64,000 nt of DNA, taken from the sequence record MK524178.1. The stretch is one strand, 5' to 3'. A program made the translations under genes and the position numbers. Of the stretch, positions 1 through 64,000 are shown one piece after another. Origin of the DNA: Escherichia phage PHB12. Under the pieces are notes generated by a model. The model did not search any database. It had not been told where the DNA came from and was given only the letters and a program-made list of their open reading frames with translations. Numbering within the stretch: position 1 is the first letter of the stretch; every line of letters begins with the position of its first letter.

Positions 1-1009
1 ATGTGTCAGTGAATTCTAATACAGCTTTTGTGTAAAGCGCAACTACTTCTTTCTTAGGAGTAGAGGAATCAATTTCTACACGCACAGTATCTGGGTCGTA
101 TTCAAATGTCGCATGAGGATAATCCTTAAAAACTAACTGGATTACAGGGACACCTTTAGAGATGGCTTCAATAGAACTATTCTCTACCGTACCTGTGTTA
201 GGACACGTATTAATAAGTGCTTTAGCTGTTTTAAGACGTTCCATGATTTCACTGTGTGGAGCATCAATAATAACAGGATATTTAGCTGGTGGTGCCCATT
301 TGCTTGGACAGTATCCTACACCATTTTCGCCTAGTGCTTTAATCGCTTCAAGAGCAACATCAGTACGACGCATTTTAGTGTCATAACGTTGTGCACTAAT
401 AATCAGATCAGTCGCCGGAAGAACTTCAGGTTTCTCATTCAAACAAATAACCGGATAATCTTCGGCTTCAAACAACGGATTTGCTCGCCAATAATCATAA
501 TCAATTTTGTCAGTCAGACCTGAAGTCATATAACAATATTTGCGTTCAAATTCACGGAAGGCTTTAGTAGGAGCATAACTCTTACCACCATTCTTATGAA
601 TTTGAATAGTCTGGTCCCAAATTTGAACAATGCCACGAGATACAGGTTCAAATGGTGTTGCCATAAAATTCTTATGAACTTTAGAGAGACCTGCGTCTTT
701 AATTGCCTGAACGGTTAGTTTAGTCGGTTCCATAGTAACAACAAAATCGTATTCATGGATGCCGGCTAGTTCAACAATCTTACGAGCCATAGTATAACTC
801 ATACCTAGACTGAATTTAGTCAGATGACCAACAGGATGGTGTGTAACTTTCCAGTCACCAAACGTGTCATTATCAAAACCGATATAATCAATATCAGCAC
901 CAATAGAAACTAAATATTTCAACACATTTAAATGTACTGCTTCAAGGCCACCTTGTACACGGTCAGGATTAAATGGGACTGCACGAGATGGGATAAACAT
1001 AACTTTCAT
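1..1009 (-). CDS. GT-B fold glycosyltransferase, N-terminal ~336 aa (C-terminus lies beyond window edge); candidate DNA sugar transferase
   Basis: Minus-strand translation from ATG at 1009..1007 gives MKVMFIPSRAVPFNPDRVQGGLEAVHLNVLKYLVSIGADIDYIGFD..., open to position 1; absent from ORF track because its stop is outside the window. N-terminus resembles GT1/GT4 and T4 alpha-glucosyltransferase (hydrophobic strand, then GG-x-E). Confidence 0.5.
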   Translation of the reverse strand, partial: MKVMFIPSRAVPFNPDRVQGGLEAVHLNVLKYLVSIGADIDYIGFDNDTFGDWKVTHHPVGHLTKFSLGMSYTMARKIVELAGIHEYDFVVTMEPTKLTVQAIKDAGLSKVHKNFMATPFEPVSRGIVQIWDQTIQIHKNGGKSYAPTKAFREFERKYCYMTSGLTDKIDYDYWRANPLFEAEDYPVICLNEKPEVLPATDLIISAQRYDTKMRRTDVALEAIKALGENGVGYCPSKWAPPAKYPVIIDAPHSEIMERLKTAKALINTCPNTGTVENSSIEAISKGVPVIQLVFKDYPHATFEYDPDTVRVEIDSSTPKKEVVALYTKAVLEFTDT

Positions 1010-1034
1010 AATTAAGCCTTATTAAATTAAAATG

Positions 1035-1052
1035 AAGCTCCCGAAGGAGCTT
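1035..1052 (-). terminator. hairpin terminator after gene 39 (UUCG loop)
   Basis: AAGCTCC-cgaa-GGAGCTT on plus; U-rich tract follows on minus strand. Confidence 0.5.
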
Positions 1053-2868
1053 AGGACATCCATTCTTTACGAAGTTCTGAATCATCACCCAACAACATTT
1101 CAAAGAGTTCTTTCCAATTTTCAGGAAGTTTAACTACGTCGTACACAGGGTTTTGAATCATTTCACGATATTCTGACTTTTCAAGGGAGCCCAATCCCTT
1201 GATGTATCGAATACTATGCTTAGGCAGTGTATCTTTAGCTTCTTCATACTCAGCTACAGTATAAAACCATTTTTGAGTTTTGCCAATTTGTGCAATAATT
1301 ACAGGCGTTTTAACAAAGCGAATACGTCCTTGTTCAAACAATTCAGGCCAATTACTAAAGAAAGCAAGCAAAGCCGGATAAATACTTCCAAGACCGTCAT
1401 GATCGGCATCGGTCATAATTGCAATATTACGATAGTTCGTATTCTCTGCCTTTTCACCAAGAATAAGACCTGTGATAGCACAGATATCAAAGAGCTCTTT
1501 GTTCTTCATCATATCAGCATATGACATACCCCAGCTATTCATTACCTTACCACGTAATGGGAACCCGCCGTGTAGTTCACGGTCACGAACATCAATGAGA
1601 TAACCAATTGCCGAATCACCTTCTGTTAAAAACAATGTCGTATCTGCATCTTTACCACATTGGTTAGCTTTAATATGCTTATGAACCTTAGCTTTAGTTG
1701 CCTTTTTAGCTGCTTTAGTTTCTGCAGCCTTTTCTGCTGCCAATTTACGAGCTAATGCTGCTTCAACAATAGGCATAATCAAGGCTTCGTTTTTAAGAAG
1801 TGCCTGAGCAATTTTCTTAGTATCTAATTGGATATGATTACGAATATCACCATACGTTGACGTTAAACGTTCTTTAGTCTGAGAATCAAAACGCATGTTG
1901 CTCATGTCTCTAATAAACATCAACATTGTGAGACATTCTTTAACACGAGCTTTAGTGACTTCAATACCCTTATATTTCTTTTTAATACCAGGCAAAAGAT
2001 GTTCGCAGATATCATCCATTACACATTCAACGTGATGACCGCCATTTTTAGTATGGATGTTATTCACATAAGTTAAATGTCGGAAGCCATCTGGTGATGT
2101 TGTGAATGCTATAGAGACTTTATCATTTTCTTGAATGATGTTATCTTCGCCAAATTGTTTAGCAAATCGTTTAAAATTACCATCAACCTTTTTACCATTA
2201 AATGTGAACTTGATATCAGGATAAACGACTGCCAATGTTTGAAGTCGGTCTAAAGTAATATCTAAATAAATTTGAGATAAATTATGCTCTTCAAATGAAG
2301 AGAAATCAGGAGTGAAGATTACTTTAGTGCCTTTACCTTTAGATTTCTTAGAAGACCATGATTTGTTTTCCATTCCGTTTGAACAGTTAACAGTGATTTC
2401 ATTTTCGCCATCTGACGTGATGCCTGTAAACAACGTAGAGAAGATATTAGTTAAACTACTCCCGACGCCGTTCATACCACCAGTCTTACGTTCAGAGTCA
2501 TCGCCAAAGTTACCACCAGCCTTTGGAATAGTCCAGGCTGCTACAGGCCCAGGAATTTGTTCACCTGTTTGGTCGGTAACTAAACCTTGAGGAATACCAC
2601 GCCCGTTATCTTCCACCGAAACTTGATTATTTTTAATTTGCACATCAATTTTATTTGCAAACTTAAATGATGTACGAATAGCTTCATCAACCGAGTTGTC
2701 AATAATCTCATCGATTAATTTAACCAGACCAGGAACATATTCAACTTGTTGATATTTACCAAACAAAAAACGCTCGTGGGCTTCTTTGGCCGAAGAACCA
2801 ATATACATGCCACTACGTTTCTTAATATGTTCTACATCTGACAATACCTTAATTTCATTTTTAATCAT
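1051..2868 (-). CDS. 39: DNA topoisomerase II large (ATPase) subunit, fused 39+60 form
   Basis: 605 aa; N-terminus MIKNEIKVLSDVEHIKKRSGMYIGS and GHKL motif DNGRGIP match T4 gp39; length implies the region that is separate gene 60 in T4 is fused in. Confidence 0.9.
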   Translation of the reverse strand: MIKNEIKVLSDVEHIKKRSGMYIGSSAKEAHERFLFGKYQQVEYVPGLVKLIDEIIDNSVDEAIRTSFKFANKIDVQIKNNQVSVEDNGRGIPQGLVTDQTGEQIPGPVAAWTIPKAGGNFGDDSERKTGGMNGVGSSLTNIFSTLFTGITSDGENEITVNCSNGMENKSWSSKKSKGKGTKVIFTPDFSSFEEHNLSQIYLDITLDRLQTLAVVYPDIKFTFNGKKVDGNFKRFAKQFGEDNIIQENDKVSIAFTTSPDGFRHLTYVNNIHTKNGGHHVECVMDDICEHLLPGIKKKYKGIEVTKARVKECLTMLMFIRDMSNMRFDSQTKERLTSTYGDIRNHIQLDTKKIAQALLKNEALIMPIVEAALARKLAAEKAAETKAAKKATKAKVHKHIKANQCGKDADTTLFLTEGDSAIGYLIDVRDRELHGGFPLRGKVMNSWGMSYADMMKNKELFDICAITGLILGEKAENTNYRNIAIMTDADHDGLGSIYPALLAFFSNWPELFEQGRIRFVKTPVIIAQIGKTQKWFYTVAEYEEAKDTLPKHSIRYIKGLGSLEKSEYREMIQNPVYDVVKLPENWKELFEMLLGDDSELRKEWMS

Positions 2869-2914
2869 GTTGTCTCCTCGTTATGAAGGTATTCTATCAT
2901 CCGAAATCTAAAGC

Positions 2915-2933
2915 AAAAAGGGCCGAAGCCCTT
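2915..2933 (-). terminator. hairpin terminator (GGGC-UUCG-GCCC + U-run)
   Basis: aaaaaGGGCcgaaGCCCtt on plus; sits between 2932..3357 and gene 39. Confidence 0.5.
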
Positions 2934-3357
2934 ATTTAAATTTAATTTTCTGAAGTGCATCAATTGCAGCCAAACGCCCTTGTTCACTTTTAACTGTAAT
3001 GACCACATCACCTGATACGATCACCGAACCATCAACAAATTCTACAGAGCCTTTTTTGAAATCGACAGATGTATCTGGTTCCGGAACTTCTTCAAAGAAT
3101 TTAAATTCTGCACCATAAAGCAGAATATCACCTTGCATACTATGAATAGTTCGGCCATAATCGCCTACGGCTTCTACGGCAATAACCGAAACGCCGTAAC
3201 CAATCATCTCTTCCACAATAAAATCTTTGGACAATAAAGTAGTATGCAGATTAGTATTAAGACGTTTACCAGTCGTATTAAGAATTCTCAAGAAATTATC
3301 TTCCTGTCCTTTGATAATACGATATTTCTTACCAACTTCAAAACCTTTAAAAGCCAT
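2932..3357 (-). CDS. hypothetical protein (39.1 position)
   Basis: 141-aa ORF directly upstream of gene 39, co-directional; no recognisable motif. Confidence 0.4.
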   Translation of the reverse strand: MAFKGFEVGKKYRIIKGQEDNFLRILNTTGKRLNTNLHTTLLSKDFIVEEMIGYGVSVIAVEAVGDYGRTIHSMQGDILLYGAEFKFFEEVPEPDTSVDFKKGSVEFVDGSVIVSGDVVITVKSEQGRLAAIDALQKIKFK

Positions 3358-3359
3358 AA

Positions 3360-3539
3360 TTAACCCTTCTTAAGTAAGTCGTAAAAACCACCGTTCACAT
3401 GTTTAGGAGCAGAAACCCGACGAGTAGACAGACGATGACATTCAGGGCAAACATCGTTTTCTCGTTCAGAAATTCTTTTAATTTTTTCATATTCATGGCC
3501 ACAATCTTCAGATTGACATTTATAGTCGTATAACGGCAT
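3360..3539 (-). CDS. small zinc-ribbon protein, FmdB-like (59 aa)
   Basis: Not in ORF track (<60 aa). MPLYDYKCQSEDCGHEYEKIKRISERENDVCPECHRLSTRRV... has two CxxC pairs and the MP-x-Y-x-Y-x-C start typical of FmdB zinc ribbons. Confidence 0.4.
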   Translation of the reverse strand: MPLYDYKCQSEDCGHEYEKIKRISERENDVCPECHRLSTRRVSAPKHVNGGFYDLLKKG

Positions 3540-3541
3540 TA

Positions 3542-3970
3542 TTATTCCTTAAAATGTGCTTTCAACATTTGATACAAAGACCATGCCTGGTCGTTATTTT
3601 CGATAGTAATCGTCATCACCGGAAATTCAGACAATTCGCCAAGTTCACCAGAATCTTGCTCTTCGGACGCTTGATATGGATTTCCCACTTCATCAAAAAA
3701 CTCTGCTTCACTAGTAGAGAGCCAGATAAAGTTTTCATCAAGGATATCACCGCCTGTTGCGTATCCAACCGTGCCAGTAGATGTCACAATTTTAGTAGGA
3801 CGACCAAGATGGTCAACATCTAATACTTTAAATGGTTCCATGCCAAGACGTCGTGCATAAATCCCATTATCAGTGTGGTTTTTAATAAACTCTTTTTGGG
3901 TACGTTTATCTTTAAATTGGTACCATGAGTTAACGCGGAATTTATTAGCCATTAGTAAGTTTCCTTCCAA
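3542..3970 (-). CDS. hypothetical protein
   Basis: 142-aa ORF in the 39-dexA interval; no motif. Confidence 0.45.
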
Positions 3971-4224
3971 TAAGTTGTACCGTTTTCAGTGATTTCACGG
4001 AAGATACCATAGATAGGCATTTCGTCACCGAGTTTTTCGTAAACGTAAACCACTTCGGTGTAGCATAAAAATTCGGTCCAGTTTTTCTGTACAACAACTA
4101 AATCAGGATTAAACAGAACATCTTCAAACTCATCGATGTTTGAATCAGTAGTTACGTTTTTAATGATTTGACGTTTCATAATATTCTCCTCTTGTTTTGA
4201 TAGGTCTATAGTATCATAGACCAT
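3952..4224 (-). CDS. hypothetical protein
   Basis: 90-aa ORF; promoter-like palindrome upstream near 4201-4240. Confidence 0.4.
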
Positions 4225-4236
4225 AGTTGTTGTACA

Positions 4237-4761
4237 TCATTTTAGCAAAATAAAATCAACTTGTTCTGCCAATGAACGTCTAAACATTAATTGACAACTT
4301 CCGAGGATGAAATCAGGTGCTTCATAGACCGCGATGTAGTATCCTTTAGCTTTCAAGAGTTCAACATCCACCTGGTCATCAAACCATGCATAAACCGCGT
4401 CAACACTTTCAAATCCAAAATAGAACCCTTGGGCCCAATCTTCACTCAATTCAAATGTGTGCTCAATTCTATAGTATCTTAAGATATTTTGTTCAAGGAG
4501 TTTGTCTTCATTTACTGTAGGACGATTAGGGACATTATAGTTGTCACCGTGATGGTAGAAGTTACCTGAGATTATTCCATGTTTATCAAGGAACTCCCAT
4601 GTTTCTTCAGAGTTGTCGGTGCCCGACCAACCGTATGGTGAACGAGGTTCTTTATTCCAAGAGGTTTCCCAAATTCTGACGGCTTTACCGTCTTCGATAG
4701 CAATTCCTGGTAATGATTCACGTTGAGTACAAAAACTACGTTCTACACGATAAACTAACAT
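4237..4761 (-). CDS. hypothetical protein (start moved to internal ATG after GAGGAG)
   Basis: Track ORF 4237..4818 begins upstream of the promoter; MLVYRVERSF at 4761 has RBS GAGGAG. Confidence 0.45.
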   Translation of the reverse strand: MLVYRVERSFCTQRESLPGIAIEDGKAVRIWETSWNKEPRSPYGWSGTDNSEETWEFLDKHGIISGNFYHHGDNYNVPNRPTVNEDKLLEQNILRYYRIEHTFELSEDWAQGFYFGFESVDAVYAWFDDQVDVELLKAKGYYIAVYEAPDFILGSCQLMFRRSLAEQVDFILLK

Positions 4762-4787
4762 ATTATTCTCCTCTGGTTGATATGGGT

Positions 4788-4816
4788 ATAATATCAAAAC
4801 CAGAGGAGAAGTAAAC
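4788..4816 (-). promoter_or_regulatory. early promoter (-35 GTTTAC, 17-bp spacer, -10 TATTAT) nested in 11-bp inverted repeat
   Basis: Minus strand GTTTAC-ttctcctctggttttga-TATTAT; arms 4768-4778 and 4798-4808, downstream arm carries the RBS GAGGAG. Confidence 0.55.
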
Positions 4817-4820
4817 AACT

Positions 4821-5240
4821 TTATGCGAAAGCAGCTGGGGTATATTTTTTAATTTGGAATTCAGGAACTACCATGAACTGACCAGCGAAAACGATGTTAT
4901 AAAGCTTAACACCATCTTCAACCCATTGGTCGCTGATAAATCCGGCGATTTGCTTAGTTTTCCACGGTGTTCCATCAGTTGCCGCAGCAATAGTGAATTC
5001 ATGGTCTTTTTCAACAGAAACTGATCTGCATAGTCCCCATTTGAACGCTTTTTCTTCTGGTTCAATGAATTGGCTTGAGACGTAGCCAATATTACCATTA
5101 GCATCACGAACTTTAACTTGGTTACGACCAAAAACCGGATCACTCACAGAAAGAACTTCAACCAACTTCCCGGCAACTTTAGAGCGAGAAGCAACAGATA
5201 CATATACGTAATCACCTGTAGAGAGATTTACAATATTCAT
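4821..5240 (-). CDS. hypothetical protein, member 1 of tandem paralogue family
   Basis: C-terminal FISDQWVEDGVKLYNIVF shared with the next two genes; N-terminal SVASRSKVAGKLVEV shared with 5250..5705. Confidence 0.5.
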   Translation of the reverse strand: MNIVNLSTGDYVYVSVASRSKVAGKLVEVLSVSDPVFGRNQVKVRDANGNIGYVSSQFIEPEEKAFKWGLCRSVSVEKDHEFTIAAATDGTPWKTKQIAGFISDQWVEDGVKLYNIVFAGQFMVVPEFQIKKYTPAAFA

Positions 5241-5249
5241 AATAATTCC

Positions 5250-5705
5250 TTAAGCTTTACGAGGAGACACATAGCGAGTGATTTCAGATTCTTTAACAAC
5301 TCGGAAGTCACCTAAGAATACGATATTGTATAACTTTTCACCATCTTCAACCCATTGGTCACTAATGAAGCCACACATAGTATCAGTTTTGCTTGGATAA
5401 CCGTATTCATCGATGAAGTCAAATTCTTTATCAGTCTGGAATTCAACGCCTTTGCAAAGGGCCCATTTGAACTGTACATTAGGTTCAGTGGAAGCAAAAT
5501 GAGCGCTCACAGGAGTTTCCAAGAATTTAGGACTTACGTAAGCGTACTGAGTATCCTGACGTCCAAAACTAGGAATGATTCGAACTTTAACTTCTTTAAT
5601 ACGTCCCATGCCATTTGTGCGAAGTCCGATAACTTCAACCAGACGACCTGCGGCTTTAGACCGGGATGCAATTGATACACGCTTAATTTCACCAATAGTA
5701 ATCAT
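5250..5705 (-). CDS. hypothetical protein, member 2 of tandem paralogue family
   Basis: GFISDQWVEDGEKLYNIVF and SIASRSKAAGRLVEV motifs. Confidence 0.5.
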   Translation of the reverse strand: MITIGEIKRVSIASRSKAAGRLVEVIGLRTNGMGRIKEVKVRIIPSFGRQDTQYAYVSPKFLETPVSAHFASTEPNVQFKWALCKGVEFQTDKEFDFIDEYGYPSKTDTMCGFISDQWVEDGEKLYNIVFLGDFRVVKESEITRYVSPRKA

Positions 5706-5734
5706 AATTTCTCTCTCTTTGTTAAATTGAATTC

Positions 5735-5764
5735 ACTATACTCCATCCGTCCTTGGATGTACAA
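5735..5764 (-). promoter_or_regulatory. early promoter-like (TTGTAC / TATAGT)
   Basis: Minus strand TTGTACAtccaaggacggatggagTATAGT upstream of 5250..5705. Confidence 0.4.
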
Positions 5765-5766
5765 CA

Positions 5767-6261
5767 TTAATTAAGGATATTAACCACAGCACTACGTGGA
5801 ACTACACTAAAATCACTTGAGTGAACAACGTTCAGAAGTTCAACACCGTCTTCAATCCATTGGTCAGTTACCCATCCATTTACTGGACCAGCGAATGGGC
5901 GTCGAATTGAAACATATTTACACAATAAATCAGTAGGCTCAATAGGCTTAATCAGAGTACCGTACATACAAGCGATATCCATATCAATACAGATGTCTTT
6001 AACGGGTTCTACTTCTTCAATCAACAGTTCAAAGTCGGTGCTTGGGATGGCAGTAGTAGAAATTGTACCGTATGAATTTTTAATTTCTAAGAATAACCAA
6101 GGGCCTTCAGCTTGTTTAATGAAGTTAACAATAGTGAAACTATTACCTTGAGTGGCACCTAAAATTTCACAAAACTTTTCATAAGCTCGCACTGAAGCAC
6201 CGTACCAGTTGATTTGTTTTTCGTCTTTCAGGATGTAAGTAGCCGTAGTATTGATATTCAT
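5767..6261 (-). CDS. hypothetical protein, member 3 of tandem paralogue family
   Basis: C-terminal GWVTDQWIEDGVELLNVV motif; own early promoter upstream. Confidence 0.5.
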   Translation of the reverse strand: MNINTTATYILKDEKQINWYGASVRAYEKFCEILGATQGNSFTIVNFIKQAEGPWLFLEIKNSYGTISTTAIPSTDFELLIEEVEPVKDICIDMDIACMYGTLIKPIEPTDLLCKYVSIRRPFAGPVNGWVTDQWIEDGVELLNVVHSSDFSVVPRSAVVNILN

Positions 6262-6292
6262 AATGTTTTTCCTGTTTGGTTAAGATAGAAAG

Positions 6293-6322
6293 ATTATACT
6301 CCAACCATCCTTGGTTGTAAAC
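6293..6322 (-). promoter_or_regulatory. early promoter (GTTTAC / TATAAT)
   Basis: GTTTACAACCAAGGATGGTTGGAGTATAAT; near-identical copies at 46653-46682 and 47643-47671. Confidence 0.55.
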
Positions 6323-6327
6323 TGGTT

Positions 6328-7005
6328 TTATCGCTGTTTTACACTTAACGGGTCAGGATTCTCAGGGACATCTTCAAGGCCAAGCGCATAACGCTGAGCA
6401 TATTTTAACATCAAAATATCTTTAGCACAATCATGAATACTATCATGGGCAACGAATCCTTTTAACGTACCCATCGGTAATGGACACATACTTAATCCTC
6501 GTGTCAACGAGTAAGCTTCGATTGCCGTACGAATATCGCGTTGAGCCCAGAATTTAACTGGTTCTAAGTTATCAGTATCGATCTCTGGTTCAAGAACACC
6601 TTCATCACGATAGAGGTCACGAATCAAATCGACCAAGATCGGGAAGTCAAAGCTCATACCACGGCACCACATCTGTGATTTCCATTGGTCGACTTTATTA
6701 GCTCGGCAATAGTCTAAAAAGATTTTAATACCTTCAAGCGTAGTGACATCGTCTTCAGACGGAGCCAAGTTTTTACGTGCTTCAGCCGATTGTTCTTTCC
6801 ACCATTTCATAGTGGATTTAGCGAAAACTCGCTTCCCTTTCTGAGAAGCTAAATTAAATTTAATTCGCTTACCTCGTTGAACAAGTTCTTCAAATGATTC
6901 AACAACTTCAGGGTCGGAATTATATGCAATAACCGCAAGGTCAATAACAGCCGCTTTTGATGTATTGCCGAATGTTTCAAAATCTATAATAACATCAGTG
7001 CTCAT
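6328..7005 (-). CDS. dexA: exonuclease A (DEDDh 3'-5' exonuclease)
   Basis: 225 aa; DFETFG (Exo I) and HDSIHDCAKD (Exo III) motifs; sits immediately before dda as in T4. Confidence 0.75.
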   Translation of the reverse strand: MSTDVIIDFETFGNTSKAAVIDLAVIAYNSDPEVVESFEELVQRGKRIKFNLASQKGKRVFAKSTMKWWKEQSAEARKNLAPSEDDVTTLEGIKIFLDYCRANKVDQWKSQMWCRGMSFDFPILVDLIRDLYRDEGVLEPEIDTDNLEPVKFWAQRDIRTAIEAYSLTRGLSMCPLPMGTLKGFVAHDSIHDCAKDILMLKYAQRYALGLEDVPENPDPLSVKQR

Positions 7006-7014
7006 AATTTTCTC

Positions 7015-8328
7015 TCAAATAAAATGGACGTCAAAACGACCACGAGTTGTACCGACATACAATAACTGTTTAGCTAATTCTGAATCGGCATAATGGATAC
7101 ACGGTGTATAAACAAAGGCCGTGTCAACAGACATACCCTGGGCCTTATGGAAGGTTGATACTGGTAGTGCCTTCACCTTAGTGAACATACGTTTAGCATC
7201 CCAGAATTCGCTCCATGGAGCTTTACCACCTTTATTCCAAAATTTGTATGTTTCTGCGGTCTTAGCCAAAAACAAATTGAATTTATAAAGCTCTTCTTCA
7301 GAAGAAATAACCTTTATATCTTCGCGGATGTATTCTTCATCATCCCCATATGTTTCTACTGTAAGATTCCAGTATCGTATCATATATTCGCCTGAAACAC
7401 CACGTGCTTTAACGAATGTAGACGTTTCTACAGCATCTCGAATACGAACGAATTGGCCGTTATTGAAAAGCATTTCGGTCATATTTTTACCATCTAGCTT
7501 ATATGTCTTAGTAAATGGCTCTTGTAGAACAATGACTTCGTCTTTAATAAATGGTTTTTCTGTTTCAAGAAGTTTTCGTCGAATAATTGAATTTAACTTG
7601 TCCACTGACTTATTTGTGAATGCCATCATTCGATTTTCGAAAAGGTCTTCAGGAGTTTTAACGACGTTAAAATAGTTCATCATATACGATTTAAGGTCTG
7701 TATATCCGTGAACACCGTGCCCATCAACTACTTTATCGTAAATCCATTTGCCATTACGAATATCAGTCGCAACATCAATAATTGGTGCATTGCTACGTTT
7801 AACTTCTGTAAGGTTGCATTGCACGAAGTCTTTGTGAGTGAAGAAAGGACTTAGATACGCAGTTGATTCGCCTGGGTCTACCGGACGAATCTGGCATCGG
7901 TCACCGATTCCAATTACTGTACACCATTTAGGGATACTAGCTAACATTATTTTAAACAGAGAACGGTCGCACATTGACGCTTCATCAAATAACAGTACAC
8001 GGCACAAGGCTAAGTCGGGGACCTTTTTCTGTTCAAACAATACGTTTTCTTCGTATGTAGTTGGGTTGATTTTAAGAATGCTATGAATAGTCGATGCTTC
8101 TTGACCAGCAAGTTTGCTTAGAACCTTTTTAGCAGCATGTGTAGGGGCTGCTAAAATAATACCTGATTCTCCAGAAGAAATAAGGGCTTCAACGATGAAT
8201 CTAGTAAGGGTTGTTTTACCTGTACCAGCAGGCCCATTAATAGTTACGTGATGTTTCTTTTCTTTAATAGCGTTCATAACAACGTTGAAGGCGTTTTTCT
8301 GGCCTTCAGTCAAATCATCAAATGTCAT
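7015..8328 (-). CDS. dda: Dda DNA helicase (SF1)
   Basis: 437 aa; Walker A GPAGTGKTT, Walker B LLFDEASM, T4 Dda-like N-terminus. Confidence 0.85.
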   Translation of the reverse strand: MTFDDLTEGQKNAFNVVMNAIKEKKHHVTINGPAGTGKTTLTRFIVEALISSGESGIILAAPTHAAKKVLSKLAGQEASTIHSILKINPTTYEENVLFEQKKVPDLALCRVLLFDEASMCDRSLFKIMLASIPKWCTVIGIGDRCQIRPVDPGESTAYLSPFFTHKDFVQCNLTEVKRSNAPIIDVATDIRNGKWIYDKVVDGHGVHGYTDLKSYMMNYFNVVKTPEDLFENRMMAFTNKSVDKLNSIIRRKLLETEKPFIKDEVIVLQEPFTKTYKLDGKNMTEMLFNNGQFVRIRDAVETSTFVKARGVSGEYMIRYWNLTVETYGDDEEYIREDIKVISSEEELYKFNLFLAKTAETYKFWNKGGKAPWSEFWDAKRMFTKVKALPVSTFHKAQGMSVDTAFVYTPCIHYADSELAKQLLYVGTTRGRFDVHFI

Positions 8329-8636
8329 CGTAAAGTCCCTGCAATTGGAATACTAACAATACGGCCTGTATCCAGGATTCGTTGATACAATTTTTGCGTC
8401 TCCGCATCTAGTTTAATGTGTTTCATTTCAAGCTTATTAAACCAGAACTTACGCGGAGTTTCGACCATTCTTAGAACTCCCATTTTTAAATCTGTTTTAT
8501 ATTGGGTTTTCAAAGTATCGAAAACTTTATCTGCAATATCCTTTCTAAAAAATACTGCAGGACGATGCTCATCAAGTGGAACCGGGACAGTAAATCCTTC
8601 CATATCTCGATAAACTATTGCATATACATAAACCAT
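8325..8636 (-). CDS. hypothetical protein (dda.1 position)
   Basis: 103-aa ORF overlapping dda start by 4 nt. Confidence 0.4.
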   Translation of the reverse strand: MVYVYAIVYRDMEGFTVPVPLDEHRPAVFFRKDIADKVFDTLKTQYKTDLKMGVLRMVETPRKFWFNKLEMKHIKLDAETQKLYQRILDTGRIVSIPIAGTLR

Positions 8637-8638
8637 AA

Positions 8639-9385
8639 TTAACCTTTAATCAGTTGGAATAATGATGCGCTAAGTGGTAAGCCACGTTTCAATTTTAATT
8701 TACCAATGAAACCGATCTTTTCAAAACGTTGCAGACCTTGGATAACTTTATCATATGTATCGAAAAGCGATTCAGCGTCAGTTAATTTAGTTTTAGTTTT
8801 CCAGTCAGAGCCTTTAAGAAGAACGTTGAGTTTAGTAAGTTCATGGCCTTCTGCTTGATGTGAGCCATTAATGCGTGCTTTCAAAGCAACAATTCTAAGT
8901 TTAGATTCGTTAGATAAAGGTTGATTTTTCATCATGTTCGCCATATGCTTAACACGATTTTCACGTTTTGCTCGGATTTTTAAAATAGTACCATAAACCT
9001 TTTTAATTTGGGCCCATTTCTTCTCGTCGAGATTAAGTTTCTCTACTTTACGGACAGAAGGATTAGCGATACGTCTTGCAATGGCATCACGTTTTTCAAT
9101 AAGTTCTTCTAATGTTAAATCAGAACGAGCCGTGTTATATTTTTTCTTAACTGGGATAACATTACCTTTAATGTAGCCTATATCATTATTAAAACGTTCT
9201 AAGGATAATTTCTCACCTTCAACAGAGTTATTGAAAGATTCACCTGAGTAAGCGCAGACCTTTTGATCAAGAATGTTTTTAAGGTAATTAAAGTCTAAGT
9301 TAAAATCCTTAGAGCGTCTCTTCGCAGAAGCTCTGGTGTGGTCAAGACGACGATTAATTTTGTTAATTTTATTATTTGATAACAT
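8639..9385 (-). CDS. hypothetical basic protein with HNH-like motif
   Basis: 248 aa; CAYSGESF...LERFNNDIGYIKGNV resembles His-Me finger/HNH endonuclease signatures; lysine/arginine rich. Confidence 0.4.
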   Translation of the reverse strand: MLSNNKINKINRRLDHTRASAKRRSKDFNLDFNYLKNILDQKVCAYSGESFNNSVEGEKLSLERFNNDIGYIKGNVIPVKKKYNTARSDLTLEELIEKRDAIARRIANPSVRKVEKLNLDEKKWAQIKKVYGTILKIRAKRENRVKHMANMMKNQPLSNESKLRIVALKARINGSHQAEGHELTKLNVLLKGSDWKTKTKLTDAESLFDTYDKVIQGLQRFEKIGFIGKLKLKRGLPLSASLFQLIKG

Positions 9386-9435
9386 AATATTTTCCTCTGT
9401 CTTACGGACGTTAGGTCATTTAGCTGATAGGTCTT

Positions 9436-9464
9436 ATAATATCATGCCCTCAGGTAGTGTACAC
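9436..9464 (-). promoter_or_regulatory. early promoter-like (GTGTAC / TATTAT)
   Basis: gtGTACACtacctgagggcatgaTATTATaagacctatc upstream of 8639..9385. Confidence 0.4.
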
Positions 9465-9538
9465 TCTTTTTTCGTAAAATGCTTTAATTTTTTATGTGTT
9501 ATAATGGTTCTGAGTTCCATCCGGTTATTCCAATCTAG

Positions 9539-10147
9539 TCAGTAACCGACAATAGACAGATTCCAGATTGTATAACTTCCATCTTGAATAATAGAATCTA
9601 CACGCAGTGTAGTCCCTATAGGGAGCATAAATTCACATTCGTCAGATATAAGTCTAGCATTAGACCGTCTTGTCGCTTCAGGGAAAGCTCCATTGAACTC
9701 ACAAGATGGCGCAGCCAGAATCATATTAAGCATATGTTCACGGAAGTTGAAAGCAAATGGTGCATCTTTGACGCAGAACATATTAAATGTTCCATAAAAA
9801 TTATATGAAGCGAAGTTACGTGCTACACCGAACACTGGACTAAAGCTCATTACTCTGTCAAATTTAATAATACTACCAACGCCTTTATCGTCGAGTGTGG
9901 ACATAGTTTTCTTAGAGATTCCACGATACATTGTCTCAGGAACAGAAGACGACCAATTTCTACGAACAATTGCACTTAAATCTTGTTGGATGCTGTCTGG
10001 CTTGTTTTCCATACATTGCCACAGTACACTTTGTTCAATGTCACTGAATTGCTCATCGATTTTGTACTGAAGTTCATCCTGATAGTCTGGGCATTGAGCA
10101 CGTCGAACCATTTCTTCAATTTCACACTCGTTATACGGCATAAACAT
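9539..10147 (-). CDS. modA: ADP-ribosyltransferase, ModA/ModB-like
   Basis: 202 aa (T4 ModA about 200 aa); candidate R-S-E triad: YRG, FS, DECEF; position after dda as in T4. Confidence 0.5.
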   Translation of the reverse strand: MFMPYNECEIEEMVRRAQCPDYQDELQYKIDEQFSDIEQSVLWQCMENKPDSIQQDLSAIVRRNWSSSVPETMYRGISKKTMSTLDDKGVGSIIKFDRVMSFSPVFGVARNFASYNFYGTFNMFCVKDAPFAFNFREHMLNMILAAPSCEFNGAFPEATRRSNARLISDECEFMLPIGTTLRVDSIIQDGSYTIWNLSIVGY

Positions 10148-10175
10148 TTAGGTTTCTCCTGTGGTTGATAAAAGT

Positions 10176-10204
10176 ATAGTATCATCGTCGGTAGAGTTTG
10201 TACA
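10176..10204 (-). promoter_or_regulatory. early promoter-like (TGTACA / TACTAT)
   Basis: Upstream of modA-like start; a second GTTTAC/TATGAT element at about 10306-10334. Confidence 0.4.
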
Positions 10205-10494
10205 CTAAAAATTCAACATTTTCAAATGAATGTTTTTGTTAGGTATTCGCGTTCTTGAAGTTCAGATTGACATGTCATGATAGACCTCCATTTAAAGATA
10301 AGCCTATCATAACACGAGAGGAGGGAATGTAAACTACTTTTTAAGCTTTCCTACTAAAGGTCCATCAGGACCAGGTTGTTCTAACATGAATAAGGATGCT
10401 TTAAAAAGCAATGTCAACCCTTTCACCATTCGATACCATGTCTCAAAGTCTTTTTCCTTGATTTCTAGTAAGAATTTCTCTTTAAATTTCTCTT

Positions 10495-10683
10495 TCATTT
10501 CCAAGGACTCCATGGTGGAGGGTCGTCATAATAAGAGGCAAGGTCTTTCAAGGCTTCAACAGGTAAACTAAAGCCATGTCGTTGTATAATACTATCTAGT
10601 TCATCAACAAGTTCACTACGATGCACTTTAGGAGCCTCAACTTCAGGCTCATCAAACATACTCATCAAGTCCATATTATTCAC
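10495..10683 (-). CDS. hypothetical acidic protein
   Basis: 62-aa ORF. Confidence 0.35.
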   Translation of the reverse strand: MNNMDLMSMFDEPEVEAPKVHRSELVDELDSIIQRHGFSLPVEALKDLASYYDDPPPWSPWK

Positions 10684-11140
10684 CGAGATAAAAACTAGCA
10701 GGTTCAGAGAATGTTTCTAGTGCTACACCTTTTGTCTTAAAAAATTTCCAAATAGCTCGTTGCAAATGGATTAAATCTGCTAATGATGTAATAAAGTATT
10801 TTTTGGCAAAATACTTATGGTCTCGCTTTTCAAACAAGTCTAAACGCTTTTCAGGATTCACATAAACGGCATTTTCCGTAGATTCATAACCTAAGTCCTT
10901 TATGCCTTCTTCAAGACTAAATGGAGAATTTTTAGAACGAGTAATAGCTCCAACTCGCTCTACACGAATTTTGTAACCTTTAGGAATCTGCAATTTGCAG
11001 AATTCTTCTACGATATATTGCGGATTATTTAGACTTTTGTTAATGAGAATAGCTATTTCTAGTGGAGTCTTATCTTCTACTGGTATATGTTTAAATGACT
11101 TGGCTTCAAGCAAATACATTTTAAATAACATAGCATCCAT
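10676..11140 (-). CDS. hypothetical protein
   Basis: 154-aa ORF. Confidence 0.4.
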   Translation of the reverse strand: MDAMLFKMYLLEAKSFKHIPVEDKTPLEIAILINKSLNNPQYIVEEFCKLQIPKGYKIRVERVGAITRSKNSPFSLEEGIKDLGYESTENAVYVNPEKRLDLFEKRDHKYFAKKYFITSLADLIHLQRAIWKFFKTKGVALETFSEPASFYLGE

Positions 11141-11315
11141 TATAATTTCCTCGATGGTTCACCCATATAAAGTTTTACAATACGTTCGCCTTCATCTTCG
11201 ACGAGCTTCTCTTCATGTTTCTGGAGTTCTTTGACCATTTTCTCTTCAAAAACATCTAACCAATCTTCTGGTCCGACTCCATCATTCCAGCTTTTAAACC
11301 ATTTTACTATTCTGT

Positions 11316-11516
11316 TCATTCACAGCTCCCTGAGCTTGAACCACAATCAGAATAACTTGACCCAGAATCACCAGGCCAAGACGATACGTATGAATGATTA
11401 TAACTTGAAGAGCTTGAAACATTAACCTGTTTTGTTTTTGGACGAACAACTTCTTCCATCATTCCATCACCGATATATTCCCAACTTTTTTCATGTGTAT
11501 CAGGAATAGGCATCAT
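11316..11516 (-). CDS. small protein with serine-rich C-terminus
   Basis: Internal start MMPIPDTHEK...; C-terminus SSSSSYNHSYVSSWPGDSGSSYSDCGSSSGSCE. Confidence 0.3.
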   Translation of the reverse strand: MMPIPDTHEKSWEYIGDGMMEEVVRPKTKQVNVSSSSSYNHSYVSSWPGDSGSSYSDCGSSSGSCE

Positions 11517-11529
11517 ACCTTCGCCTGGA

Positions 11530-11759
11530 TTAACAGCAAACAACTTCTTCAGTATCGTAAGCATTAATTGTTCCTCGAACAAAACGAACACCACCGTCAT
11601 CCCAGCGGATTTCGGCATTAAATTTGACGTCTTCACCGTCCATCATGAATGAGTGTACGACTACATCATCATAATATCCAAGACCGTATTTCAACGAAAC
11701 TTCTTGAGCAATTAAAGCACCTAATGTGTTATTAGGTTTAATCCAACGATTTAACATAT
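11530..11759 (-). CDS. hypothetical protein
   Basis: Start moved to MLNRWIKPNN after GAGGAG, downstream of promoter. Confidence 0.35.
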
Positions 11760-11823
11760 TGTTCTCCTCTTGAGTAAGTAAGAATATCTTAACACAGTTT
11801 TTAGTGGTTGTAAACTGTAGAAA

Positions 11824-11853
11824 CAAAAAAAAAGGAATCCCGAAGGATTCCTT
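11824..11853 (-). terminator. strong rho-independent terminator after soc
   Basis: 9-bp stem AAGGAATCC/GGATTCCTT, loop UUCG, then nine U on minus strand. Confidence 0.7.
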
Positions 11854-11860
11854 AAATTAT

Positions 11861-12097
11861 TTAACCACTTACTGGTGTAGGGGTAAACATTGCAGCATTC
11901 TTAGTTTTCCAAGTTGCTGCATCAGAAACTACAGTAGAATATGCTGCCTTTTCTGATGGAAAGATTTGGTAATGAGAATCTGCAATCCGATGTTCGTTTG
12001 AATAAATCTCAAACGGTACAGAAACTTCCATACCTTTAACTTCTTTACCTTCACCGGCAGGATGCGTAAAGGTTTTGATGTTTACATAACCACCCAT
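11861..12097 (-). CDS. soc: small outer capsid protein Soc
   Basis: 78 aa; GYVNIKTF...HYQIFPSEKAAYSTV matches T4 Soc; UUCG terminator directly downstream. Confidence 0.8.
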   Translation of the reverse strand: MGGYVNIKTFTHPAGEGKEVKGMEVSVPFEIYSNEHRIADSHYQIFPSEKAAYSTVVSDAATWKTKNAAMFTPTPVSG

Positions 12098-12142
12098 AAT
12101 TAACTCCTTTGTTGTTTAATTACAGGTGTATTTATAACTTAA

Positions 12143-12664
12143 TCAGTAACCATTATCCTGGCGTTCAAAGTTGTGTTGGTTTTTCAAGTAGTAAAGTTTA
12201 AAGATTTCTTCAGCGGAAAGACCCAGACCTTGGAACATATTCAGAACGAAATGCAGAATATCAATCATCTCGAATTTAATTTCAAGCTGGTCTTCAGGAG
12301 ACAGTTCATCGATACGACGATTTCGATATTCAGCATGTTGAGCTTTCCAAGGCTTCCATACAGAGCTAGCGGCTTTTTCACCATTGCTCATACCACCAAG
12401 TGAAGTCAGCAGTTCACGGAATTCATCATCAATATAATCTTTTTGATTACGCAGCCAATCAACAACATCGCCAGCAGTGGCCAATTCATCAGGATGTTTG
12501 TTATGTTCAGGCTTGTCATTTGCCAGACGAACCTGTAAAGATTTCTGCATATCAAGCATTACCTGCAGAGGGTCTTTATCTTCGTGAATCAGAGCATTAA
12601 AATAAGCTTCTTCTGCTTTATCAACACCAGAAATAAGTTGTGAACATTCGTTAAAGTGTGCCAT
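12143..12664 (-). CDS. 56: dCTP pyrophosphatase (MazG-like)
   Basis: MAHFNEC...DPLQVMLDMQ...LEIKFE..IDILHFVLNMF...FKLYYLKN..NF.RQDNGY matches T4 gp56. Confidence 0.85.
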   Translation of the reverse strand: MAHFNECSQLISGVDKAEEAYFNALIHEDKDPLQVMLDMQKSLQVRLANDKPEHNKHPDELATAGDVVDWLRNQKDYIDDEFRELLTSLGGMSNGEKAASSVWKPWKAQHAEYRNRRIDELSPEDQLEIKFEMIDILHFVLNMFQGLGLSAEEIFKLYYLKNQHNFERQDNGY

Positions 12665-12754
12665 TATTTTTCCTTTCAATTCAGTATAAGAGAAGTTAAT
12701 TCTAACATTAATTTTATAAAGCGTAATAAATAATAAGGTAACTAAGGAGATATT

Positions 12755-12952
12755 ATGTTTAAACTTCCATCGTTAATCAACGCTATTAAAGGCAATAAAA
12801 AGAAAACTGCTATCGCTGCAATAGTTGTAGGTGGCATTATTTCATGGAACTTCGGGATTGCACCATTGTTAGTTGCTAATGGTATTATAGTTCCTTCTGT
12901 TCCATTGGATACTGTAGTTGATTTGGCCTTTGCTATTATAGGGCTTGTTTAA
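12755..12952 (+). CDS. small hydrophobic membrane protein on plus strand
   Basis: 65 aa; RBS AAGGAG 6 nt before ATG; two hydrophobic helices; convergent with gene 61. Confidence 0.35.
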   Translation: MFKLPSLINAIKGNKKKTAIAAIVVGGIISWNFGIAPLLVANGIIVPSVPLDTVVDLAFAIIGLV

Positions 12953-13971
12953 ATCTTAGAATAACGAGATAATCTCATTTTAGCATGCAACCCACTTGAA
13001 ATATTCTGTTTCATATATTCTAAAATTTCTTGTGGTGTTGCATTTTCTTTCATTACCATATCATTCACATCCTTTGATCTCCATGGAGCTCGGTCCCAGA
13101 ACATAACACGTTCGCCTGCATCAACTAATCGCTTCATGCGAGCTATAGTATCCGGATGCCTAGGTTCATTATCCATTACCCATACCCGACGTTCTTTAAA
13201 TGGTGCCACATCTAAATCTATTGAGCCGCCTGTAATAGCGATTGCATTGGGTATGAATAAACTATCAATAGGGCCTTCCATTACCCAGACGTCTCCTTCC
13301 TTAACACGTTCAACACCATAAATTTTTGTTGCAGACTCAAACGCTTTAATAGTGATATATTTCTGAGGAGCATCTTTACGAAGTGCACGTCCTTGGAATG
13401 ACTCGGCCTTCCCGTCTTTATTAAAAATAGGAATCACTAAACGTGGTTCGGGAATCTCTTTCTTATACGTACCAGGTTGAATCTTGTTGACCAATTTAGG
13501 CCATTCTAATGTGAACCATAATCTGTTCCATGATTCTTTAGGAATGCATCGAGACTTAACATATTTCACAATAGGATGCTCTTCAGGCAGCTTGTCCAGA
13601 CGAGAACAAGACGGCAAAGAATTTATAGTCTTTTTCTCTGGCTCCGGCTTAGCTTCAGGAACCTTTTCAATCTTTGGTTCCATTCTAGCTTTTTCTTTAC
13701 GAACTTCCATTAGATACTCGCGATAAAGCTCTTCATCATACTCTTTTAAGTATCCGGAAATTGTATTGTGGTATTGACAATTATAGCAATGTACATTACC
13801 AGGAGTACCACCATAATACCATCCGCGGGCTTTCATTGCATCTGTCTGAGAGTCACCACAAACTGGACATCGAAATGTTAATTTAAACGTGCTTGAATTA
13901 TTGATTTGTCTAAAACGAGGTAGGTGAGAAAACGCACGATAAGCAAATTCATTATCTATCCATTCAGCCAT
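12949..13971 (-). CDS. 61: DNA primase
   Basis: 340 aa; zinc motif CPVCGDS...CYNC; strong match to T4 gp61 N- and C-termini. Confidence 0.9.
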   Translation of the reverse strand: MAEWIDNEFAYRAFSHLPRFRQINNSSTFKLTFRCPVCGDSQTDAMKARGWYYGGTPGNVHCYNCQYHNTISGYLKEYDEELYREYLMEVRKEKARMEPKIEKVPEAKPEPEKKTINSLPSCSRLDKLPEEHPIVKYVKSRCIPKESWNRLWFTLEWPKLVNKIQPGTYKKEIPEPRLVIPIFNKDGKAESFQGRALRKDAPQKYITIKAFESATKIYGVERVKEGDVWVMEGPIDSLFIPNAIAITGGSIDLDVAPFKERRVWVMDNEPRHPDTIARMKRLVDAGERVMFWDRAPWRSKDVNDMVMKENATPQEILEYMKQNISSGLHAKMRLSRYSKI

Positions 13972-14010
13972 AGTATTCTCCAGAGGCCTTAAATTAATAA
14001 GGCCATCATA

Positions 14011-14505
14011 TCACAACTTATTAATATTTACTTTAATTCGCTTTCTTTTCTTGGAAGGAATTTGTTCTGGACCTTTATTTACGACTGCACCTGTAGTTGT
14101 TCCTGATGCAATAGCTTGAGGACTACCGCCTGAATCACCAGCAACCATATCCTCAAATAAAGGGAGTTCTTTAAATATTTCTTTCTGTTGTTCTTCCGTA
14201 ATGTTATAGCGTGAAGCTACAGCACTCCAGGCAGACATCATTGAGGCCATTCCATTAAGACCTGGAACAGTGCTCATCATTCGCTTCATTGAACGAACTG
14301 AAGCATGAAAAGGTGTATACGCCGCTTTCTCTTCGGGAGTAGAAGGACGTTTAAGAACACTTCCACGTTCATCGATGATTTTGGCTTCGTATGCTTTCCA
14401 TTCGGTAAAAGGTTTTTGCATTAGTCGAATAAACTTATATGCATAAACAGAATCTATTGCAGTGTTAATAATACCCATAGGTACCTCCTGAGTATATTTA
14501 ATCAA
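14011..14505 (-). CDS. hypothetical protein (61.1 position)
   Basis: 164-aa ORF. Confidence 0.4.
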   Translation of the reverse strand: MIKYTQEVPMGIINTAIDSVYAYKFIRLMQKPFTEWKAYEAKIIDERGSVLKRPSTPEEKAAYTPFHASVRSMKRMMSTVPGLNGMASMMSAWSAVASRYNITEEQQKEIFKELPLFEDMVAGDSGGSPQAIASGTTTGAVVNKGPEQIPSKKRKRIKVNINKL

Positions 14506-14695
14506 TTACAAAGATTGCTTTGTCACCATTTATATCTGTGACTTCATATGTAGTGCCTTCATACTGTGGAATATTCCAAATTACACCGTCATTGGCTTTT
14601 ACGCTAATATGGTATTGGTGTTTTGAAACAACTTCATAATCTTCAAAACTTGTAAAAACACTAATTTTGGAACCAGTGCAAATTGCAGTAGTCAT
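14498..14695 (-). CDS. hypothetical protein
   Basis: 65-aa ORF, overlapping neighbours. Confidence 0.3.
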   Translation of the reverse strand: MTTAICTGSKISVFTSFEDYEVVSKHQYHISVKANDGVIWNIPQYEGTTYEVTDINGDKAIFVID

Positions 14696-14696
14696 T

Positions 14697-15356
14697 TTAA
14701 CCTCGATTCATAAATGCATTAAATATTTGGTCATCAACAGAAATTTCTAATTCGACTTCAATTGTTTCAGCCTTTTCTTCAGGTGGTAATTCGTATCCAC
14801 ACACTACAATTTTTTCATCGATATCAAAATATACAGAAGCAATACGATTAATGTTATTTTCGGTTAAGTCTAAATCAACATCAACGTCTTTTTGACCTAC
14901 ACTTAAAGGATAACTAATACGGGTTATTTTATTATCTTTAACAAAGAGTCCACCGACATACTCTGTACTACGTTTGAAGTTTACACGTTTCCGAAATGAA
15001 AGATATGATGCATCTTTACCGTGAGCTCGGCTCATAGGACATAATGAATAGCTAGAATAAGAGATGTCAAATCCTACACCTTCAATATGAGCCAACGCGT
15101 CATGATTAAACCAATTATAATCATATGCCAAATCCATTATATTGTAATATGTGAAAGGCACCGGATTAACATCGTACGTTGTACCTTTAAAATCTGCCCA
15201 GGCAACGATTTCGTTATCTTTAACAATTACAAAAATTACACCAATATGGTATCCGTTATTATTTTCATTCGGCGTTATATTATAACATTGTGCATTAGGA
15301 AATTTACCATATTTAAACGGCGCATTTTTGTGCATATAATAAATCATATTATTCAC
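14697..15356 (-). CDS. hypothetical protein (61.2 position)
   Basis: 219-aa ORF. Confidence 0.45.
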   Translation of the reverse strand: MNNMIYYMHKNAPFKYGKFPNAQCYNITPNENNNGYHIGVIFVIVKDNEIVAWADFKGTTYDVNPVPFTYYNIMDLAYDYNWFNHDALAHIEGVGFDISYSSYSLCPMSRAHGKDASYLSFRKRVNFKRSTEYVGGLFVKDNKITRISYPLSVGQKDVDVDLDLTENNINRIASVYFDIDEKIVVCGYELPPEEKAETIEVELEISVDDQIFNAFMNRG

Positions 15357-15642
15357 CTGTGATTTCGGTTACGATATCTTTGTTATCGAAATTAGGGTCA
15401 CAATACAAAACATAATTGTACTGCATGATACCACCAGACTTAAGTTGTTCAACAACTTTATTAACCATATTAGGACGGTCTCGTTTAGTGATGTTCATGA
15501 TATCAGAGAAGATTTGTTGTTCAACATCTTCTTGATTTGCAGTCATTGACCACTCACAGAGGTCTTTATCATAACCTGCCGTAACTGGAGCTGGTGCACA
15601 TGATACTGCAAGTAAGATTGCTGCCAATGATAACTTTTTCAT
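15349..15642 (-). CDS. sp: spackle periplasmic protein
   Basis: 97 aa with signal peptide; GYDKDLCEWSMTA...SGG.MQYNYVLYCD matches T4 Sp. Confidence 0.75.
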   Translation of the reverse strand: MKKLSLAAILLAVSCAPAPVTAGYDKDLCEWSMTANQEDVEQQIFSDIMNITKRDRPNMVNKVVEQLKSGGIMQYNYVLYCDPNFDNKDIVTEITGE

Positions 15643-15705
15643 TTTAACTCCTTAGTTGATTTGATAGGACTACTATACTATAGTCCATCTATAATGTAAA
15701 CAAGT

Positions 15706-15954
15706 TTATTCTTTTTCGCGAATAATAATTACTTGTTGAGGCTGCTGAGCAGATTTCTTTTCGGCAACGATAGACCAAATTAAAGTTCCAATCCAACCAA
15801 TCATCGTCCAGTTAAAGAGTAAAGATACAAAGAAGATTGCTGTTGTGCTTTTTGTGCCACGAATAAGTGCGATTACCCAAGGCAACATGTAAATGATGAT
15901 TGAACCAATACCTGCGATTAAAACTGCTACTGAACTAGCTACGAATAATTCCAT
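15706..15954 (-). CDS. small inner-membrane protein, Imm-like
   Basis: 82 aa, two TM helices, motif PWVIALIRG similar to superinfection-immunity family. Confidence 0.45.
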   Translation of the reverse strand: MELFVASSVAVLIAGIGSIIIYMLPWVIALIRGTKSTTAIFFVSLLFNWTMIGWIGTLIWSIVAEKKSAQQPQQVIIIREKE

Positions 15955-16015
15955 GTTAATTTCCTCTTGATTTGTTATGTTTATAATATCTTGTTTTAAC
16001 TTTGGTGTAAACCAA

Positions 16016-16384
16016 TTAATTAAATTTGTTTAAACGTTCAATACACTGGACGTAGTTATTCGCAATTTGTTTCTGGGTAGGCTCTTTACCAGTTGTTTCA
16101 ACATGGCGAATGAATGCGATTTCAGTAGCCTGTAGACAATGTTCTTTAACGCGTTGTTCTTTTGACAATGCTACAGTATCAGAATCACGATAACGTTGAG
16201 CATGAGCATCAGCTTGAATCATTCGATTGCCTACAGTAACCGGGTCTTCCACTTCAACTTTAGGTTGGTCGTACTGTTTAACATTCGGATTGTAAATCAG
16301 TTGGCCAACGTTATTAGGGATAAAGCCATGGGCACCACATCCAGTTAATCCAAATATCATTGTTAAAGCGATTAATTTTTTCAT
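16016..16384 (-). CDS. lipoprotein
   Basis: Signal peptide with lipobox LTGC (MKKLIALTMIFGLTGCGA). Confidence 0.5.
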   Translation of the reverse strand: MKKLIALTMIFGLTGCGAHGFIPNNVGQLIYNPNVKQYDQPKVEVEDPVTVGNRMIQADAHAQRYRDSDTVALSKEQRVKEHCLQATEIAFIRHVETTGKEPTQKQIANNYVQCIERLNKFN

Positions 16385-16454
16385 TTTAATTTCCTCTGTA
16401 GTTGATAAAAAGATAGTAACACAGTATGTGGTGCTTGTAAACAGTTATTTAAAA

Positions 16455-16643
16455 TTATCGAAAATCTGCTTCGAAAACTTTCTCGTCATTAACAAATGCT
16501 TTAACTAATGCGTTGTTCACTTCAGCAAGTTGTACCGCAACCCACTCGATTTCTTCGCGATCACCTGATAACATGATATCTTTAGTGAACATCTCACCGC
16601 TTTTAAACCAACCAATAAAAGTAACTTTAGTTAATTTGCTCAT
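16455..16643 (-). CDS. dmd: Dmd antitoxin (inhibitor of host RnlA/LsoA)
   Basis: MSKLTKVTFIGWFKSGEMFTKDI...AEVNNALVKAF.ND.KV.E.D.R matches T4 Dmd (about 60 aa). Confidence 0.75.
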   Translation of the reverse strand: MSKLTKVTFIGWFKSGEMFTKDIMLSGDREEIEWVAVQLAEVNNALVKAFVNDEKVFEADFR

Positions 16644-16957
16644 ATTTCCTCGCAAAATGCCCATTCAGCGTGATAAACTGTGGCGCCTTTAGTATTATTC
16701 ATTTGAACTACGTCTACCGGAGAAATTACTCGATAGAGACGTGGTTCACCTCCATAAGAGCGTGCTGCTCGTCCTGCATAAATCTTTGCTAAACCGATAT
16801 CTTCAGTAAAGAATACACGATCCAAGTTTTTCTTACGTCCAGTTTCAGACAGAACTCCTGTTTCCTCAGGAGGACAAAGCATGTTTTCGATGTTAGCTGA
16901 ACTACTTGAACCGTGATAAAAAATCTTAAATTCTGCTTTACAATCGATGGTTTTCAT
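16640..16957 (-). CDS. hypothetical protein
   Basis: 105 aa; stop overlaps dmd start (ATGA); promoter within RBS-sequestering inverted repeat upstream. Confidence 0.45.
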   Translation of the reverse strand: MKTIDCKAEFKIFYHGSSSSANIENMLCPPEETGVLSETGRKKNLDRVFFTEDIGLAKIYAGRAARSYGGEPRLYRVISPVDVVQMNNTKGATVYHAEWAFCEEI

Positions 16958-16983
16958 TTTGTTCTCCAGTAGTTGATAGGTCT

Positions 16984-17012
16984 ATAATAACACAACTACT
17001 GGAGAAGTAAAC
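16984..17012 (-). promoter_or_regulatory. early promoter (GTTTAC / TATTAT) nested in 12-bp inverted repeat
   Basis: Arms ctccagtagttg (16964-16975) and caactactggag (16993-17004); downstream arm contains the RBS. Confidence 0.55.
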
Positions 17013-17387
17013 TTAAAAATGTAATTTAGATATATCTGCGTTGATTTCGTTTTGGTTTGCGTCATATGCAATTAAACGAACCGCTTTAGATGGGTCATTC
17101 AATGCATAGAAATGATGGAACATTGCTCGAACGATATCACCATTTACGAGTTTTACCTGGATAGGAGAACCTTTTTCGAGTTGGAAATGTTCATAAGCTT
17201 TGATGGTTCGCAGATAATCAAGTTTTTGATTTCCGGCTCCAACAATTTGTACGATACGTTTGCCCATGTTTTCCATACGAGATACAATAGTTTTAGGAGC
17301 AAGAATAACATAGGTTGCCAGCGGAGAATCTACTTCAACAGTTGTGTTTTCGGTGATTGCAGTAAAAATTGCTTGAGACATATTCAT
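17013..17387 (-). CDS. hypothetical protein
   Basis: 124-aa ORF with promoter at about 17417-17446. Confidence 0.45.
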   Translation of the reverse strand: MNMSQAIFTAITENTTVEVDSPLATYVILAPKTIVSRMENMGKRIVQIVGAGNQKLDYLRTIKAYEHFQLEKGSPIQVKLVNGDIVRAMFHHFYALNDPSKAVRLIAYDANQNEINADISKLHF

Positions 17388-17416
17388 AGTGTTTTCCTCT
17401 TGGTTGGTGTAAGTAC

Positions 17417-17446
17417 ATCATATCATGCCTAGAGGAAGATGTAAAC
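17417..17446 (-). promoter_or_regulatory. early promoter-like (GTTTAC / TATGAT)
   Basis: gGTTTACatcttcctctaggcatgaTATGAT upstream of 17013..17387. Confidence 0.45.
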
Positions 17447-17452
17447 CCCGAA

Positions 17453-17475
17453 AGGAGACCGAAGTCTCCTTTTTA
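17453..17475. terminator. hairpin after gene 41 (orientation ambiguous)
   Basis: AGGAGAC-cgaa-GTCTCCT followed by TTTTT on plus; on minus followed by UUUCGGGG. Confidence 0.4.
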
Positions 17476-18918
17476 TTAAAATTTTAACTCATTGGCTAAG
17501 CTATCTAGGTCAGCACGTGTTGTTTTGGCTTTACCTACGCGTTCCGTACGATTCACCTCTGCCTGACGCATCTGAGCACCTGCGTTTTCATTTACTGTGT
17601 TAGGTGTGTTCATGCCTTCTTGCTCAATCTCAATCCATTTCTGGTTGCCTTTACGTACACCCATCAGGAATTTATTCCACTTATTCTTATCACCATATCG
17701 TGATTTGATTTGTTTGATAAGTTGTTGTTCAGCTTGTGCAAGTTCTTCGGTTTCAATTACGGCCAACATGAAATCTGCCGTTGCTGGTAAACCTGCTGAT
17801 TCTGCAATATCGCGCATGTTCATATCCGAAGCATCCCATGCTGCACGTCCTACTTGAGCTGCAGTCCATAGAACTGTTTCAGATTCTACTGCTAATGCAC
17901 GAAGTTCTTCTGCGATAGCTTTAACTAATGTGTAGCTATTTTCAGTGTAAACTCTGATACGACAAGACCCACAAATACCTAAGTAATCAACCATGATTAC
18001 AGATGGCACAAAGTTCTTCTTAAGTTTTAACTCATTAAGCAATGCACGGAATGTATTAGCATTAGCTCCGCCAGTAGGATACTGTTTAACTACTAAACGT
18101 CCTAATGTGGATTTTGAACGCCATTTTTCCATCTTGGCTTTATATTCAGCATAAGATACGTTACCATCATCAATATCATCAAGTGATACGTCAAGCATGT
18201 TTGCATCTATACGCTTAGCGCAAACTTCTTCAGCCATTTCCATGGAAATATAAAGAACATTATGACCTGTTTGAAGATAATCTGCAGCAAGTGAACAAAG
18301 GCCTAAAGATTTACCAACGTTAACACCGGCCATTAAAACATTCAGTGTACCGGTTTCAGCACCACCTTTAGTGATTTTATTCAGAATGTTTAATTTGAAC
18401 GGGACCTTACGTGCTTTGTTCAGATAAGAAAGCCAGCGTGCTTCATAGTCTTCCATCCAGTCATGCCCAACATAACTATCAAACGAAATTGAAAGTGCTT
18501 GACGCATAATATCAGGAATAGCTCCTACGTCAGGCATTTTCTTGTTACGTTGTTCTGGAGGTAGTTCAGCATTAGATTGAATCTCAATGATTTTAGATGT
18601 AGCATTATACATCGCTTTTTGCTGGACATATTTCTCAGTTTCTTTAACCAACCATTCGTGGTCTTCAGGAGTATCAGCCAATTTTTCAATTAGGTCTGAA
18701 GTTCCTTTATATTCGGCTTCAGTTAAAGAACTGTTATCTAAAGCCACCTTTAACGCATTGATAGATGGCATTGCATTATATTCGTTAACGTGGCTCTTTA
18801 TAATTTTAAAGACGTTTTTTGCCGGTCCACGCTCAAAATACTCAGAATCCATATAAGGCCAGACCTTAGAAAAATAAGCCTGGTCATATACTAGATGAGA
18901 CAAAATAATTTCTACCAC
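17476..18918 (-). CDS. 41: replicative DNA helicase (DnaB-like)
   Basis: 480 aa; Walker A GVNVGKS and RecA-like core; T4 gp41-like. Confidence 0.9.
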   Translation of the reverse strand: MVEIILSHLVYDQAYFSKVWPYMDSEYFERGPAKNVFKIIKSHVNEYNAMPSINALKVALDNSSLTEAEYKGTSDLIEKLADTPEDHEWLVKETEKYVQQKAMYNATSKIIEIQSNAELPPEQRNKKMPDVGAIPDIMRQALSISFDSYVGHDWMEDYEARWLSYLNKARKVPFKLNILNKITKGGAETGTLNVLMAGVNVGKSLGLCSLAADYLQTGHNVLYISMEMAEEVCAKRIDANMLDVSLDDIDDGNVSYAEYKAKMEKWRSKSTLGRLVVKQYPTGGANANTFRALLNELKLKKNFVPSVIMVDYLGICGSCRIRVYTENSYTLVKAIAEELRALAVESETVLWTAAQVGRAAWDASDMNMRDIAESAGLPATADFMLAVIETEELAQAEQQLIKQIKSRYGDKNKWNKFLMGVRKGNQKWIEIEQEGMNTPNTVNENAGAQMRQAEVNRTERVGKAKTTRADLDSLANELKF

Positions 18919-18927
18919 GATAACTCC

Positions 18928-19269
18928 TTAAAAGAATTTAAATTTTTTCTTGGTCCGTTCATTAAAAGCTTGTTGTACTTGCATTGTAACACATTTTTCA
19001 ACATGTGGTGCAAGTTCTGCTTTTCTGTCCTGGTCAAGAACTGCAAAGTCCATTACGATTTTACCATCAACCCAGTCTAGTTTTGTAATATAGACTATAT
19101 GATGAGAACCATCTTCAAGTGTAATCAGAATCTCTTGAATGACATTTTCCATTGCTGAACGGATAATTTTAAGAGATTCATTAAACACTCGTTCTTTGCG
19201 AATGTCTTCCCCTTCCGAAGAAGGGGATTCATCAACGATTTCTAGATTTAAATCATCGAGATTATTCAT
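18928..19269 (-). CDS. hypothetical protein at gene 40 position
   Basis: Between 41 and uvsX as T4 gene 40; start moved to MNNLDDL. Confidence 0.4.
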   Translation of the reverse strand: MNNLDDLNLEIVDESPSSEGEDIRKERVFNESLKIIRSAMENVIQEILITLEDGSHHIVYITKLDWVDGKIVMDFAVLDQDRKAELAPHVEKCVTMQVQQAFNERTKKKFKFF

Positions 19270-20434
19270 CGAAATCTTCCATTTCGTCAAGGTCGTTTTC
19301 TATATCTGCTGCAGACGGAGCATCAGAAGTTTTAACTGGAACTTTAGTTGTTGCTTTGCAATTAATAAGGTCGTTAACAGCGTCATCAACTTCTTTAATA
19401 GAAGAGATAGCACCTAGTTTATATTTAGTTTCAATTGCATCTCGGAAAGGTTTGTGTTTAAACAAAGGTCCCCAGAATTCTACACAATCAGTAGCTTTAG
19501 CACGCCATGATTTCTCTTCACGAATCATTTCGCCTGTTTCTTCGTCAAGGAATTCTCGAGCATACCACCCGGCTTTAGGCTTAACTACAAAACCAATTTC
19601 AGTTGCCATTTCTAACAAGCCACTGAATGGGTCAATACCACCATCAAAATTAACCGTGATCGGGAAAGTAGATTTTTCTTTAACGGTTCGAGATTTTTCT
19701 GCTTTCAACGTGAAGTCATAACCGGTCAATTCTGTGCCTTCTTTAACCTGACGTTTAGAGATAAAGAATACAGTGTTAGCAGAGTAAAGAATACCTGTAC
19801 CACCACCCATAATCTCTTTAGGATATAGACCGCCGATTTCCATTGCTGTATGGTTGATTGCAACACATGGAATATCTTTAATAGTCAGATAAGGAGTCAC
19901 AATGCGGAACAGAGATTTAAGTGCCTTAGCACGAGACATATCACCTACGACTTTCTCGTTCAATGCATCTTCGGTTTCTTTCTTAGATGCAGTATTACCA
20001 ATCGAGTCAATAAAGATAATAACTTTATCACCACGTTCAATCGCGTCAAGCTGATTAGTCATATCAACTTTAAGTTGTTCGACAGATTGAATCGGAGTAT
20101 GAACTACACGGTCTAAATCAACACCCATTGAACGAAAATAAGATTCTGAAGCACCAAATTCTGAATCATAGAACAAACAAATTGCATCTTTATATTTCTT
20201 CATATATGCTGCAACCATGGTCAGTCCAAACAACGTTTTAAAGTGTTTAGAAGGAGCAGCAAAAATAGTTAAGCCTGATTGCAACCCAGCATTCAGTGCA
20301 CCACCTAATGCAATATTCAACATCGGAATACGAGTAGGGACTTCATCGCGATTATTAAACAACTTAGACTTAGTCAAGTCTGCAGTCATTTTAGAAGTAG
20401 AAGCTTTAATCAGACGAGATTTTAAATCAGACAT
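19262..20434 (-). CDS. uvsX: UvsX recombinase (RecA/Rad51 family)
   Basis: 390 aa; MSDLKSRLIKASTSK... N-terminus and RecA core match T4 UvsX. Confidence 0.9.
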   Translation of the reverse strand: MSDLKSRLIKASTSKMTADLTKSKLFNNRDEVPTRIPMLNIALGGALNAGLQSGLTIFAAPSKHFKTLFGLTMVAAYMKKYKDAICLFYDSEFGASESYFRSMGVDLDRVVHTPIQSVEQLKVDMTNQLDAIERGDKVIIFIDSIGNTASKKETEDALNEKVVGDMSRAKALKSLFRIVTPYLTIKDIPCVAINHTAMEIGGLYPKEIMGGGTGILYSANTVFFISKRQVKEGTELTGYDFTLKAEKSRTVKEKSTFPITVNFDGGIDPFSGLLEMATEIGFVVKPKAGWYAREFLDEETGEMIREEKSWRAKATDCVEFWGPLFKHKPFRDAIETKYKLGAISSIKEVDDAVNDLINCKATTKVPVKTSDAPSAADIENDLDEMEDFDE

Positions 20435-20533
20435 TGTATTTTTCCATAGGCATCATTATATTTTACTCATGTTTAAAAGATAAGACGATTATATACTAAG
20501 GGTTATACAGCATTTAAAACTTTAAACAGGCTC

Positions 20534-21082
20534 TTAACGAGCCCATTTGATAATTTCTGTAATCAAATTATTACGTTCGCTTGCATTAAATCCTATAACT
20601 TTGTTAGCACCATCATGATTAAGTAATTGATACGTTTGGATTTTGTTATGAATTGCAAACTCTTCAAAATATGAAATGACTGTATTAAAACCAAATGAAG
20701 ACAAAGTAATAAGGTCGTCTTCAAAACTTTCAGTCATTTCGTTACGTGTTAAAATAATTGTGAACACATCATGGTTTTGGCAAAGACGAACATAATCCTG
20801 TTCATAAACGTCAAGAACCGAGTCCACATCTTGTCGAATACGTCCATAAACCCAGTTACTAATATATCCACGGTCTAACAGATAAATCTTAGTAGGGTCT
20901 AAATAATTCAACATCGTTTCGAAACAGCCAACTTCATTTCGAGACTTAACATCGAAACGTCCATCAACTGTTCGTTTAGGGAAATCAATCTTTACATATC
21001 TTTCACTAATTTCCATTATGTCATTAATGAAAGTTGTTTTACCAGCATTATCCGGGCCATCTACTAAAATAATTTTAGCCAT
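20534..21082 (-). CDS. P-loop kinase-like protein (nucleoside/nucleotide or sugar kinase fold)
   Basis: 182 aa; Walker A GPDNAGKTT at residues 9-17; DRGY lid-like motif; not a T4 gene at this position. Confidence 0.5.
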   Translation of the reverse strand: MAKIILVDGPDNAGKTTFINDIMEISERYVKIDFPKRTVDGRFDVKSRNEVGCFETMLNYLDPTKIYLLDRGYISNWVYGRIRQDVDSVLDVYEQDYVRLCQNHDVFTIILTRNEMTESFEDDLITLSSFGFNTVISYFEEFAIHNKIQTYQLLNHDGANKVIGFNASERNNLITEIIKWAR

Positions 21083-21083
21083 T

Positions 21084-21983
21084 TTATTCCTCGATTATGA
21101 CATCTTCGTATTTAGGTATATTATACGGTGAAGAAATTAAAGCATTAAAGTAGATGAACTCACCAAGACCTGGATGGAATACTTCTTCAGGATTTTCGAA
21201 ATATTGAATCTTCGGCCGTCCTTTAAGAATTTGATAGTACTCAGTTTTAGTTGGTTTAAAAATTCGAATCAGTGCTTCTTCAGGATACTTATTTCTGTCG
21301 AAGCTATTATTTGGATCGGTTATATAAAGCGGTTGACCTAATTGAATTGCACATTCAACCACTTGTTCAAAACGATAACACGGGTCACTAATTCGAAATG
21401 GATGAAAAATACCATCTAGATGAATAGGAGCCAAATCACCTACAAGACGCTGCATGATGGAAGGACGTATAACTTTCTGCGTTACGATAATCTTATTACC
21501 ATCTGCACCTGCGTTAACCAGCACTTCTTTTTGACGTTCATTCAACACAGTAGTTTGAAGTGAACGATTAACAGACAACATGTCGGTTTTTAAGAATTCG
21601 TCAATATAAAAACGTGGTTTATTAGAGTCTGCAGTAATATTGAAATTGAATTCTACGTCAAAAGTGCCGTCATATCCAGTGATATCTGTGATTAGAAAAT
21701 CACAATCATAATAATCAATTAATGAATCAACCACAAATTCATTTTCAGACCAGAAATATTTACGAGTGTTATATGCGTTATCTTTATACCATAATGGAAC
21801 AAACTTAAATTCTGGGAAAAGACGTTCACATTCTTTAATATCAGATGCATTACGTGGATATGTAATTACATCACCCGGATTAGCACGGTGCAAATGAAGT
21901 TGGAAGTTGCCATCCTTAAGGATAGCATACTGTCCAGTTTCATAAGACCGCATACTCAAGATAGGTACGCGGAAAATAGCCAT
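21084..21983 (-). CDS. hypothetical protein at the beta-glucosyltransferase position
   Basis: 299 aa; no resemblance by eye to T4 Bgt; tightly packed between P-loop gene and gene 42 homologue. Confidence 0.5.
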   Translation of the reverse strand: MAIFRVPILSMRSYETGQYAILKDGNFQLHLHRANPGDVITYPRNASDIKECERLFPEFKFVPLWYKDNAYNTRKYFWSENEFVVDSLIDYYDCDFLITDITGYDGTFDVEFNFNITADSNKPRFYIDEFLKTDMLSVNRSLQTTVLNERQKEVLVNAGADGNKIIVTQKVIRPSIMQRLVGDLAPIHLDGIFHPFRISDPCYRFEQVVECAIQLGQPLYITDPNNSFDRNKYPEEALIRIFKPTKTEYYQILKGRPKIQYFENPEEVFHPGLGEFIYFNALISSPYNIPKYEDVIIEE

Positions 21984-22699
21984 TAGTCAAGGAATCCTTT
22001 AACATAATCAAAATCACGTTCAAACACATGGGCACTTACCATGGTATGAGTATAATCACCAACTTCTACACCACATTCGTTAGCGATATAATGAAGTAAT
22101 TTTCCTTGGAGATAAAAATCCAACTGCATAACAACAGCACAGTTCTGAGAACGCATATGACAGTGGGTATAAAGCTTACCATCACGAATATAATAAGTCA
22201 CTGAGTCAGTACATGGATATTCAAGTGTTTCATCCGAATCAAGCAAAGCCTGATCTGAACTTTCAAGAATTTGAAACACAACTCTTCGTGAATTAGGTTT
22301 CTCTTTAAGTTCTTTTAGAAGAGTTGGTAACTGGGCCGCAATGCGAGGACCATAGAAAGTGTTGAAGTTCGCAGGCAAAGCATCTGATTTTGGTTTAGAA
22401 ATAAATTTAGCGACGTTAGGATATGCCTTAAATGCTTCTTCTGCATCAGTACCACCAGAAATCATAAATTTCCAGAAATCTTCAGCATATTCATAAGAGA
22501 TGCGATTAATACGTGGGTCGGTCATTTTGAATGATGAAGGGGTATCAACAACTACTGTCATAGACCCAATTTCATTACAACGTCCAATACGAGAGTCAGT
22601 AACGAACTGTGGATTTTCTAAAATTTCACGATTGACAGCTTTAAATGCGGATTGAAAATCTGCGGCTTTAATATATTTCATTGTGTTATGTTTTCCCAT
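21983..22699 (-). CDS. 42: thymidylate-synthase-fold pyrimidine C5 hydroxymethylase (gene 42-like, divergent)
   Basis: 238 aa; catalytic-Cys block YPCTDSVTYYIRDGK...HMRSQN parallels T4 gp42 FMCTNTVQYLIRD...NMRSND. Confidence 0.6.
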   Translation of the reverse strand: MGKHNTMKYIKAADFQSAFKAVNREILENPQFVTDSRIGRCNEIGSMTVVVDTPSSFKMTDPRINRISYEYAEDFWKFMISGGTDAEEAFKAYPNVAKFISKPKSDALPANFNTFYGPRIAAQLPTLLKELKEKPNSRRVVFQILESSDQALLDSDETLEYPCTDSVTYYIRDGKLYTHCHMRSQNCAVVMQLDFYLQGKLLHYIANECGVEVGDYTHTMVSAHVFERDFDYVKGFLD

Positions 22700-22978
22700 G
22701 TTTACCTCAATACAGTTATTATATACTCAATTCATAAAAGCTTATTTGAATTTCTTAGCGATGTTGATATAACGTAAAGCTTCAGCATCGATACTTCCAA
22801 GAACACTATGAAGAAATGCATCAGCGTAGTATTCTAGTTGAACAGGTTTCTTTAATCACTTTAGCCGCTTTAGTTTCAAACAGGCCCATAAGGGCCTTTT
22901 TAAGAATTTGTTCGTTGCTGTTAATTTTCATAGTCAAAATCTCTTCATTAAGTTGGTGGTTAAAAGTTTTTCTAGAAA

Positions 22979-24139
22979 TCATTCCGGGTACCTCAAAGCG
23001 TCATCAGAGTTAGTTATATCAATAATAGATATAGAGTTTTCTGCTAACCCATTTTTAGATAACTGACGTTTATAATATCTTTCACAATATGTACACGTCG
23101 TCCCGCAGATTTCATTAGCACAATCGAAATCTGGATGTCTGAACCACCTTTTTTCTAAAAAGCCATCTAACAAAGAGGTTTCAATATTTACTGTATGTGA
23201 AAACTCGGTTTCGTTTTCAAGAGTGAAAATAGTCTCTAAAGGCTTCCACAATTCCAACAAATTACCTTCAAATTTTTCAGAAGCATAAGCTTCAAGAACT
23301 TTCAAAATGTAGTCTGTGCTACCTGTACGTCCTGAAACTTTGAATTGAGTGATACCAATATCATTATAAAGTTTCAAATCTTGAGGACGAACAAAACGAG
23401 TTCTCAACCAGTTAAATGGGTCTGTATCACGAGCTTTAATACAGTGTTGCATTGGATATCCATTTAAGGATTTGGCATCATCTACTGTAACGTCGGTGCT
23501 ATGGAAAATATAGCAAGAGTCACGATAGCTACAATGTGTTGTATACCCTTTACCAGCATTAGAACAGAACTCATTTACAAGAACTTCAAATATTATATTG
23601 TTCTTATTACAAAACTCTGCTGCGCGTTTCAGGAAAGAAACTGAACGGTTCTTATGAATTCCACAGCAGACCTTTTTGATATTATATTGGTCATGCAAAT
23701 ATTTGATTTGAGTTACAGCATCAACATGTAGAATTGTTGAAACTTCAATCTCAATGTCTTTATTGACTTCACGAACAATTTCCATAACAACAGGGTTAGC
23801 GATAGTAATACGCCATACGCCTATTGACCAAAGATACTGAACATAATCCTGAATAGCTTTCTTCTTCCACTCAACTAGTTCTCTTTTTGAACCAGGATTT
23901 ATCGTGTTGAGTGTATAGTTAAAGCAAATACCTAATTCGTTACAACGTTTAACATAATCTTCTAACATCTTTTTGTCAACGTCAGGAAGCCTAAAATCAG
24001 GTCTGGCTGCTACAAAAGCCATTTCTCTTGTAGAGCCGTATACTTCGTTTATCAAGCTATTAGGATAAGTTTTATTGAGCTCTACGATTTTATCAAGAAG
24101 AGCTAAATCAAAATTCGTTCCGATTTTAAAGGTATTCAT
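22979..24139 (-). CDS. cysteine-cluster enzyme-like protein, unknown function
   Basis: 386 aa, 14 Cys including C-terminal CANEICGTTCTYC (C-x3-C-x3-C-x2-C); possible Fe-S or Zn site. Confidence 0.5.
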   Translation of the reverse strand: MNTFKIGTNFDLALLDKIVELNKTYPNSLINEVYGSTREMAFVAARPDFRLPDVDKKMLEDYVKRCNELGICFNYTLNTINPGSKRELVEWKKKAIQDYVQYLWSIGVWRITIANPVVMEIVREVNKDIEIEVSTILHVDAVTQIKYLHDQYNIKKVCCGIHKNRSVSFLKRAAEFCNKNNIIFEVLVNEFCSNAGKGYTTHCSYRDSCYIFHSTDVTVDDAKSLNGYPMQHCIKARDTDPFNWLRTRFVRPQDLKLYNDIGITQFKVSGRTGSTDYILKVLEAYASEKFEGNLLELWKPLETIFTLENETEFSHTVNIETSLLDGFLEKRWFRHPDFDCANEICGTTCTYCERYYKRQLSKNGLAENSISIIDITNSDDALRYPE

Positions 24140-24193
24140 TTTTGCATCTCGCGTTAATTGTTGCGATGGTTTTTGCAGGTCTTACTTAAATTA

Positions 24194-24595
24194 TTATAGA
24201 TTCGGTTTATATGATTTAAATGTTTCGAATTCGCCTTTATTCATAAGAGCTTTGAATTCGTCAGGACGCATAGCTTTGTCGTCGATAATCCAATCATATA
24301 CTGGTTTATGTGTTAGCAAATTATGGTACTTCAATCCAATGTTTGCCAAGTTCTGAATCAGACTTGGGAGAATGTCAATTGCTATACGACCAGGACCGAC
24401 TGACTTCATACCGCGAGCAGTGTAAAGAGTTATTGTATGCCCTGCATCATACAGGGCATTAATGGCAGACACCATTTCGACGTCTGGTTTGAAGTTCACG
24501 TAATCACGATTGTTATTCCACTCTGTTATACAATCATCGACATCAAAACAAAGATTAAGCATGTTTTCTACACGGTGCATTAGATTCGTTCCCAT
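24194..24595 (-). CDS. HAD-superfamily phosphatase-like protein
   Basis: 133 aa; motif I FDVDDCIT and motif II TLYTARG. Confidence 0.5.
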   Translation of the reverse strand: MGTNLMHRVENMLNLCFDVDDCITEWNNNRDYVNFKPDVEMVSAINALYDAGHTITLYTARGMKSVGPGRIAIDILPSLIQNLANIGLKYHNLLTHKPVYDWIIDDKAMRPDEFKALMNKGEFETFKSYKPNL

Positions 24596-26265
24596 TGATG
24601 AGTGATATCGCCACCGATTGGACGATAGGAAACACCAGTTTCTTTATCAGTTAGTACCCATTTACCAGGATTTTTTGTAATCAGAGTAGCCGTTACAGGT
24701 TCTGCTACGTCATAACTAATAGAGCCGTCTTGAAGTACACGGCCCATGTTACGTAATTGCTTAGTCAGAAGTTCCATACCTTTATAATATGCGGCTACCG
24801 CTTTAAGTGGATTATTCTTGAAATAACCACCTAATGCAATCCAGATAATTGCTACAGCCAAATGATGATATTCATTAAACGAACTCATCTTTCCATATTT
24901 GTAAACTAATGGATTGATGTTAATAGTCACATTACAAGTTGTTTCATCAATAGTAAACTGTCCCCAGGTCGGATTAGCGTTGAATTCATCATAACCTGAA
25001 ACAGCATAAAGCACTTTAGCTTCATCGTACAATTTTGGCCCATAAATCTTGGTTTCGCCAAAATATCCACGAGGGTCGATAAACTTAACTTCGCCGTTAT
25101 CAGTAATCATAGTATTACTGAAGTTCGGGTCACCATGAATAACAGAGTACTGTCCCTGAGAACGATTATGATAACGAATAAGGTGTTCTAAAGCTTGTTT
25201 CAGCATTGGCTTCAGACGTCCAATCTTAGTGTAGTTCACATGTGTGATTTTACCAAATGAATCAATCAATGGTTGAATGCTTTCACAACGATCAATAACT
25301 TTCGTATAGAATTCTTTAGTGAAATCACGACGAACAGTTTCAGGACTTACAAAATAAGTGTCTGTGCTGAATTTCAGTGCATCTAAAATTGCATCAACAA
25401 TTTGTGGACGAGCAAGACTCGATTTGGATTTAATATATTCAAATGCCGGCTTACCTTTAATGCGTTCCATTTCAAAGTTATTTTCATTAACAGAAACTAA
25501 CTGAGGAACTGAATCTGATTTCACTTTAAGATACCATGAAATCTCATCTTTCTGAAGAGCTCGGCCCTGTTCGGTTAATGCGAATTTAGTTACAGTTTCT
25601 TCACCAATTTCAACTGCATTAAAACTACGATTAAGTTCACGAACTTCATGAGCTTTTTCAAGTTTAGGCATATCACCTAAATCAATTAGATTCATAAGCT
25701 CTGATTTATTGAATGCGCTGCCGTAAAGGAATTCTACGAAATCACGTCCTTTGCAGTATTCATGAATTTCCTCATCAGTAGAACCCATATAGAATTCCCA
25801 GTCTTTGAACTGATAAATTCCTACAACATTACCACCTGTTGAACCTACGTTAGTGATATTTTCACCGTCGAAATTATATCGACATTCGTCACCCTTAACA
25901 TAGATTGCGTTAACATTCCAAGACCATGAGCCAAAATCAGGAATAATATCACACCAGTTAACAATTACATTATGGCCGTCTAAATCTTTGTGTAATTTAG
26001 CAAGAGCATAAGCAGAACCATACGCTTCATCAACTGTACGAATAGTCACATTGAACCCTTCTTGCTCACAATAAGCTCGAACAGTTTCAGCAAATTTTGA
26101 ATGAACTACTACAATAATTTCATCTGCGCCAAGGTCAGAATAAATTGTATACAAATTGCTCAGAATAGTGTCTTGTTTATAGTTAACAAGCACCTTAGGA
26201 ATATGATGCGTTATTGGATACAAACGAGTTGCCAGTCCAGCACCAAGAATAACAGCTTTTTTCAT
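24580..26265 (-). CDS. bifunctional sugar-1-phosphate nucleotidyltransferase / APH-like sugar kinase
   Basis: 561 aa; N-terminal ILGAGLATRL (NTP-transferase G-x-G-x-R) and C-terminal HGDPNFSNTM...IDPRG (kinase catalytic/DFG-like). Confidence 0.65.
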   Translation of the reverse strand: MKKAVILGAGLATRLYPITHHIPKVLVNYKQDTILSNLYTIYSDLGADEIIVVVHSKFAETVRAYCEQEGFNVTIRTVDEAYGSAYALAKLHKDLDGHNVIVNWCDIIPDFGSWSWNVNAIYVKGDECRYNFDGENITNVGSTGGNVVGIYQFKDWEFYMGSTDEEIHEYCKGRDFVEFLYGSAFNKSELMNLIDLGDMPKLEKAHEVRELNRSFNAVEIGEETVTKFALTEQGRALQKDEISWYLKVKSDSVPQLVSVNENNFEMERIKGKPAFEYIKSKSSLARPQIVDAILDALKFSTDTYFVSPETVRRDFTKEFYTKVIDRCESIQPLIDSFGKITHVNYTKIGRLKPMLKQALEHLIRYHNRSQGQYSVIHGDPNFSNTMITDNGEVKFIDPRGYFGETKIYGPKLYDEAKVLYAVSGYDEFNANPTWGQFTIDETTCNVTININPLVYKYGKMSSFNEYHHLAVAIIWIALGGYFKNNPLKAVAAYYKGMELLTKQLRNMGRVLQDGSISYDVAEPVTATLITKNPGKWVLTDKETGVSYRPIGGDITHQWERI

Positions 26266-26306
26266 GTTGTGGTCCTCATTGGTAAGTAGGAGTATTGTAC
26301 ACTATT

Positions 26307-26450
26307 CTAGTTAAAGCATTCATACTTTGCTTGTAGTCCAATCATAATCCATCCGATTATAAGAGTCGGAATCATTACTGGAGCCGTTAAGCTCCAGTAG
26401 ATAGTCATGACAAGCATCAATAGTAAAAGTCCTATTGTTATTGCTTTCAT
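26307..26450 (-). CDS. small hydrophobic ORF coupled to isomerase gene
   Basis: 47 aa MKAITIGLLLLMLVMTIYW...; ATG overlaps stop of 26447..27082 (ATGA). Confidence 0.3.
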   Translation of the reverse strand: MKAITIGLLLLMLVMTIYWSLTAPVMIPTLIIGWIMIGLQAKYECFN

Positions 26451-27082
26451 TGTTCGCCTCGTAACATGGCACCTAGTGCACCGCCAGGGTGGAACTTAAG
26501 GAAGTCATTAGAGGTAAATCCACGTTCAGACGAAAGGTTGATAGCAAACGTATCGATAAGCGCTAACAACAATGTAGTGGACATGGTCGGAGCCAGAGAA
26601 TTCTCATCGACCTCTACTGCGATGCCTGTACAGAACGTATAATCAAAAAGAGCTTCGTATTCTTGTGGAATGTCTGGGTTACAATGCAACAGAATCTGTT
26701 TGACGTTCGGACGAATCATTTTAAGATGCTTAGCCACGCCTATCATTTCTTCAGTTTTACCGGAACGACTAATATGAATCAACACATCATTAGGCGCAAT
26801 GAATCCTGCATCACCGTGAGAATAATGCCCAGTGTTCAAGTACATACTCGGGATACCGAGTGAAGCAAATGTCTCAGAAGCTTTAGTTGCAATATTAGCA
26901 TTCTTACCAACACCTGTAATAATTACTCGGCTTTCATAATTACTAAGTCCAGGGCGTCGAAGAGTTTCTAGAATAGCATTATAACGAGCAGGGTTTTGAC
27001 TAATTACTTTGGCCATAGCGGCCAAAGAAGAAGCTTGTTTTATGATTGCGTCAATAGCGATAGTAATAGGAGTAGTTTTCAT
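26447..27082 (-). CDS. SIS-domain sugar-phosphate isomerase (KdsD/GutQ/GmhA-like)
   Basis: 211 aa; VIITGVGKNANIATKASETFASLGIPS and SRSGKTEE resemble SIS phosphosugar-binding motifs. Confidence 0.65.
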   Translation of the reverse strand: MKTTPITIAIDAIIKQASSLAAMAKVISQNPARYNAILETLRRPGLSNYESRVIITGVGKNANIATKASETFASLGIPSMYLNTGHYSHGDAGFIAPNDVLIHISRSGKTEEMIGVAKHLKMIRPNVKQILLHCNPDIPQEYEALFDYTFCTGIAVEVDENSLAPTMSTTLLLALIDTFAINLSSERGFTSNDFLKFHPGGALGAMLRGEQ

Positions 27083-27122
27083 ATTTCTCTCATTTAATTA
27101 GTTTGCCGTCAATGTCATTATA

Positions 27123-29834
27123 TCAAAAATCGAACATATCGAACAGAGATGCTTTCTTCTCGTAATCGAGTTTCGCTGCTGATGTGAATCCTTCAAGTGG
27201 TTTAATAAATGTCTTCTCAAGGAGAACAGTGTAGTCCATCCAATGAAGTACGTCGTCTTTAATTAAATCTGTGATTTCAGTGCCAGAAGGCCATGCGATA
27301 CATTTATCACCGAATGGGTTTCCTTCACGTAAAGGCAGAACATATACTTTTTCACCTTCTACAACTTGTGGTGCATCGATATTACCTTTGATAGCCCGGT
27401 TATACGTCAGAATTCCACGAATATGGAATGGGCATTTGGGACCAGGGAATCCACCTACGTCATATTTAGCAATGTTATTCGCAGAAGATACCGACGCGAT
27501 GCTAATATAATTCAATTGACGGAATTCTTTTTCAAACTCTTTAAAATATTCTTGTAATGATTCTTCACCTTCTTGAAGCATACGACGAATACATTCTTTA
27601 AGAGCTTTCTGTACTGCTTTAGGAGTCGAAGATTTCTGAGTCTCTAGACCCATGATTTTGAGTTTAGGCTCAGCGTAACGAGTACCTTCCATATCCCACA
27701 CGTTTAATGCATAACGTTTCTTACCAGTCCAGAATCCACCAATACCTTTAGAACCTAATGGAGGCCCAGCGATAGCTTCTCGGTCCATGAACATTAAGTG
27801 TTGTTTATTGTTCATGTATTCACACATTTCACGGAAACCTCTATCAATAGCTGGTTCCATACGTTCACGTGCAAACTTATCTAAGAAGTCTACCCAATGG
27901 TTGGTATCACGGAATTTAGATTCACCAACCTTATCGATAATTTTATCAGCAGATACGTAAATAGAGTCTGTATCACCATAAAGAACGAAAGCTTCACCTT
28001 CTGTACCACAAACTTCATTCAGATATTCATTAACTTTACGTTCAATCCACTGTAAAGCCATTTGACCAAATGTTGTGATTGCAGTAGCATTACGCAAATC
28101 ATAATAACGGAACCAAACGTTTCCAAGTGCACCATAAAGTGAGTTGATAAGCAATTTACGGTTAATTTGAGCAGTCATACCTGCAACTTCAGTACGTTGA
28201 GCTCTAAACAACATTTCATTAAGAGATTTAGCAGACAACTTTTTAATCTTTTCTTTAATCTCATCACTGAAGTCGAAACGATAATCAACATCTAATGGTT
28301 CGTCAACAGAAAGATTAGGATTATGCAATGCCTCTTTAATTATTTCACCATTACGTTGAGCTGCAAGCATGTAACCTTTATGTTCTTTACGTTGATTAAA
28401 GACCTTAGTGATTTCAGTTGGAACTACACCATCACGGTCTTTATAATACATCATGCCGTTAGGAGAGCAACTGTACACATCTGAAGGACGTTCAGCAACA
28501 GCGTTAATATAATCATGCAATGGAGCTACTTTAAACGTTCCTGCTATTGTTTCTGGGCTAATATTCACTTGGCGAATAATACTTGGATACAGAGATGTAA
28601 GGTCGAAACTCATTACATATTTGTATCGATTCGGAATAGGTTCCTTAACAAAAGCGCCGGGATAAGGTTGAACCGGGTGAGAACGACCTTGTGGAATCAC
28701 CTTGTTCTGCTCTTTAAGGCTATTAAAAATAATAGCATCCCATGTTTTAATTGGACTAAACACAGATTGAATCTGTATCTTAGCATAATAACCCATGTCC
28801 AAACTCAAGTTGATGAACTGACGCTTAGCATCAATTTGCAATACACGGTACACGTCGATAATGTTATAAGAAATATATCGTTGGTGATTGCTTTCACGAA
28901 GCTTAGAAATAGGGCCGTCATATTTCAGTTTACCAACGTTCAATTCAAATTCTGAAATGTAATCCAGAGAATATGATGGTTGATTGGTAAAAGAGAATTT
29001 TTTGTAAAGGTCAATGTAATCAAGAACAGAGATACCGAACAATGTAATGATTTCACGAGAACCATACATGTTTTCGATAACTTTAACACGAGTTTTACGA
29101 TGTGGTGATAAACGTTTCGCAGTAGATTCGCCAAAAATATTCTTGATTCGGTTATACACATACGGAATATCAAATGACTCAACGTTCCATCCAGTCAAAA
29201 TGACAGGAGTTTTCTGTTGCCAGAAGTTGAGATATTCCATCAACAATTCTTTTTCGTTATCGAACGGCATATAAATGATTTTATCGATAATTTCAGATGG
29301 AACTTCATCACCACCTTGTTCTTGAAGCTTAGCAGCGATTTCAATAGACCATTCTTCTACATTACCATATGGAGAATTCAATAGATCAAATACATAGAAC
29401 CTGTCGTCAATTGAGTCATAATGGGTGATAGCATCAATCGGATGTTTTGCTTGTGACGGCTCAGGGAACCCATCCGGAGATGTTACTTCGATGTCGAAGT
29501 TAGCCACACGAATTTTTGTATGGTCATATTTGATTTCATAGTTATAAGTGTCAGACAAATACGCCAATTTGAAATCGTCCATGCCAAGTGCTTCAAGTCC
29601 GATATCTTCCATGCGTTTAATCCATTGGGAGGCATCACGCATATTGGCGAACAACTTACGAGTACACGGCTTACCGTAGATATCGAAATATTTCGTAGCC
29701 TGACTTTCTGGGCAATGAGCAAACAGTGATGGTTTATATTCTACTTCACGAGTACGTTCACGGCCATTAGAATCGATGTAACGTTCAAAAATTGAATCAC
29801 CAATCTGTTCAACCGTTAAGTAAAATTCTTTCAT
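27123..29834 (-). CDS. 43: DNA polymerase (family B)
   Basis: 903 aa; MKEFYLTVEQIGDSIFERYIDSNGRERTREV...; exo motifs FDIE and YNIIDV, pol motifs DLTSLYPS and YGDTDS; matches RB69 gp43 from memory. Confidence 0.97.
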   Translation of the reverse strand: MKEFYLTVEQIGDSIFERYIDSNGRERTREVEYKPSLFAHCPESQATKYFDIYGKPCTRKLFANMRDASQWIKRMEDIGLEALGMDDFKLAYLSDTYNYEIKYDHTKIRVANFDIEVTSPDGFPEPSQAKHPIDAITHYDSIDDRFYVFDLLNSPYGNVEEWSIEIAAKLQEQGGDEVPSEIIDKIIYMPFDNEKELLMEYLNFWQQKTPVILTGWNVESFDIPYVYNRIKNIFGESTAKRLSPHRKTRVKVIENMYGSREIITLFGISVLDYIDLYKKFSFTNQPSYSLDYISEFELNVGKLKYDGPISKLRESNHQRYISYNIIDVYRVLQIDAKRQFINLSLDMGYYAKIQIQSVFSPIKTWDAIIFNSLKEQNKVIPQGRSHPVQPYPGAFVKEPIPNRYKYVMSFDLTSLYPSIIRQVNISPETIAGTFKVAPLHDYINAVAERPSDVYSCSPNGMMYYKDRDGVVPTEITKVFNQRKEHKGYMLAAQRNGEIIKEALHNPNLSVDEPLDVDYRFDFSDEIKEKIKKLSAKSLNEMLFRAQRTEVAGMTAQINRKLLINSLYGALGNVWFRYYDLRNATAITTFGQMALQWIERKVNEYLNEVCGTEGEAFVLYGDTDSIYVSADKIIDKVGESKFRDTNHWVDFLDKFARERMEPAIDRGFREMCEYMNNKQHLMFMDREAIAGPPLGSKGIGGFWTGKKRYALNVWDMEGTRYAEPKLKIMGLETQKSSTPKAVQKALKECIRRMLQEGEESLQEYFKEFEKEFRQLNYISIASVSSANNIAKYDVGGFPGPKCPFHIRGILTYNRAIKGNIDAPQVVEGEKVYVLPLREGNPFGDKCIAWPSGTEITDLIKDDVLHWMDYTVLLEKTFIKPLEGFTSAAKLDYEKKASLFDMFDF

Positions 29835-29846
29835 TTAATTTCCTTT

Positions 29847-29862
29847 AGACGAGTTATTGTCT
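29847..29862 (-). promoter_or_regulatory. gene 43 translational operator hairpin (autoregulation site)
   Basis: Minus strand AGAC-AAUAACUC-GUCU immediately 5' of RBS AAGGAAA and ATG; same architecture and loop core as the T4 gp43 operator. Confidence 0.6.
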
Positions 29863-29892
29863 TTTGTTTGTTGATGAACTTATTATACTCCA

Positions 29893-29912
29893 AATGGGAC
29901 CGAAGTCCCATT
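29893..29912 (-). terminator. hairpin after regA (8-bp stem, UUCG loop)
   Basis: AATGGGAC-cgaa-GTCCCATT immediately 3' of regA stop; separates regA from gene 43. Confidence 0.5.
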
Positions 29913-29915
29913 GCT

Positions 29916-30293
29916 TTAATTACCAATTGTATATTTTGCTTTCAAAGTCCAGTCATCTTTCTGTTTAAAAGAGATAACACGGAAGTTATTAGTCAGGCCA
30001 AACAGATCTTCACGAGCAGAGTCTTCAATAACAATCAATCCCCAGTCTTCAAGCAACTGAGCAATCGAATCACGTCGCTGATAGTCTTCACCATCAATAT
30101 CAACCTGACGTCCGTCCATACGCAGCATTTCTTTAAAGTGGACGATGTAATATTTACCTTGCTTTTGGAGGATATGACAAGACTGGTAAAGGACTTTATC
30201 CTTGTTATTAGCGATGCCCATACGGGTCAGAGTCTCTTTGACTTTCAGAAAATCTTCAGGGTTCTTCAATTTAATTTCAATCATTTTTACCAT
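29916..30293 (-). CDS. regA: translational repressor RegA
   Basis: 125 aa; [41 protein letters not shown]... matches T4 RegA. Confidence 0.9.
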
Positions 30294-30871
30294 TCCAATG
30301 CTAATTTTTTAAATTGTTTTTGTTCTTTCACGTTTTTGGTAACTTCTTTGAGAAATTCATCAGTGACCATGGCCTTCAGTTCTTTAAGGACTATCGGCAA
30401 CTTGTTATTTTTTTCAAGGAGCCGCTTATACTCAGTAGCATCGTTCATGTTGATTGTGTAATGTTTCATCAACAGTTTGATAACTAGTAACTCTGAAGTG
30501 TCTTCTACTAGTTTAGCCCATTTAGAGAATCGACGACCACGCGGAATTGCCGCCATCATATAGTTGAAGTGCGCTTCATCACTTAATTCAGAACCGACTA
30601 AGTTCATCATGTAAACAGCTGGCATACATTCTGGGAACTGGGATAATGAGTTCTCAACCATAAATTTTGAGTAGTCGACCTGAGCAATTGACATAGATTT
30701 CTTTTCATTAATAGCATTAATGATTTTAAAGAATTCATTCTCAGGTTTTTCTTTAAACATATCAGCACATTTTTGAATCGCATCAGTGTCATTAGACTTC
30801 CATGCAATTTGGTGCTCGTTAAGCCGGACGTCATCATCGAATAAGTTCATATTATTTCCAAGTAAGTTCAC
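30287..30871 (-). CDS. 62: clamp loader small subunit
   Basis: 194 aa; LNEHQ.AW...[20 protein letters not shown]...KEQKQ.KKLALEW matches T4 gp62. Confidence 0.85.
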
Positions 30872-31814
30872 AGGTCAGTTGAAGAAGCATATACATAACA
30901 TGTAATTCAATATTACTTGCTAATCCATGAAACTTATTGTTTTCGCCTGCAATTTCATAAAGCGAAATAATACTTTTACCAGGTGCAACTTGGTCATAAC
31001 ATTCTGAAACTAATTTATCGATGAACCATGAATAATCTGCGGCATATTTTGGAGCTAATGCACGAAGCTGTTTGATATCTTTGTTCTTCATTGCTTCAAT
31101 AACATCAGAGACTGTGCCACGGTCATTAGTTACGATAGACAAAATACCTGCATCAAGAACACCTTTAGACGAGTACTGGTCTAATTGACCAATTGTGCGA
31201 CGAAAGTCTGGGAAGTTCTTTTTAACCAGAGCTGCAACAACTTTCATATCAGCGATTTCGATATTTTCGTTCTTACAGATTTCAACCATACGATGAATCA
31301 TTTTCTTCATCATCGAGATTTTATCTTCTTCGGTTGGACGTCCGAATTCGATAACTCGACAACGACTACGTAATGGTTCAATAATTCCATCGATGTTGTT
31401 AGCAGTAATAACAATAGAGCAGTTACTAGAGAATTCTTCCATAAACGTACGAAGGTGACGTTGTGATTCGGCGAGGCCACTACGGTCAAATTCATCAATA
31501 ACAATAACTTTAGGCTTGCCTTCCATTGAGACTGAACGAGCGAATGCGGTTAACGGACCCCGCACAAAATCAATCTTACAATCAGAACCGTTGACAAACA
31601 TCATTTCGGCATTGATATCATTGCATAATGCTTTTGCCACGGTTGTTTTACCTGTACCAGGAGAAGGAGAGTGCAAAATAATATGAGGAAGTTTTCCTTT
31701 AGATACTAAAGACTTGAATGTTTCATGGTCATACGCAGGCAGAATACATTCGTCAATGGAAGAAGGACGATATTTCTGTTCTAGAATGTGTTCTTTGGAA
31801 TTGATAGTAATCAT
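30852..31814 (-). CDS. 44: clamp loader ATPase subunit
   Basis: 320 aa; Walker [15 protein letters not shown] box, SRC motif; overlaps gene 62 start as in T4. Confidence 0.9.
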
Positions 31815-31889
31815 GTAATTTTCCTCATTATCATTAAACTGGAGGATTTCTCCTCCATAATCGTATCACAATAAACGTAAAGCTTTGAC

Positions 31890-32576
31890 TTAGAAGTCGT
31901 GAGTAGAATCGGCTTCCATCGCAATAACATAACTTACTTGAGAGCTTTCAAACTTGGCTGCAACTTTATCACCAGCTCCCCACAACATTACTTTATAGTT
32001 ACCTGGCTGGATTTTCATATTAGCCATATTGATTACGAAGTTAAAGTTGTTAGAACCATCATAATCGGTAAGAGTCAAAGAATACTTAGGACGAGTTAGT
32101 CCGGAATCTTCAACTTTATTATAGCCATTGATAACAATTTTACCATCTTTATTTGTAATAGCAATTGTATCAATCTGAAGACCACGTGAAACTCGAAGCA
32201 ATTGTTGAAGGTCTTCAGCTTTAATTTCAGTAATCACAGAAGCCACTGGGAATTGAATTGGCTTATTAGGAAAAACAATGGTGCTCTTGTCAGCGGCAGG
32301 CCAATAAACCGTGGAACGTGTATCTGCAATTTTAATATTGCCATCGGTGTGCATTGAAATTTCAGCATCATCAGACACTAGACTCAAAATGCTTAAGAAG
32401 CTATTCAAATCATAAAGTGCTACGTCAAAATCAATTTCATCAGAGATATTTGCTTCCGCATAAGTGGTGCCGTTAACTGCACGAGTCATAATAAATTTAC
32501 CTTGACTCAGCAGAATGCCGGAGTTAATAGAGGCAAAGTTTTTCAGAATAGCGATAGTATCTTTAGACAGTTTCAT
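31890..32576 (-). CDS. 45: sliding clamp
   Basis: Start moved to MKLSKDTIAILKNF (RBS AAGGAA); matches T4 gp45 throughout. Confidence 0.9.
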   Translation of the reverse strand: MKLSKDTIAILKNFASINSGILLSQGKFIMTRAVNGTTYAEANISDEIDFDVALYDLNSFLSILSLVSDDAEISMHTDGNIKIADTRSTVYWPAADKSTIVFPNKPIQFPVASVITEIKAEDLQQLLRVSRGLQIDTIAITNKDGKIVINGYNKVEDSGLTRPKYSLTLTDYDGSNNFNFVINMANMKIQPGNYKVMLWGAGDKVAAKFESSQVSYVIAMEADSTHDF

Positions 32577-32618
32577 TTTATTTCCTTTCAAGACAATTCA
32601 AAGTTTATAACAAATTTA

Positions 32619-33035
32619 TTATGCAGCAACCATCTGCTTTTTAATAGCTTCAGGCAGTGATTCAATATATTCTGGAATTTTGGAAGCAACAATTTCGCCA
32701 GCTGCAATTAGTTGTTCGTCGGCATCAACACAATAGAAATCTTCCAGACGCTCAGAACCGTCTTTATCAAGAACGATTTTTCCGCCGGCTTCAATAGAAT
32801 CTTTATAGTGCTTACGCATCAGATGAATCCACATATCAGATACATCGTTATCAATAAAACCATAAATCATAAAACGAGTTTCTTGTGGCAAAGATTGGAG
32901 TTTTTTAGCACTTGCGTCATCACAATGCAGGACCCATGCTTTACGAACACGATTATGGTTATGTGGGTTAGCGTCAGTACGGATAGAAGTAACTTTCAGA
33001 TCAGCAGCAGTGAAACCTTTAGCAGTAGTAAACAT
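32619..33035 (-). CDS. rpbA: hypothetical protein at rpbA position
   Basis: 138 aa, directly downstream of gene 45; assignment positional only. Confidence 0.4.
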   Translation of the reverse strand: MFTTAKGFTAADLKVTSIRTDANPHNHNRVRKAWVLHCDDASAKKLQSLPQETRFMIYGFIDNDVSDMWIHLMRKHYKDSIEAGGKIVLDKDGSERLEDFYCVDADEQLIAAGEIVASKIPEYIESLPEAIKKQMVAA

Positions 33036-33047
33036 ATTATTTCTCTC

Positions 33048-33248
33048 TTATTCGTAGAAGTCGGTAACTGTCCATGCGGAATTGCGATTAGACATTATTT
33101 TATTATACTCATCTTTAAAAGCAGATTTGAGCATTTGTTCAGTAACAATATGTTCTTCACCTGAAAACGTATTGGTCAAAACATATTTTTTAATTTCAGG
33201 GACAACGAGAAGATGTTGGCCAGTTGAATACTCCATGTTGTTCTCCAT
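33048..33248 (-). CDS. hypothetical protein (45.2 position)
   Basis: 66-aa ORF. Confidence 0.4.
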   Translation of the reverse strand: MENNMEYSTGQHLLVVPEIKKYVLTNTFSGEEHIVTEQMLKSAFKDEYNKIMSNRNSAWTVTDFYE

Positions 33249-33290
33249 TTAATTTGATGTGGTCATTATAACCACATCGTGTTAAAGCGT

Positions 33291-34979
33291 TTATGAAACA
33301 GTCATTACAGTAAATCGTCCAACTTTGCTCATTTGAAGATGTTGTCCATAAGCTTGTGGGTCATGGTCTCTGTGACTAATTATAAACACGTTTGCATCGG
33401 TTAGAGAGTTAAGAATTGTTGAAATAGCTTTAATACCTTCAGAATCAGTCGCGGAATCCATGACTTCGTCCATAATTAATGTATTGATTCTAACACCAGA
33501 GACCTTTTCAGCAATATCTCGCCATGTAAACAACAATGCGATATCGATACGCGCTTTTTCGCCTTGACTAAATGAAGCATAACTGAACTCTTCACGGCCA
33601 CGTGATTTTATAGATTCATTGAATTCTTCGTCAATAGAAAACACGTAATCAGCTTCCATGATTTTAAGATAATGGTTAATCTGCTTGTTGAACAGAGGCA
33701 CATATTTTTTAATGATAGCACCTTTAATACCAGAATCTTTTAACATATCTGTGATAATACCACGATGGTATTTTTCAAGAACGATATCTGATTTTGTTTT
33801 AATGATTTTATCAAGTTCTTTTTGAAGCAAAGCTATCTCATCGGCATGGTCGATAAATTCAGCTGAGGCTTGTTCTATTGCAGCTTTAACTTTCTTAGCT
33901 TTATCAATAGTGGCAATCATTGCTTGTTTCTTGGTACGAATATCAGATGCAAGGTCCTGTTTAGTCTTAACATTAGCTCTATATTCGTCCACTAGGACAC
34001 TCAGATTATCTCTGTGACATGTAAGTTGCTCGAATGAGTGATTACATTCTTGAAGCTTATTGGTAATCTTAGAGACAATAGGATCACCCTGGTGCAACTG
34101 TGATGCACAAGTAGGACATGTACCACCGTCATGATACATCTTAATAACTTTGTTATATGAGTCGATTTTAGATTTAATCAAGAATGCTTCTTGTCCGATC
34201 TTGTTGAATGCCTCAGTAGGGTCTTCGTCAAGAACGATATTAAGTAGTCGCTCATTAGCTTCTTCGATTTCTGCTTTTAATGAACGAGCTTCTTTGGCTA
34301 GGTCGTCATACATATTCTGTAGACGCGCTACATTATCACCAGATAATTTCTTTTGACGTTCGATATTCTCGTTATAAATCTTAATTTGTTGGATAATACC
34401 ATCTTTCTTGGCATCGAGAACTTGTCCTTGGGAATTAAGTTCTCGAACTTGAGACTTATTGATTTTATCCATTTCAGCGAGTGTGCCGACTTCTAAAAGG
34501 TCTTCGACAAGTTTTCTACGAGCAGGGGTGCTAAGAGCCATGAAAGGGGTATACCCTGCCGTCCCAAGCACAACGATTTGTTTAAAAGACGAGTATGACA
34601 TTCCGATGCTACGTTCAAATTCTTCTTGGAAGTCCCGACTGCTGGCAGATTCATCAAGACGAACACCGTCAACGGAGATTTCGAAAATATTGGGCTTTTG
34701 GCCACGTTTAATGAAGTATTTTTTATCATCGAATTCCATCCAAAGCTCAACTAAGAGCTCTTTCTTGTTCGTGCTATTAATGATTTGTCCTTTCTTAACA
34801 TCACGAAATGGTTTACCGAAAAGTCCGAAAGTAATGGCTTCTAACATCGTAGATTTACCACCGCCATTTTTACCAGTGATTAATGTCTTTTGGACTTTAT
34901 CTAATTGGATATCAATAGGATTCCCACCTACTGACATGATGTTTTGATAACGAACACGATTTAATTTAAATGATTTCAT
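33291..34979 (-). CDS. 46: recombination nuclease ATPase subunit (Rad50/SbcC-like)
   Basis: 562 aa; Walker A GKNGGGKST, coiled-coil with CPTC zinc hook, signature SQGEKARIDIA, Walker B LIMDEV. Confidence 0.9.
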   Translation of the reverse strand: MKSFKLNRVRYQNIMSVGGNPIDIQLDKVQKTLITGKNGGGKSTMLEAITFGLFGKPFRDVKKGQIINSTNKKELLVELWMEFDDKKYFIKRGQKPNIFEISVDGVRLDESASSRDFQEEFERSIGMSYSSFKQIVVLGTAGYTPFMALSTPARRKLVEDLLEVGTLAEMDKINKSQVRELNSQGQVLDAKKDGIIQQIKIYNENIERQKKLSGDNVARLQNMYDDLAKEARSLKAEIEEANERLLNIVLDEDPTEAFNKIGQEAFLIKSKIDSYNKVIKMYHDGGTCPTCASQLHQGDPIVSKITNKLQECNHSFEQLTCHRDNLSVLVDEYRANVKTKQDLASDIRTKKQAMIATIDKAKKVKAAIEQASAEFIDHADEIALLQKELDKIIKTKSDIVLEKYHRGIITDMLKDSGIKGAIIKKYVPLFNKQINHYLKIMEADYVFSIDEEFNESIKSRGREEFSYASFSQGEKARIDIALLFTWRDIAEKVSGVRINTLIMDEVMDSATDSEGIKAISTILNSLTDANVFIISHRDHDPQAYGQHLQMSKVGRFTVMTVS

Positions 34980-35230
34980 ATGTATTCTCTTCGAATGAAG
35001 TCCTCTACATATTTTAACATGTCATCTCTATCAGCAAAATATTCATCTAGTTCTGCATACATAACAACACCTGGTGCGTACTCACAGGTAACATACATTG
35101 TTCCAAAGAAACGAGGAGTTGATTCCTCGCAATTCTCAGTCCATTCAACGATACCAATATAACCGTCACCAATACTAAATTCATGACGATGGATTTCATA
35201 ATCAGTCTTCGTCATTATACGCATCCTCAA
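34976..35230 (-). CDS. hypothetical protein (46.1 position)
   Basis: 84-aa ORF. Confidence 0.4.
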   Translation of the reverse strand: MRMRIMTKTDYEIHRHEFSIGDGYIGIVEWTENCEESTPRFFGTMYVTCEYAPGVVMYAELDEYFADRDDMLKYVEDFIRREYI

Positions 35231-35459
35231 TACACGCTTCAGCCATTTTAAGAATAGAGCCAGGAGTATCGTTGTCCATTATATTAAAGCTAAATTCAAT
35301 AGCCCAGTCGGTACAAACATGAACAGCTTTAACTTCATTGCCTTCAACACGTAATGGTTCAATCCAATACGTGATAGTGTTCTCGAATCCATCATCATCT
35401 TTAACGTCCATTTCAACTTCAAGCCCGAGCCCAGCATTGTTAAATTCATCTAAAGTCAT
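35202..35459 (-). CDS. hypothetical acidic protein (46.2 position)
   Basis: 85-aa ORF. Confidence 0.4.
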   Translation of the reverse strand: MTLDEFNNAGLGLEVEMDVKDDDGFENTITYWIEPLRVEGNEVKAVHVCTDWAIEFSFNIMDNDTPGSILKMAEACIEDAYNDED

Positions 35460-36475
35460 TGTGTTGCCTCAATATAAAGTTCGTTGGAATATTTGACCAG
35501 TGCTTCTCTGTCTTCGTCTGAGATATCTGGAATCGCGTCAATATATTCTTTAATGATATCTTGAAGTGATTTAATCTCGATTTCCTGGTCGTCATCAGAT
35601 TCAACACTGTTATCAACTTTAGAAACCATACGAAGAGAGTGAACTACTTTTTCAAGTTCAGATTCAAACTTAGTCAACTCTGAATCAATTTCTGATACTA
35701 TAACACGTAAGGCTAGATTAGTATAATCAGAATAATTGATTTTGCCTTTAAACGGATAAGTGATTCGTCGATGCCATGTTGTTTCATTAGGAATAAATTC
35801 CATACGTTCAACATCAGTGTCAAATACCCAGAATCCGCGCGGGTCGTTCTCATCACCCGCAGTAAGGGTCCATGGTGTCCCAATATATTTGACGTTAGCA
35901 GCTTCAGAGATTGTGTGGAAGTGGCCGGACCAGACTTGTTTATAGGTCTTTAAGAAATCAGGTTCAAGCCCATGAGACTTCATTCCTTTATAGAAATAAA
36001 AGCCGTTCAGTTCCCAGTGCCCAACACAATACGCTGCAGAAGAAGTCTTGATGTGCTCTAAGATTTCACCTGTATTTTCTTCACACATCCATGGAACGAT
36101 ATCAATCAGACATCCGTCAAAATCTACAGTAGTTGGATGTTCGTAAATAGTAAAGTTTTCAAATTGAGTTAACAATTCAGAAACAGTGTTAGGTGTTATT
36201 GTATTCTTAAACGCCATGTCATGGTTTCCTATCGTGACATGAACGTGAATGCCTGCTTTAGAAATCATATCAACGATTTCACGATTGAATTCCATTGTAC
36301 GATGTGTAATTGCTTTACGGACGTCAAACCAATCACCATACTGAATCCAAGTTTTAATCCCGTGTTTCTTAGAGTATTCAATTGCTTGACGAATACCATC
36401 ACGTTGAATATCTTGGACCCATGGGTCGTCTTGTTTGACTCCGATATGGAAGTCGCCTAAGTGCAAAATTTTCAT
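35456..36475 (-). CDS. 47: recombination nuclease subunit (Mre11/SbcD-like)
   Basis: 339 aa; phosphoesterase motifs MKILHLGDFH, GDWFD, GNHD. Confidence 0.9.
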   Translation of the reverse strand: MKILHLGDFHIGVKQDDPWVQDIQRDGIRQAIEYSKKHGIKTWIQYGDWFDVRKAITHRTMEFNREIVDMISKAGIHVHVTIGNHDMAFKNTITPNTVSELLTQFENFTIYEHPTTVDFDGCLIDIVPWMCEENTGEILEHIKTSSAAYCVGHWELNGFYFYKGMKSHGLEPDFLKTYKQVWSGHFHTISEAANVKYIGTPWTLTAGDENDPRGFWVFDTDVERMEFIPNETTWHRRITYPFKGKINYSDYTNLALRVIVSEIDSELTKFESELEKVVHSLRMVSKVDNSVESDDDQEIEIKSLQDIIKEYIDAIPDISDEDREALVKYSNELYIEATQ

Positions 36476-36521
36476 ATTATTTCCTCATTAGTTAATTCAT
36501 TCTATCATCCGTTTATAAAGC

Positions 36522-36545
36522 AAAAAAGGAACTCCGAAGAGTTCC
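36522..36545 (-). terminator. rho-independent terminator (GGAACTC-UUCG-GAGTTCC + U6)
   Basis: aaaaaaGGAACTCcgaaGAGTTCC on plus, between small ORF 36545..36718 and gene 47. Confidence 0.65.
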
Positions 36546-36718
36546 TATCCACATAGTACACCGTACAGAGGCTCATTTGAACTTTTAAATCGAATGGGCT
36601 TGTACGTAATAGTTCCTTCGGCTTTAGCTTTATCATAAGACTCTTTAAAACGTCTCATTCTTTCTGCTTTGCCTTTACGGATTTTATCGAAATTTTCAGA
36701 AGTCGGGATGTTCGTCAT
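36545..36718 (-). CDS. small basic ORF (57 aa)
   Basis: Not in track; MTNIPTSENFDKIRKGKAERMRRFKESYDKAKAEG...; terminator hairpin at its 3' end. Confidence 0.3.
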   Translation of the reverse strand: MTNIPTSENFDKIRKGKAERMRRFKESYDKAKAEGTITYKPIRFKSSNEPLYGVLCG

Positions 36719-36757
36719 GCATAAGCACCTCTCAGAAAATGCCTAAATCGATTTCTC

Positions 36758-36979
36758 TCATCGTTTCCACCATTTCTTAACTTGAAATGAATCAACCCAC
36801 ACGAGTTGTTTTGGGTCTGCCTTTACAATAGGCGGACAAATTTCTGTAATAGAACCGTCGTGATATTCCTTTTCGGAAATTTTAACACAAAGAGGACCAC
36901 CCAATTTAACGGTGAACCCTGCGTTCAGCTTCAGACGTTTAAACTTTGTTTGAACTAGCGCCATTAATGATGTCCTCAA
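36758..36979 (-). CDS. hypothetical protein
   Basis: 73-aa ORF. Confidence 0.35.
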   Translation of the reverse strand: MRTSLMALVQTKFKRLKLNAGFTVKLGGPLCVKISEKEYHDGSITEICPPIVKADPKQLVWVDSFQVKKWWKR

Positions 36980-37262
36980 TAGCCTGACGAGTAGTAACCC
37001 ACTGGATTTTAATTAACTTGTCATTATACGGTTGTCGTAGAATACCCCGAGATTTCTTAATAGCATATTCGTAAGCTTCGAAGTTGTTTTGAATTGCTGC
37101 TTCTTGAGCATGTGCATAAAGACGGTTTAGTTCAAAACGATTCTTTTTAAGAATCTTTTCGGATTTTTTACGTGCTTCAGCTTCATTTTTCTTTTGGATT
37201 TCTTGTAGCATTTTAGCTACTGCATCTTCTGCTTCTTTATTTTCAATAATCTCGGTAGTCAT
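36939..37262 (-). CDS. hypothetical protein
   Basis: 107-aa ORF. Confidence 0.4.
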   Translation of the reverse strand: MTTEIIENKEAEDAVAKMLQEIQKKNEAEARKKSEKILKKNRFELNRLYAHAQEAAIQNNFEAYEYAIKKSRGILRQPYNDKLIKIQWVTTRQAIEDIINGASSNKV

Positions 37263-37263
37263 A

Positions 37264-37479
37264 TTATCTCATTAAATTAAAATAAAAACGTCCGTCCTCT
37301 TCAATGCAGAACTCGTACTCAACCGGAGTCCCATTTATCGAAAATGACACGTCGTGTGGGTTCAAAGGATCGATGTCAAAATTAATTTTAAATTCTCGAC
37401 CCAACAGTTTTACCAAATAAGGGATTGCTTCGTCAAAAGGTTCTTCTAAGTAGTTAGAGATATCAATTGTCATCCTCAT
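37264..37479 (-). CDS. hypothetical protein
   Basis: Start moved to internal [10 protein letters not shown]. Confidence 0.35.
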
Positions 37480-38020
37480 ATAAAAAATCCAAACTAGGCG
37501 AATCGCTAACAACTTCCTTCTTTTCAGCCCCAGGAGCTTTATAAGCGGATTCTTCATAATGCGTCATTTTATCGTAGATGTCTTGAATAAACGTTTCATC
37601 TACCAACGCTACCATATCATCGTCATGACTGTCGTAGACATTATGAACGAAGTAACTATATTTCTTTGCAACTTCCTTACGTTCTTTTTTGATACGTTGG
37701 ACAAAAGCATTAAAACAAGCTCGAGTTATGTATGCATGTGGGTTATTGTACTTAGTTTCGTCGAAATTATGAAGTCCCTTAATAGAGGCTTCAATCCCAT
37801 CTGCGATCATCTCCTGCTTCCAAGACTGGGTGTATCCTGAAAAGTTGAAACGTTTGGACAGGCCTTCGGCGATAAGCATAATTGCTAAACCGATGGTATC
37901 ATTCTGACGAATAATTTTGTTTGGGTCTTTATTATTTAAGAGCTCCTTTTTCCACTCGATTATAGCGGCGAGAAGCTCTTTATTATTCACATAGTTATTT
38001 TTAGGTTTTTGTTCAGTCAT
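37463..38020 (-). CDS. 55: late-transcription sigma factor
   Basis: 185 aa; [33 protein letters not shown] parallels the T4 gp55 N-terminus. Confidence 0.85.
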
Positions 38021-38175
38021 AAGTACCTCTTAGCTCAATTCATAGGTCTATTATATCATAATATTTAGAGACCTATCTTAAAGCACGAGATACTATCAAA
38101 GATACATAACTTTCATAAAGTTGTTGACTTAAAATTCACCAAACTTTTCTTCAGTTATACTGATTCGAGTTAATT

Positions 38176-38403
38176 TCATTCTAGTTCCTTTGCTGCTTCA
38201 AGAGCAGCATCCAGCGAATCAAATTGGTCAACGAAATCAATATTCAACGCATCGTCAACCGTAGCATATAACCACCATTGTTTGAATTCATATTCTAGGA
38301 TAAATCCAGGCCCTTCAATCTGAGGAAGACCTAGGCTATTTGTACCAACTTCGTAACCAGCTAGACGCAGGTCATTAATCAAAGTTTCTGTTAATACGCT
38401 CAT
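38176..38403 (-). CDS. hypothetical acidic protein
   Basis: 75-aa ORF. Confidence 0.4.
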   Translation of the reverse strand: MSVLTETLINDLRLAGYEVGTNSLGLPQIEGPGFILEYEFKQWWLYATVDDALNIDFVDQFDSLDAALEAAKELE

Positions 38404-38732
38404 TTTACCGCCTTAACAATTTTCAGGTCAACGAATTTTTTCTTACGTTGATTTTTCATACGACGGATAGTCTTTTCAGAGATTTCATGTTTCTGATAAG
38501 CTTTAGATTCAACACCAAATGCAGCAACGTCAAATTCAGAAAGAATATATTGTACTAGAATTTCGCGAATAGAATTACGTCCAATTTTCTGGCCATGTTT
38601 TTGCATGATTTCATAAAGACGGAATTCCCACGCGTCAAGAACTTGAGGAGTAACAATATTGCCGGATTCCAGAAGAGCAACAACTTTATCGAAAGCGAAA
38701 GAATTAACTACGTTTTTGATTTTAGTAGACAT
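38400..38732 (-). CDS. hypothetical protein
   Basis: Start at MSTKIKNVVN with RBS GAGGAAA. Confidence 0.4.
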   Translation of the reverse strand: MSTKIKNVVNSFAFDKVVALLESGNIVTPQVLDAWEFRLYEIMQKHGQKIGRNSIREILVQYILSEFDVAAFGVESKAYQKHEISEKTIRRMKNQRKKKFVDLKIVKAVK

Positions 38733-38797
38733 ATTATTTTCCTCGGTTATTTTATTATCCAACTAGAGAATTATACTCATCTCTCAAGAGTTGTATA

Positions 38798-39037
38798 TTA
38801 TTTTTTAAGCATGAAAAGTAAGTAATTTGTATCACGTGGAGTGATATCAACACCCATATCAAAGATGCCTTTATAGATTGGGTATTTGTTTTCGGTTGTA
38901 TCGAAGCTGAAACTATTTCCATCACAACTAACAGTAATAGCATCTGTTAAAATGTCATACTCAATCCTAACAATTGAATCCCCAATTTTAACGTCGAGGT
39001 GTTTTTTGAATTTGATAAAATCTAATTCTTGGGCCAT
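38798..39037 (-). CDS. hypothetical protein
   Basis: 79-aa ORF. Confidence 0.4.
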   Translation of the reverse strand: MAQELDFIKFKKHLDVKIGDSIVRIEYDILTDAITVSCDGNSFSFDTTENKYPIYKGIFDMGVDITPRDTNYLLFMLKK

Positions 39038-39100
39038 GATATTTTCCTCATTTTAAGACGATAGGAAGATAATAACATGTCTTCCTATCGTTGTACATTA

Positions 39101-39301
39101 TTAACCGAACTTTTTAGCGCCTTTCCAGCCTTCGTACATAACTGCACAAGTCAGTAGTACAGCGTGCTGGAATTCTTTGTATTTGTAAATCCAGAACCAA
39201 CGTAAGAAGTCTTCATCCTCAACGCCGTTGAGTTTCATATTGGCAAAGAATTCTGCACGTTCTTCACGAAGTTGCCATGACACAATATTTTCAGGATTCA
39301 T
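39101..39301 (-). CDS. hypothetical protein
   Basis: 66-aa ORF. Confidence 0.35.
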   Translation of the reverse strand: MNPENIVSWQLREERAEFFANMKLNGVEDEDFLRWFWIYKYKEFQHAVLLTCAVMYEGWKGAKKFG

Positions 39302-39440
39302 TTAAATTTTCCAGTTACCGTTTTCATCAATAAATTTAATCCAGTCATTTACTGACCACTTAGTTGTATCGCCTTTTGGAGCAGAATTTAAAGTGTAGAA
39401 CCCTTGCTTAAAAAGCCAGCGTTTGATATTCATAATTTCC

Positions 39441-39734
39441 TCAACTGTAACGATAACATTCGTTAGCTTTACGTTTGGCTTCAGTATGAGAAGTATTATA
39501 ATCATAATCTTCTTTACTGTAAACATCTTTTTTCAACTTACGAACTTCTTTGCGGAGTTGTCGATTCATTTCGTTCTTGACTTCAGAATCAACACCTTTC
39601 ATACGTTTCCATTTATCTGAGCGGAAGATGTTTTCAACCATGTCTTTGTGGCTAACACCGTCAGGAGCTTTACGCTTACCAAAATAGTCGTAATCGCGAA
39701 CTTTCAAATCTTTACGACGATATGTTTTACCCAT
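39441..39734 (-). CDS. small highly basic protein (possible nucleic-acid binder)
   Basis: Start at MGKTYRRKDLK; Lys/Arg-rich throughout. Confidence 0.4.
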   Translation of the reverse strand: MGKTYRRKDLKVRDYDYFGKRKAPDGVSHKDMVENIFRSDKWKRMKGVDSEVKNEMNRQLRKEVRKLKKDVYSKEDYDYNTSHTEAKRKANECYRYS

Positions 39735-39741
39735 AAGTACC

Positions 39742-39990
39742 TCAGAGGTTGATTGATACAATGCGTTTGATAAAATTCACTTCACTTACTGAAAGGTCTT
39801 TAAGACCGATTGATTCTAAACGCTGAGTAAGCGTCAACATTGGGATATAGTCCCAATGAGTTTTATTTGCTTGATAAGTACGAACGCCATTAGCAATTTC
39901 AACATGCAAATCGGAAATGGTAATGAATACCGGATGCTCGTCATTAACTTTAAGGGTTAGAACAACCTTCTTTGAATCTAAACTAATCAT
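39742..39990 (-). CDS. hypothetical protein
   Basis: 82-aa ORF. Confidence 0.4.
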   Translation of the reverse strand: MISLDSKKVVLTLKVNDEHPVFITISDLHVEIANGVRTYQANKTHWDYIPMLTLTQRLESIGLKDLSVSEVNFIKRIVSINL

Positions 39991-40169
39991 GGCTTAATTT
40001 CCTTCGCAATTGAACAGAAGATACTACGGTCACAAAGCATTTCACCAATTTCTGGATATTTGATTGAACGGTACCAAACATCCAGGCTTGAAACTCCGGT
40101 TATCTGTACTGCGTTACCGTTGACAGAATAGTACTGGTCAACCTTAATTTCTTTATCTTCAATTGTCAT
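39987..40169 (-). CDS. hypothetical protein
   Basis: Start moved to MTIEDKEIKV after AGGAAA. Confidence 0.3.
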   Translation of the reverse strand: MTIEDKEIKVDQYYSVNGNAVQITGVSSLDVWYRSIKYPEIGEMLCDRSIFCSIAKEIKP

Positions 40170-40335
40170 TTTGTTTTCCTCTATAGCAGTTGGTTTAATC
40201 TTAACACATCTATCGAGGATGTAAACTGTTTTATGAAAAATATTTTTGATTTGAGAGGGGCACAAGGAGATAGTGAAGTGAAGATTCCAATGGATTATAT
40301 TAGAAATGAGATAAAGAAGACCAGGCGGCACCTGG

Positions 40336-40659
40336 TCAATCTTCTATGATATCAGAGTCGTATCCTAATGAAATCAAGGACTTTTTAAACTCTGCAATAT
40401 TCTTTTGTTTCTTATCATTTAAAAATATGACAGGATAACGAATATTAAGTGAAGTGAATCCTGCACGTTTAGCAAGAGATACAATTAAAGGACGGTCGTA
40501 TTCAATCTTACCATTATTAGTGAGGACTTTATAAAATGTATAAGGAGCATTGAGCTCCTTTAAAAGTTTTGTAACAGTATAACATCCCGGACAACGTCCT
40601 ACTTCTTCAGGGATGCCATAGATTTCAATCTTGTTCTTTAAGTTCGAGTTTTGTTCCAC
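40336..40659 (-). CDS. thioredoxin/glutaredoxin-fold protein with CPGC motif (NrdH-like)
   Basis: IEIYGIPEEVGRCPGCYTV...YPVIFLND; start uncertain (GTG at 40659 after AAGGAA). Confidence 0.4.
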   Translation of the reverse strand: MEQNSNLKNKIEIYGIPEEVGRCPGCYTVTKLLKELNAPYTFYKVLTNNGKIEYDRPLIVSLAKRAGFTSLNIRYPVIFLNDKKQKNIAEFKKSLISLGYDSDIIED

Positions 40660-40942
40660 GAGAAATAATTCCTTGGTAAGCCCAATAAGGAGGATTAACA
40701 GAATCCTCACCCGAGTTTTCTTCAGGAAAATAAACCTGGATAACGAAGCCGGATTCATCAAATGTAAAATAAACTGTAGGCAGTTCACCTAACAATTCGG
40801 CACGAGCATTAATTTCTTCGAGATCTCGTTCACGTCCAGCCCAAAAACTAGGATTTAGATTACATTCGTAAAAATAATAGTCATTACCGAACATATCAAA
40901 CCCATTCCAACTCTCTACCACGTACCGCTCAAAACTAATCAT
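40625..40942 (-). CDS. hypothetical protein
   Basis: 105-aa ORF. Confidence 0.4.
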   Translation of the reverse strand: MISFERYVVESWNGFDMFGNDYYFYECNLNPSFWAGRERDLEEINARAELLGELPTVYFTFDESGFVIQVYFPEENSGEDSVNPPYWAYQGIISRGTKLELKEQD

Positions 40943-40944
40943 AA

Positions 40945-41160
40945 TTAAGCCTTTTTATCAAGAACAGAATTCAGTTTGTTAGTAATTTTGTCCAAACGTT
41001 CATTGAATTCGCTGGAGGATAATCCCTTTTCCGGAGAAATTAAACTAATCACGAAAAATACAACAGTAAAAGGAATAAGAAAAATAGCTCCAACTGCCAT
41101 AAACAGAAAGAATGTTACAGTTGTAAGAAAATCAGCTAAACCTTTACGAAATTTATACAT
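40945..41160 (-). CDS. small membrane protein
   Basis: 71 aa with central hydrophobic helix. Confidence 0.4.
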   Translation of the reverse strand: MYKFRKGLADFLTTVTFFLFMAVGAIFLIPFTVVFFVISLISPEKGLSSSEFNERLDKITNKLNSVLDKKA

Positions 41161-41274
41161 ATTTTACCCTAATTGATTAACCAAGCATTGATAAGCACTA
41201 AACTATACTGCGAATAAAATTCTGGACCAAAATGAAAAATCATATCATTTATAGTATCCATAATATAATTCAAT

Positions 41275-41745
41275 TTAATCATGTTTCCACACCCCATCGG
41301 TATTTGACCAAAGTCGCTGATTATCTGATCCTCGCCACAGTTTTTTGGTCGGAAAATTTTTCTCATACTTCCCATCAATAATAACATCAACATATTTAAG
41401 CATTTCTAGTTGTTTAATATCTTCAAACTTATATCCTGTCCACAACCAAATGCTTTTATTGGGATAAAGATTTTTTACTGTTTGAGCAATGCAATGAACA
41501 ACATCTCTGTTATCAGGATAGAGAGGGTCTCCTCCAGTTATAGTTAATCCTTCTATATAATCATTATTCAAACATTCAATTAATTGTTCTAGCGTTTCAT
41601 CCGTGAATGGAATACCATTTCTAGCATTCCATGTTGATTTATTATAACACCCTTCACATTTATGCAAACAACCTGTAACGAAAAGAACGACCCTGCATCC
41701 AGGGCCATTCACAAAATCGCAGGGATAAAATCTATCATAATTCAT
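41275..41745 (-). CDS. nrdG: anaerobic ribonucleotide reductase activating protein (radical SAM)
   Basis: 156 aa; CLHKCEGC (C-x3-C-x2-C) near N-terminus. Confidence 0.9.
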   Translation of the reverse strand: MNYDRFYPCDFVNGPGCRVVLFVTGCLHKCEGCYNKSTWNARNGIPFTDETLEQLIECLNNDYIEGLTITGGDPLYPDNRDVVHCIAQTVKNLYPNKSIWLWTGYKFEDIKQLEMLKYVDVIIDGKYEKNFPTKKLWRGSDNQRLWSNTDGVWKHD

Positions 41746-43559
41746 TGGTGTTTAACCCTATGCATGATTTCTTTATTTTTACCGAGATTAAATCCGCGTT
41801 CGTTCGGATTTCCAAGATAACCGCATGTTCTTCTTATGGTGTTCATCTTTTTAGGATCAGTTTCTCCACAAACTGAACAAACAAATCCGTTTTCAGTAGG
41901 AGTCATTTCATGGGTACTTCCGCATGTAAAACATTTATCTACTGGCATGTTAACACCAAAATAATCTAAATGTTGCGCAGCATAATCCCATACGGCCTCA
42001 AGTCCTTTTAAGTTATTTTTCATATCAGGAAGTTCAACATAAGAAATGTGTCCGCCGGTCGCAATGAAATGATATGGTGCTTCGCGAGAAATCTTTTCAA
42101 ACGGAGTAATATTTTCTTCTACCGAAACGTGGAAACTATTAGTGTACCAGCCTTTATCAGTAACATCTTTTACACTTCCATATTTCTCAGTATCAAGTTT
42201 ACAGAAGCGATAGCACAGGTTTTCAGCGGGTGTAGAATACAAGCTAAAAGCAAAACCAGTTCTTTCGGTCCACTGCTTAAGACGAGCATTCATTTTAGTT
42301 AAAATTTCTTGTCCAATATCACGACCGACAAGAATATTCAATTCGTGAATACCAATGTATCCTAAGGACACCGAACTTCTACCGTTTTTAAATAACTCAA
42401 TTATATCATCGTCAGGTTTCAGACGAACCCCAAATGCACCTTCTTGGTAAAGAATAGGAGCAACTGTTGCTTTAACTCCTTTTAATGAACTAATTCTACA
42501 CATCAATGCTTCAAAACACAGATCCATTCGTTCATTAAATAGCTCAACAAATTTCTGTTCATTGAATTGTGTTCCAATATAAGAATCTAACGCAATACGA
42601 GGAAGATTCAGTGTTACAACACCAAGATTATTACGTCCATCAAGAATTTCATTACCAGTCGAATCTTTCCATACACTCAAGAAACTACGACAACCCATTG
42701 GAGAAACAGGAATAGATGAACCAGTGATAGCTTTATTGTTCTTAACTGAAATAATATCAGGATACATTCTTTTGCTTGCACACTCTAGAGCAAGCTGCTT
42801 AATATCATAGTTCGGGTCGTCTTTATAAAGATTGACACCCTCTTCAACGAACATAACAAGTTTAGGGAAAATAGGAGTTATTCCATCACGACCAAGGCCT
42901 TTAATGCGGTTTTTAAGAATTGCCTTCTGAATCATTCGTTCAGTCCAATCGGTTCCCGTACCAAATGTAATTGTTACAAAAGGCGTTTGTCCGTTTGAAC
43001 TAAAGAGAGTATTTACTTCATATTCATAAGCTTGGAATGCATCGTATACGTCTTTTTCTGTTTTAGATTGGGCATAATTCAACGCATCAGCGATTTGCCA
43101 TTTTTCTGCATCCTCAATATGTTTTGCATAGGTGCGTTTAACATAAGGAGAAAGTACTTTATCTACATTCGCAAAAGTCGTTCCGCCATATTGATGGGAA
43201 GCGACCTGTGCAGTAATTTGTGCCATAATTGCAGTAGCAACACCGATCGATTTAGGCGTTTCAATTTGAGCATTACCTAGCTTAAATCCGTTCTCAAGCA
43301 TTCCTTTTAAATCTACTAAACAGCAATTAGTAAACGGAAGAGCAGGAGAATAATCAATATCATGGAAATGGATAATTCCGCTTTCATGTGCTTTCATAAT
43401 AAAAGACGGGACCATATTTTTGGCAATGTGCTTAGACACAATACCAGCCATAAGGTCCCGTTGAGTTGGAAAAACACGAGAATCTTTATTAGCATTCTCG
43501 TTCAAAAGATCTTTATTAGTTTTATGAATTAATCCTTCAATTTCTTTTTCAATTTTCAT
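41742..43559 (-). CDS. nrdD: anaerobic ribonucleotide reductase (glycyl radical enzyme), uninterrupted
   Basis: 605 aa; C-terminal Zn cysteines and glycyl-radical motif RTCGYLG; continuous frame, no intron. Confidence 0.95.
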   Translation of the reverse strand: MKIEKEIEGLIHKTNKDLLNENANKDSRVFPTQRDLMAGIVSKHIAKNMVPSFIMKAHESGIIHFHDIDYSPALPFTNCCLVDLKGMLENGFKLGNAQIETPKSIGVATAIMAQITAQVASHQYGGTTFANVDKVLSPYVKRTYAKHIEDAEKWQIADALNYAQSKTEKDVYDAFQAYEYEVNTLFSSNGQTPFVTITFGTGTDWTERMIQKAILKNRIKGLGRDGITPIFPKLVMFVEEGVNLYKDDPNYDIKQLALECASKRMYPDIISVKNNKAITGSSIPVSPMGCRSFLSVWKDSTGNEILDGRNNLGVVTLNLPRIALDSYIGTQFNEQKFVELFNERMDLCFEALMCRISSLKGVKATVAPILYQEGAFGVRLKPDDDIIELFKNGRSSVSLGYIGIHELNILVGRDIGQEILTKMNARLKQWTERTGFAFSLYSTPAENLCYRFCKLDTEKYGSVKDVTDKGWYTNSFHVSVEENITPFEKISREAPYHFIATGGHISYVELPDMKNNLKGLEAVWDYAAQHLDYFGVNMPVDKCFTCGSTHEMTPTENGFVCSVCGETDPKKMNTIRRTCGYLGNPNERGFNLGKNKEIMHRVKHQ

Positions 43560-44029
43560 TTTAAACTCTTTCTAAGCTGCTTTTTGAATGAAGCTATTAA
43601 TTGTGTTTTGGTATCAGATTCATTATATTCAAATCCTCTTTGAAGCATCTCAGCCATCATTTCCTCTTTACCTAGTCTTGAGAACTCTTTAGTTTTGTCT
43701 GGAACAAAATTAGGATGGATATTATTATCAGAATAATCTTGTTTCAAATAAGCAAGAAGAGCTTCAAGCCATTCTAAGTAGTCAACGTTTTGTCCTTTCA
43801 AACCGGAACGGTTGAACTTATGCTTCATTTGGCCTTCTGCTGCGTTGCACAGATTACAGAGTAACCCACGAACTCTACCTGCTTTTGGCCCGTTTAATTC
43901 GTGGTCGTGGTCAAGATGGTTACCTTGAACATCAGGGTCTAATTCACGGTGGCAAATAGGACACTTACCATTCTGTGCATCATAAAATTTTTGTTTTTCT
44001 TCTTTATATTTTGCGCCTGATAATAACAT
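43556..44029 (-). CDS. 49: endonuclease VII (Holliday junction resolvase)
   Basis: 157 aa; CPICHREL, HLDHDHE, CNLCN motifs; TATAAATA late promoter upstream. Confidence 0.85.
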   Translation of the reverse strand: MLLSGAKYKEEKQKFYDAQNGKCPICHRELDPDVQGNHLDHDHELNGPKAGRVRGLLCNLCNAAEGQMKHKFNRSGLKGQNVDYLEWLEALLAYLKQDYSDNNIHPNFVPDKTKEFSRLGKEEMMAEMLQRGFEYNESDTKTQLIASFKKQLRKSLK

Positions 44030-44058
44030 GATAAACCCTTACCTTAAATAGATAAGGG

Positions 44059-44066
44059 TATTTATA
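44059..44066 (-). promoter_or_regulatory. late promoter TATAAATA upstream of gene 49
   Basis: Exact TATAAATA on minus strand about 30 nt before the ATG. Confidence 0.55.
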
Positions 44067-44068
44067 AT

Positions 44069-44239
44069 TTAGTAAACGTTATAAAAGTTACGATGAGAAC
44101 GTTTAGCTTTGCGAAGCTGACGTTTAGTAGGACGAACTGTAAATGGTTGTCCAGAGAAAAAATTCGGATCGGTTTTAATAAGCAAATACCAATCATGCTT
44201 GCCATTTTTTAATAAACGGTACAATAATTTAACTTGCAT
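44069..44239 (-). CDS. small basic protein
   Basis: Start at MQVKLLYRLL. Confidence 0.3.
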   Translation of the reverse strand: MQVKLLYRLLKNGKHDWYLLIKTDPNFFSGQPFTVRPTKRQLRKAKRSHRNFYNVY

Positions 44240-44367
44240 AATAATCTCTTCCCATTTCCATATCAATTAATTCATTTATTGAAGGCTCATCATAACATGT
44301 TTCTTCGTCGTTGTAAACTGTTTCGACGTCTGGCTCAACAGTCTCCCATCGAGCCGAATACCACGGT

Positions 44368-44703
44368 TTAACCGCGGAGCTTATTGAGCTCTTCATAATA
44401 AATCCAGGATTCTAGCCCAGACGGCAAATCAGATTCAACATTCCACAGAAGCTCTTCGATGGCTTGTAGGCGATTATATTCTTCAACAGTAATAGTAACC
44501 ATTGTTTCAGGCTTTTTAACCATCATGTCATTCATCAGAATGTACAGGTCTTCACAAACAGCCGGGTCGTCCCATGTCCATATTTCAGCATCTCGAACCA
44601 ATGAAGTCGGAATCGAATTTAAAACTTCAAGCTTAGTAGGAGCGTCAGGGCCGAGAAGAGTTGCTACAAATTTATATGCTTTGGCGAAATCAATATCGTT
44701 CAT
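44368..44703 (-). CDS. hypothetical protein
   Basis: 111-aa ORF. Confidence 0.4.
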   Translation of the reverse strand: MNDIDFAKAYKFVATLLGPDAPTKLEVLNSIPTSLVRDAEIWTWDDPAVCEDLYILMNDMMVKKPETMVTITVEEYNRLQAIEELLWNVESDLPSGLESWIYYEELNKLRG

Positions 44704-44963
44704 TTAAAATATTCTCGCAGTTGGTCGAATCCACCAATATGACTTCCGTCAGGAGCAAACACTTGAGGCATAGTCAATCCGACTTGTGATTCACGTCCAA
44801 GCTTAACCAGAAGCTCAGCAATTTTCTCATCATCAAAAACACCCTTTTCTGGCATAACATTAATGAATTCGAATGGCTGTTTCTTAACAGTCAGCAATCG
44901 TTTCGCATTATCGCAATAAATGCATTTATGAATAGTAGAGTCGTACCCGTACACTTTAAACAT
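44700..44963 (-). CDS. nrdC: thioredoxin (glutaredoxin-like)
   Basis: MFKVYGYDSTIHKCIYCDNAKRLL...FAPDGSHIGGFDQLREYFK matches T4 NrdC. Confidence 0.85.
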   Translation of the reverse strand: MFKVYGYDSTIHKCIYCDNAKRLLTVKKQPFEFINVMPEKGVFDDEKIAELLVKLGRESQVGLTMPQVFAPDGSHIGGFDQLREYFK

Positions 44964-45369
44964 TATTTTTCCTTTCATCAATTAAATATGCAACGCCAAA
45001 TACAATACATGTAATAAAACCTGTGATACAGATAGAAACCAACAACACTGTACCAAAGAACCAAATCAAGTTATCTTTAGTAGTTTGTTTGATATCCATC
45101 TCACGAATTTCTATAGCTATCGTATCACCTTTATTCAGAAGCGTATAAAACGATGGCGATACACGCCTGTCAAAAACTCGACCTTGTTCATCTTTATAAA
45201 CTGCAATAAATTCCAATTTAGAATATTTTCCTGTAGATTGTCCTGAAATTAATTCCACTACCTCTACAGGAATTACTTTAGTTTCCATGTAAGTATTCTG
45301 GCTGTTCCAAATGAATGGAATGATGGCAAAAACTAAAGCTGCAATAAAACAACGAAGGCTATATCTCAT
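44956..45369 (-). CDS. membrane protein
   Basis: 137 aa with N- and C-terminal hydrophobic helices. Confidence 0.4.
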   Translation of the reverse strand: MRYSLRCFIAALVFAIIPFIWNSQNTYMETKVIPVEVVELISGQSTGKYSKLEFIAVYKDEQGRVFDRRVSPSFYTLLNKGDTIAIEIREMDIKQTTKDNLIWFFGTVLLVSICITGFITCIVFGVAYLIDERKNNV

Positions 45370-45674
45370 TATAATGTTCTCTCAAATTTGTGGAAGCATT
45401 TACGGCATTTCAATTTCAAGTTATCAGTGGTCCAGTTAACCAGTTGGACTTGGATAGTTCCACATTCCGGGCATGGATGTTTTGCTGCCGATTTGGCAGC
45501 ATTTTCACGTCGTTCAACCATTTTCATTATTTCGTTCCATGCCGGAGGAACGAACTCTTCTTCACCGTGGATTTTATCTCGCTGAACAAATTCAATCTTT
45601 GAACTATCGTCAATAAACTTAACCAAGCCATGATTAGTGCTCATATCAATATCCTCTAAAAGACGTAGTTTCAT
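45369..45674 (-). CDS. zinc-ribbon protein
   Basis: 101 aa; CPECG...CRKC. Confidence 0.4.
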   Translation of the reverse strand: MKLRLLEDIDMSTNHGLVKFIDDSSKIEFVQRDKIHGEEEFVPPAWNEIMKMVERRENAAKSAAKHPCPECGTIQVQLVNWTTDNLKLKCRKCFHKFERTL

Positions 45675-46624
45675 TATAAAACCTCAATAGCATTTCGTAA
45701 ACCATCAGCTTTTGCATTCAGAGCTTTTAATGATTTAGTTTGTTCTGCAATCTGGGCTTCGACTTCTTTCAGACGAGATTTGAGATATTCGCGTTCTTCT
45801 CTTAAATTATCAACTTTTTCTACTTTAGTCTCTTTAATAGGCTTAGGTTTATACTCGTTAGGGTTCTTCAACTTAATTTGAATGCGAGAACTGTATAACA
45901 TTGAACCATTATCTTCAGTTTCATCATACATTTCTACCACGTCCATAGTCTGTAACATCATACGAAGTTTATAAGACAGCGAACGAACGGTTTTGTTGCG
46001 CTTATTAATTTCTTCGGCTTTCATGGTACCGAGATTACGTGAGTAGTAATAAGGAACCTGGATATCAATTGATAACGATGCAGCGCCATTACCGGTTGGT
46101 TTGAATACTGCAGTAACCCAATCTTTAACATGAACTTTATTTGTACGACCATCACCGCCTGTGAATAATTTACGTGAATGTTTAAAAAGCATATTCACTT
46201 GGTTATTGAATTCACAAGCAAATTTATCAGCAAATTTAGTTTCAGGAATGGTAGATAACCAATCAGCCAAATGAGTCTTTTTAACATCGTTAATAATAGT
46301 AAATTCAACCAAATCAGTTTTAGATGTCACAGATTTAATAAAGCTCGGCTTCATAAAGTTTTTAATGTTATCTCGAGCTACAGTAGAAGATAATAAACGA
46401 GAACGTTTGAACCATTGAAGCAGTGTCCCTAATGAATGAGAATACGCATTCTGAGTATCTTTACAGATATGATTTTCTTGGCCTGTGTATGTACCAAAAT
46501 CGCGAAGAATGCCACTTACTACAACTCGGTGTGGAACATCAAATCCTAATAAACCAGAAGCACGTTGGGCATGAACGTTAGCGATAAGACCTGCAAAATA
46601 ATCAACATAATGTGAACGTGTCAT
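45674..46624 (-). CDS. hypothetical protein with C-terminal coiled coil
   Basis: 316 aa; identical early promoter copy upstream. Confidence 0.5.
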   Translation of the reverse strand: MTRSHYVDYFAGLIANVHAQRASGLLGFDVPHRVVVSGILRDFGTYTGQENHICKDTQNAYSHSLGTLLQWFKRSRLLSSTVARDNIKNFMKPSFIKSVTSKTDLVEFTIINDVKKTHLADWLSTIPETKFADKFACEFNNQVNMLFKHSRKLFTGGDGRTNKVHVKDWVTAVFKPTGNGAASLSIDIQVPYYYSRNLGTMKAEEINKRNKTVRSLSYKLRMMLQTMDVVEMYDETEDNGSMLYSSRIQIKLKNPNEYKPKPIKETKVEKVDNLREEREYLKSRLKEVEAQIAEQTKSLKALNAKADGLRNAIEVL

Positions 46625-46652
46625 AATATTTTCCTCTCGTTAAGATAGAAAG

Positions 46653-46682
46653 ATTATACTCCAACCATCCTTGGTTGTAAAC
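46653..46682 (-). promoter_or_regulatory. early promoter (copy of the 6293 element)
   Basis: Same ~45-bp sequence gttaagatagaaagattatactccaaccatccttggttgtaaactg. Confidence 0.55.
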
Positions 46683-46686
46683 TGAT

Positions 46687-47616
46687 TTATGATTTTAATG
46701 CATTCATTGCATTAAAAAGTTTAGAGTATTGCAACTGGAGTTTGGTAACTACTTGTTGAGCATCACGAAGCTTAGCTTGTGCTTTGTCAAGTTCAACAGA
46801 CAGTTGGTCCACAGTGGCTTTGATTTGATTATAATAGTAATCTTCGGCAGGAAGAAGACCGTTAGAGATTTCCAGTTTAGTCGACGGTGTGCCGTTAAAC
46901 ATAACAGGTTGTGCTGAAGCTGCATTAATCTTACCGATAGTCGGGGCGACAATAATTGACGCTTCGAACGTTGCATTTTCCTTTTTAAGATTTTGATAGT
47001 ATTCAGAGTCTTTGTGCCACCATGGCGCAGGAACCTTTTTACCAATAGATACACGAGCCTGGATAGCGATATGGCCCTTATTCTTGATAACGTCGATAAT
47101 ATTAAGCTCACGAGAATAAATTGCTTTAATCTGGTGGATATTATCACCTAACACTTCCAACGCTTGGTGGAATACACGAGCAACGTTATCATTCTTAGGT
47201 TTATACGTAAGAGTGAACTCGTTCTCACTGATAACCATGATTTCTAACTTATCGTAAGTATATTTCAAATGTTTCATGTTAATTGCTTGAGGACGAATAC
47301 GAGAAGCAATGGCCATCAGATTGTTAAGGTTATTCCGGAACTGCTTAGCGAAATATTGTCCTTCACCGCCAATACAAAAATTACGAAGTTTCTGTTTGGC
47401 TAATAAACGGCTGAACTCACCATTTTTAATGAACTCTTTAACGGGTGTGTTAGTAACGCATTCAAATTGAGTAAACTTACGAGAAGTAATCCCATAATAT
47501 GAACAGATTTCCTCAATCTCTTCAGGAGTCTTTACAGGCATACGGATAGGATTAGGACCTGGGGTATATGCGTTAGAGGTAAATTCTTTGATAAGTTCTC
47601 TACGTGTAATAGCCAT
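46687..47616 (-). CDS. hypothetical protein with C-terminal coiled coil
   Basis: 309 aa; near-identical promoter copy upstream. Confidence 0.5.
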   Translation of the reverse strand: MAITRRELIKEFTSNAYTPGPNPIRMPVKTPEEIEEICSYYGITSRKFTQFECVTNTPVKEFIKNGEFSRLLAKQKLRNFCIGGEGQYFAKQFRNNLNNLMAIASRIRPQAINMKHLKYTYDKLEIMVISENEFTLTYKPKNDNVARVFHQALEVLGDNIHQIKAIYSRELNIIDVIKNKGHIAIQARVSIGKKVPAPWWHKDSEYYQNLKKENATFEASIIVAPTIGKINAASAQPVMFNGTPSTKLEISNGLLPAEDYYYNQIKATVDQLSVELDKAQAKLRDAQQVVTKLQLQYSKLFNAMNALKS

Positions 47617-47642
47617 TTTATATTCCTCATGTTGAAAAATTT

Positions 47643-47671
47643 ATTATACTCCAACCATCCTTGGTTGTACA
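47643..47671 (-). promoter_or_regulatory. early promoter (variant copy, -35 TGTACA)
   Basis: ttattatactccaaccatccttggttgtacatc upstream of 46687..47616. Confidence 0.45.
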
Positions 47672-48667
47672 TCATTCCTTAAGAAGTTTTACTACTTGAA
47701 TAAGATTAGCTCGTTCTGTTTTATTTTTACTGTTTAAGCCTGCTAATCGTGAGATTTCATCATCAGTCTGTTGAATAGTTACATTAAGTTCGCTAATCAA
47801 AGCTTCAAAGTATTTGATTTGCTCAGCATGTTTTGATTCAAATTTCTGAACCGGAATAACGTCCTGGTTTAGTTCATCAATAAGGTCTTTAAGAGCATCT
47901 TCTTGATTGATATCATATTCAACTTCTTTTATTTCTTCAACGAGCTCGTCTTTATATCTAACGTCTTTTAGTCCTGGTGATGGTCCTGAAATCTCTTCTT
48001 TAAGAGTACAAACATATCCAATACGGTATCCAATGCCGTCTCGCTTGATATCAACTTCGTCAATAAATCCACAATGTTTAAGACCAGAGCCGATTAGGTC
48101 AAAATATCCTTGACGTCGTCCTTCAAACGTTACACGAACTACTAAGACAGTTTTACCTGCAACCTTTTGAAGCTCACATTTATAAAAGTCTGTTGAACCT
48201 GAATAACGTGGATGAGTTTTAAAGTTCATCTGACGATCTAGGCCCATTTGTAAGCGTGCTGATACGGCCATAAAACGTGTTTGGTTCTCGTTAAGATGAG
48301 CAACAATCCATTTCAAAGGCATTTTACACTGTTCACGACCGAACAAATCAGTACGTCCTAGATTACGCAGGATGTTGTTAGAGTTAATCATCGACAGAAC
48401 GTTAAGTTTATTCAGCGCGCTGAAGATTCCATCGGCCATTGATTTTCCGTAACCTTTACACGCTTTAATAAGCGCTCGCGGTAGATTAGTATAAATTTCA
48501 GACGGCATATGAAAATCAAATTTACTAGTCAGTAATTGATGAACTTGGATAGCAATTTGCTCATAATTAAGTGCTCTGCGATCATTATGGTCTTTAAACC
48601 ACACTTTAATCTGTGAAGCACATAAACCGTTAATTTCATGTTTTACCGCATCAGATGTAATGCTCAT
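47672..48667 (-). CDS. hypothetical protein with C-terminal coiled coil
   Basis: 331-aa ORF. Confidence 0.5.
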   Translation of the reverse strand: MSITSDAVKHEINGLCASQIKVWFKDHNDRRALNYEQIAIQVHQLLTSKFDFHMPSEIYTNLPRALIKACKGYGKSMADGIFSALNKLNVLSMINSNNILRNLGRTDLFGREQCKMPLKWIVAHLNENQTRFMAVSARLQMGLDRQMNFKTHPRYSGSTDFYKCELQKVAGKTVLVVRVTFEGRRQGYFDLIGSGLKHCGFIDEVDIKRDGIGYRIGYVCTLKEEISGPSPGLKDVRYKDELVEEIKEVEYDINQEDALKDLIDELNQDVIPVQKFESKHAEQIKYFEALISELNVTIQQTDDEISRLAGLNSKNKTERANLIQVVKLLKE

Positions 48668-48729
48668 AACTATTTCCTCAGATTGAATTGGAACTCAAAA
48701 CCATTATAACCCGTCCTTGGGTAAAGCGT

Positions 48730-49257
48730 TTATGCGTGAACCGTCTTTAAACGTTCTTCAAATTTCCGAAGAGTACTAATACGTTCTGCTTTCTGTTTTG
48801 TATAGTTTGCAATACGTTCTGAAGTGAGAGCGTATCGTTCGTTTACTGTTTCTTTCATGAAGTCAGGGATTTCACGAGAAGCTTTAATTTCATCAAACTT
48901 ATCGAGTACTGCCTGGTCTTCAGCGATTAAATTTTCGTACATCTCGATATCTTTCTTGATAAACTCGATATCTTCCTGGGTTACTTTGGATAAACGAGAT
49001 GCTTTATCCTTTTTGTACTGCTCGTTAGTTTCACGAGACCAGAATAATGTACGTTTTTTGTTAGTGTTTTTGTAGACTTCCACAATTCCAACTGAATCGA
49101 TGATAGCAATCCAATTCCAGTGAGATTTGAAAATCTGACCTCCGTCCACGGTAATCTCGTTACCATAAGCAACGTCATTAAAGAACTTGCTTTGTGCTTC
49201 AGATTTAAATTTACCGTCGTTATAATTTACCAGGTTGAAAATATCTTTAGCGTTCAT
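48730..49257 (-). CDS. hypothetical protein
   Basis: 175 aa; RBS GGAGG; promoter upstream. Confidence 0.45.
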   Translation of the reverse strand: MNAKDIFNLVNYNDGKFKSEAQSKFFNDVAYGNEITVDGGQIFKSHWNWIAIIDSVGIVEVYKNTNKKRTLFWSRETNEQYKKDKASRLSKVTQEDIEFIKKDIEMYENLIAEDQAVLDKFDEIKASREIPDFMKETVNERYALTSERIANYTKQKAERISTLRKFEERLKTVHA

Positions 49258-49284
49258 GTTTTACCTCCAGTAGTTGATAGGTCT

Positions 49285-49313
49285 ATAATAACATAACCAT
49301 AGACCTTGTAAAC
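49285..49313 (-). promoter_or_regulatory. early promoter (GTTTAC / TATTAT) with ATAGACC palindrome around -10
   Basis: GTTTACaaggtctatggttatgtTATTATagacctatc; inverted repeat AGGTCTAT / ATAGACCT at 49279-49306. Confidence 0.55.
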
Positions 49314-49315
49314 AA

Positions 49316-49657
49316 CTAAAAGAAACTTTTTTCGGTATTTTTTCCACTGAACCAAGCGGATTGGGTAGTATTTTTCCGTTGGTGTTCGATACGAATGCGA
49401 TATTCATTCCTGATGGCGCAGAGTTCACCTCGGAAGTCGCCTGCCAACTTTACCTGCTTTCGGTCTAGATTTATTAAGGCCTGAGTCTTCGCGGCCAAGA
49501 GCAGTCTCTTGTAGTCTCCTTCTTCACAATCGGTTTTATAAACTCTATTGGTATATCCGTTGATAACTTCTTTATCATAGTCCTCGACGGATTGTTTCAT
49601 AGCTTTGGAAAAAGTCTGACCTGCGTTATAAAGATTGTAAATAAATTGTTCAAACAT
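49316..49657 (-). CDS. hypothetical protein
   Basis: 113-aa ORF. Confidence 0.4.
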   Translation of the reverse strand: MFEQFIYNLYNAGQTFSKAMKQSVEDYDKEVINGYTNRVYKTDCEEGDYKRLLLAAKTQALINLDRKQVKLAGDFRGELCAIRNEYRIRIEHQRKNTTQSAWFSGKNTEKSFF

Positions 49658-49667
49658 AATTTCACCT

Positions 49668-50648
49668 TTATTTCAGAAGTGTAACTTCAGAGATTTCCTC
49701 CCAACCGTCTTTATCAGTTGAAATAAAATCTGCTACATAAAGAGCCGTACGTAATGATACATTGCGAAGACGAGATACGTTAGCCTTCATCCAGGACAAT
49801 GCTTTATACGTTTCTGCATCTGTCAGACCACGTTTCTGCATCATGTCAGTAGATAATATTACATCTTCAACTCGAACCATAATCTCTTCATTAGAGTGTA
49901 CTCCAAGGTCGAGATACACTGAACGAGATACTAAAGCTTGAAGGTGCGGGGCAAGCTTCGAACCGCGTTCTAACTCTTTATCGATATCAACGTTTGTAAT
50001 GAAAACGATAGTACCTTCAAACACAAATTCTTTATCAATACCCTTATCATCGAGATAAGACGACGCAGTGCTCCAGCAAACTTTGCGTTTATCTCCAGTA
50101 TCTAATGCTGCTTTAAGAAGGTTCAAGATGTCCATATCCGAGAATACGTCAACGTCGTCGATTAAGAGAACGCTGTCTGCATCACGGTTGAGCCAAAGTT
50201 GTTCGTAAAGGCCTATACCAGAGATTTTACCATTAATGCTTTTGTATTTGATGAAACCGTTATCATTAGCATTATTAAGCGCTTTATCCAGAGAATACGT
50301 CTTACCAATACCTGCTGCACCTGAAATAATGAGTGAACGAATTTTGCCATCGATAATGCCATTCGTCATCATGTTCATTACTTTAAAGCGTTTGTTGATA
50401 CGAGTTTTCATATCTTCACTGCTTTCAACAACTGCAACTGGTGATGTCTCAGCTCCTTCCATTACGATGTCTGATTTGAAGACCCATACTCCACGTTCAG
50501 AACCATCAATCATAACGAAAATTTTACCATCACCTAAGTGGGAACATTCAGGATTAAGCTTTGCCGGGAACCATGTCTTTGTGGCAACATAAGAACCAGA
50601 GATTTCGTTATTACGATAGATACCTTTTTTGATTTGAACGTTGAACAT
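49668..50648 (-). CDS. P-loop ATPase (AAA-like), unknown function
   Basis: Walker A ISGAAGIGKTY and Walker B VLLIDDVD; start at MFNVQIKKG after GGAGAA. Confidence 0.5.
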   Translation of the reverse strand: MFNVQIKKGIYRNNEISGSYVATKTWFPAKLNPECSHLGDGKIFVMIDGSERGVWVFKSDIVMEGAETSPVAVVESSEDMKTRINKRFKVMNMMTNGIIDGKIRSLIISGAAGIGKTYSLDKALNNANDNGFIKYKSINGKISGIGLYEQLWLNRDADSVLLIDDVDVFSDMDILNLLKAALDTGDKRKVCWSTASSYLDDKGIDKEFVFEGTIVFITNVDIDKELERGSKLAPHLQALVSRSVYLDLGVHSNEEIMVRVEDVILSTDMMQKRGLTDAETYKALSWMKANVSRLRNVSLRTALYVADFISTDKDGWEEISEVTLLK

Positions 50649-50686
50649 TTTATTCTCCAATTTACTCATTTCGTTTCGATAGGTCT

Positions 50687-50715
50687 ATAATAACATGTTT
50701 AAAGCAAAAGTAAAC
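50687..50715 (-). promoter_or_regulatory. early promoter (GTTTAC / TATTAT)
   Basis: GTTTACttttgctttaaacatgtTATTATagacctatc upstream of the P-loop ATPase gene. Confidence 0.55.
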
Positions 50716-50717
50716 AA

Positions 50718-50936
50718 TTATTTGCGACGAGATTTTTTGGTAAGAGGTTGAAAGAACACTGCTTTACCTGCAGGAGTCAAAGTAACTCGTAATGCATTAC
50801 CGATTCCCAAGGATGCTTTAACAAGACCTTTAGATTTCAGTTCACCGAATGCTTGACGTTGGTCTGCATCACGAGTGTTAACCATAAGACCTTTATCACC
50901 AGCTTCACGAATCATTTCTAACATTTTGGTTTTCAT
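50718..50936 (-). CDS. small hypothetical protein
   Basis: Start at MKTKMLEMIREAG after GAGGAG. Confidence 0.35.
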   Translation of the reverse strand: MKTKMLEMIREAGDKGLMVNTRDADQRQAFGELKSKGLVKASLGIGNALRVTLTPAGKAVFFQPLTKKSRRK

Positions 50937-50964
50937 TTTGTTCTCCTCTTGTTTTGATAGGTCT

Positions 50965-50993
50965 ATAATAACATATCCTAAAAGCATGTACAC
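50965..50993 (-). promoter_or_regulatory. early promoter-like (GTGTAC / TATTAT)
   Basis: GTGTACatgcttttaggatatgtTATTATagacctatc. Confidence 0.45.
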
Positions 50994-51021
50994 CACTTTT
51001 TAAAAATATTTTGACCCCCTA

Positions 51022-51039
51022 AAGGGCCCGAAGGCCCTT
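51022..51039 (-). terminator. 3' stabilising hairpin after nucleotidyltransferase gene
   Basis: AAGGGCC-cgaa-GGCCCTT; weak U tract on minus strand. Confidence 0.35.
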
Positions 51040-51040
51040 A

Positions 51041-52030
51041 TCATTTATAGTACGAATTGTGGTTTTCTAAGTAGACTTGCTCAAGGAAATCATCCCAGAA
51101 ACTCATATCTACTTTTTGTTGCATACCGTTCTTGGCAGCTTGTTCTGATGCTTGTTCAACTTTGTCAACGATATCTTCTAGGAATTCTTGTACAGTTTTA
51201 AACGTATGTTTACCAAGCTTAACATCTAGAATAAATGGAGCATCCCGAAGTGGGTAAACCAGGTCGCCGGTTTTATAAATTTCTAATAGTTGAAGTCCAC
51301 CACGACATGCATGACTCAATGCTTTCCAGTCAATACCTTCGTTAGCTTCTGCCTTACGAGCACGTTCGCCATAGTTCTCTTCCAGTTTAACCAGGATGGC
51401 ATTGAACTCTTTATTGGTTAATGTGTCTTGGAATTTACGGTCTAACAGATTATAGAACGTTTGCTTACCTGTTTTCTCGTTTTCGGTTTCAACCCACGAA
51501 GCAAATTCACCTACGGGCAGAACATTCTTCATATGTGATAAACGAATTACTGCACCATTATCAAAGTATTGTCCCCATTCGTTAGAACGTTTAAGGGCTT
51601 GTCGAAGAACAGCCAGTCGAGAACCCTTGACACCATATTTAGAAGCTTGCTTACGGACATACCCTAAATAAGATTTCATGTTAGTAGTATAGAAACGAGA
51701 CCTGTTGTCTTGAATATACTTCCACACGTCAGGCAAATCAGATTTAACTACTAGACTTTGCGGAGTGTGAAGCATATCTAATGCGACAGTTTCACCATCC
51801 ATAGCTAGTTTAAAGAAATATTTGAGACTATACAACTCGTGGTCCACGTCGTCTTTTGTGTTCTTAGAAGATGTGTTATTCGTGTTCTTGCTCATGTGTT
51901 CTTTAACGTTACCAGTCAAGATATCACGAGCATGAGGGACATAAATTTCTTTAAAATCGACGTCAGATTCAGGAGTAGACGTTCCATAAAGGTGACTACC
52001 AAAGTAGCCTTTCATAATTGTTTTCATCAT
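51041..52030 (-). CDS. Pol-beta-superfamily nucleotidyltransferase, unknown substrate
   Basis: 329 aa; N-terminal GSHLYGTSTPESDVDF (G-S...D-x-D). Confidence 0.5.
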   Translation of the reverse strand: MMKTIMKGYFGSHLYGTSTPESDVDFKEIYVPHARDILTGNVKEHMSKNTNNTSSKNTKDDVDHELYSLKYFFKLAMDGETVALDMLHTPQSLVVKSDLPDVWKYIQDNRSRFYTTNMKSYLGYVRKQASKYGVKGSRLAVLRQALKRSNEWGQYFDNGAVIRLSHMKNVLPVGEFASWVETENEKTGKQTFYNLLDRKFQDTLTNKEFNAILVKLEENYGERARKAEANEGIDWKALSHACRGGLQLLEIYKTGDLVYPLRDAPFILDVKLGKHTFKTVQEFLEDIVDKVEQASEQAAKNGMQQKVDMSFWDDFLEQVYLENHNSYYK

Positions 52031-52500
52031 TTAGCCTTATATTCAAGAGTAGGACAGACTTTTTCTTTACGAGCTTTAAGGTATTCACCTATTAATGATT
52101 TCTTACGTTCAATAGGCTCAAGTCCATTTTTAATTCGTTCTTGGTTTTTCGCAATGAGCTCGATTTCTTTATAATATTTTCTGTCGTTATATTTGTCTAA
52201 CAACCAAGACGGACCAATTATCAACCCGGCAGCAATAAAAGCCATGACTGCTACTATTAAAATGCCTACGCCAATTGAGGCTGGAACTAATGTCCATAGA
52301 CTGCTAAAAACAAAGAATTTAGTTAAAATTTCCTGGCCAATGATTACGACTGCTGCTAAAATCGCAAATCCGATAATTGAAACAGACAATACCGGGATTA
52401 ACGTTTTCCAAAAATAAGCACACAACGTTTTCGGGCGATTCCATGTACTATTGAACGCGGCATAAATTTTAAAGTGCCAAGAGTTTTCATTGATAATCAT
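52027..52500 (-). CDS. membrane protein
   Basis: 157 aa with two or three TM helices. Confidence 0.4.
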   Translation of the reverse strand: MIINENSWHFKIYAAFNSTWNRPKTLCAYFWKTLIPVLSVSIIGFAILAAVVIIGQEILTKFFVFSSLWTLVPASIGVGILIVAVMAFIAAGLIIGPSWLLDKYNDRKYYKEIELIAKNQERIKNGLEPIERKKSLIGEYLKARKEKVCPTLEYKAK

Positions 52501-52509
52501 AATAATTCC

Positions 52510-53040
52510 TTATTTCAAAGTCGGGATAATAGAATCAAGATAAGCTTTAAGAGCAACTGCTTCATCTTTGTCTAATGTAATGATATGTTGACGAAGGTCA
52601 TCAATTTGACGAATAACTACGACATCACCATCTTCATAAGAAGGATTAACGCCTAAGACCGTTGTAGAGTCAGAGTTGGCCGGATTTGTAATAAAAGCAT
52701 TACGGCATTTAGCCCATTGAAGTTTGGCCTTTTTGGCTGTTTCAGATTCCACGAATTCTTTCACCTTAGTGACGAATGTTTTCCAATTATTAATAGAAAA
52801 ACATTCGTCTTCAGTTTCGATATTAACCCCACTATAAAGTCCATGATAAAAACGAACTTGAAGGTCTTCGTCAATGTTAATTACAGATGCATGGCCCGGT
52901 GGATTGAGTTTCAAAATCTTGTCCAGTTCCATAGGAAGAATAGTAACCGCATCATCTTCTTGTGTCAGAACGTAAGCACAACCACGTTTTTCTATACATA
53001 AATCACCAAACAACTCAGTCGTTTCAATTACCGTTTTCAT
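52510..53040 (-). CDS. hypothetical protein
   Basis: Start at ATG MKTVIETTELF (track start is TTG). Confidence 0.4.
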   Translation of the reverse strand: MKTVIETTELFGDLCIEKRGCAYVLTQEDDAVTILPMELDKILKLNPPGHASVINIDEDLQVRFYHGLYSGVNIETEDECFSINNWKTFVTKVKEFVESETAKKAKLQWAKCRNAFITNPANSDSTTVLGVNPSYEDGDVVVIRQIDDLRQHIITLDKDEAVALKAYLDSIIPTLK

Positions 53041-53385
53041 ATTATTCACCAATTAAAGTTTCAACAAAATTCACTAAATCATTCTGACAAGCATCAACCT
53101 GATTTTCATAAAAATCTCCGTTATCATTTACCGCGTGATAAGCTACATCATTCAAATCTGAATCGGCTTCACGTAAGTCACGGATAAGGTCCATCAATTT
53201 ATTAGCTTGTTCACGGGTCATTTTACCATACTCGTTTCAATAAGATTCACTATGCCGTTTACCATGTTATAAGTAAACATCGGATAATTGTATTGTACTA
53301 CAACATAAGCGATAAGCAAAAGTTTCATTTTGTTCTCCATTTGTTTTGGTAGGATTACTATATCATAGTCCTACCAAGACGTAAA

Positions 53386-53619
53386 CTACCGATTGTGTTT
53401 TAAATGTTGATAAAGCTCTTCAACTTGTTTAGGGTCCAAAACAATTAAGTCATTTTCTTGGCGAAGATAAATCCATCCCTTATCCCCAGGACCATTTTTA
53501 CAAAACATCACCACCGTATCATCATCTTCAGCGCTTTCAGGTAAAAGTTCAAGTACACCGTCTTCAGATTTTCCAGTATAATCGTAAAGCATAATGACCT
53601 CACATAATCTCGTTAACAT
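53386..53619 (-). CDS. hypothetical protein
   Basis: 77-aa ORF. Confidence 0.35.
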   Translation of the reverse strand: MLTRLCEVIMLYDYTGKSEDGVLELLPESAEDDDTVVMFCKNGPGDKGWIYLRQENDLIVLDPKQVEELYQHLKHNR

Positions 53620-53779
53620 ACATTTGCAATTCGGTGTGGGCAGATGCCATCTTTTTCATTGCCTTATTGATATCGATATCACCGTCTTCACACCCGTGGG
53701 CATTTTCCCAATCGGATACAGCGTTAGCGTACTCTTCAATCAAAAACATTAACTTAGAAATTTTTTCTTTACGTGACAT
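53600..53779 (-). CDS. hypothetical protein
   Basis: Start at MSRKEKISKL after GAGGAG. Confidence 0.35.
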   Translation of the reverse strand: MSRKEKISKLMFLIEEYANAVSDWENAHGCEDGDIDINKAMKKMASAHTELQMYVNEIM

Positions 53780-53806
53780 AACGTTCTCCTCTAGTAAGTA
53801 AGGTCT

Positions 53807-53835
53807 ACTATAACACAACCTGAGGAGAAGTAAAC
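53807..53835 (-). promoter_or_regulatory. early promoter (GTTTAC / TATAGT) flanked by CTCCTC/GAGGAG repeat
   Basis: GTTTACttctcctcaggttgtgtTATAGT; 6-bp arms at about 53786-53791 and 53822-53827. Confidence 0.5.
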
Positions 53836-53845
53836 TGCTAAATGC

Positions 53846-53874
53846 AAAAAAAGCCCCAACCTTTCGGAAGGGGC
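53846..53874 (-). terminator. rho-independent terminator, repeat copy 1
   Basis: aaaaaaaGCCCCaaCCtttcGGaaGGGGC on plus; U-run on minus strand after hairpin. Confidence 0.65.
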
Positions 53875-53879
53875 TTTGA

Positions 53880-54437
53880 TTAGTTTTTGTAATATCGTAA
53901 AGGGTTGATATGGAATGAAAGCATTGCGCGTGGAATAGGACGACTCAAAAGACTCTTAAGTTTCCAACCACAATAAACACGCAGATAAAATGTAATACCA
54001 CCAACCTTAAGATAAGGTATAGCAGCGAATAATCCCCATGCAGACTCGTTCCAAACTAAAAGATATCCATGATGTGCCGGATCAGGAGATCCAGATTTAG
54101 TTTCGGCGTTGCCTTTATAGTGCCATTCTGATGAAGCTTCGCGACCTAAAACATGATACGAAAAATTATATGCTTTGTTGCGCCATAGCCAAGCTACGCG
54201 TTGAGCATATTTACCTATAACAGGAATTTTACGTATTTTAGACCAACGTTCAACATGGCCGCGGTCACCATCGATAGGATTATCGTAAGTCATCATCCAG
54301 TCAAAGCCATAAGGTAGTTTACCGGTTTTTTCACTATGGAATGGAACTACAAATGGTGCTAGAATAATTGCTAAAATCGCTGCGATCCAATCTATAGGAA
54401 CAAGAACAACCCAACTTATATATTTTAAAAATTTCAT
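53880..54437 (-). CDS. membrane protein with late promoter (rI.-1 position)
   Basis: 185 aa, N-terminal TM helix; TATAAATA upstream; bracketed by two identical terminator hairpins. Confidence 0.5.
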   Translation of the reverse strand: MKFLKYISWVVLVPIDWIAAILAIILAPFVVPFHSEKTGKLPYGFDWMMTYDNPIDGDRGHVERWSKIRKIPVIGKYAQRVAWLWRNKAYNFSYHVLGREASSEWHYKGNAETKSGSPDPAHHGYLLVWNESAWGLFAAIPYLKVGGITFYLRVYCGWKLKSLLSRPIPRAMLSFHINPLRYYKN

Positions 54438-54461
54438 ATATCCTCTCTTAGTTTACAAGGA

Positions 54462-54469
54462 TATTTATA
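54462..54469 (-). promoter_or_regulatory. late promoter TATAAATA upstream of 53880..54437
   Basis: gTATAAATAtccttgtaaactaagagaggatatATG. Confidence 0.55.
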
Positions 54470-54470
54470 C

Positions 54471-54497
54471 AAAAAGCCCCAACCTTTCGGAAGGGGC
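54471..54497 (-). terminator. rho-independent terminator, repeat copy 2 (identical)
   Basis: aaaaaGCCCCaacctttcggaaGGGGC, identical to 53848-53874, directly after rI. Confidence 0.65.
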
Positions 54498-54504
54498 AGG
54501 TAAA

Positions 54505-54807
54505 TTAGATAGATGTAGGCTCTAATTTTATTTTCATGAACTCGGCAAATTGTCTGGCAGTTTTTATGCCTTGTTCATGACATTCAAATGCATCATCACA
54601 GGGGCTATTTTTGTAATGCTTTACCATATACTTATAGAATTTTTCAGAATTCTCGACATTTTGAATTTCAAACAAAGTATATACGTTTTTAATCCCTGAT
54701 TCCATAAAGTTATCAAAATATGGGTCGGTATACGCAGTGCCAACGATAGGAGTTGTTGCTGCAAAAAACCCCAGCATCGCCACAATGGCTATCGCTCTTA
54801 AGGCCAT
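54505..54807 (-). CDS. rI: lysis inhibition protein RI
   Basis: 100 aa; signal anchor MALRAIAIVAMLG, FMESGI..VY.LFE, YKN.PC...FEC match T4 RI. Confidence 0.8.
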   Translation of the reverse strand: MALRAIAIVAMLGFFAATTPIVGTAYTDPYFDNFMESGIKNVYTLFEIQNVENSEKFYKYMVKHYKNSPCDDAFECHEQGIKTARQFAEFMKIKLEPTSI

Positions 54808-54819
54808 ATAGGCCTCCTG

Positions 54820-55032
54820 TTAATTTTGGCCAGTATTTATTTTTCGCCTTTGGACGGCCTTAACATCTGCGAGGTATTTTTCCAGCTTACGCTTACGAGT
54901 ATAATCTGCTTTAGAACCGGTTTGACGGATATCCTCATTTAAATGAGAAATAGAATGTCCTAATTCTCTTCGGATTTCATCCAATTGGGTTACAGTAAGA
55001 TTACGAAGTTGTCTTTCGTTTAATTGCTGCAT
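54820..55032 (-). CDS. hypothetical protein
   Basis: 70 aa; TATAAATA late promoter upstream. Confidence 0.4.
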
Positions 55033-55056
55033 ATATACCTCTTGGTTAGATATTAG

Positions 55057-55064
55057 TATTTATA
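55057..55064 (-). promoter_or_regulatory. late promoter TATAAATA upstream of 54820..55032
   Basis: gttaTAAATActaatatctaaccaagaggtatatATG. Confidence 0.5.
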
Positions 55065-55641
55065 ACAACCCTGTCAAATCATTCCAATGCTTCCGGCATA
55101 ATGACACATATCTATCGGTGTCACCAATTTCAATTTGACTGCCATCTGTAATTGGAAGTCCGTCTTCAGTGACTCTAGCTACCATTGTGGCCTTTTTACC
55201 ACAATGACAGACACCTTTAAGTTCAACAAGCTTATCGGCAATAGCCATTAATGCTTGAGAACCTTCAAATAGATTACCTTTAAAATCTGTTCGTAGTCCA
55301 TATGCCATTACCGGCACATTGTATACGTCAACAATACGACTAAGTTGATACACCTTTTCAGTAGTTAAGAACTGAGCTTCGTCAACAAATACACAATGAA
55401 TATCCTTTTGTGCTGCAGCCCATTTATAGAATTCAAAGATATCCATGTCTTTTGTAATTATATTGGCGTCCTGACGAATACCAATACGAGAGACTATTTC
55501 ACCTTTTGAATCGCGAGTATCAATAGCCGGTTTAAGAACTAATACACCCATGCCACGTTCTTTATAGTTATGTGCGGCAGTAAGTAATGAAGCAGACTTA
55601 CCAGCGTTCATAGCGGCATATGTAAAAATTAAACTAGCCAT
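55060..55641 (-). CDS. tk: thymidine kinase
   Basis: 193 aa; MASLIFTYAAMNAGKSASLL P-loop, CHCGKKA zinc site; matches T4 Tk. Confidence 0.9.
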   Translation of the reverse strand: MASLIFTYAAMNAGKSASLLTAAHNYKERGMGVLVLKPAIDTRDSKGEIVSRIGIRQDANIITKDMDIFEFYKWAAAQKDIHCVFVDEAQFLTTEKVYQLSRIVDVYNVPVMAYGLRTDFKGNLFEGSQALMAIADKLVELKGVCHCGKKATMVARVTEDGLPITDGSQIEIGDTDRYVSLCRKHWNDLTGLL

Positions 55642-55831
55642 AAGAGTCCTTAGTTAAATTTTCTAAATATGTTTCTAAATCATTTTCAGCTTTATCGATA
55701 GATTTTACTAATTCGTAGTATGTTTCAGCATCTCCATAATCCGAAGCCAATTCAAAAGATAAATCTCGTTCTAAACCAATAATTTCGCTGATTAAAAATC
55801 GTATTTCATTCTTTTGTTCGCGAGTAATCAT
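55634..55831 (-). CDS. hypothetical protein (tk.1 position)
   Basis: 65-aa acidic ORF. Confidence 0.35.
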   Translation of the reverse strand: MITREQKNEIRFLISEIIGLERDLSFELASDYGDAETYYELVKSIDKAENDLETYLENLTKDSYG

Positions 55832-56019
55832 AAGGAATTTATATAATCAATAAGTTCTTGTTCTTTATCGTCGAAATCTTTACACAGTTCTTCATATTCA
55901 TCGGTATTAAAAGGACCGCATTCATCACAAACTTTTTCCAATTCATTGTTTTTATCCATAACTTCATGAATAAGAGAAAACAGTCTGTCTTTTTGTTCTT
56001 TGCTTAAACTCATAACCAT
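55828..56019 (-). CDS. hypothetical protein
   Basis: 63-aa acidic ORF. Confidence 0.35.
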   Translation of the reverse strand: MVMSLSKEQKDRLFSLIHEVMDKNNELEKVCDECGPFNTDEYEELCKDFDDKEQELIDYINSL

Positions 56020-56237
56020 GTCACCTTTAAGCAGTATTCTTCTACATGTTGTTTACGACCTTTCTTATCAATAAAGGTATATTCAACGAATGTTCCAATG
56101 TAGTCTTTATCTACATCATGTGGACTATTAATTGGGCATTTAGTACGACAAATGCGTTCCCATTGACGAATAATTACTGCCTTATTCTTTGGGTCGTATG
56201 GATGTGGATAATGTATATTCATAATAATGGTTCCCAA
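56010..56237 (-). CDS. hypothetical protein
   Basis: 75-aa ORF. Confidence 0.35.
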   Translation of the reverse strand: MGTIIMNIHYPHPYDPKNKAVIIRQWERICRTKCPINSPHDVDKDYIGTFVEYTFIDKKGRKQHVEEYCLKVTWL

Positions 56238-56716
56238 TCAACAATCACAATTTCTAGTTTAGTGGAATACGTATCTAAAATCTCTTCGATGACAACCCAG
56301 TTTCCACCACCGATACCTGCACCAATTCTTGGCATATAAATTACAGGCTTTGTTATCTTATTCTTTCCGAATTCATTTAATTCTATTATACAATTCATTA
56401 AAGCAAAGTACTCAAAATTAGGTCCCGGCTCAAACTGTGTATAAAGATTAAAGCAATAAGCTTTATGGGTCTTAAAATATTTTTCATAAACCGAATAAGT
56501 CCCGAGTTTAGACTCGTCTCCGAATTCGGTTTGAAGTTTATCGGCTTCTAAAATTTTTGGATAAGCCTTTGCTAATTGTCCTGCCACACCAGCGCCCATT
56601 GTATGAAAACAATTACACCCATGAGCAATATTATTACCTTTAGAAAACAGGGCGACAATATCGCCCTTGATATAGTTTTTAATCACTTGCTGCAAGTCCT
56701 CTAGTATAAGAGTCAA
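56219..56716 (-). CDS. macro-domain protein (ADP-ribose binding/hydrolase fold)
   Basis: 165 aa; GCNCFHTMGAGVAGQLAKAYP and PRIGAGIGGGNW resemble the two macro-domain glycine-rich motifs. Confidence 0.55.
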   Translation of the reverse strand: MTLILEDLQQVIKNYIKGDIVALFSKGNNIAHGCNCFHTMGAGVAGQLAKAYPKILEADKLQTEFGDESKLGTYSVYEKYFKTHKAYCFNLYTQFEPGPNFEYFALMNCIIELNEFGKNKITKPVIYMPRIGAGIGGGNWVVIEEILDTYSTKLEIVIVDWEPLL

Positions 56717-57026
56717 CTAGACGGTCCACCATAGAATTGCATGCTGCCTTATCTTTAGGTTCCGCCACCGAGCATTCTAATATTTGCCATTTTTTATGAT
56801 ATCGTTTAATTAAGGTAGACGCCTTGAACCTACTAGACGCCCCATCTTTTTCTCCGTCTTTATATGCGTATAACAATTTTTGTGAAAAATCTACTTTACA
56901 CTCTTGACTTTTACCACAATAATCAGATGCCGTTCTGTTTGTATACTCCGTTACATCAGTATATGTAGTATTAGCAAGAGCGTTAAATGAAACCAAGCCA
57001 ACTATTAAAGCCAACATTTTGGTCAT
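56679..57026 (-). CDS. secreted protein
   Basis: 115 aa with N-terminal signal peptide; four Cys. Confidence 0.4.
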   Translation of the reverse strand: MTKMLALIVGLVSFNALANTTYTDVTEYTNRTASDYCGKSQECKVDFSQKLLYAYKDGEKDGASSRFKASTLIKRYHKKWQILECSVAEPKDKAACNSMVDRLVDSYTRGLAASD

Positions 57027-57565
57027 TCTTTTATTTCCAGTAGTTTATTTGATTTAAGGTAATTAGCCTTTTCTAGGACTTCAGAAGCATATTTACTTCC
57101 AGCACTTGTCTTCCATCCCGCATTATATGAGGATATAGCTTTTCTTATATCCCCGTTATGTATATTTAACCAATAAGAAAATTCGATATAAGCCCATCTG
57201 GCTGAATTAGACCGCTTAGATAGCATTTTCTTAATTTGGGCATCAGTCATATTATAACCAAGCTGGTTAATTCTTGCCCTCATTGTCGGTAGATAATTTT
57301 GGAACATTCCATACGCATGGTGACCTTTCTTATCTTTAAGATTAATACCGGCAGATGATTCCTGCCATAGTATTGCGGCCATTATGTATCCAAGTCCTTT
57401 CTTATGCATATTTTCATGCGTTTTAAATTTTCCATCCTTAGAAAACTGTTCCCCAAACTGATAAGCATAATTCAAGTTATCGAGTTGGACATTACTAAAA
57501 GTATGCTCGGAGCTATGTGCTGATAACGAAAGAGCAAATAGACCAGCGAGTAGTGCTTTTCTCAT
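57023..57565 (-). CDS. secreted lytic-transglycosylase-like protein (SLT domain)
   Basis: Signal peptide MRKALLAGLFALSLSA; WQESS, AYGMFQ, SSYNAGW motifs. Confidence 0.55.
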   Translation of the reverse strand: MRKALLAGLFALSLSAHSSEHTFSNVQLDNLNYAYQFGEQFSKDGKFKTHENMHKKGLGYIMAAILWQESSAGINLKDKKGHHAYGMFQNYLPTMRARINQLGYNMTDAQIKKMLSKRSNSARWAYIEFSYWLNIHNGDIRKAISSYNAGWKTSAGSKYASEVLEKANYLKSNKLLEIKE

Positions 57566-57573
57566 GTTTACCT

Positions 57574-58032
57574 CTAGATTTTAATCACTGCTTTAGAAGC
57601 TTTTCCTGGTAGTCGTTTATTGTTAATAATAGCCATTCTGCATTGAAGAGTCTTCATTTTGAATGCTGGATTTTCACGACAAACTGTAAGTCCTAACCAA
57701 AGATTTCCATCAGTTATTTCTAAACGGCCTGGGCGATATTCGACACCTTCGACAAAATCTTCATCAACATCTGGACGGGCCGGCATTGATAAAAATTCTG
57801 CAACTTCTTTAACATGATTTTTTACTTTACGAAATAATTCAAAAACGTAGTTCTCATCTATTTCTCTCTGGATGGCACGATCTAAGAGATGTTGAGAATA
57901 CTTGATATGAAAGCCTGGTAGTCCAAGAGACTTTGCAGCATCTTTTATACCGGCATTTATTTTGCGGAACTCCGTTTCAAAGATTCGACGGAGTTTATTA
58001 CGGCGGATAAAAACGTCTGAATTGATAGTCAT
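57574..58032 (-). CDS. regB: endoribonuclease RegB
   Basis: 152 aa; FIRRNKLRR.FE.EFR.IN, YSQHLLDRAIQREIDE, GRLEITDGNLWLG match T4 RegB. Confidence 0.85.
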   Translation of the reverse strand: MTINSDVFIRRNKLRRIFETEFRKINAGIKDAAKSLGLPGFHIKYSQHLLDRAIQREIDENYVFELFRKVKNHVKEVAEFLSMPARPDVDEDFVEGVEYRPGRLEITDGNLWLGLTVCRENPAFKMKTLQCRMAIINNKRLPGKASKAVIKI

Positions 58033-58060
58033 TTTGATTTCTCCTCTAGTTGACAGGTCT

Positions 58061-58089
58061 ATAGTAACACAACTAGAGGAGAAGTAAAC
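58061..58089 (-). promoter_or_regulatory. early promoter for regB (GTTTAC / TACTAT) nested in 12-bp inverted repeat
   Basis: Arms ctcctctagttg (58041-58052) and caactagaggag (58070-58081); downstream arm holds the RBS GAGGAG. Confidence 0.55.
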
Positions 58090-58093
58090 TACT

Positions 58094-58309
58094 TTATTGA
58101 TAAAATGGAGTTAAAGCCCAAGATTCTTTAGATACCATGTTGGCGAAATGCCTCATCTCTTCGATTTGGCGACGACGCTGGTCAGCATAGTCTTCTTCGC
58201 CTTCTTCCTTACAATCTTCAAGGTCTTCTTCAAGATACTTTAAGTATTCACTACAAATTTTGTTGACCTTTTCTTGAAAGTCCAATAACCCAGTAATAGT
58301 AGAAGCCAT
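58094..58309 (-). CDS. hypothetical acidic protein
   Basis: 71-aa ORF. Confidence 0.35.
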   Translation of the reverse strand: MASTITGLLDFQEKVNKICSEYLKYLEEDLEDCKEEGEEDYADQRRRQIEEMRHFANMVSKESWALTPFYQ

Positions 58310-58575
58310 TAGTATTTTTCCTCAGGTCGAAATACTGCACGACATGCCCACATGCTGGCTTCTTTTAGATGTTGCTTAGCATACTTAAGAGCCTGCACTG
58401 CATCCATATCTTCTTTGGTTTGTTGCTCTGATTCATTTTCTTTCAAGATATATGCTTCTTCAATCAGAGCATCAAACATCAATCCAAGACGGACTTCTGC
58501 ATCTTTAATAGCGTTCACTTTACTGATTTTATCATCGGTATGCGGCTTGTAGCCTTTGATGTCTTCAATCGACAT
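58309..58575 (-). CDS. hypothetical protein
   Basis: Start at MSIEDIKGYK after GAGGAAA; the track's longer N-terminus is out-of-frame overlap. Confidence 0.4.
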   Translation of the reverse strand: MSIEDIKGYKPHTDDKISKVNAIKDAEVRLGLMFDALIEEAYILKENESEQQTKEDMDAVQALKYAKQHLKEASMWACRAVFRPEEKY

Positions 58576-58789
58576 AAGGAATTTCCTCATCGGTGGCAAG
58601 GTCATATTCGACCAATTGGATAGGCTCGTTAATACCATATCCACGTACAGTGATATCGGTTGTCGGATATTTTCCAGTAATATCACCCATTCTAAATGCT
58701 TCAGTGAATGATTGCTCGCCTGAGCAACTAAACCAGGCGGCAAAACATTTTAAAACATCTTCAGACCCTTCTATAATCAATTTAGCCAT
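58565..58789 (-). CDS. hypothetical protein
   Basis: 74-aa ORF. Confidence 0.35.
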   Translation of the reverse strand: MAKLIIEGSEDVLKCFAAWFSCSGEQSFTEAFRMGDITGKYPTTDITVRGYGINEPIQLVEYDLATDEEIPYVD

Positions 58790-59151
58790 TATAGACTCTC
58801 AGTAAAGGTACGAGCGATAACGTCGCGTTGCTGTTCTGGAGTCAGAGAGTTAAAGCGAACTGCATAACCGGATACACGGATGGTCAGCTGTGGATATTTT
58901 TCCGGATGCTTAACTGCATCTTCCAGAGTTTCACGACGCAGAACGTTAACGTTCAGATGTTGACCACCTTCAATTTTAACTTTAGGTTGATGTTCAATTT
59001 CAATTTCACGGGCATTCAAACCGTAGAAAATTTCCGGGTCTACAATAGCGTCTTCTTTAAAAGTCTTAGAGACGATAATCCGGGCTTGAGTACCGTCTTC
59101 AAAATAAATAGTGCCTTTATGTGCACCTTCAAGAATTTGATATGCTTTCAT
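58789..59151 (-). CDS. autonomous glycyl radical cofactor (GrcA/YfiD-like)
   Basis: 120 aa; C-terminal [56 protein letters not shown] is the glycyl-radical domain of PFL/GrcA (radical Gly in RVSGYAV). Confidence 0.8.
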
Positions 59152-59157
59152 ATAACC

Positions 59158-59466
59158 TCAATTAGAAAATAAATTTATCCAAGATTTTTCTTTAATCAAA
59201 AATGGGTCGGAATTAAACGCCATTAAACTTTGAGTGATTAATCCCTTAAATGGCCCATCAATAAATTCCATTTTGAAATGTGGAATACTAGTCATCAACC
59301 GTGCATTAGGAGCAGTACAAAGAACGTGCTGCCCTGCGAACGGACCTTTAGTCAAACGATATCGTTTAGGTTTAAAATGGTAAATCTCGTAATTTTCTAC
59401 AAGAGCCCTTTTATTGCATACTGGGCTGTTATAACAATACTCAAAAACTTCAATAGTGGTCATCAT
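59158..59466 (-). CDS. hypothetical protein
   Basis: Start at MMTTIEVFEY. Confidence 0.4.
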   Translation of the reverse strand: MMTTIEVFEYCYNSPVCNKRALVENYEIYHFKPKRYRLTKGPFAGQHVLCTAPNARLMTSIPHFKMEFIDGPFKGLITQSLMAFNSDPFLIKEKSWINLFSN

Positions 59467-60002
59467 TGCATTCCAATCACAAAAAATTGAGGACGAGCAA
59501 TACCGCCGATGCAATATTTGCTTTTGCAGCAGTGCTGTACTGATTTAATATGGACATTGTAAATCTTATCCATATCAGGAGCTTTAATAGGCTCGTCAAT
59601 TATATACAGAATACGAGAAAGCGTTAATCCACGGAATTTAGAACCTTCATTGCCAATAAAACTACGGACAGAATCAGTAAATAAACGGAATCGAATATCA
59701 TCGCTAGAATAACGAGAAAATTCTTTTTTAATGTTGCCAACAGAAATTTTAGCATAAGCTGAAGTATTAGAAAGAACAATAACTGTTCCACCGTCGTACA
59801 GCCAATTAACAGCAAAATTAGTTACTGCGGTCGATTTACCTGATTGTCTGCCGCCGTCTAAACGAAGTGTACAGTACTGCTTGAGTACGTCTTCAAATGG
59901 CGGGATATAACCATTCTTACAAATTTCTTCTACTCTAGCATCAGAATGGTGTGTAAAAGCATTCATCAGGGATAGATAAGGTCCGGTTAAAAATGTTCTC
60001 AT
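59463..60002 (-). CDS. small P-loop NTPase
   Basis: 179 aa; Walker A GGRQSGKST, Walker B ILYIIDEP. Confidence 0.45.
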   Translation of the reverse strand: MRTFLTGPYLSLMNAFTHHSDARVEEICKNGYIPPFEDVLKQYCTLRLDGGRQSGKSTAVTNFAVNWLYDGGTVIVLSNTSAYAKISVGNIKKEFSRYSSDDIRFRLFTDSVRSFIGNEGSKFRGLTLSRILYIIDEPIKAPDMDKIYNVHIKSVQHCCKSKYCIGGIARPQFFVIGMQ

Positions 60003-60243
60003 TTAGTTTCTCTTTTAGGTTGGGCTGTTCCGTGGCACATGAATTGTCCATTTCTGTATTTACCCATTACCGCACTTGGGCTCGACCTTATTACAGGTTG
60101 GCGGGAATCCCTCATAGAATCATGAGGTCCAGGTTGTTCCCATGTTATTTGAATGTAAATATTTTTGCCTTAATACTTATACCAGTGTGGCTTCATTAAA
60201 ATTTTTTCATCGAGTCATTTTACCTCTCCAAGTAATTATGAAT

Positions 60244-60273
60244 ATACTATCACAATTTTAGGAGAAAGTAAAC
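60244..60273 (-). promoter_or_regulatory. early promoter-like element heading a ~250-nt untranslated leader
   Basis: GTTTACtttctcctaaaattgtgATAGTAT; next sizeable ORF starts at 60002. Confidence 0.45.
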
Positions 60274-60275
60274 TG

Positions 60276-60578
60276 TTATTTACCTTTAATTACTTTAGCT
60301 GCTTCGATAGCCGCTTGCTGAAGGTCGTCCATAGACATACCGAATTTAGAAGCAAAGTTATCAATTTTCTTTTCGACAGCATTCAAAGGCTTGGCCTGTT
60401 TACCTTCATTAGCGCCAGGAAGAGCGAGAATACGCTCTTTGTCAATATAAAGGCTTACAAGTTTCTTACGGTCTTTATCGGATAAATCATGAAATGAATG
60501 GGCCTTTTTATTTATAGCGGCTTCTAATTTACCTGCACTCACTCGCGCTTCAGTAATAAATTCTTGATATGTTTTCAT
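60276..60578 (-). CDS. ipII: internal protein II (capsid-targeted)
   Basis: 100 aa; capsid targeting sequence MKTYQEFITEA. Confidence 0.7.
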   Translation of the reverse strand: MKTYQEFITEARVSAGKLEAAINKKAHSFHDLSDKDRKKLVSLYIDKERILALPGANEGKQAKPLNAVEKKIDNFASKFGMSMDDLQQAAIEAAKVIKGK

Positions 60579-60619
60579 ATGTTTCCTTTAAATGTAAATA
60601 GGCCTAAGTATCGGCCTTA

Positions 60620-61198
60620 TTAATTACCACGGGCTGCATTAGCAACGGCATAAGCGTACTGAACATTAGCGTCTTTAAACGTACCTTTAGAGGTGTCTAT
60701 TTCTGCCTTAAAGCCGCCTTTAGCCATAACATCGGCAAATTCTTTACGGAAGGCCATTGCATCAAGACCCTTCCATGATGATTTATGCTTGGCAAATTCA
60801 AGACCTGCGAAGTTGACAGCTTTAGCCAATTTATTATCAATGACCCATTTACCGGCTTTAGGCACAAACTTCGGGCCTTTTTGTTTAGAGAACAGTTTTA
60901 AATTCCAGCGACGAAGATCACTGTCGGCTTTAACAAAAGCTGCGTCTAAGTTACTAGCAACAACATCTTCAATATGAGCAAATTTAAGTCCGTCAACTTC
61001 AATATTTAGATCGTTACGCCAGCGAAGTCCTTCCCAAGCGAAGGCTTTAAAATCAGAAGCTTTTGTGGCTAGATATCGTTCAAGTGGAGCAGTTTTAGGG
61101 TCGAAGCCGTTTCCACCACGATAAGTCCACTCGTCCTTATTAATGCCTTGAGCTTTTCCTGCAAAGGCCTCGGCGATAAATTCTTTATATGTTTTCAT
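60620..61198 (-). CDS. ipIII: internal protein III (capsid-targeted)
   Basis: 192 aa; capsid targeting sequence MKTYKEFIAEA. Confidence 0.7.
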   Translation of the reverse strand: MKTYKEFIAEAFAGKAQGINKDEWTYRGGNGFDPKTAPLERYLATKASDFKAFAWEGLRWRNDLNIEVDGLKFAHIEDVVASNLDAAFVKADSDLRRWNLKLFSKQKGPKFVPKAGKWVIDNKLAKAVNFAGLEFAKHKSSWKGLDAMAFRKEFADVMAKGGFKAEIDTSKGTFKDANVQYAYAVANAARGN

Positions 61199-61228
61199 TT
61201 TTGTTTCCTTGTTTGTTTTGATAGAGTA

Positions 61229-61258
61229 ATTATACCATATTAATACTTAAGCGTAAAC
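61229..61258 (-). promoter_or_regulatory. early promoter for ipIII (GTTTAC / TATAAT)
   Basis: GTTTACgcttaagtattaatatggTATAAT. Confidence 0.5.
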
Positions 61259-61261
61259 TGT

Positions 61262-61522
61262 TTAAGCTTTACCGCCGGAAATAATTCCGAAGTTGTTAAA
61301 ATCGTATCCAATATCGTCGACATCTACTTTAGGGCTTGCTACAACATAAGCAATTTCACTACGTTTTGCATAGGTGTTGATTTCTTTACCATCGCCACCT
61401 AAGAAAGAATACCCATTACGTTTTAATGAGCCAAAGTCTTCCGCATCACCAATGAAAGCTTTAACTTTAAATTTGGGGTCTTTGGCATCTGCTTCAATGA
61501 TAAATTCTTGATACATTTTCAT
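61262..61522 (-). CDS. internal-protein-like ORF with capsid targeting sequence
   Basis: 86 aa; MKMYQEFIIEA then unrelated cargo. Confidence 0.55.
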   Translation of the reverse strand: MKMYQEFIIEADAKDPKFKVKAFIGDAEDFGSLKRNGYSFLGGDGKEINTYAKRSEIAYVVASPKVDVDDIGYDFNNFGIISGGKA

Positions 61523-61530
61523 TTTTTTCC

Positions 61531-61944
61531 TTAGTAAATTGATTTACCATAGTATTTGTACCAAGTCGGACGTTGAGCAATTTTTTCATCTAAGCGTGCT
61601 TGACTTATCGCAATGGACGCTTCGGACGGGACGTAATTATTACGAAATTCTACAGGAATGTCGGAAATATCCTGGACTGTCGTGTCCTTGATTTTGAAAC
61701 CACGTTTCAAACATTCGGTGATTAGCTCGATTTGACGTAAACGTAAAAATTCGAGTTTGTCGTAAAAGAATGTTACGTGACCTGTGCCTAAGATAAATGT
61801 TGGAGAGATTTTAAAATCTTTTACACGTTTACCGTTTTGAACATGTTTACGGACTGCACCAAATACGCGTGGTAATTCACGATACTCAGCCATAAGATGT
61901 TGGTCGGTCAGTTCGGAAACGAGTGTTAAATTGATACGAGTCAT
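61531..61944 (-). CDS. denV: endonuclease V (pyrimidine dimer DNA glycosylase)
   Basis: Start at [34 protein letters not shown]; near-identical to T4 DenV over its length. Confidence 0.9.
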
Positions 61945-61971
61945 AATTTCCTCCAAGTAGTTGATGAATGT

Positions 61972-62001
61972 ATAGTATCAAAGTCCTTGGAGGAAGTAAA
62001 C
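61972..62001 (-). promoter_or_regulatory. early promoter for denV nested in 8-bp inverted repeat
   Basis: GTTTAC at 61996-62001; arms CCTCCAAG / CTTGGAGG at 61950-61957 and 61986-61993, downstream arm holds the RBS GGAGG. Confidence 0.5.
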
Positions 62002-62002
62002 A

Positions 62003-62284
62003 CTATTTTTCTGAAGCGCCCGAAATATATTTTTCAAGACGTTGTTTCATCAGCGAGCCGTTCTTAGCGATTTCTTCCGGTTTATCGCACATACGCAACA
62101 AGGCTTCAAGCTTAACGATATCACTGGTACGTTCAAATTTGCGAGTATCTATCTTACTAGCAAGTTCAGAAATACGTGCTAATAGACTTTCAGCTTCAAC
62201 CAAAGCTGCACCTAGCTTAGTTGCAAATGTGTCAGTAGCTTCGTTAAGAATAGATTCTGATAAAAATTCACTATATGTTTTCAT
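62003..62284 (-). CDS. internal-protein-like ORF with capsid targeting sequence
   Basis: Start at [11 protein letters not shown]; ATG overlaps lysozyme stop (ATGA). Confidence 0.5.
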
Positions 62285-62769
62285 ATATACGCTTTCCAAG
62301 TTCCTGTTTTAAATGTTGAGATTACGCGTTTCGCGCGATTAGGTGTCTGACGATACCATTTAGATTGGGCTAGATTTACTGCCGCTTCGTCCCAACGTTT
62401 CTGTTGAAGCATACGAAGAGAATTAGTAAAACCAGCGACGCCTGCTACACCCATTTGGAAGACCATATTGACCAATGCACATCGACGAACTGCATCTAAA
62501 GAATCATATACCGGTTTAAGTTTAGCATTACCCAAGATTCCGCGAACGGCTTTATCAACGTCTTCATTAAATAGCTTTTCAGCCTCATCAAGGGTAATTG
62601 TACCGTTGCATTTACGTCCGATCATTCTGTCAAGTTCAGCTTTAGCTACGGCTAAAGACGGGTTCTTTGTTACTAAATGGCCTATGCCAATCGTCCAAAA
62701 GCCTTCAGTGTCTTTGTATAAAGACAGTCTAAGACCTTCGTCATTACGAAGCATTTCAAATATATTCAT
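62281..62769 (-). CDS. e: lysozyme (endolysin)
   Basis: [32 protein letters not shown]... near-identical to T4 lysozyme; catalytic E11, D20, T26 conserved. Confidence 0.9.
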
Positions 62770-62772
62770 AAT

Positions 62773-62794
62773 ACCTCCCACGTTTATAGGAGGT
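62773..62794 (-). promoter_or_regulatory. lysozyme RBS-sequestering hairpin with late-promoter-like box in loop
   Basis: Minus strand ACCTCC-TATAAACGTG-GGAGGT-ATT-ATG; downstream arm is the RBS. Confidence 0.6.
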
Positions 62795-62803
62795 ATTTAT
62801 TAC

Positions 62804-63262
62804 TTATAAGAGGGTAGTGAGCACCTTATATAATGATTTGCCCATTACATATTCCCATTGAGAAGGTTTAATTAAAGCGAATGCATCAAATTCAGGAATC
62901 TGTCGTCCATCCGGGAACGTATGATAGGAATTACAAACACTGTTTCTGAATTGCTCGTGCTCTACAGGGATGGTATATAAGAACAGATGAATATTCTTAT
63001 TGTCTGAGTAATGATGTTCACCTAGGTCTTTCAGGAAGGCAGGGTCATATTGTGTAAACCCAGTTTCTTCTTCGCATTCACGAATAGCGGCTTCGATAGG
63101 AGATTCACCGGGCTCGACACGACCTTTAGGAATATCCCACCGATGAGCTAATGCACCTTTAGGACGAGAACCAGTTACACGGCCCATGAATAACTCTTTA
63201 TCTTCGGTAAGGAAAATAATACCGGCTGATAGTTCTTTCACTTTATTTTTCTTACTCATCAT
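62804..63262 (-). CDS. nudE: Nudix hydrolase
   Basis: 152 aa; Nudix box GRVEPGESPIEAAIRECEEETGF. Confidence 0.85.
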   Translation of the reverse strand: MMSKKNKVKELSAGIIFLTEDKELFMGRVTGSRPKGALAHRWDIPKGRVEPGESPIEAAIRECEEETGFTQYDPAFLKDLGEHHYSDNKNIHLFLYTIPVEHEQFRNSVCNSYHTFPDGRQIPEFDAFALIKPSQWEYVMGKSLYKVLTTLL

Positions 63263-63503
63263 CTCGGTCCCATGATTTGGCCATTAATTCGGACATAAAT
63301 TCTTCAATGCGCGTTTCTTTAGATGGACTTTCACTATTAGAGACCGCAAGTTTGTAATCTGCAATAGGACAGAACATATCAAGGTCCATATTAAGGTCGT
63401 CTTTGATTTTTTCTTCTGACACATCTTTATCGTATGTGTACAGATAACTATCACATGATTCTGATTTAATGTAAATTGCTATACTCATCTCAAATTCCTG
63501 CAT
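63252..63503 (-). CDS. hypothetical acidic protein
   Basis: 83-aa ORF. Confidence 0.4.
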   Translation of the reverse strand: MQEFEMSIAIYIKSESCDSYLYTYDKDVSEEKIKDDLNMDLDMFCPIADYKLAVSNSESPSKETRIEEFMSELMAKSWDRDDE

Positions 63504-63964
63504 TCGGTAATAAAACGTTCAACTTCATTATTCTTGGCTTTTATCTTGTCTTTATGTTCTTGTAAACTACTTTTAATAAGATTAATAATGATGGCGGCGG
63601 TACCGCCGCCAATGATGCCACCAACAACGCTTATGATACTAGATGCTAATAAGATAGCAATAATATCAACAAAACCGAAAGAACTCACCTTAGTACTGAA
63701 AAACCATATAGATGGTACAAATATAATCCATCCTGTTATCCATTGGCACTTATTGAAAAACTTTTCAAGCTCAGCTTGAGTTGTTCGTATTACTTCATCG
63801 ATAGGTTGATATCCATTAATGTATCTGTTCACGATAATACCTGCTGGCTGGTCGATTTTAAATTCTTGGCAAATATGTTTCACTAAGTAGGATGGACATC
63901 CTGTCCAATCTACTGAATAGTATGAAATACCTTCATTGCCATCGTCTATATTATTGTTAATCAT
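63485..63964 (-). CDS. membrane protein
   Basis: 159 aa with glycine-rich TM segment VVGGIIGGGTAAIII. Confidence 0.4.
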   Translation of the reverse strand: MINNNIDDGNEGISYYSVDWTGCPSYLVKHICQEFKIDQPAGIIVNRYINGYQPIDEVIRTTQAELEKFFNKCQWITGWIIFVPSIWFFSTKVSSFGFVDIIAILLASSIISVVGGIIGGGTAAIIINLIKSSLQEHKDKIKAKNNEVERFITECRNLR

Positions 63965-64000
63965 TACCAGCCTTCCATAGGGAATTCCAGATAAACTTGA

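Follow-up and report, generated by a model that had tools for sequence, protein, structure and literature searches.

The 64,000 nt stretch of DNA from Escherichia phage PHB12 that was analyzed here (MK524178.1; the window) comes from a Mosigvirus, an RB69-like coliphage. In the position that gene 42 occupies in T4, the window carries an ORF, 21983–22699, whose product belongs to the thymidylate synthase (TS) family. Is this protein a hydroxymethylase like T4 gp42, a thymidylate synthase, or an enzyme with another chemistry? We conclude, with a probability of roughly 93%, that it is a flavin- and O2-dependent dCMP 5-hydroxylase built on the TS fold. This assignment is based on the fold, on orthology at 98.7–99.2% identity, on the residues C163, E160, N186, and D194, on the gene context, and on published experiments with the orthologues. 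The fold, the residues, the orthology, and the context were computed here; the identity of the product, the origin of its oxygen, and the binding of flavin were determined by others, for 99%-identical proteins. The enzyme is thus already known, from publications of 2025–2026 that include crystal structures and the D169N replacement, and the window adds another member.

Fold, family, and active-site residues

The preliminary description of this locus, made from the letters alone, had given the exact boundaries of the ORF and had correctly read in its translation the string HMRSQN, which contains R183-S184-Q185-N186. The translation also includes YPCTDSVTYYIRDGK, with Cys163. A match to Pfam PF00303 (E = 1.9e-15) identifies the TS fold. 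The closest characterized relative is AfhB of phage HY126 (XAN60475; PDB 9IQC, 9IR2, and 9IQU; He et al., Nat Chem Biol 2026), which agrees in length, gene neighbourhood, and active-site residues and is identical at 236 of the 238 positions (99.2%). AfhB has K in place of E88 and A in place of T126; there are no other differences, and the sequence of 9IQC differs at these two positions as well. RB69 gp48 (RB69ORF048c), which is likewise encoded in the Mosigvirus cluster between gp43 and uvsX, is 98.7% identical, with three substitutions. None of the differences from either protein falls at an aligned active-site residue.

An AF2 model of the protein (pLDDT 86, with low values for residues 90–110) matched 9IQC with a TM score of 0.94 and 9IQU with scores of 0.88 to 0.96. 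The next structural match was MilA, the CMP 5-hydroxymethylase of mildiomycin synthesis (PDB 5B6D/5JNH; TM 0.82–0.84); beyond the AfhB family, no solved structure is closer. MilA could be aligned over the full length by phmmer (E = 2e-11) and shares the Asp at the position of E. coli N177. It differs in its length of about 320 aa, its dependence on folate, its ribonucleotide substrate, and its hydroxymethylating activity, and the identity is only about 22%. In tblastn searches of the window, the queries T4 gp42 and ThyA of E. coli matched ORF 21983–22699 only; a further gene of the TS family, be it a true gene 42 or td, was not found.

The gene 42 homologue had been described as strongly diverged, and indeed BLASTP aligned 218 residues with T4 gp42 at 25% identity (E = 1e-12), while solved thymidylate synthases and MilA outscored T4 gp42 as matches. 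The T4 strings used for that description are correct, as shown by comparison with the full sequence of T4 gp42, which equals PDB 1B49 residue for residue. The change from Asp to Asn that had been noticed by eye is real: in three alignments (BLASTP, MAFFT with T4 gp42 and E. coli ThyA, and phmmer to solved thymidylate synthases), T4 R-S-N-D171 corresponds to R-S-Q-N186. The column of N186 holds D171 in T4 and D169 in E. coli, and that of Q185 holds N170 and C168, respectively.

This Asp had been thought to distinguish hydroxymethylases from thymidylate synthases, which was an error. D171 is equivalent to E. coli D169 (MAFFT) and is a folate-contacting Asp common to both enzymes. The discriminating positions are T4 D179/E. 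coli N177, which determines the pyrimidine specificity, and T4 D145/E. coli L143 (Lee et al., NAR 2026, PMC13326640). At both of them, the MAFFT alignment places residues of the hydroxymethylase type, D194 and E160, respectively. Of the altered chemistry or substrate that had been considered, the first part was therefore well founded, D169N being the published signature of flavin/O2-dependent C5 hydroxylation of dCMP, and the second was not, because the substrate is still dCMP.

C163, E160, N186, and D194 were invariant in all 120 nearest homologues, which are 55–97% identical to the ORF product. In a set of 150 representatives, obtained by clustering at 50% identity, Asn occupied the 186 position in 72, and Asp the 194 position in 141, the remaining nine being fragments. 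Asn186 is a fixed feature of the family and not the result of chance or of a sequencing error. Relatives of about 300 aa, taken as MilA/gp42-like, retained Asp at the D169 position. However, as some relatives show, Glu at the L143 position can be combined with Asp, Ser, Cys, or His at that of D169, and thus the D169N signature is not the whole story.

The comparison with E. coli ThyA revealed a shared fold, a shared catalytic Cys, and a shared phosphate-binding Arg pair (R138/R139, equivalent to R126/R127), as well as equivalents of ThyA R166-S167 (R183-S184) and H207 (H224) in the MAFFT alignment. In contrast, N177 is replaced by D, D169 by N, L143 by E, and H147 by T, and the C-terminal lid is missing. 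Substrate, cofactor, and product would all be unlike those of ThyA, judging from the orthologues. Over the N-terminal half, the MAFFT alignment with ThyA is unreliable (equivalents of W80, Y94, and E58) and coincides with the low-pLDDT residues 90–110 of the model, and the claim of a lost folate contact is therefore limited to the D169 position. In the same alignment, the C-terminal 45 or so residues of ThyA had no counterpart in the ORF.

The gene cluster and its U32-family member

The ORF lies inside an arabinosyl-5-hydroxycytosine cluster (Table 1). The order of genes between gp43 and uvsX (API, NTase/kinase, HAD, U32, TS homologue, GT, and kinase) is conserved, and all linked genes expected of the AfhB branch are present, that is, those for UDP-arabinose synthesis, a DNA arabinosyltransferase, a nucleotide kinase, and a dCTPase, the last one (gp56) at a distance of 8 kb from the hydroxylase gene. 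The reference sequence of RB69 contains frameshift artefacts in gp46:47 and gp52:53, whereas in the window each of the two is one continuous ORF (299 and 561 aa). The ATG of the arabinosyltransferase gene overlaps the stop codon of the hydroxylase gene (TAATG), and this stop/start overlap suggests that the two genes are translationally coupled. A scan of the region 20400–27200 for sigma-70 promoters and terminators yielded counts that did not exceed those of shuffled sequences.

Table 1. Positions in the window of the hydroxylase gene, its active-site codons, and associated genes and signals.
Feature	Position	Strand	Evidence
gp56-type dCTP pyrophosphatase, supplies dCMP and depletes dCTP	12143..12664	-	PHROG 173, E = 1.6e-45; orthologue annotation
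UvsX recombinase, synteny anchor on the other side of the gene-42 position from gp43	19262..20434	-	Pfam T4_UVSX_C, E = 1e-38
P-loop nucleotide kinase, 182 aa, RB69 gp45 orthologue	20534..21082	-	PHROG 761 thymidylate kinase, E = 7e-45; Lee et al. Table 1
Putative DNA arabinosyltransferase 1, 299 aa, RB69 gp46:47 orthologue	21084..21983	-	PHROG 3891; assignment from Lee et al. Table 1
5-Hydroxy-dCMP synthase / dCMP 5-hydroxylase, HY126 AfhB / RB69 gp48 orthologue, 238 aa	21983..22699	-	ORF, homology, predicted structure
Asp194 codon GAT (E. coli N177, T4 D179), dCMP/dUMP specificity residue	22118..22120	-	Alignments, codon read
Asn186 codon AAC (E. coli D169, T4 D171), published D169N signature	22142..22144	-	Alignments, codon read, Lee et al.
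Cys163 codon TGT, catalytic nucleophile (E. coli C146, T4 C148)	22211..22213	-	Alignment, codon read
Glu160 codon GAA (E. coli L143, T4 D145), acidic, typical of non-methylating TS homologues	22220..22222	-	Alignments, codon read, Lee et al.
GAGG Shine-Dalgarno motif, 5 nt upstream of the hydroxylase ATG	22705..22708	-	Sequence read
TATAAT, farther upstream of the hydroxylase gene	22718-22723	-	Sequence read
Conserved small ORF, 53 aa, between the U32 gene and the hydroxylase gene	22821..22982	-	PHROG 8601, E = 1.6e-28; annotated in relatives
U32-family protein, 386 aa, RB69 gp50 orthologue	22979..24139	-	Pfam PF01136, E = 6e-11
HAD-type sugar-phosphate phosphatase, HY126 AfhF / RB69 gp51 orthologue	24194..24595	-	NCBIfam TIGR01689, E = 4e-13; PHROG 1238; Lee et al.
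Bifunctional nucleotidyltransferase and kinase, 561 aa, HY126 AfhE / RB69 gp52:53 orthologue, UDP-arabinose-making	24580..26265	-	Pfam NTP_transferase, weak kinase matches; PHROG 4098; Lee et al.
Arabinose-5-phosphate isomerase, SIS domain, RB69 gp55 orthologue	26447..27082	-	Pfam SIS; NCBIfam KpsF/KdsD; PHROG 5670
gp43 DNA polymerase, synteny anchor on one side of the gene-42 position	27123..29834	-	Pfam DNA_pol_B

The cluster may contain a second enzyme for the same step. The AfhB chemistry requires O2, and the host largely lives without it. Under anoxic conditions, the Fe-S protein of the U32 family could hydroxylate the cytosine nucleotide or the DNA independently of O2; the TS homologue would then be dispensable under these conditions and represent one of two routes to 5-hydroxycytosine. 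We regard this division of labour as rather unlikely. It is favoured by the fact that RlhA (ho5C) and TrhP (ho5U), factors of O2-independent, prephenate-dependent C5 hydroxylation of pyrimidines, belong to the U32 family; the similarity of the phage protein to RlhA and TrhP is remote. By motif position, its invariant residues E190, C203, and C209 match E162, C170, and C177, which are essential in TrhP, with computed alignment backing only C209, opposite RlhA C176 and UbiV C180. The protein had no sequence match in the PDB, and its match to the NCBIfam model UbiU stayed below the threshold.

The U32 protein is at least 82% identical across genera, compared with 70–80% for AfhB. Homologues with 50–58% identity are encoded among genes of nucleotide metabolism and DNA glycosylation with no TS homologue nearby, their neighbours including genes for dCMP deaminase, deoxynucleoside kinase, a TAGT-like glycosyltransferase, and UDP-galactopyranose mutase. 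However, Dhakavirus and Kanagawavirus phages of enteric hosts have the cluster without the U32 gene, so that the U32 protein is not required for the modification, and Lee et al. (PMC13326640) suggested that it is a sugar or heterocycle reductase. That the U32 protein of the window acts as an O2-independent, prephenate-type C5-hydroxylase on deoxycytidine nucleotides or DNA is put forward here only tentatively, as a doubtful candidate function. The U32 gene was missing from the Acinetobacter and Pseudomonas phages examined; a clean division of its presence between aerobic and anaerobic hosts was considered and rejected, because it is missing also from the E. coli Dhakavirus MX01 and from Kosakonia phage 305.

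The reaction and competing assignments

For the TS homologue itself, the experiments with the orthologues are informative. RB69 gp48, together with a dNMP kinase, led to 5hodC in the DNA of E. coli, and in a side-by-side comparison with T4 gp42 it yielded 5hodC and not 5hmdC. The product was labelled by 18O2, and thus its oxygen stems from O2. Purified gp48 was yellow and released FMN, the flavin being loosely bound. D169N is kept in all 5hodCMP-producing homologues and is diagnostic of the branch: nine homologues were chosen by this signature, and nine of nine made 5hodC (all Lee et al., PMC13326640). According to the account given there, He et al. (2026, Nat Chem Biol) obtained a flavin-bound structure of the HY126 enzyme and reconstituted the reaction in vitro. 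The flavin is named differently in the sources, as FMN by Lee et al. and as FAD or riboflavin in the PDB titles, 9IQC being entitled "Monooxygenase dependent on riboflavin with dCMP and FAD", and 9IQU "phage HY126 dCMP hydroxylase-AfhB with substrate dCMP". Arabosyl-linked 5-hydroxy-dC in Mosigvirus DNA was confirmed independently (PMC13390438).

Many GenBank records, and the 2018 paper on RB69, assume that the gene encodes a diverged dCMP hydroxymethylase of the T4 gp42 type, which would use methylene-THF to form hm-dCMP; several records annotate it in this way, and hmC in RB69 had been inferred from the gene 42 homology (Thomas et al. 2018). The two proteins do have much in common. The ORF shares with T4 gp42 (PDB 1B5D/1B49) the TS fold, dCMP as the substrate, a short C-terminus, and the syntenic slot between uvsX and gene 43, and it has kept the catalytic Cys, the specificity Asp (D179/D194), and, at the L143 position, an acidic residue that precedes the Cys. 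Yet the identity is no more than 25%; T4 gp42 was not among the 60 best PDB sequence matches, thymidylate synthases and MilA being found there, and a reverse search with T4 gp42 reached 9IQC with an E value of only 3.8e-6. The preliminary description had named the conservation of all gp42 catalytic residues, with hm-dCMP as the product, as the outcome that would speak against altered chemistry. Instead, Asn186 replaces T4 D171, the folate-contacting Asp is Asn in every close homologue, and the 99%-identical proteins make 5hodC and crystallize with flavin. For the orthologues, a product of +16 Da and not of +30 Da was reported from dCMP, and in the DNA of RB69 and Mosigvirus NP the sugar is ether-linked directly to C5. 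Where T4 gp42 converts dCMP to 5-CH2OH-dCMP with methylene-THF, the protein studied here would, by analogy with its orthologues, form 5-OH-dCMP with flavin and O2, and a hydroxymethylase is very improbable.

That the ORF encodes a thymidylate synthase that converts dUMP to dTMP is less credible still: the label prevails in Pfam, PHROGs, and most public annotations, the best family matches and the molecule of PDB 9IQC are so named, and the Pfam superfamily model passes, but the NCBIfam TS equivalogs gave only 17–70 bits against cut-offs of 108–427 (e.g., 70 against 175), Asp at the N177 position excludes a preference for dUMP (as known from the variants N177D of E. coli and N229D of L. casei), Glu160 is found in place of Leu143, the C-terminal residues of ThyA are lacking, and the crystal structures 9IQC/9IQU contain dCMP.

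In the mechanism that we propose for the dCMP 5-hydroxylase, Cys163 would add to C6 of dCMP, a step common to all enzymes of the TS family, and Asp194 would protonate or hydrogen-bond the N3/N4 edge of the cytosine, like Asp179 in T4, rendering C5 nucleophilic. C5 would then attack the distal oxygen of a flavin C4a-hydroperoxide, not a folate-derived methylene. The pocket that once held folate is where reduced flavin and O2 are expected to yield the hydroperoxide, and Asn186, the equivalent of the Asp that hydrogen-bonds the pterin ring in TS, may re-tune this pocket to suit the flavin. 5-Hydroxy-dCMP would be freed once C5 has lost its proton and Cys163 has been eliminated. The reduced flavin is probably free flavin that a host reductase has reduced, because the protein of 238 aa is devoid of a reductase domain. 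In longer AfhB-like proteins, no fused flavin reductase was found; the fusions seen were to histidine-phosphatase, to MazG, and, weakly and below the threshold, to DUF3310. The 5hodCMP would be phosphorylated and then built into DNA by the phage polymerase, with dCTP being removed by gp56. The incorporated 5hodC would be arabinosylated on the DNA, with UDP-arabinose provided by the products of the neighbouring genes, and the outcome would be restriction-resistant DNA with arabinosyl-5-hydroxycytosine.

Implications for phage DNA modification

The fold of a folate enzyme has been re-purposed here as a flavin monooxygenase. AfhB is the founder of a second family of glycosylated cytosines in phages, in which the sugar is attached to 5-hydroxycytosine and not to 5-hydroxymethylcytosine, and glycosylated cytosines alter the encounters of phages with restriction, CRISPR, and type IV systems. 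Across hundreds of phage genomes, the public labels of these genes ("thymidylate synthase", "dCMP hydroxymethylase", or "hypothetical protein") are wrong or empty, and the triad of Asn186, Asp194, and Glu160 offers a simple rule to correct them.

The U32 gene adds a testable candidate for an oxygen-independent route. If it had this function, a gut phage would possess dual routes to 5-hydroxycytosine, an aerobic one via the flavin enzyme AfhB and an anaerobic one via the U32 protein. The two routes would mirror the TrhO/TrhP pair of E. coli and, likewise, UbiI/H/F versus UbiU/V of the same species. In uncultured phage-like contigs, base hydroxylation would then depend solely on the U32 homologues with 50–58% identity.

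Identity of the thymidylate synthase homologue

The 238-aa thymidylate synthase (TS) homologue encoded at the T4 gene 42 position is an orthologue of an enzyme that has been crystallised and assayed, and is already known. Its sequence differs from that of PDB entries 9IQC, 9IR2 and 9IQU at two residues only (E88K and T126A), and exactly the same differences occur in the HY126 genome copy (XAN60475). The RB69 orthologue gp48 (RB69ORF048c) is 98.7% identical. In a Foldseek search with an AF2 model of the protein (pLDDT 86), the matches were 9IQC ("Monooxygenase dependent on riboflavin with dCMP and FAD"; TM 0.94), 9IQU ("phage HY126 dCMP hydroxylase-AfhB with substrate dCMP") and, as a third group, the CMP hydroxymethylase MilA (TM 0.82–0.84).

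The protein contains YPCTDSVTYYIRDGK, which includes Cys163, and HMRSQN (Arg183-Ser184-Gln185-Asn186). BLASTP aligned it with T4 gp42 at 25% identity over 218 residues (E = 1e-12), pairing HMRSQNCAVVMQLDFYLQ with NMRSNDVVFGFRNDYAWQ. The same residue pairing was obtained by MAFFT with both references and by phmmer against solved TS structures; the T4 gp42 and E. coli ThyA references were exact matches to PDB 1B49 and 1AOB. In the MAFFT alignment, ThyA carries about 45 folate-closing C-terminal residues beyond the point where the window protein stops.

Corresponding residues in the TS homologue and the two reference enzymes
Window	T4 gp42	E. coli ThyA
Cys163	C148	C146
Glu160	D145	L143
Arg183-Ser184	R168-S169	R166-S167
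Asn186	D171	D169
Asp194	D179	N177

All three methods bear out the by-eye alignment of the preliminary description, in which T4 RSND corresponds to RSQN. Its suspicion of altered chemistry was also justified, and the Asp-to-Asn substitution is the published signature of the family (D169N). However, the role it gave to this Asp, that of discriminating hydroxymethylases from TSs, does not hold, because the RS-x-D Asp is common to both enzyme kinds. The true dUMP/dCMP specificity switch is T4 D179 (E. coli N177), which is kept as Asp194.

Lee et al. (NAR 2026, PMC13326640) reported that D169N is the single active-site change common to all homologues producing 5-hydroxy-dCMP (5hodCMP), and that all nine diverse homologues picked for D169N made 5hodC. 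In their in vivo assay, RB69 gp48 with a dNMP kinase introduced 5-hydroxy-dC into E. coli DNA, and T4 gp42 yielded 5hmdC. The gp48 product was labelled by 18O2, and the purified enzyme was yellow and released FMN. A flavin-containing HY126 structure and in vitro reconstitution are credited there to He et al. (Nat Chem Biol 2026). In the DNA of RB69 and Acinetobacter phage DLP3, arabinose is ether-linked directly to cytosine C5 (PMC13326640), and a second paper confirmed arabinosylated 5-hydroxy-dC in Mosigvirus DNA (PMC13390438). The older view, hydroxymethylcytosine, had been inferred from gp42 homology (Thomas et al., 2018).

Conservation and a probable mechanism

Asn186, Asp194, Glu160 and Cys163 were present in all 120 nearest database homologues (55–97% identity). 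The survey was widened to 150 representatives of 50%-identity clusters, 141 of which have Asp at the N177 position (E. coli numbering), the remaining nine being fragments. The D169 position is occupied by Asn (72), Asp (49), Ser (15), Cys (5) or His (2). Asp at D169 co-occurs with Asp at L143 and Tyr at Y209 in apparently MilA/gp42-like proteins about 300 aa long, and Glu at L143 accompanies Asn, Ser, Cys or His. Judged by sequence, the Ser, Cys and His relatives, which combine Glu at L143 with Asp at N177, fall outside the published D169N rule; they include P0141, P0145, P0163, P0171, P0182, P0188, P0192, P0193, P0195, P0198, P0205, P0207, P0214, P0215, P0221, P0222, P0228 and others.

Some Asn-type homologues are fusions. 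Four representatives (P0124, P0126, P0127 and P0131; 427–463 aa) carry a C-terminal histidine-phosphatase domain. In one case each, the partner is a MazG-type NTP pyrophosphohydrolase (P0159, 341 aa), echoing the gp56 dCTPase, or a weak, sub-threshold DUF3310 match (P0146, 330 aa).

Established TS chemistry and the published product and flavin data can be combined into a mechanism. Cys163 would attack C6 of dCMP, and Asp194, like T4 Asp179, would stabilise the protonated cytosine. The nucleophilic C5 would then attack a flavin C4a-hydroperoxide located in what was once the folate pocket, and deprotonation with elimination of Cys163 would free 5hodCMP. Asn186 stands in place of the pterin-binding carboxylate of TS, and we infer that it would suit the flavin imide edge. 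Reduced flavin is probably supplied by the host, because the protein lacks a reductase domain and no flavin reductase fusion was found among its relatives.

Gene neighbourhood

In T4, the slot between uvsX and gp43 holds beta-gt and gene 42, whereas in the window it holds the TS homologue. No second TS-family gene was detected in the 64-kb window when T4 gp42 and E. coli ThyA served as tblastn queries. The TS homologue has a GAGG motif 5 nt before its ATG, and at its other end the stop codon and the first codon of the putative arabinosyltransferase gene overlap (TAATG, 21981-21985). The surrounding 4.1 kb share 97–98% identity with over 150 Mosigvirus phages of Escherichia and Shigella (RB69/JS09 group), including ST0, 348Ecol098PP and HY126.

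Features of the window, minus-strand genes in the order read, from gp43 to uvsX
Feature	Position	Strand	Remarks
gp43 DNA polymerase	27123-29834	-	
Arabinose-5-phosphate isomerase	26447-27082	-	
Nucleotidyltransferase/kinase	24580-26265	-	561 aa; intact single ORF
HAD phosphatase	24194-24595	-	
U32-family protein	22979-24139	-	
Small ORF	22821-22982	-	Up to 53 aa; PHROG 8601; between U32 and hydroxylase genes
TS homologue (hydroxylase)	21983-22699	-	238 aa; Pfam thymidylate synthase PF00303, E = 1.9e-15
Glycosyltransferase-like protein (putative arabinosyltransferase)	21084-21983	-	299 aa; intact single ORF
P-loop nucleotide kinase	20534-21082	-	
uvsX	19262-20434	-	
gp56-type dCTPase	12143-12664		

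The counterparts of the 561-aa and 299-aa genes are split in the RB69 reference but unbroken in the window; Lee et al. (PMC13326640) ascribed the splits to sequencing errors. The small ORF is conserved in relatives, with varying annotated starts (length 123–162 nt). In related phages, homing-endonuclease genes are inserted in the cluster, either separating the TS homologue from the glycosyltransferase or lying in the recombinase gene (Kosakonia phage 305, locus L007, 6737-7396; Pseudomonas phage PspYZU05, locus L004, 10167-11018), and are absent from the corresponding sites of the window. An HNH nuclease gene is found near gene 46 in 348Ecol098PP, a close relative.

The U32 gene and public annotations

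Lee et al. (PMC13326640) list the U32 product only as "sugar or heterocycle reductase" and refer to the RNA hydroxylation pathways of RlhA and TrhP/TrhO without connecting them to the phage gene. The U32 family includes RlhA (ho5C2501) and TrhP (ho5U34), both O2-independent and prephenate-dependent; E162, C170 and C177 are essential in TrhP (Sakai et al., 2019). E190, C192, C203, C209 and C233 are invariant in the phage protein and 120 homologues, as is a C-terminal CX4CX3CX2C (C340, C345, C349, C352). By motif position, E190, C203 and C209 match the essential TrhP residues; the C-terminal motif is extra. C209 aligns opposite RlhA C176 and UbiV C180.

Among cultured phages, U32 homologues occur only at 82% identity or more, in Straboviridae of Enterobacterales and Shewanella. 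Acinetobacter and Pseudomonas phages lack the gene in clusters that are otherwise identical. It is accessory, since the clusters of E. coli Dhakavirus MX01 and Kosakonia phage 305 also lack it. Metagenomic homologues (50–58% identity; loci L008-L013) adjoin nucleotide-metabolism and DNA-glycosylation genes (dCMP deaminase, thymidylate/deoxynucleoside kinases, UDG-like, deoxyribonucleotidase, TAGT-like glycosyltransferase, dUTPase/DCD and UDP-galactopyranose mutase), and no TS homologue lies within 7–8 kb of any of them. From the residues, distribution and gene context, we propose, as a speculative reading that we consider rather unlikely, that this subfamily may be an O2-independent pyrimidine deoxynucleotide/DNA hydroxylase, in PHB12 the anaerobic counterpart of AfhB.

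Public records label the TS homologue thymidylate synthase, dCMP hydroxymethylase, deoxycytidylate 5-hydroxymethyltransferase or hypothetical protein. For the HAD phosphatase they give 'phosphoheptose isomerase' or 'haloacid dehydrogenase', and for the U32 protein 'peptidase' or 'protease'. The public labels for these three proteins are outdated or wrong in hundreds of genomes.

Follow-up and report, generated by a model that had tools for sequence, protein, structure and literature searches.

The window, by which we mean the whole 64,000-nucleotide stretch of Escherichia phage PHB12 DNA that was analysed, comes from an RB69-like Mosigvirus and contains the ortholog of RB69 ORF050c/gp50 (hereafter gp50) within a DNA-modification island that has uvsX on one side and the DNA polymerase gene on the other. 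The open reading frame was confirmed in the window and starts with the ATG at 24139; another ATG further upstream, at 24147, is out of frame with it. The first-pass annotation had placed a 386-aa reading frame here, inside the modification island and with no counterpart in T4; its extent and location hold, and consistent with the last point no T4 record is among the homolog matches listed. The homologs in phage records number 221, every one with an identity of at least 80%. Strong purifying selection acts on the gene, as dN/dS is 0.03–0.07 against other Straboviridae orthologs.

The coordinates of the gene, of its sequence features and of its neighbours are collected in Table 1. RB69 gp48, the ortholog of the thymidylate-synthase (TS) homolog in the island, is an FMN- and O2-dependent enzyme that passes oxygen from 18O2 through FMN into 5hoC, and it is the only known 5hoC-forming enzyme of RB69-type phages (PMC13326640). 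Elsewhere in the window, the gene for NrdD and the adjoining reading frame in the NrdG position equip the phage to make DNA precursors without O2. Matches to promoters and terminators were at chance level (25 found vs 27 expected).

The homolog of RB69 ORF049c, which lies between the U32 gene and the TS homolog, is frameshifted in this phage. Alignment of the DNA with RB69 revealed one extra A at 22847–22849, which leads to a 53-aa product (22821..22982) and leaves the conserved tail in another frame. Short megablast against GenBank phages showed the same allele in HY126 and other Mosigvirus genomes, at least 18 in all; IMG/VR is dereplicated, so exact-pattern scans were uninformative on the prevalence of the frameshift. 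ORF049c was considered as a chorismate mutase (AroQ, PF01817) and rejected, as it gave no match in Pfam or NCBIfam, no alignment in BLASTP, and a probability of 0.75% in hhalign.

Table 1. Features of the U32 locus and related genes in the window
Feature	Position	Strand	Remarks
U32-family Fe-S protein gene (putative)	22979..24139	minus	386 aa; RB69 ORF050c/gp50 ortholog; putative cytosine C5 hydroxylase that would use prephenate instead of O2
Core U32 motif region, residues 185-233	23441..23587	minus	Putative [4Fe-4S] site; hhalign to RlhA and invariance
C-terminal block C340-x4-C345-x3-C349-x2-C352 (CANEICGTTCTYC), residues 340-352	23084..23122	minus	Putative second four-cysteine metal site
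Acidic C-terminal tail, residues 363-386, ending DDALRYPE	22982..23053	minus	Low confidence, pLDDT 57-75
ORF049c homolog	22742..22982	minus	79 aa in RB69; start overlaps U32 stop (ATGA)
Thymidylate-synthase homolog, 5-hydroxy-dCMP synthase (RB69 gp48 ortholog)	21983..22699	minus	PF00303; diagnostic L143E and D169N present
DNA arabinosyltransferase 1 (RB69 gp46:47 ortholog, intact, 299 aa)	21084..21983	minus	PMC13326640 Table 1
Thymidylate-kinase-like nucleotide kinase (RB69 gp45 ortholog)	20534..21082	minus	PHROG 761; PMC13326640 Table 1
HAD phosphatase (RB69 gp51, AfhF-type)	24194..24595	minus	Arabinose-1,5-bisphosphate to arabinose-1-phosphate (PMC13326640)
Bifunctional arabinose-5-P kinase and UDP-arabinose pyrophosphorylase (RB69 gp52:53, AfhE-type, intact, 561 aa)	24580..26265	minus	
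Arabinose-5-phosphate isomerase, SIS domain (RB69 gp55 ortholog)	26447..27082	minus	
NrdD, anaerobic ribonucleotide reductase	41742..43559	minus	PF13597 NRDD, E 8e-172; Gly_radical domain
156-aa ORF in NrdG position	41275..41745	minus	Adjoins NrdD; NrdG assignment by position only

Family membership, fold and conserved cysteines

gp50 belongs to the U32 family by both Pfam and fold. Residues 94–286 match PF01136 (Peptidase U32) at E = 6.3e-11 with 42.4 bits, where the gathering score is 22.4, and the domain is present in all listed homologs but three. In a fold search with the predicted model, the protein was found to form a TIM barrel like that of Mk0906, a U32 protein of known structure from Methanopyrus kandleri (PDB 5d88), and it aligns with RlhA, TrhP, UbiU and UbiV of E. 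coli. The guess of a U32-peptidase-like protein, for which a fold search had been named as the check, is thereby borne out. Mk0906 shares 11–14% identity with gp50 and, at 247 residues, lacks the C-terminal Cys4 extension. It was missed when PDB sequences were searched with the single sequence and with a profile, which returned no U32 structure and only chance matches (IraP, a kinase, BIM1).

The accompanying guess of a radical enzyme did not stand, at least as radical SAM, since PF04055 gave no match. The string C345-x3-C349-x2-C352, in which an aromatic residue precedes the last Cys, mimics the CX3CX2C motif of that superfamily. Radical-SAM enzymes have this motif in the first loop of the barrel, with one Fe left open for SAM, whereas in gp50 the similar string lies in the C-terminal extension past the barrel. 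In addition, C340 is a fourth invariant Cys and would complete the ligation, unlike the situation in a three-cysteine radical-SAM site.

The protein has 13 cysteines, rather than the fourteen counted previously, at residues 66, 72, 158, 159, 177, 192, 203, 209, 233, 340, 345, 349 and 352. Ten of them (C158, C177, C192, C203, C209, C233, C340, C345, C349 and C352) are invariant or 98% conserved in a set of 120 homologs with identity down to 48%, and the cysteine cluster is far from chance.

The core U32 motif consists of E185, a 10-residue insertion with the invariant N189-E190-F191-C192, C203-SYRDS-C209-YIFHS, P229, and C233. It does not match the strict pattern of the U32 signature PROSITE PS01276, which we take to be E-x-F-x2-G-[SA]-[LIVM]-C-x4-G-x-C-x-[LIVM]-S: the insertion (NEFCSNAGKG, 10 residues) parts the Glu from the first Cys, and the two Cys are separated by five residues instead of six. 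The ligand positions were mapped by hhalign alignment, in which E185, C203, C209 and C233 of gp50 correspond to E161, C169, C176 and C196 of RlhA, respectively, and the invariant P229 sits where RlhA has C192, the third ligand position. As judged from this alignment, three of the four canonical Fe-S ligand positions are kept (C203, C209 and C233) with Pro at the third, and the fourth ligand might be the invariant C158, C177 or C192. The ligands reported for the E. coli proteins place the [4Fe-4S] cluster of RlhA on residues 169, 176, 192 and 196, with the canonical spacing C-x6-C-x15-C-x3-C, which is unmatched in gp50 (PMC5727448, PMC10990095). Displaced ligands are also seen in UbiU (169, 176, 193 and 232) and UbiV (39, 180, 193 and 197), and the same apparently applies to gp50. 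We infer that gp50 carries an Fe-S cluster.

A second metal site, for Zn or another Fe-S cluster, may be formed by the C-terminal cysteine block, which had been pointed out at the outset and is indeed present (CANEICGTTCTYC). All four of its cysteines, together with G346, are invariant in the 120 homologs, and the predicted model has a pLDDT of 85–92 over the block. An analogy is provided by RlhA, which cannot function without C580 and C611, cysteines that likewise lie apart at its C terminus (PMC5727448). The acidic tail that follows is found in Straboviridae copies, including that of Entb_45, which keeps it as DDATRYPE, and is missing from metagenomic homologs of about 360 aa, as indicated by homolog lengths and query coverage.

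gp50 is not an ortholog of any characterised hydroxylase, because its NCBIfam scores to UbiU and TrhP are far under the cutoffs. Its best, though weak, NCBIfam similarity is to UbiU (NF047963; 19.4 bits, E = 4.8e-4, cutoff 440). The TrhP model (NF011996, cutoff 534 bits) was not matched by gp50 and gave 11.7–11.8 bits with two distant relatives (P0038 and P0108), and neither the NCBIfam RlhA model nor DUF3656 gave a match.

Among the known U32 proteins, RlhA (YdcP), whose target is C2501 of E. coli 23S rRNA, shares with gp50 the TIM barrel, the Glu and three aligned Cys, a CYI(S/F)H(A/S) string and a separate conserved C-terminal cysteine cluster, and the chemistry proposed for gp50, cytosine C5 hydroxylation, would be identical. 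RlhA forms 5-hydroxycytidine and TrhP forms 5-hydroxyuridine, both requiring prephenate and Fe-S and both independent of O2 (PMC5727448, PMC6599085). The two proteins differ in length and architecture, in that RlhA has 653 aa with the RNA-associated domain DUF3656 whereas gp50 has 386 aa without it. gp50 also has the 10-residue motif insertion and Pro at the third ligand position and reaches no NCBIfam cutoff, the C-terminal cysteines of RlhA (572, 580, 611 and 614) are spaced unlike those of gp50, and the substrate is rRNA for RlhA but presumably a deoxynucleotide or DNA for gp50. UbiU/V, O2-independent hydroxylases of ubiquinone synthesis for which prephenate is the oxygen donor (PMC10990095), have a small molecule and not a polymer as their substrate, as is proposed for gp50. 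They work as a heterodimer on a prenylphenol substrate with the lipid carrier UbiT, whereas no partner of gp50 is apparent other than the small coupled ORF049c. Hydroxylation by a U32 protein in vitro has so far not been reported (PMC10990095).

Genomic partners, a possible prephenate link and distribution

We inspected approximately 10 kb on each side of the U32 gene in 40 distant loci, which come from unrelated viral contigs and encode U32 proteins at 44–58% identity. The partners found there are a GT46-like transferase (15 loci), AfhE (14), SIS (12), HAD (12), a Tmk-like kinase (9), dCMP deaminase (7) and dUTPase (6), and homologs of arabinosyltransferase 1 lie directly upstream of U32 in 15 of the 40. 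A TS of the 5hodCMP-synthase type was found within this distance in none of the 40, although it could lie elsewhere in those genomes, and the single TS in these loci is of the ordinary ThyA type. The MAGs that carry the family belong to anaerobes: Oscillospiraceae, Romboutsia, Erysipelotrichales, Tannerella, Phocaeicola and Gastranaerophilaceae.

Chorismate mutase, the product of which is prephenate, recurs next to the U32 gene. In 51 phage records covering more than 10 host genera, a Pfam-valid chorismate mutase is encoded between U32 and the TS homolog, and its catalytic residues R11, R28, K39, S84 and Q88 are kept; the Entb_45 gene in the ORF049c slot is a chorismate mutase as well (40.9 bits vs a cutoff of 27). 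DAHP synthase adjoins U32 in seven of the 40 distant loci, and at least five of these (those aligned) encode it as a fusion with a chorismate mutase domain in which the catalytic residues are conserved; one further distant locus has a free-standing chorismate mutase. The DAHP_synth_1 neighbours were also considered as KDO8P synthases, which would use arabinose-5-P, and this was rejected on scores of 237 and 134 bits with DAHP synthase models vs 63 and 47 bits. Mosigviruses, including the window phage, are without chorismate mutase, and a profile search of the six-frame translation of the window found none (best E 0.057). Taken as sequence associations, these data lead us to infer that gp50 may use prephenate. 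Synthesis of Cx-SAM (CmoA/CmoX-type, PMC12783734) was rejected as a use of the phage chorismate mutase, since no CmoA/CmoB homolog is found in any island.

U32 and its partner gene form an optional cassette that is inserted exactly between the HAD and TS genes. U32 is missing from the Acinetobacter phage that was inspected, and no Acinetobacter record is among the U32 matches listed; AfhE is found in 57 Acinetobacter phages. The Acinetobacter hosts are strict aerobes. Dhakaviruses of E. coli such as Bp7 have the TS homolog and the arabinose genes without U32, so not every phage that infects a facultative anaerobe requires the U32 gene. Moreover, whether U32 is present or absent depends on the phage lineage, and the correlation with hosts is therefore based on a small number of independent events. 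The correlation of U32 with host oxygen is thus only partly clean.

Oxygen-independent cytosine hydroxylation as the proposed role

The RB69 base has been solved as beta-Araf-(1-3)-alpha-Araf-5-hydroxy-dC, in which nothing is left over and for which every step has an enzyme (PMC13326640). The suggestion in the first-pass annotation that the protein does additional chemistry on the sugar or base is a misfit with this structure. The solved base needs no further enzyme, and the evidence points to an alternative, O2-independent route for a known step, namely C5 hydroxylation, and on the sequence evidence we lean towards gp50 being an oxygen-independent, prephenate-dependent cytosine C5 hydroxylase. 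The enzyme would hydroxylate C5 of cytosine without O2, with prephenate serving as both co-substrate and oxygen donor. The likely substrate is dCMP; cytosine that is part of DNA is less likely. The reaction would yield the same 5-hydroxycytosine that the neighbouring FMN/O2-dependent TS homolog makes in air, and this base would then be phosphorylated, incorporated into DNA and arabinosylated. For the window phage, in which no chorismate mutase gene was found, the prephenate would have to come from PheA and TyrA of the host. Oxygen independence is suggested by the family, by the anaerobe-associated homologs, and by the lack of an O2-dependent hydroxylase near U32 in 40 of 40 distant loci.

The gene arrangement itself would also suit a different assignment. 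U32 lies between the HAD phosphatase gene and the rest of the island, and it is the last gene of an operon GT-SIS-AfhE-HAD-U32 in 12–14 of the 40 distant loci, as might be expected of a reductase, isomerase or other enzyme in the biosynthesis or tailoring of UDP-arabinose. 'Sugar or heterocycle reductase' is suggested for gp50 in Table 1 of PMC13326640, and the GenBank record of Bas phage AlbertHofmann has 'putative enzyme involved in UDP-arabinose biosynthesis'. We nevertheless consider a role in the sugar branch unlikely. D-arabinofuranose is made from arabinose-5-P without a redox step, by a published three-enzyme route that is complete (PMC13326640), and the Araf on DNA is unmodified. The same pathway is made or encoded without U32 in Acinetobacter phages and Dhakaviruses. 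Several distant loci have no sugar-activation genes, U32 being accompanied either by just a kinase and a transferase (Tmk-GT-U32-DnaE) or by genes for dCMP deaminase, dNK, NT5C or a deoxyribosyltransferase alone. No U32 member acting on a sugar is known, and the recurrent chorismate mutase or DAHP synthase would be left unexplained. The chorismate mutase association would be equally unexplained if gp50 were an electron-transfer or flavin-reducing partner that gives reduced FMN to gp48 and is itself no hydroxylase. gp48 does need reduced flavin and no phage reductase is assigned, gp50 probably has one or two Fe-S or metal sites, and only one small gene separates the two. However, gp48 and the kinase are sufficient in E. 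coli (PMC13326640), phages with a gp48 homolog and no U32 exist, all 40 distant U32 loci are without a 5hodCMP-synthase-type TS nearby, and Pfam finds no flavin- or NAD(P)H-binding domain in gp50, which makes such a partnership quite improbable.

The known nucleic-acid substrates of U32 proteins are RNAs only (PMC5727448, PMC6599085), and tRNA-modification genes do occur in phages (PMC12783734). gp50 could on these grounds hydroxylate host or phage RNA (tRNA ho5U34 or rRNA ho5C) and tune translation, its location in the island being incidental. We regard this as very improbable, given that gp50 has neither DUF3656 of RlhA nor the C-terminal part of TrhP and scores far under the NCBIfam cutoffs, that E. 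coli already has TrhP and RlhA, and that close and distant lineages alike embed U32 in, and often couple it translationally to, genes of deoxynucleotide metabolism and DNA glycosylation. Almost no weight can be given to gp50 as a true peptidase or collagenase, despite the annotations 'peptidase', 'putative protease' and 'collagenase' in sequence records and the collagenolytic activity reported for some U32 proteins such as PrtC and HP0169 (PMC5727448). The U32 'peptidases' have no defined catalytic mechanism or active-site residues, and all genetically characterised U32 members are hydroxylation factors (PMC10990095). gp50 has no signal peptide and no virion context, and the constant partners of U32 are nucleotide and sugar-nucleotide enzymes.

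As a cytosine hydroxylase, gp50 would provide the anaerobic counterpart of an aerobic route to the same hypermodified base. RB69 gp48, DLP3 gp80 and the homologous HY126 enzyme make 5hodCMP, the product proposed for gp50. They belong to the same pathway and gene island, and their product goes to the kinases and arabinosyltransferases that would also take up the product of gp50 (PMC13326640). Their fold, cofactor and oxygen source are unrelated to those of gp50, and the function of gp48 is proven by experiment while that of gp50 is putative. By analogy, the proposed pairing resembles that of TrhP (YegQ) and TrhO, in which a U32/prephenate enzyme and an unrelated O2-using enzyme produce the same C5-hydroxypyrimidine, tRNA ho5U34, allowing a facultative anaerobe to work in both oxygen regimes (PMC6599085). 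The O2 partner is a rhodanese there and a flavin-dependent TS homolog in the phage, and the phage enzymes, with their presumed redundancy, would act on DNA precursors. UbiI/H/F vs UbiU/V in ubiquinone synthesis of E. coli and NrdAB vs NrdDG in T4-like phages are similar pairs.

In the literature that we searched, no tested function is given for RB69 ORF050c/gp50; the work of He et al. on phage HY126 (2026, Nat Chem Biol) may address it. In our judgement there is an even chance that gp50 is a soluble, stand-alone, prephenate-dependent dCMP/DNA-cytosine C5 hydroxylase and, as such, the first U32 enzyme with a DNA precursor as its substrate, with RB69-like phages having two unrelated hydroxylases and phages of strict anaerobes relying on U32 alone. 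If so, prephenate oxygen-donor chemistry, so far genetic only for RNA and ubiquinone, would extend to DNA, and the small enzyme with its simple nucleotide substrate might make it possible to reconstitute U32/prephenate hydroxylation in vitro for the first time. The phage chorismate mutase and DAHP synthase genes would be explained; in some phages of strict anaerobes, these enzymes would divert the aromatic metabolism of the host towards providing the oxygen atom. Arabinosyl-5-hydroxycytosine shields many enterobacterial phages, many of them candidates for therapy, from restriction enzymes and CRISPR. The known route to its hydroxyl group needs O2, yet these phages, which live in the gut, carry anaerobic nucleotide reductases, and an O2-independent hydroxylase would close this gap. 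With a flavin/O2 enzyme and an Fe-S/prephenate enzyme, these phages would be able to hypermodify their DNA across the whole oxygen range of the gut, and DNA protection would depend on oxygen, host iron and the status of the aromatic pathway.

The gene and its island

The window comes from a T4-like Mosigvirus, and its 20400-27200 segment shares 98.5% identity with Escherichia phage F2 and 97.8-98.4% with many RB69-like phages. The 386-aa ORF reported by the first-pass annotation exists, with an ATG start, and its product (gp50) is 99.2% identical to RB69 ORF050c and 100% identical to a phage ST0 protein. Neither the gene nor its assignment to the U32 family is new. The protein has 13 cysteines rather than the 14 first counted; C158, C177, C192, C203, C209, C233, C340, C345, C349 and C352 are invariant or nearly so in 120 homologs, down to 48% identity, the last four lying in the block CANEICGTTCTYC (residues 340-352). 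Judged from its sequence, this is a conserved, functional gene, with a dN/dS of 0.03-0.07 against other Straboviridae orthologs.

The annotated RB69 start is an upstream ATG (MQKMNTFK). The A-run between the two candidate ATGs has five A's in the window versus six in RB69, which puts the upstream ATG out of frame, so 24139 has to be the start of translation; the gene thus differs in homopolymer length a second time. Residues 363-386 form an acidic, low-confidence C-terminal tail ending in DDALRYPE, which is conserved in Straboviridae copies but missing from ~360-aa metagenomic homologs and may mediate docking to a phage partner.

Among the neighbors, single intact ORFs encode the arabinosyltransferase (299 aa) and the bifunctional kinase/pyrophosphorylase (561 aa), whereas the RB69 GenBank record divides both (ORF046c/047c and ORF052c/053c), which fits the sequencing errors noted in PMC13326640. 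Elsewhere, the window encodes an anaerobic ribonucleotide reductase, NrdD (605 aa, E = 8e-172), and this region is a phage-encoded anaerobic dNTP supply; a 156-aa ORF follows where the NrdG activase would be expected. Among several unannotated ORFs of ~310-330 aa sit a DUF7235 protein (309 aa, E = 6e-112) and an RlaP-like nucleotidyltransferase (329 aa; pol-beta family, RNA repair pathway).

Features of the window
Feature	Coordinates	Strand	Source of function
Tmk-like kinase	20534-21082	-	PMC13326640
Arabinosyltransferase 1	21084-21983	-	PMC13326640
Thymidylate-synthase (TS) homolog	21983-22699	-	PMC13326640
ORF049c homolog (frameshifted)	22742-22982	-	
Small ORF	22821-22982	-	
Additional A in ORF049c homolog	22847-22849	-	
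Target U32 gene	22979-24139	-	
C-terminal tail of target	22982-23053	-	
A-run between candidate ATGs	24139-24147	-	
HAD phosphatase	24194-24595	-	PMC13326640
Bifunctional arabinose kinase/pyrophosphorylase	24580-26265	-	PMC13326640
Arabinose-5-P isomerase	26447-27082	-	PMC13326640
DNA polymerase	27123-29834	-	
NrdD plus 156-aa ORF	41275-43559	-	
NrdD	41742-43559	-	
DUF7235 protein	46687-47616	-	
RlaP-like nucleotidyltransferase	51041-52030	-	

Known pathway, U32 chemistry and putative metal sites

The modified base of RB69 DNA is beta-D-Araf-(1-3)-alpha-D-Araf-5-hydroxy-2'-deoxycytidine, not arabinosyl-hmC (Lee et al., NAR 2026, PMC13326640). The hydroxyl is put on dCMP by the TS homolog gp48, which binds FMN and takes oxygen from 18O2 (PMC13326640), and the O2 source was confirmed by an in vitro reconstitution that used the HY126 homolog, cited there as He et al. 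(Nat Chem Biol 2026). The TS homolog in the window carries the diagnostic L143E and D169N substitutions. Every pathway step has an assigned enzyme (PMC13326640), leaving unsupported the initial suggestion that gp50 performs additional chemistry on the sugar or base.

In E. coli, 5-hydroxycytidine at 23S rRNA C2501 requires RlhA (PMC5727448) and 5-hydroxyuridine at tRNA position 34 requires TrhP (PMC6599085). Both need prephenate, with Fe-S clusters implicated, and the TrhP route is O2-independent (PMC5727448, PMC6599085). TrhP has the O2-dependent TrhO as its counterpart (PMC6599085), and under anoxia UbiU/V take over from the flavin/O2 hydroxylases UbiI/H/F with prephenate as the oxygen donor (PMC10990095). 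By analogy, the reaction needed by the island would be exactly the characterized U32 chemistry, minus O2.

Profile-profile alignment matched the target family to E. coli RlhA/TrhP/UbiU/UbiV with 95.9% probability (E = 2.6e-9, 286 columns), bearing out the earlier guess of a U32-like protein. Similarity in NCBIfam is sub-threshold, both to UbiU (19.4 bits versus a cutoff of 440) and, for relatives of the target, to "prephenate-dependent tRNA uridine(34) hydroxylase TrhP"; gp50 is therefore placed in a distinct U32 subfamily and is no ortholog of a named enzyme. Target E185, C203, C209 and C233 align onto RlhA E161, C169, C176 and C196, and the string C-Y-I-(S/F)-H is common to both proteins. 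RlhA depends strictly on C169 and C176, and the E161A substitution leaves it nearly without activity (PMC5727448). Unlike canonical U32 proteins, the target family has an invariant proline (P229) at the third ligand position and a 10-residue insertion bearing an invariant NEFC; the fourth ligand of the putative cluster is probably one of C158, C177 and C192. The ligand sets of UbiU (169, 176, 193, 232) and UbiV (39, 180, 193, 197) also depart from the canonical one. C340-x4-C345-x3-C349-x2-C352 forms a second, predicted four-cysteine site, and RlhA likewise has essential C-terminal cysteines. The metal site first proposed by eye also holds, as a putative site.

Genomic contexts of U32 genes

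Enterobacter phage Entb_45 carries, immediately 3' of U32 and overlapping its stop (ATGA), a gene for a 79-aa type II chorismate mutase (CM; PF01817, 40.9 bits versus a cutoff of 27). Prephenate is the product of chorismate mutase. In 51 phage records a CM homolog fills the slot separating U32 from the TS homolog; these phages have as hosts Klebsiella, Serratia, Yersinia, Enterobacter, Edwardsiella, Erwinia, Pectobacterium, Escherichia, Shewanella, Providencia, Morganella and Kosakonia, and all CMs in this slot keep the catalytic R11, R28, K39, E52, S84 and Q88.

The family also includes a large metagenomic clade of ~360-aa proteins (44-58% identity), of which we collected 40 distant loci. Near U32 we found a GT46-like transferase, in many cases with overlap of the U32 start (15/40), a homolog of the kinase/pyrophosphorylase AfhE (14/40), SIS isomerase and HAD phosphatase (12/40 each), Tmk-like kinase (9/40), dCMP deaminase (7/40), and dUTPase and DnaE-type polymerase (6/40 each). 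DAHP synthase occurs in seven loci, with a fused CM domain in at least five (71.8 bits, E = 5e-20 in a representative protein), and a free-standing CM in one. With the CM genes and the DAHP synthase fusions, a prephenate-pathway enzyme thus stands beside U32 in two independent architectures. A KDO8P synthase identity was rejected (63 and 47 bits, versus 237 and 134 for DAHP models). The DAHP synthases come from viral contigs of anaerobic habitats (L033:8411-9433, L035, L036, L037, L055, L021, L006). In five aligned cases a type II CM is fused at the C-terminus (340 aa in the L033 protein), with an aromatic or otherwise hydrophobic residue in place of EcCM E52 and with R51 kept. Such shikimate-pathway auxiliary genes seem undescribed in phages.

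Genome bins carrying the family include Erysipelotrichales, Oscillospiraceae, Romboutsia, Gastranaerophilaceae, Tannerella, Phocaeicola faecalis, Woesearchaeota and others; these hosts are anaerobes. On a JGI 466-kb, DnaE-encoding contig (L003:7447-9086), U32 is overlap-coupled to a dCMP deaminase close to Tmk and UDG-like genes, and a glycosyltransferase is absent near U32; the modified base there may be a hydroxylated uracil or cytosine that carries no sugar. Another contig, Clostridia-like and encoding a dockerin GH43 protein (L004:8001-15428; also L005, L053), combines two U32 paralogs with a radical SAM/SPASM protein, an AlaRS-like protein, NT5C, an NMN transporter, a deoxynucleoside kinase and a nucleoside 2-deoxyribosyltransferase; this island may serve nucleoside modification or salvage.

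Among phages, the gene order is SIS-AfhE-HAD-TS-GT-Tmk in Acinetobacter phage DLP2, AfhE-HAD-Tmk-TS-GT in E. coli Dhakavirus Bp7 and SIS-AfhE-HAD-[U32-ORF049c]-TS-GT-Tmk in the RB69 type. Of the phage records, 368 have an AfhE homolog (57 of them from Acinetobacter phages) and 221 have U32, with no Acinetobacter among the U32 matches listed. U32 and its partner gene are therefore an optional cassette. Klebsiella phage Marfa (L008, 9299-11918; U32 at 89% identity) shows a third arrangement, with neither ORF049c nor CM after U32 and the Tmk-like kinase relocated to just upstream of it.

RB69 ORF049c (79 aa), whose start lies on the U32 stop codon, was found in 162 records. Its identity as a CM was rejected by profile comparison with CMs, and the two coexist in Yersinia, Pectobacterium and Serratia 92A1 phages (U32-ORF049-CM-TS). 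The homolog in the window, coupled to U32 in translation, is frameshifted to 53 aa by one additional A (AAA versus AA). The allele is found in at least 18 Mosigvirus genomes in GenBank, one of them that of HY126, from which the Afh pathway was defined. It is therefore a recurrent natural variant of a small gene that can be dispensed with, at least under laboratory conditions. In Escherichia phage EcS1 and Serratia phage CHI14 (L016 and L017, both 11158-11502), a 114-aa ORF after U32 has an ORF049c-like N-terminus (MRRINH.MNE) followed by a CM domain; the two appear fused, or the start mis-called.

A candidate oxygen-independent hydroxylase

The most economical reading, which we infer throughout and hold slightly better than an even bet, is that gp50 is a candidate O2-independent, prephenate-dependent cytosine C5 hydroxylase. 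Its substrate would be a nucleotide, dCMP, with DNA as the alternative; dCMP is favored because the protein is compact and without nucleic-acid-binding domains, because the neighbors are kinases, deaminases and dUTPase, and because the known pathway operates before replication. No CM was found in the whole 64-kb window, so gp50 would have to draw on host prephenate. Against hydroxylation stand the departure of the target motif from the canonical U32 motif, the E. coli Dhakaviruses without a U32 gene, and a presence/absence pattern of U32 that tracks phage lineages.

A sugar-branch enzyme, close to the "Sugar or heterocycle reductase" of PMC13326640 (Table 1 only, from a 5d88 fold match; absent from the text), is unlikely; some distant loci hold deoxynucleotide enzymes only and zero sugar genes, among them one with Tmk, UDG, DnaE and a coupled dCMP deaminase and another with NT5C, dNK and a nucleoside deoxyribosyltransferase. 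We consider a redox partner of gp48 improbable: the O2-dependent TS-type hydroxylase was found in 0/40 distant loci within ~10 kb of U32, the usual partners being present, and the profile search returned one TS, in L023, of the ordinary ThyA type (L143, D169, N177). RNA hydroxylation, as by RlhA and TrhP, seems marginally more improbable still; the one constant theme of U32 contexts is pyrimidine deoxynucleotide metabolism. Earlier papers gave gp50 either "homologs among peptidases" or no mention, and a peptidase is very improbable.

In the searchable literature, we found no paper linking gp50 to prephenate-dependent hydroxylation, nor the U32-CM/DAHP synthase association or the TS-less anaerobe-phage clade. 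Under the hydroxylase reading, gp50 is apparently a U32 hydroxylase recruited to DNA-precursor modification. It would provide a second route to 5-hydroxycytosine when the flavin/O2 enzyme gp48 fails, and in phages of strict anaerobes U32 would be the sole route.

Follow-up and report, generated by a model that had tools for sequence, protein, structure and literature searches.

A probable AfhE orthologue in Escherichia phage PHB12: a fused nucleotidyltransferase and kinase predicted to make an activated arabinose donor

Escherichia phage PHB12 encodes, among its replication genes, a 561-residue protein in which a putative sugar-1-phosphate nucleotidyltransferase is fused to a putative kinase. 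The locus raises the question on which sugar the two domains act, in which order they do so and what their product is used for. The stretch analysed, here called the window, comprises 64,000 nucleotides of the phage (sequence record MK524178.1). According to the original prediction, made from the sequence of the window, the protein salvages a free sugar into an NDP-sugar in two steps. The evidence given below indicates that the gene is very probably the AfhE orthologue of a Mosigvirus. AfhE is reported to be bifunctional and to produce the activated arabinose donor for 5-hydroxycytosine via a bisphosphate route. The enzyme itself is already known: its prediction (2018) and its biochemical characterisation (2025–2026) come from work on near-identical phages.

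Gene structure and domain composition

The open reading frame was confirmed with an ATG start and 561 codons followed by a stop codon (Table 1). All three motifs that had been quoted for it were found in the translation, ILGAGLATRL at residues 6–15, HGDPNFSNTM at residues 377–386 and IDPRG at residues 396–400. In the sequence TAATG, the end of the gene is shared with the start codon of the downstream gene, which encodes a 128-aa HAD phosphatase. Upstream of the gene, a MotA box and a TACAAT element are located, which we take, by the T4 consensus, to be a middle promoter. The same site is present in phages HY126 and RB69, and 14 instances of the pattern were counted in the window (2.1 expected). 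A scan for sigma-70 promoters and terminators gave no enrichment (26 found, 26.9 expected).

Table 1. Coordinates of the fused gene, its parts and its functional neighbours in the window
Feature	Position	Strand	Remarks
Whole gene	24580..26265	-	orthologue of RB69 ORF53_52c (gp52:53) and of HY126 XAN60479.1 (AfhE position)
Nucleotidyltransferase domain (sugar-1-phosphate, pyrophosphorylase fold)	25651..26265	-	N-terminal, approx. residues 1–205
Kinase domain (choline-kinase/APH/fructosamine-kinase fold)	24745..25638	-	C-terminal, approx. residues 210–507
C-terminal tail	24583..24744	-	residues 508–561 (54 residues), small beta-rich extension, pLDDT 77–86
Shine-Dalgarno sequence GAGGA	26273..26277	-	7 nt 5' of the ATG of the AfhE-like gene
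T4 middle-promoter-like site	26294..26318	-	MotA box TGCTTTA, 12-nt spacer, TACAAT; its end lies 29 nt upstream of the ATG
SIS-domain arabinose-5-phosphate isomerase (RB69 gp55)	26447..27082	-	upstream partner; would supply the kinase substrate
128-aa HAD phosphatase (RB69 gp51, AfhF position)	24194..24580	-	downstream partner
Thymidylate-synthase homologue, 5-hydroxy-dCMP synthase (RB69 gp48)	21983..22699	-	makes the acceptor base
299-aa protein (RB69 gp46:47)	21084..21983	-	proposed first DNA arabinosyltransferase; would consume NDP-arabinose

The N-terminal domain matched the Pfam family NTP_transferase (PF00483) at residues 3–99 with a score above the curated cut-off, and it contains the G-x-G-x-x-R loop with a downstream lysine (G10-x-G12-x-x-R14 and K24) as well as the acidic residues D106 and D195/D198. 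For the C-terminal half, the Pfam search of the 561-aa protein gave no match to PF01636 (APH), while Fructosamin_kin reached 17.1 (cut-off 22.4) and EcKL and RIO1 were likewise below threshold, all at approximately residues 344–409. Precomputed PF01636 matches are carried by some homologues. An AlphaFold2 model calculated with 45 homologues, down to approximately 28% identity, reached a pLDDT of 93.7 and a pTM of 0.90. In this model the C-terminal half adopts a bilobal kinase fold with the beta3 lysine (K227), the helix C glutamate (E241), the Brenner motif H377-G-D379-x4-N384 and the DFG-like D397-P-R-G. Structural matches were RmlA, LicC, MurU and HddC for the N-terminal domain, and choline kinase, LicA, APH, maltokinase and methylthioribose kinase for the C-terminal one. 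The PDB sequence search retrieved no close solved structure, the best match being LicC (E = 2e-5).

The fusion of an NTP-transferase to an APH-like kinase, proposed from the motifs, was borne out by Pfam, the model and the structural matches, and unrelated folds were not seen. At the level of domain profiles the proposal stood for the transferase half; the kinase half was recovered as a fold, its Pfam profiles remaining below threshold. The suggested likeness to LicA/LicC and AmgK/MurU holds at the fold level as well, with LicC, LicA and MurU among the best structural matches.

Across the 45 sequences (to approximately 28% identity), the residues G10, R14, K24, D106, D195, G197 and D198 of the transferase and K227, E241, G378, D379, N384, D397, P398, R399 and G400 of the kinase are invariant. 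The same invariance of both catalytic sets was seen in 15 related multi-domain fusions. Following family precedent, the transferase would use R14 and K24 to handle the triphosphate, with Mg2+ bound by D106 and D195. In the kinase, D379 would serve as catalytic base, N384 and D397 would bind Mg2+, and ATP would be held by K227 paired with E241.

Some database entries point in another direction. The CDD label "glycosyltransferase family A" superfamily would suit a DNA glycosyltransferase, as suggested for the protein TH1_060 of phage Thanatos, and GenBank annotations as "bifunctional protein GlmU" would suit a GlmU-like enzyme. The probability of either assignment is considered negligible, since the N-terminal domain carries the G-x-G-x-x-R...K signature of nucleotidyltransferases and matches pyrophosphorylases and not transferases, separate GT-B candidates are encoded elsewhere in the module, and the C-terminal half has a kinase fold and lacks the left-handed beta-helix acetyltransferase domain of GlmU. 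The GlmU model TIGR01173 scored 22.1 (cut-off 366.85), hexapeptide-repeat matches were not found, and the NCBIfam models for GlmU, MurU, RmlA and HddC all scored far below their cut-offs. These low equivalog scores and the missing acetyltransferase domain lend no support to the names given in GenBank, which are "GlmU", "mannose-1-phosphate guanyltransferase" and also "capsular polysaccharide biosynthesis protein". In most GenBank records the annotation ("hypothetical", "GlmU" or "guanylyltransferase") is to be corrected.

Relationship to AfhE and the surrounding gene module

The window belongs to a Mosigvirus, an RB69-like T4-type phage. The open reading frames surrounding the gene form a T4-type replication module (gp41, UvsX, gp43 polymerase, RegA and gp62/44/45), and a 6.6-kb block around the gene is 97.6–98.5% identical to many Mosigvirus phages. 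In these phages the interval between uvsX and gene 43 holds a module that is missing in T4. Its genes, all on the minus strand, encode in this order the SIS isomerase, a 47-aa hydrophobic ORF, the 561-aa protein, the 128-aa HAD phosphatase, a Peptidase_U32 protein, the thymidylate-synthase homologue, the 299-aa protein and a P-loop nucleotide kinase.

Compared to RB69 ORF053c and ORF052c, the gene shows 98.3% nucleotide identity, the sole indel being an extra C in the old GenBank record. This extra C was recognised as a sequencing error by Thomas et al. 2018, who merged both ORFs as the 561-residue ORF53_52c and proposed it for UDP-arabinose synthesis (PMC6024577). The corrected RB69 protein differs at 2 of 561 residues (99.6% amino acid identity). 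Compared with the RB69 copy, 28 nucleotides differ, and with 26 of these changes being synonymous the gene is under purifying selection. Copies with 100% identity are found in phages F2, DCP548, SF and JM17, and gp82 of Acinetobacter phage DLP3 is 57% identical.

In the HY126 genome (PP658200.1) the same position is occupied by XAN60479.1 (562 aa, 97% identity), which, judging from position and architecture, is presumably the protein named AfhE. The HY126 copy contains a divergent patch of approximately 180 nt in the kinase N-lobe, accounting for 46 of the 78 nucleotide differences; in this patch the window has the RB69 version. The isomerase, the 47-aa ORF and the HAD of HY126 are each 100% identical to those of the window, and the HAD is also 100% identical to PDB 9iqw. 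The thymidylate-synthase homologue of the window (Pfam Thymidylat_synt) is 99% identical to PDB 9iqc/9ir2/9iqu. From 9iqc it differs by E87K and T126A, and exactly these two positions distinguish the HY126 protein from that of the window. The HAD identity and this two-position pattern indicate that 9iqw and 9iqc/9ir2/9iqu are HY126 proteins.

Architecture, length (561/562 aa), neighbours and the promoter-like sequence are common to AfhE of HY126, RB69 gp52:53 and DLP3 gp82, and gp52:53 was named as the counterpart of HY126 AfhE by Lee et al. 2026 (PMC13326640). By identity, architecture and synteny, the 561-aa protein is a member of the AfhE/gp52:53 family, and its predicted activity is that of the family. 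The 97%-identical copy probably does the same as HY126 AfhE, whose activities, like those of AfhF, are cited here as relayed by Lee et al. 2026.

The gene lies between the isomerase and the AfhF-type HAD, inside a module of 5hodCMP synthase and arabinosyltransferase. The isomerase was assigned by Pfam (SIS), NCBIfam (KpsF/GutQ/KdsD-like) and PDB matches (3etn, 5uqi, 2xhz). The HAD phosphatase is related to 1xpj and to the capsule biosynthesis phosphatase model TIGR01689. As a further relative of it, CrpP of Hib was set aside, being a capped HAD of 218 residues; CrpP serves here solely as an example from chemistry of how a pentofuranose substituted at C1 loses its 5-phosphate. For the thymidylate-synthase homologue the function as 5-hydroxy-dCMP synthase was described previously (PMC13326640). 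The 299-aa protein, for which neither a Pfam match nor a PDB sequence match was obtained, is syntenic with its counterparts in RB69 and HY126 and has been proposed as the first DNA arabinosyltransferase (PMC13326640). The neighbouring U32 protein, encoded at 22979–24139, may be an anaerobic cytosine hydroxylase that would open an O2-independent route to 5-hydroxycytosine, a possibly new idea.

Order of the reactions and substrate specificity

In the pathway proposed here, the SIS isomerase would convert ribulose-5-phosphate of the host to D-arabinose-5-phosphate, and the C-terminal kinase would phosphorylate its anomeric C1 hydroxyl with ATP to arabinofuranose-1,5-bisphosphate. The translationally coupled HAD phosphatase would remove the 5-phosphate, and from the resulting arabinofuranose-1-phosphate and UTP the N-terminal domain would form UDP-arabinofuranose, with release of PPi. 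Phage glycosyltransferases would finally transfer the arabinose to 5-hydroxycytosine in the DNA. With an NDP-sugar as the end product, the pathway is anabolic, which is the direction assumed in the original prediction, and arabinose was rightly suggested there as a pentose. The flanking arabinose-5-phosphate isomerase and HAD, in contrast, argue against a two-step salvage of a free sugar, and the route reported at second hand comprises three steps on a sugar phosphate. The isomerase and the recurring phosphatase partner (see below) argue for a sugar phosphate, rather than an imported free sugar, as the input.

The order of kinase and phosphatase is taken from the reported biochemistry of AfhE and AfhF, while the genomic context fits either order. 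As stated by Lee et al. 2026 with reference to He et al., AfhE acts both as a kinase on D-arabinose-5-phosphate and as a pyrophosphorylase for UDP-D-arabinose, and it converts Araf5P to Araf1,5P; AfhF, a Mg2+-dependent phosphatase, strips the 5-phosphate from the bisphosphate, and AfhE then makes UDP-arabinofuranose (PMC13326640). Beyond the account of He et al. 2026 given by Lee et al. 2026, no further description of AfhE was found in the literature searched. The opposite order is given in Table 1 of Lee et al. 2026, where the phosphatase produces free arabinose and the kinase Ara-1-P (PMC13326640). Because of this table, a route was retained in which the HAD first frees D-arabinose and the kinase phosphorylates this at C1, before the NDP-sugar is formed by the N-terminal domain in an AmgK/MurU-like manner. 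Isomerase, phosphatase, kinase and nucleotidyltransferase fit such a route equally well, and the nearest structural relatives (LicA, AmgK-type kinases, maltokinase and methylthioribose kinase) take unphosphorylated substrates. It is nevertheless regarded as improbable, since the text of Lee et al. citing He et al. has the kinase acting on Araf5P and AfhF on the bisphosphate, and since it would be a waste to release the pentose as a free, diffusible intermediate.

The bisphosphate route shares its logic with the ADP- and GDP-heptose pathways, which combine a SIS isomerase, an anomeric kinase that turns a sugar phosphate into a bisphosphate, a HAD phosphatase that takes off the distal phosphate, and a nucleotidyltransferase. 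In the heptose routes these are GmhA, HldE or HddA, GmhB, and HldE or HddC, respectively, and the kinase acts before the phosphatase, which also speaks against a phosphatase acting first in the phage. HldE is likewise a kinase-transferase fusion, and HddC matches the N-terminal domain of the phage protein structurally. The heptose kinases are, however, not homologous to the protein-kinase-like APH/choline-kinase fold found here (HldE is ribokinase-like, HddA a GHMP kinase), and HldE has a transferase domain of cytidylyltransferase fold and the opposite domain order. The substrate is a heptose in those pathways and a pentose here. Membership in the HldE family was rejected, as no ribokinase-like or cytidylyltransferase-like family or fold was among the matches; the likeness is confined to pathway logic. 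LicA/LicC (choline) and AmgK/MurU (MurNAc) are separate proteins that use unphosphorylated substrates and need no phosphatase, whereas the phage enzyme has fused domains, a 5-phosphate substrate as reported at second hand, and a phosphatase partner. An N-terminal pyrophosphorylase and a C-terminal anomeric kinase are also combined in FKP, the L-fucokinase/GDP-fucose pyrophosphorylase of Bacteroides, and in the arabino/fucokinase-pyrophosphorylases of Leishmania, which make GDP-D-arabinose. The domain order is the same as in the phage protein, but these enzymes are set apart, by their descriptions, through a GHMP kinase, free-sugar substrates and GDP-pyranose products. The 5-methylthioribose kinase MtnK is a stand-alone enzyme of methionine salvage that lacks a transferase domain and whose substrate carries a 5-methylthio group instead of a phosphate.

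An enzyme of the same architecture could also differ in specificity, taking another pentose phosphate or replacing UTP by a different nucleotide, which would yield for example a GDP- or CDP-sugar. No base preference could be read from the sequence with the methods applied, database labels conflict ("mannose-1-phosphate guanyltransferase", "guanylyltransferase") and the motif VDEAYGSA aligns with the EEEPLGTA region of GDP-mannose pyrophosphorylase. Such a specificity is nonetheless very unlikely in view of the 97–99.6% identity to proteins of phages with arabinose on 5-hydroxycytosine, the KdsD/GutQ type of the upstream isomerase, the UDP-D-arabinose pyrophosphorylase activity reported for AfhE at second hand and the use of UDP-Araf as a working donor in vitro (PMC13326640). 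The arabinosyltransferases of DLP3 accept UDP-Araf on RB69 DNA, which contains mono- and di-arabinosylated 5-hydroxycytosine (PMC13326640). The same arabinosyl-5-hydroxycytosine modification was described for NP, another Mosigvirus (PMC13390438). TH1_060 of the Shewanella phage Thanatos (54% identity) showed no pyrophosphorylase activity with xylose-1-phosphate, a non-cognate substrate, and five NTPs; its inactivation nearly abolished propagation, which was rescued in trans (PMC12838424). In the preprint on Bas46 transposon mutants, no essentiality data were found for the AfhE-like gene.

Distribution, C-terminal tail and biological significance

By tblastn, a homologue was detected in 373 records of phages, including those of Escherichia, Acinetobacter, Klebsiella, Vibrio, Shigella and Serratia. 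When 1.84 billion cluster representatives were searched exhaustively, 135 clusters were obtained with a threshold of E <= 1e-30 and 477 with one of E <= 1e-10, and both domains were spanned by most of the best 150 matches. Given this wide distribution, and a discussion in the literature since 2018 (PMC6024577), the phage-encoded version is not unusual, contrary to what had been stated from the sequence.

The fusion retains a phosphatase partner, the kind of which varies among the homologues. It is a small HAD in Mosigvirus and Dhakavirus phages, a His_Phos_1 protein followed by a ThyA homologue in Tenacibaculum phage PTm1, and a Cof-type HAD on a 350-kb jumbo-phage-like contig with SIS, GT2, ThyA-like and EndoIV-like genes nearby. 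In proteins of 890–955 aa, a HAD_2 domain is fused in cis (HAD-(SIS)-NT-kinase). Such substitution of the partner phosphatase by non-homologous families is a minor point that is possibly new. As a separate minor and possibly new observation, four-domain fusions are located on giant-virus-like contigs. The homologue of Vibrio phage D490 (28% identity) has neighbours among which no isomerase, phosphatase or ThyA-like gene is recognisable, so that not all distant homologues lie in a 5hoC module.

The C-terminal tail, with the motif TKxPxKWxLxDxETGxxYxP...W, is confined to the T4-like-phage clade; distant homologues, among them the jumbo-phage and giant-virus-like ones, lack it. The tail matched no Pfam family (best E = 0.13), its HMM retrieved no second copy from the six-frame translation of the window, and no mention of a tail of the AfhE-like protein was found in the literature searched. 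This clade-specific tail may be a minor new point. A role as docking module, tethering the enzyme to the partner phosphatase or to the nucleotide-synthesis and replication machinery of the phage, is rather unlikely; if it did dock, the bisphosphate intermediate or UDP-arabinose would be channelled instead of released.

To our knowledge, UDP-arabinofuranose is not a nucleotide sugar known from Enterobacteriaceae. By supplying it, as published for near-identical proteins, an AfhE-type enzyme enables RB69-like phages to cover each of their cytosines with arabinose and to evade restriction enzymes and CRISPR nucleases. This is of relevance for phage therapy, phage engineering and the enzymatic synthesis of rare nucleotide sugars.

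The nucleotidyltransferase-kinase gene and its surroundings

The fused nucleotidyltransferase-kinase of phage PHB12 (NT-kinase) ends in a tail that carries a conserved motif, matches no Pfam family and is limited to orthologues from T4-like phages, down to 37% identity. A second copy of this tail was not found in the window. The features described here are compiled in the table.

Compared with the 97% identical orthologue of phage HY126 (PP658200.1), 46 of the 78 nucleotide differences of the gene, a one-codon indel included, fall within a single patch, for which RB69 has the same version as PHB12. The patch looks like the product of recombination with a more divergent allele as donor. The coding sequence also holds a second site with the MotA-box middle-promoter pattern, approximately 400 nt upstream of the HAD phosphatase gene. 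This site could act as an internal promoter driving the genes downstream, or it could be a chance occurrence. The small ORF preceding the NT-kinase gene encodes a strongly hydrophobic protein, is 100% identical in HY126 and overlaps the stop codon of the isomerase gene with its ATG (ATGA). Its annotation in one record as a putative phosphosugar isomerase is implausible.

Database records of these genes contain several errors. In the RefSeq record of RB69, an extra C breaks the NT-kinase gene into ORF052c and ORF053c, and the two halves are kept as separate proteins (Q7Y586 and Q7Y585) in both BFVD and UniProt. The HAD phosphatase is widely mislabeled as 'phosphoheptose isomerase'.

Location of the features in PHB12 and in related loci
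Feature	Location	Strand	Remarks
C-terminal tail of NT-kinase	24583-24744	-	54 residues; TKxPxKWxLxDxETGxxYxP...W
Peptidase_U32 protein (RB69 gp50)	22979-24139	-	386 aa; within 5-hydroxycytosine module
Hydrophobic ORF	26307-26450	-	47 aa (MKAITIGLLLLMLVMTIYWSLTAPVMIPTLIIGWIMIGLQAKYECFN); between isomerase and NT-kinase genes
Divergent patch versus HY126	25426-25605	-	180 nt; gene nt 661-840, aa 221-280 (kinase N-lobe)
MotA-box pattern, second match	24988-25013	-	inside NT-kinase coding sequence
NT-kinase gene of RB69	L002 (NC_004928.1) 6095-7781		extra C at alignment column 655
Histidine phosphatase (His_Phos_1) adjoining NT-kinase	L009 (Tenacibaculum phage PTm1) 7571-8275		E = 9e-23
Cof-type HAD adjoining NT-kinase	L010 (350-kb jumbo-phage-like contig) 9557-10111		
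HAD_2 + SIS + nucleotidyltransferase + kinase fusions	L003 8001-10781; L012 8001-10679 and 1-2144		890-955 aa

A U32 protein in the 5-hydroxycytosine module

The second gene downstream of the NT-kinase gene, separated from it by the HAD gene, encodes a cysteine-rich U32 protein with a C-x4-C-x3-C-x2-C arrangement at its C-terminal end. It was found in 221 phage records with at least 82% identity throughout; the host genera listed comprise Enterobacterales and Shewanella. Acinetobacter is absent from these genera, whereas 57 Acinetobacter phage records contain the NT-kinase.

U32 proteins are O2-independent, prephenate-dependent hydroxylases (PMC5727448; PMC6599085; PMC10990095), among them RlhA, which forms 5-hydroxycytidine in 23S rRNA (PMC5727448), TrhP, which forms ho5U in tRNA (PMC6599085), and UbiU/V with a role in ubiquinone synthesis (PMC10990095). 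The match of the phage protein to UbiU is faint, and Lee et al. named it a 'sugar or heterocycle reductase' (PMC13326640). Since the known phage 5hodCMP synthase requires O2 and flavin, the U32 protein could serve as an anaerobic back-up to this enzyme. The lack of the U32 protein in Dhakavirus JS10 counts against such a role.

Partner phosphatases and fusion proteins in other loci

Two loci use other enzymes for the phosphatase step: in PTm1 it is a histidine phosphatase, which is non-homologous, and on the jumbo-phage-like contig a HAD of another subtype. In both, a ThyA homologue comes next.

The long fusion proteins retain every catalytic residue and represent a complete route from ribulose-5-phosphate to NDP-pentose on a single chain; the SIS domain is missing in some of them. 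One member (P0091) originates from a eukaryotic transcriptome. The contigs encoding the fusions harbor genes for Rpb2, Rpb10, an HNH-domain MutS, an Atg3-like protein, a dUTPase, sugar epimerases and GT2, while no ThyA homologue was found on them. These contigs look like giant-virus DNA, which suggests that the pathway there supplies glycans rather than DNA modification.
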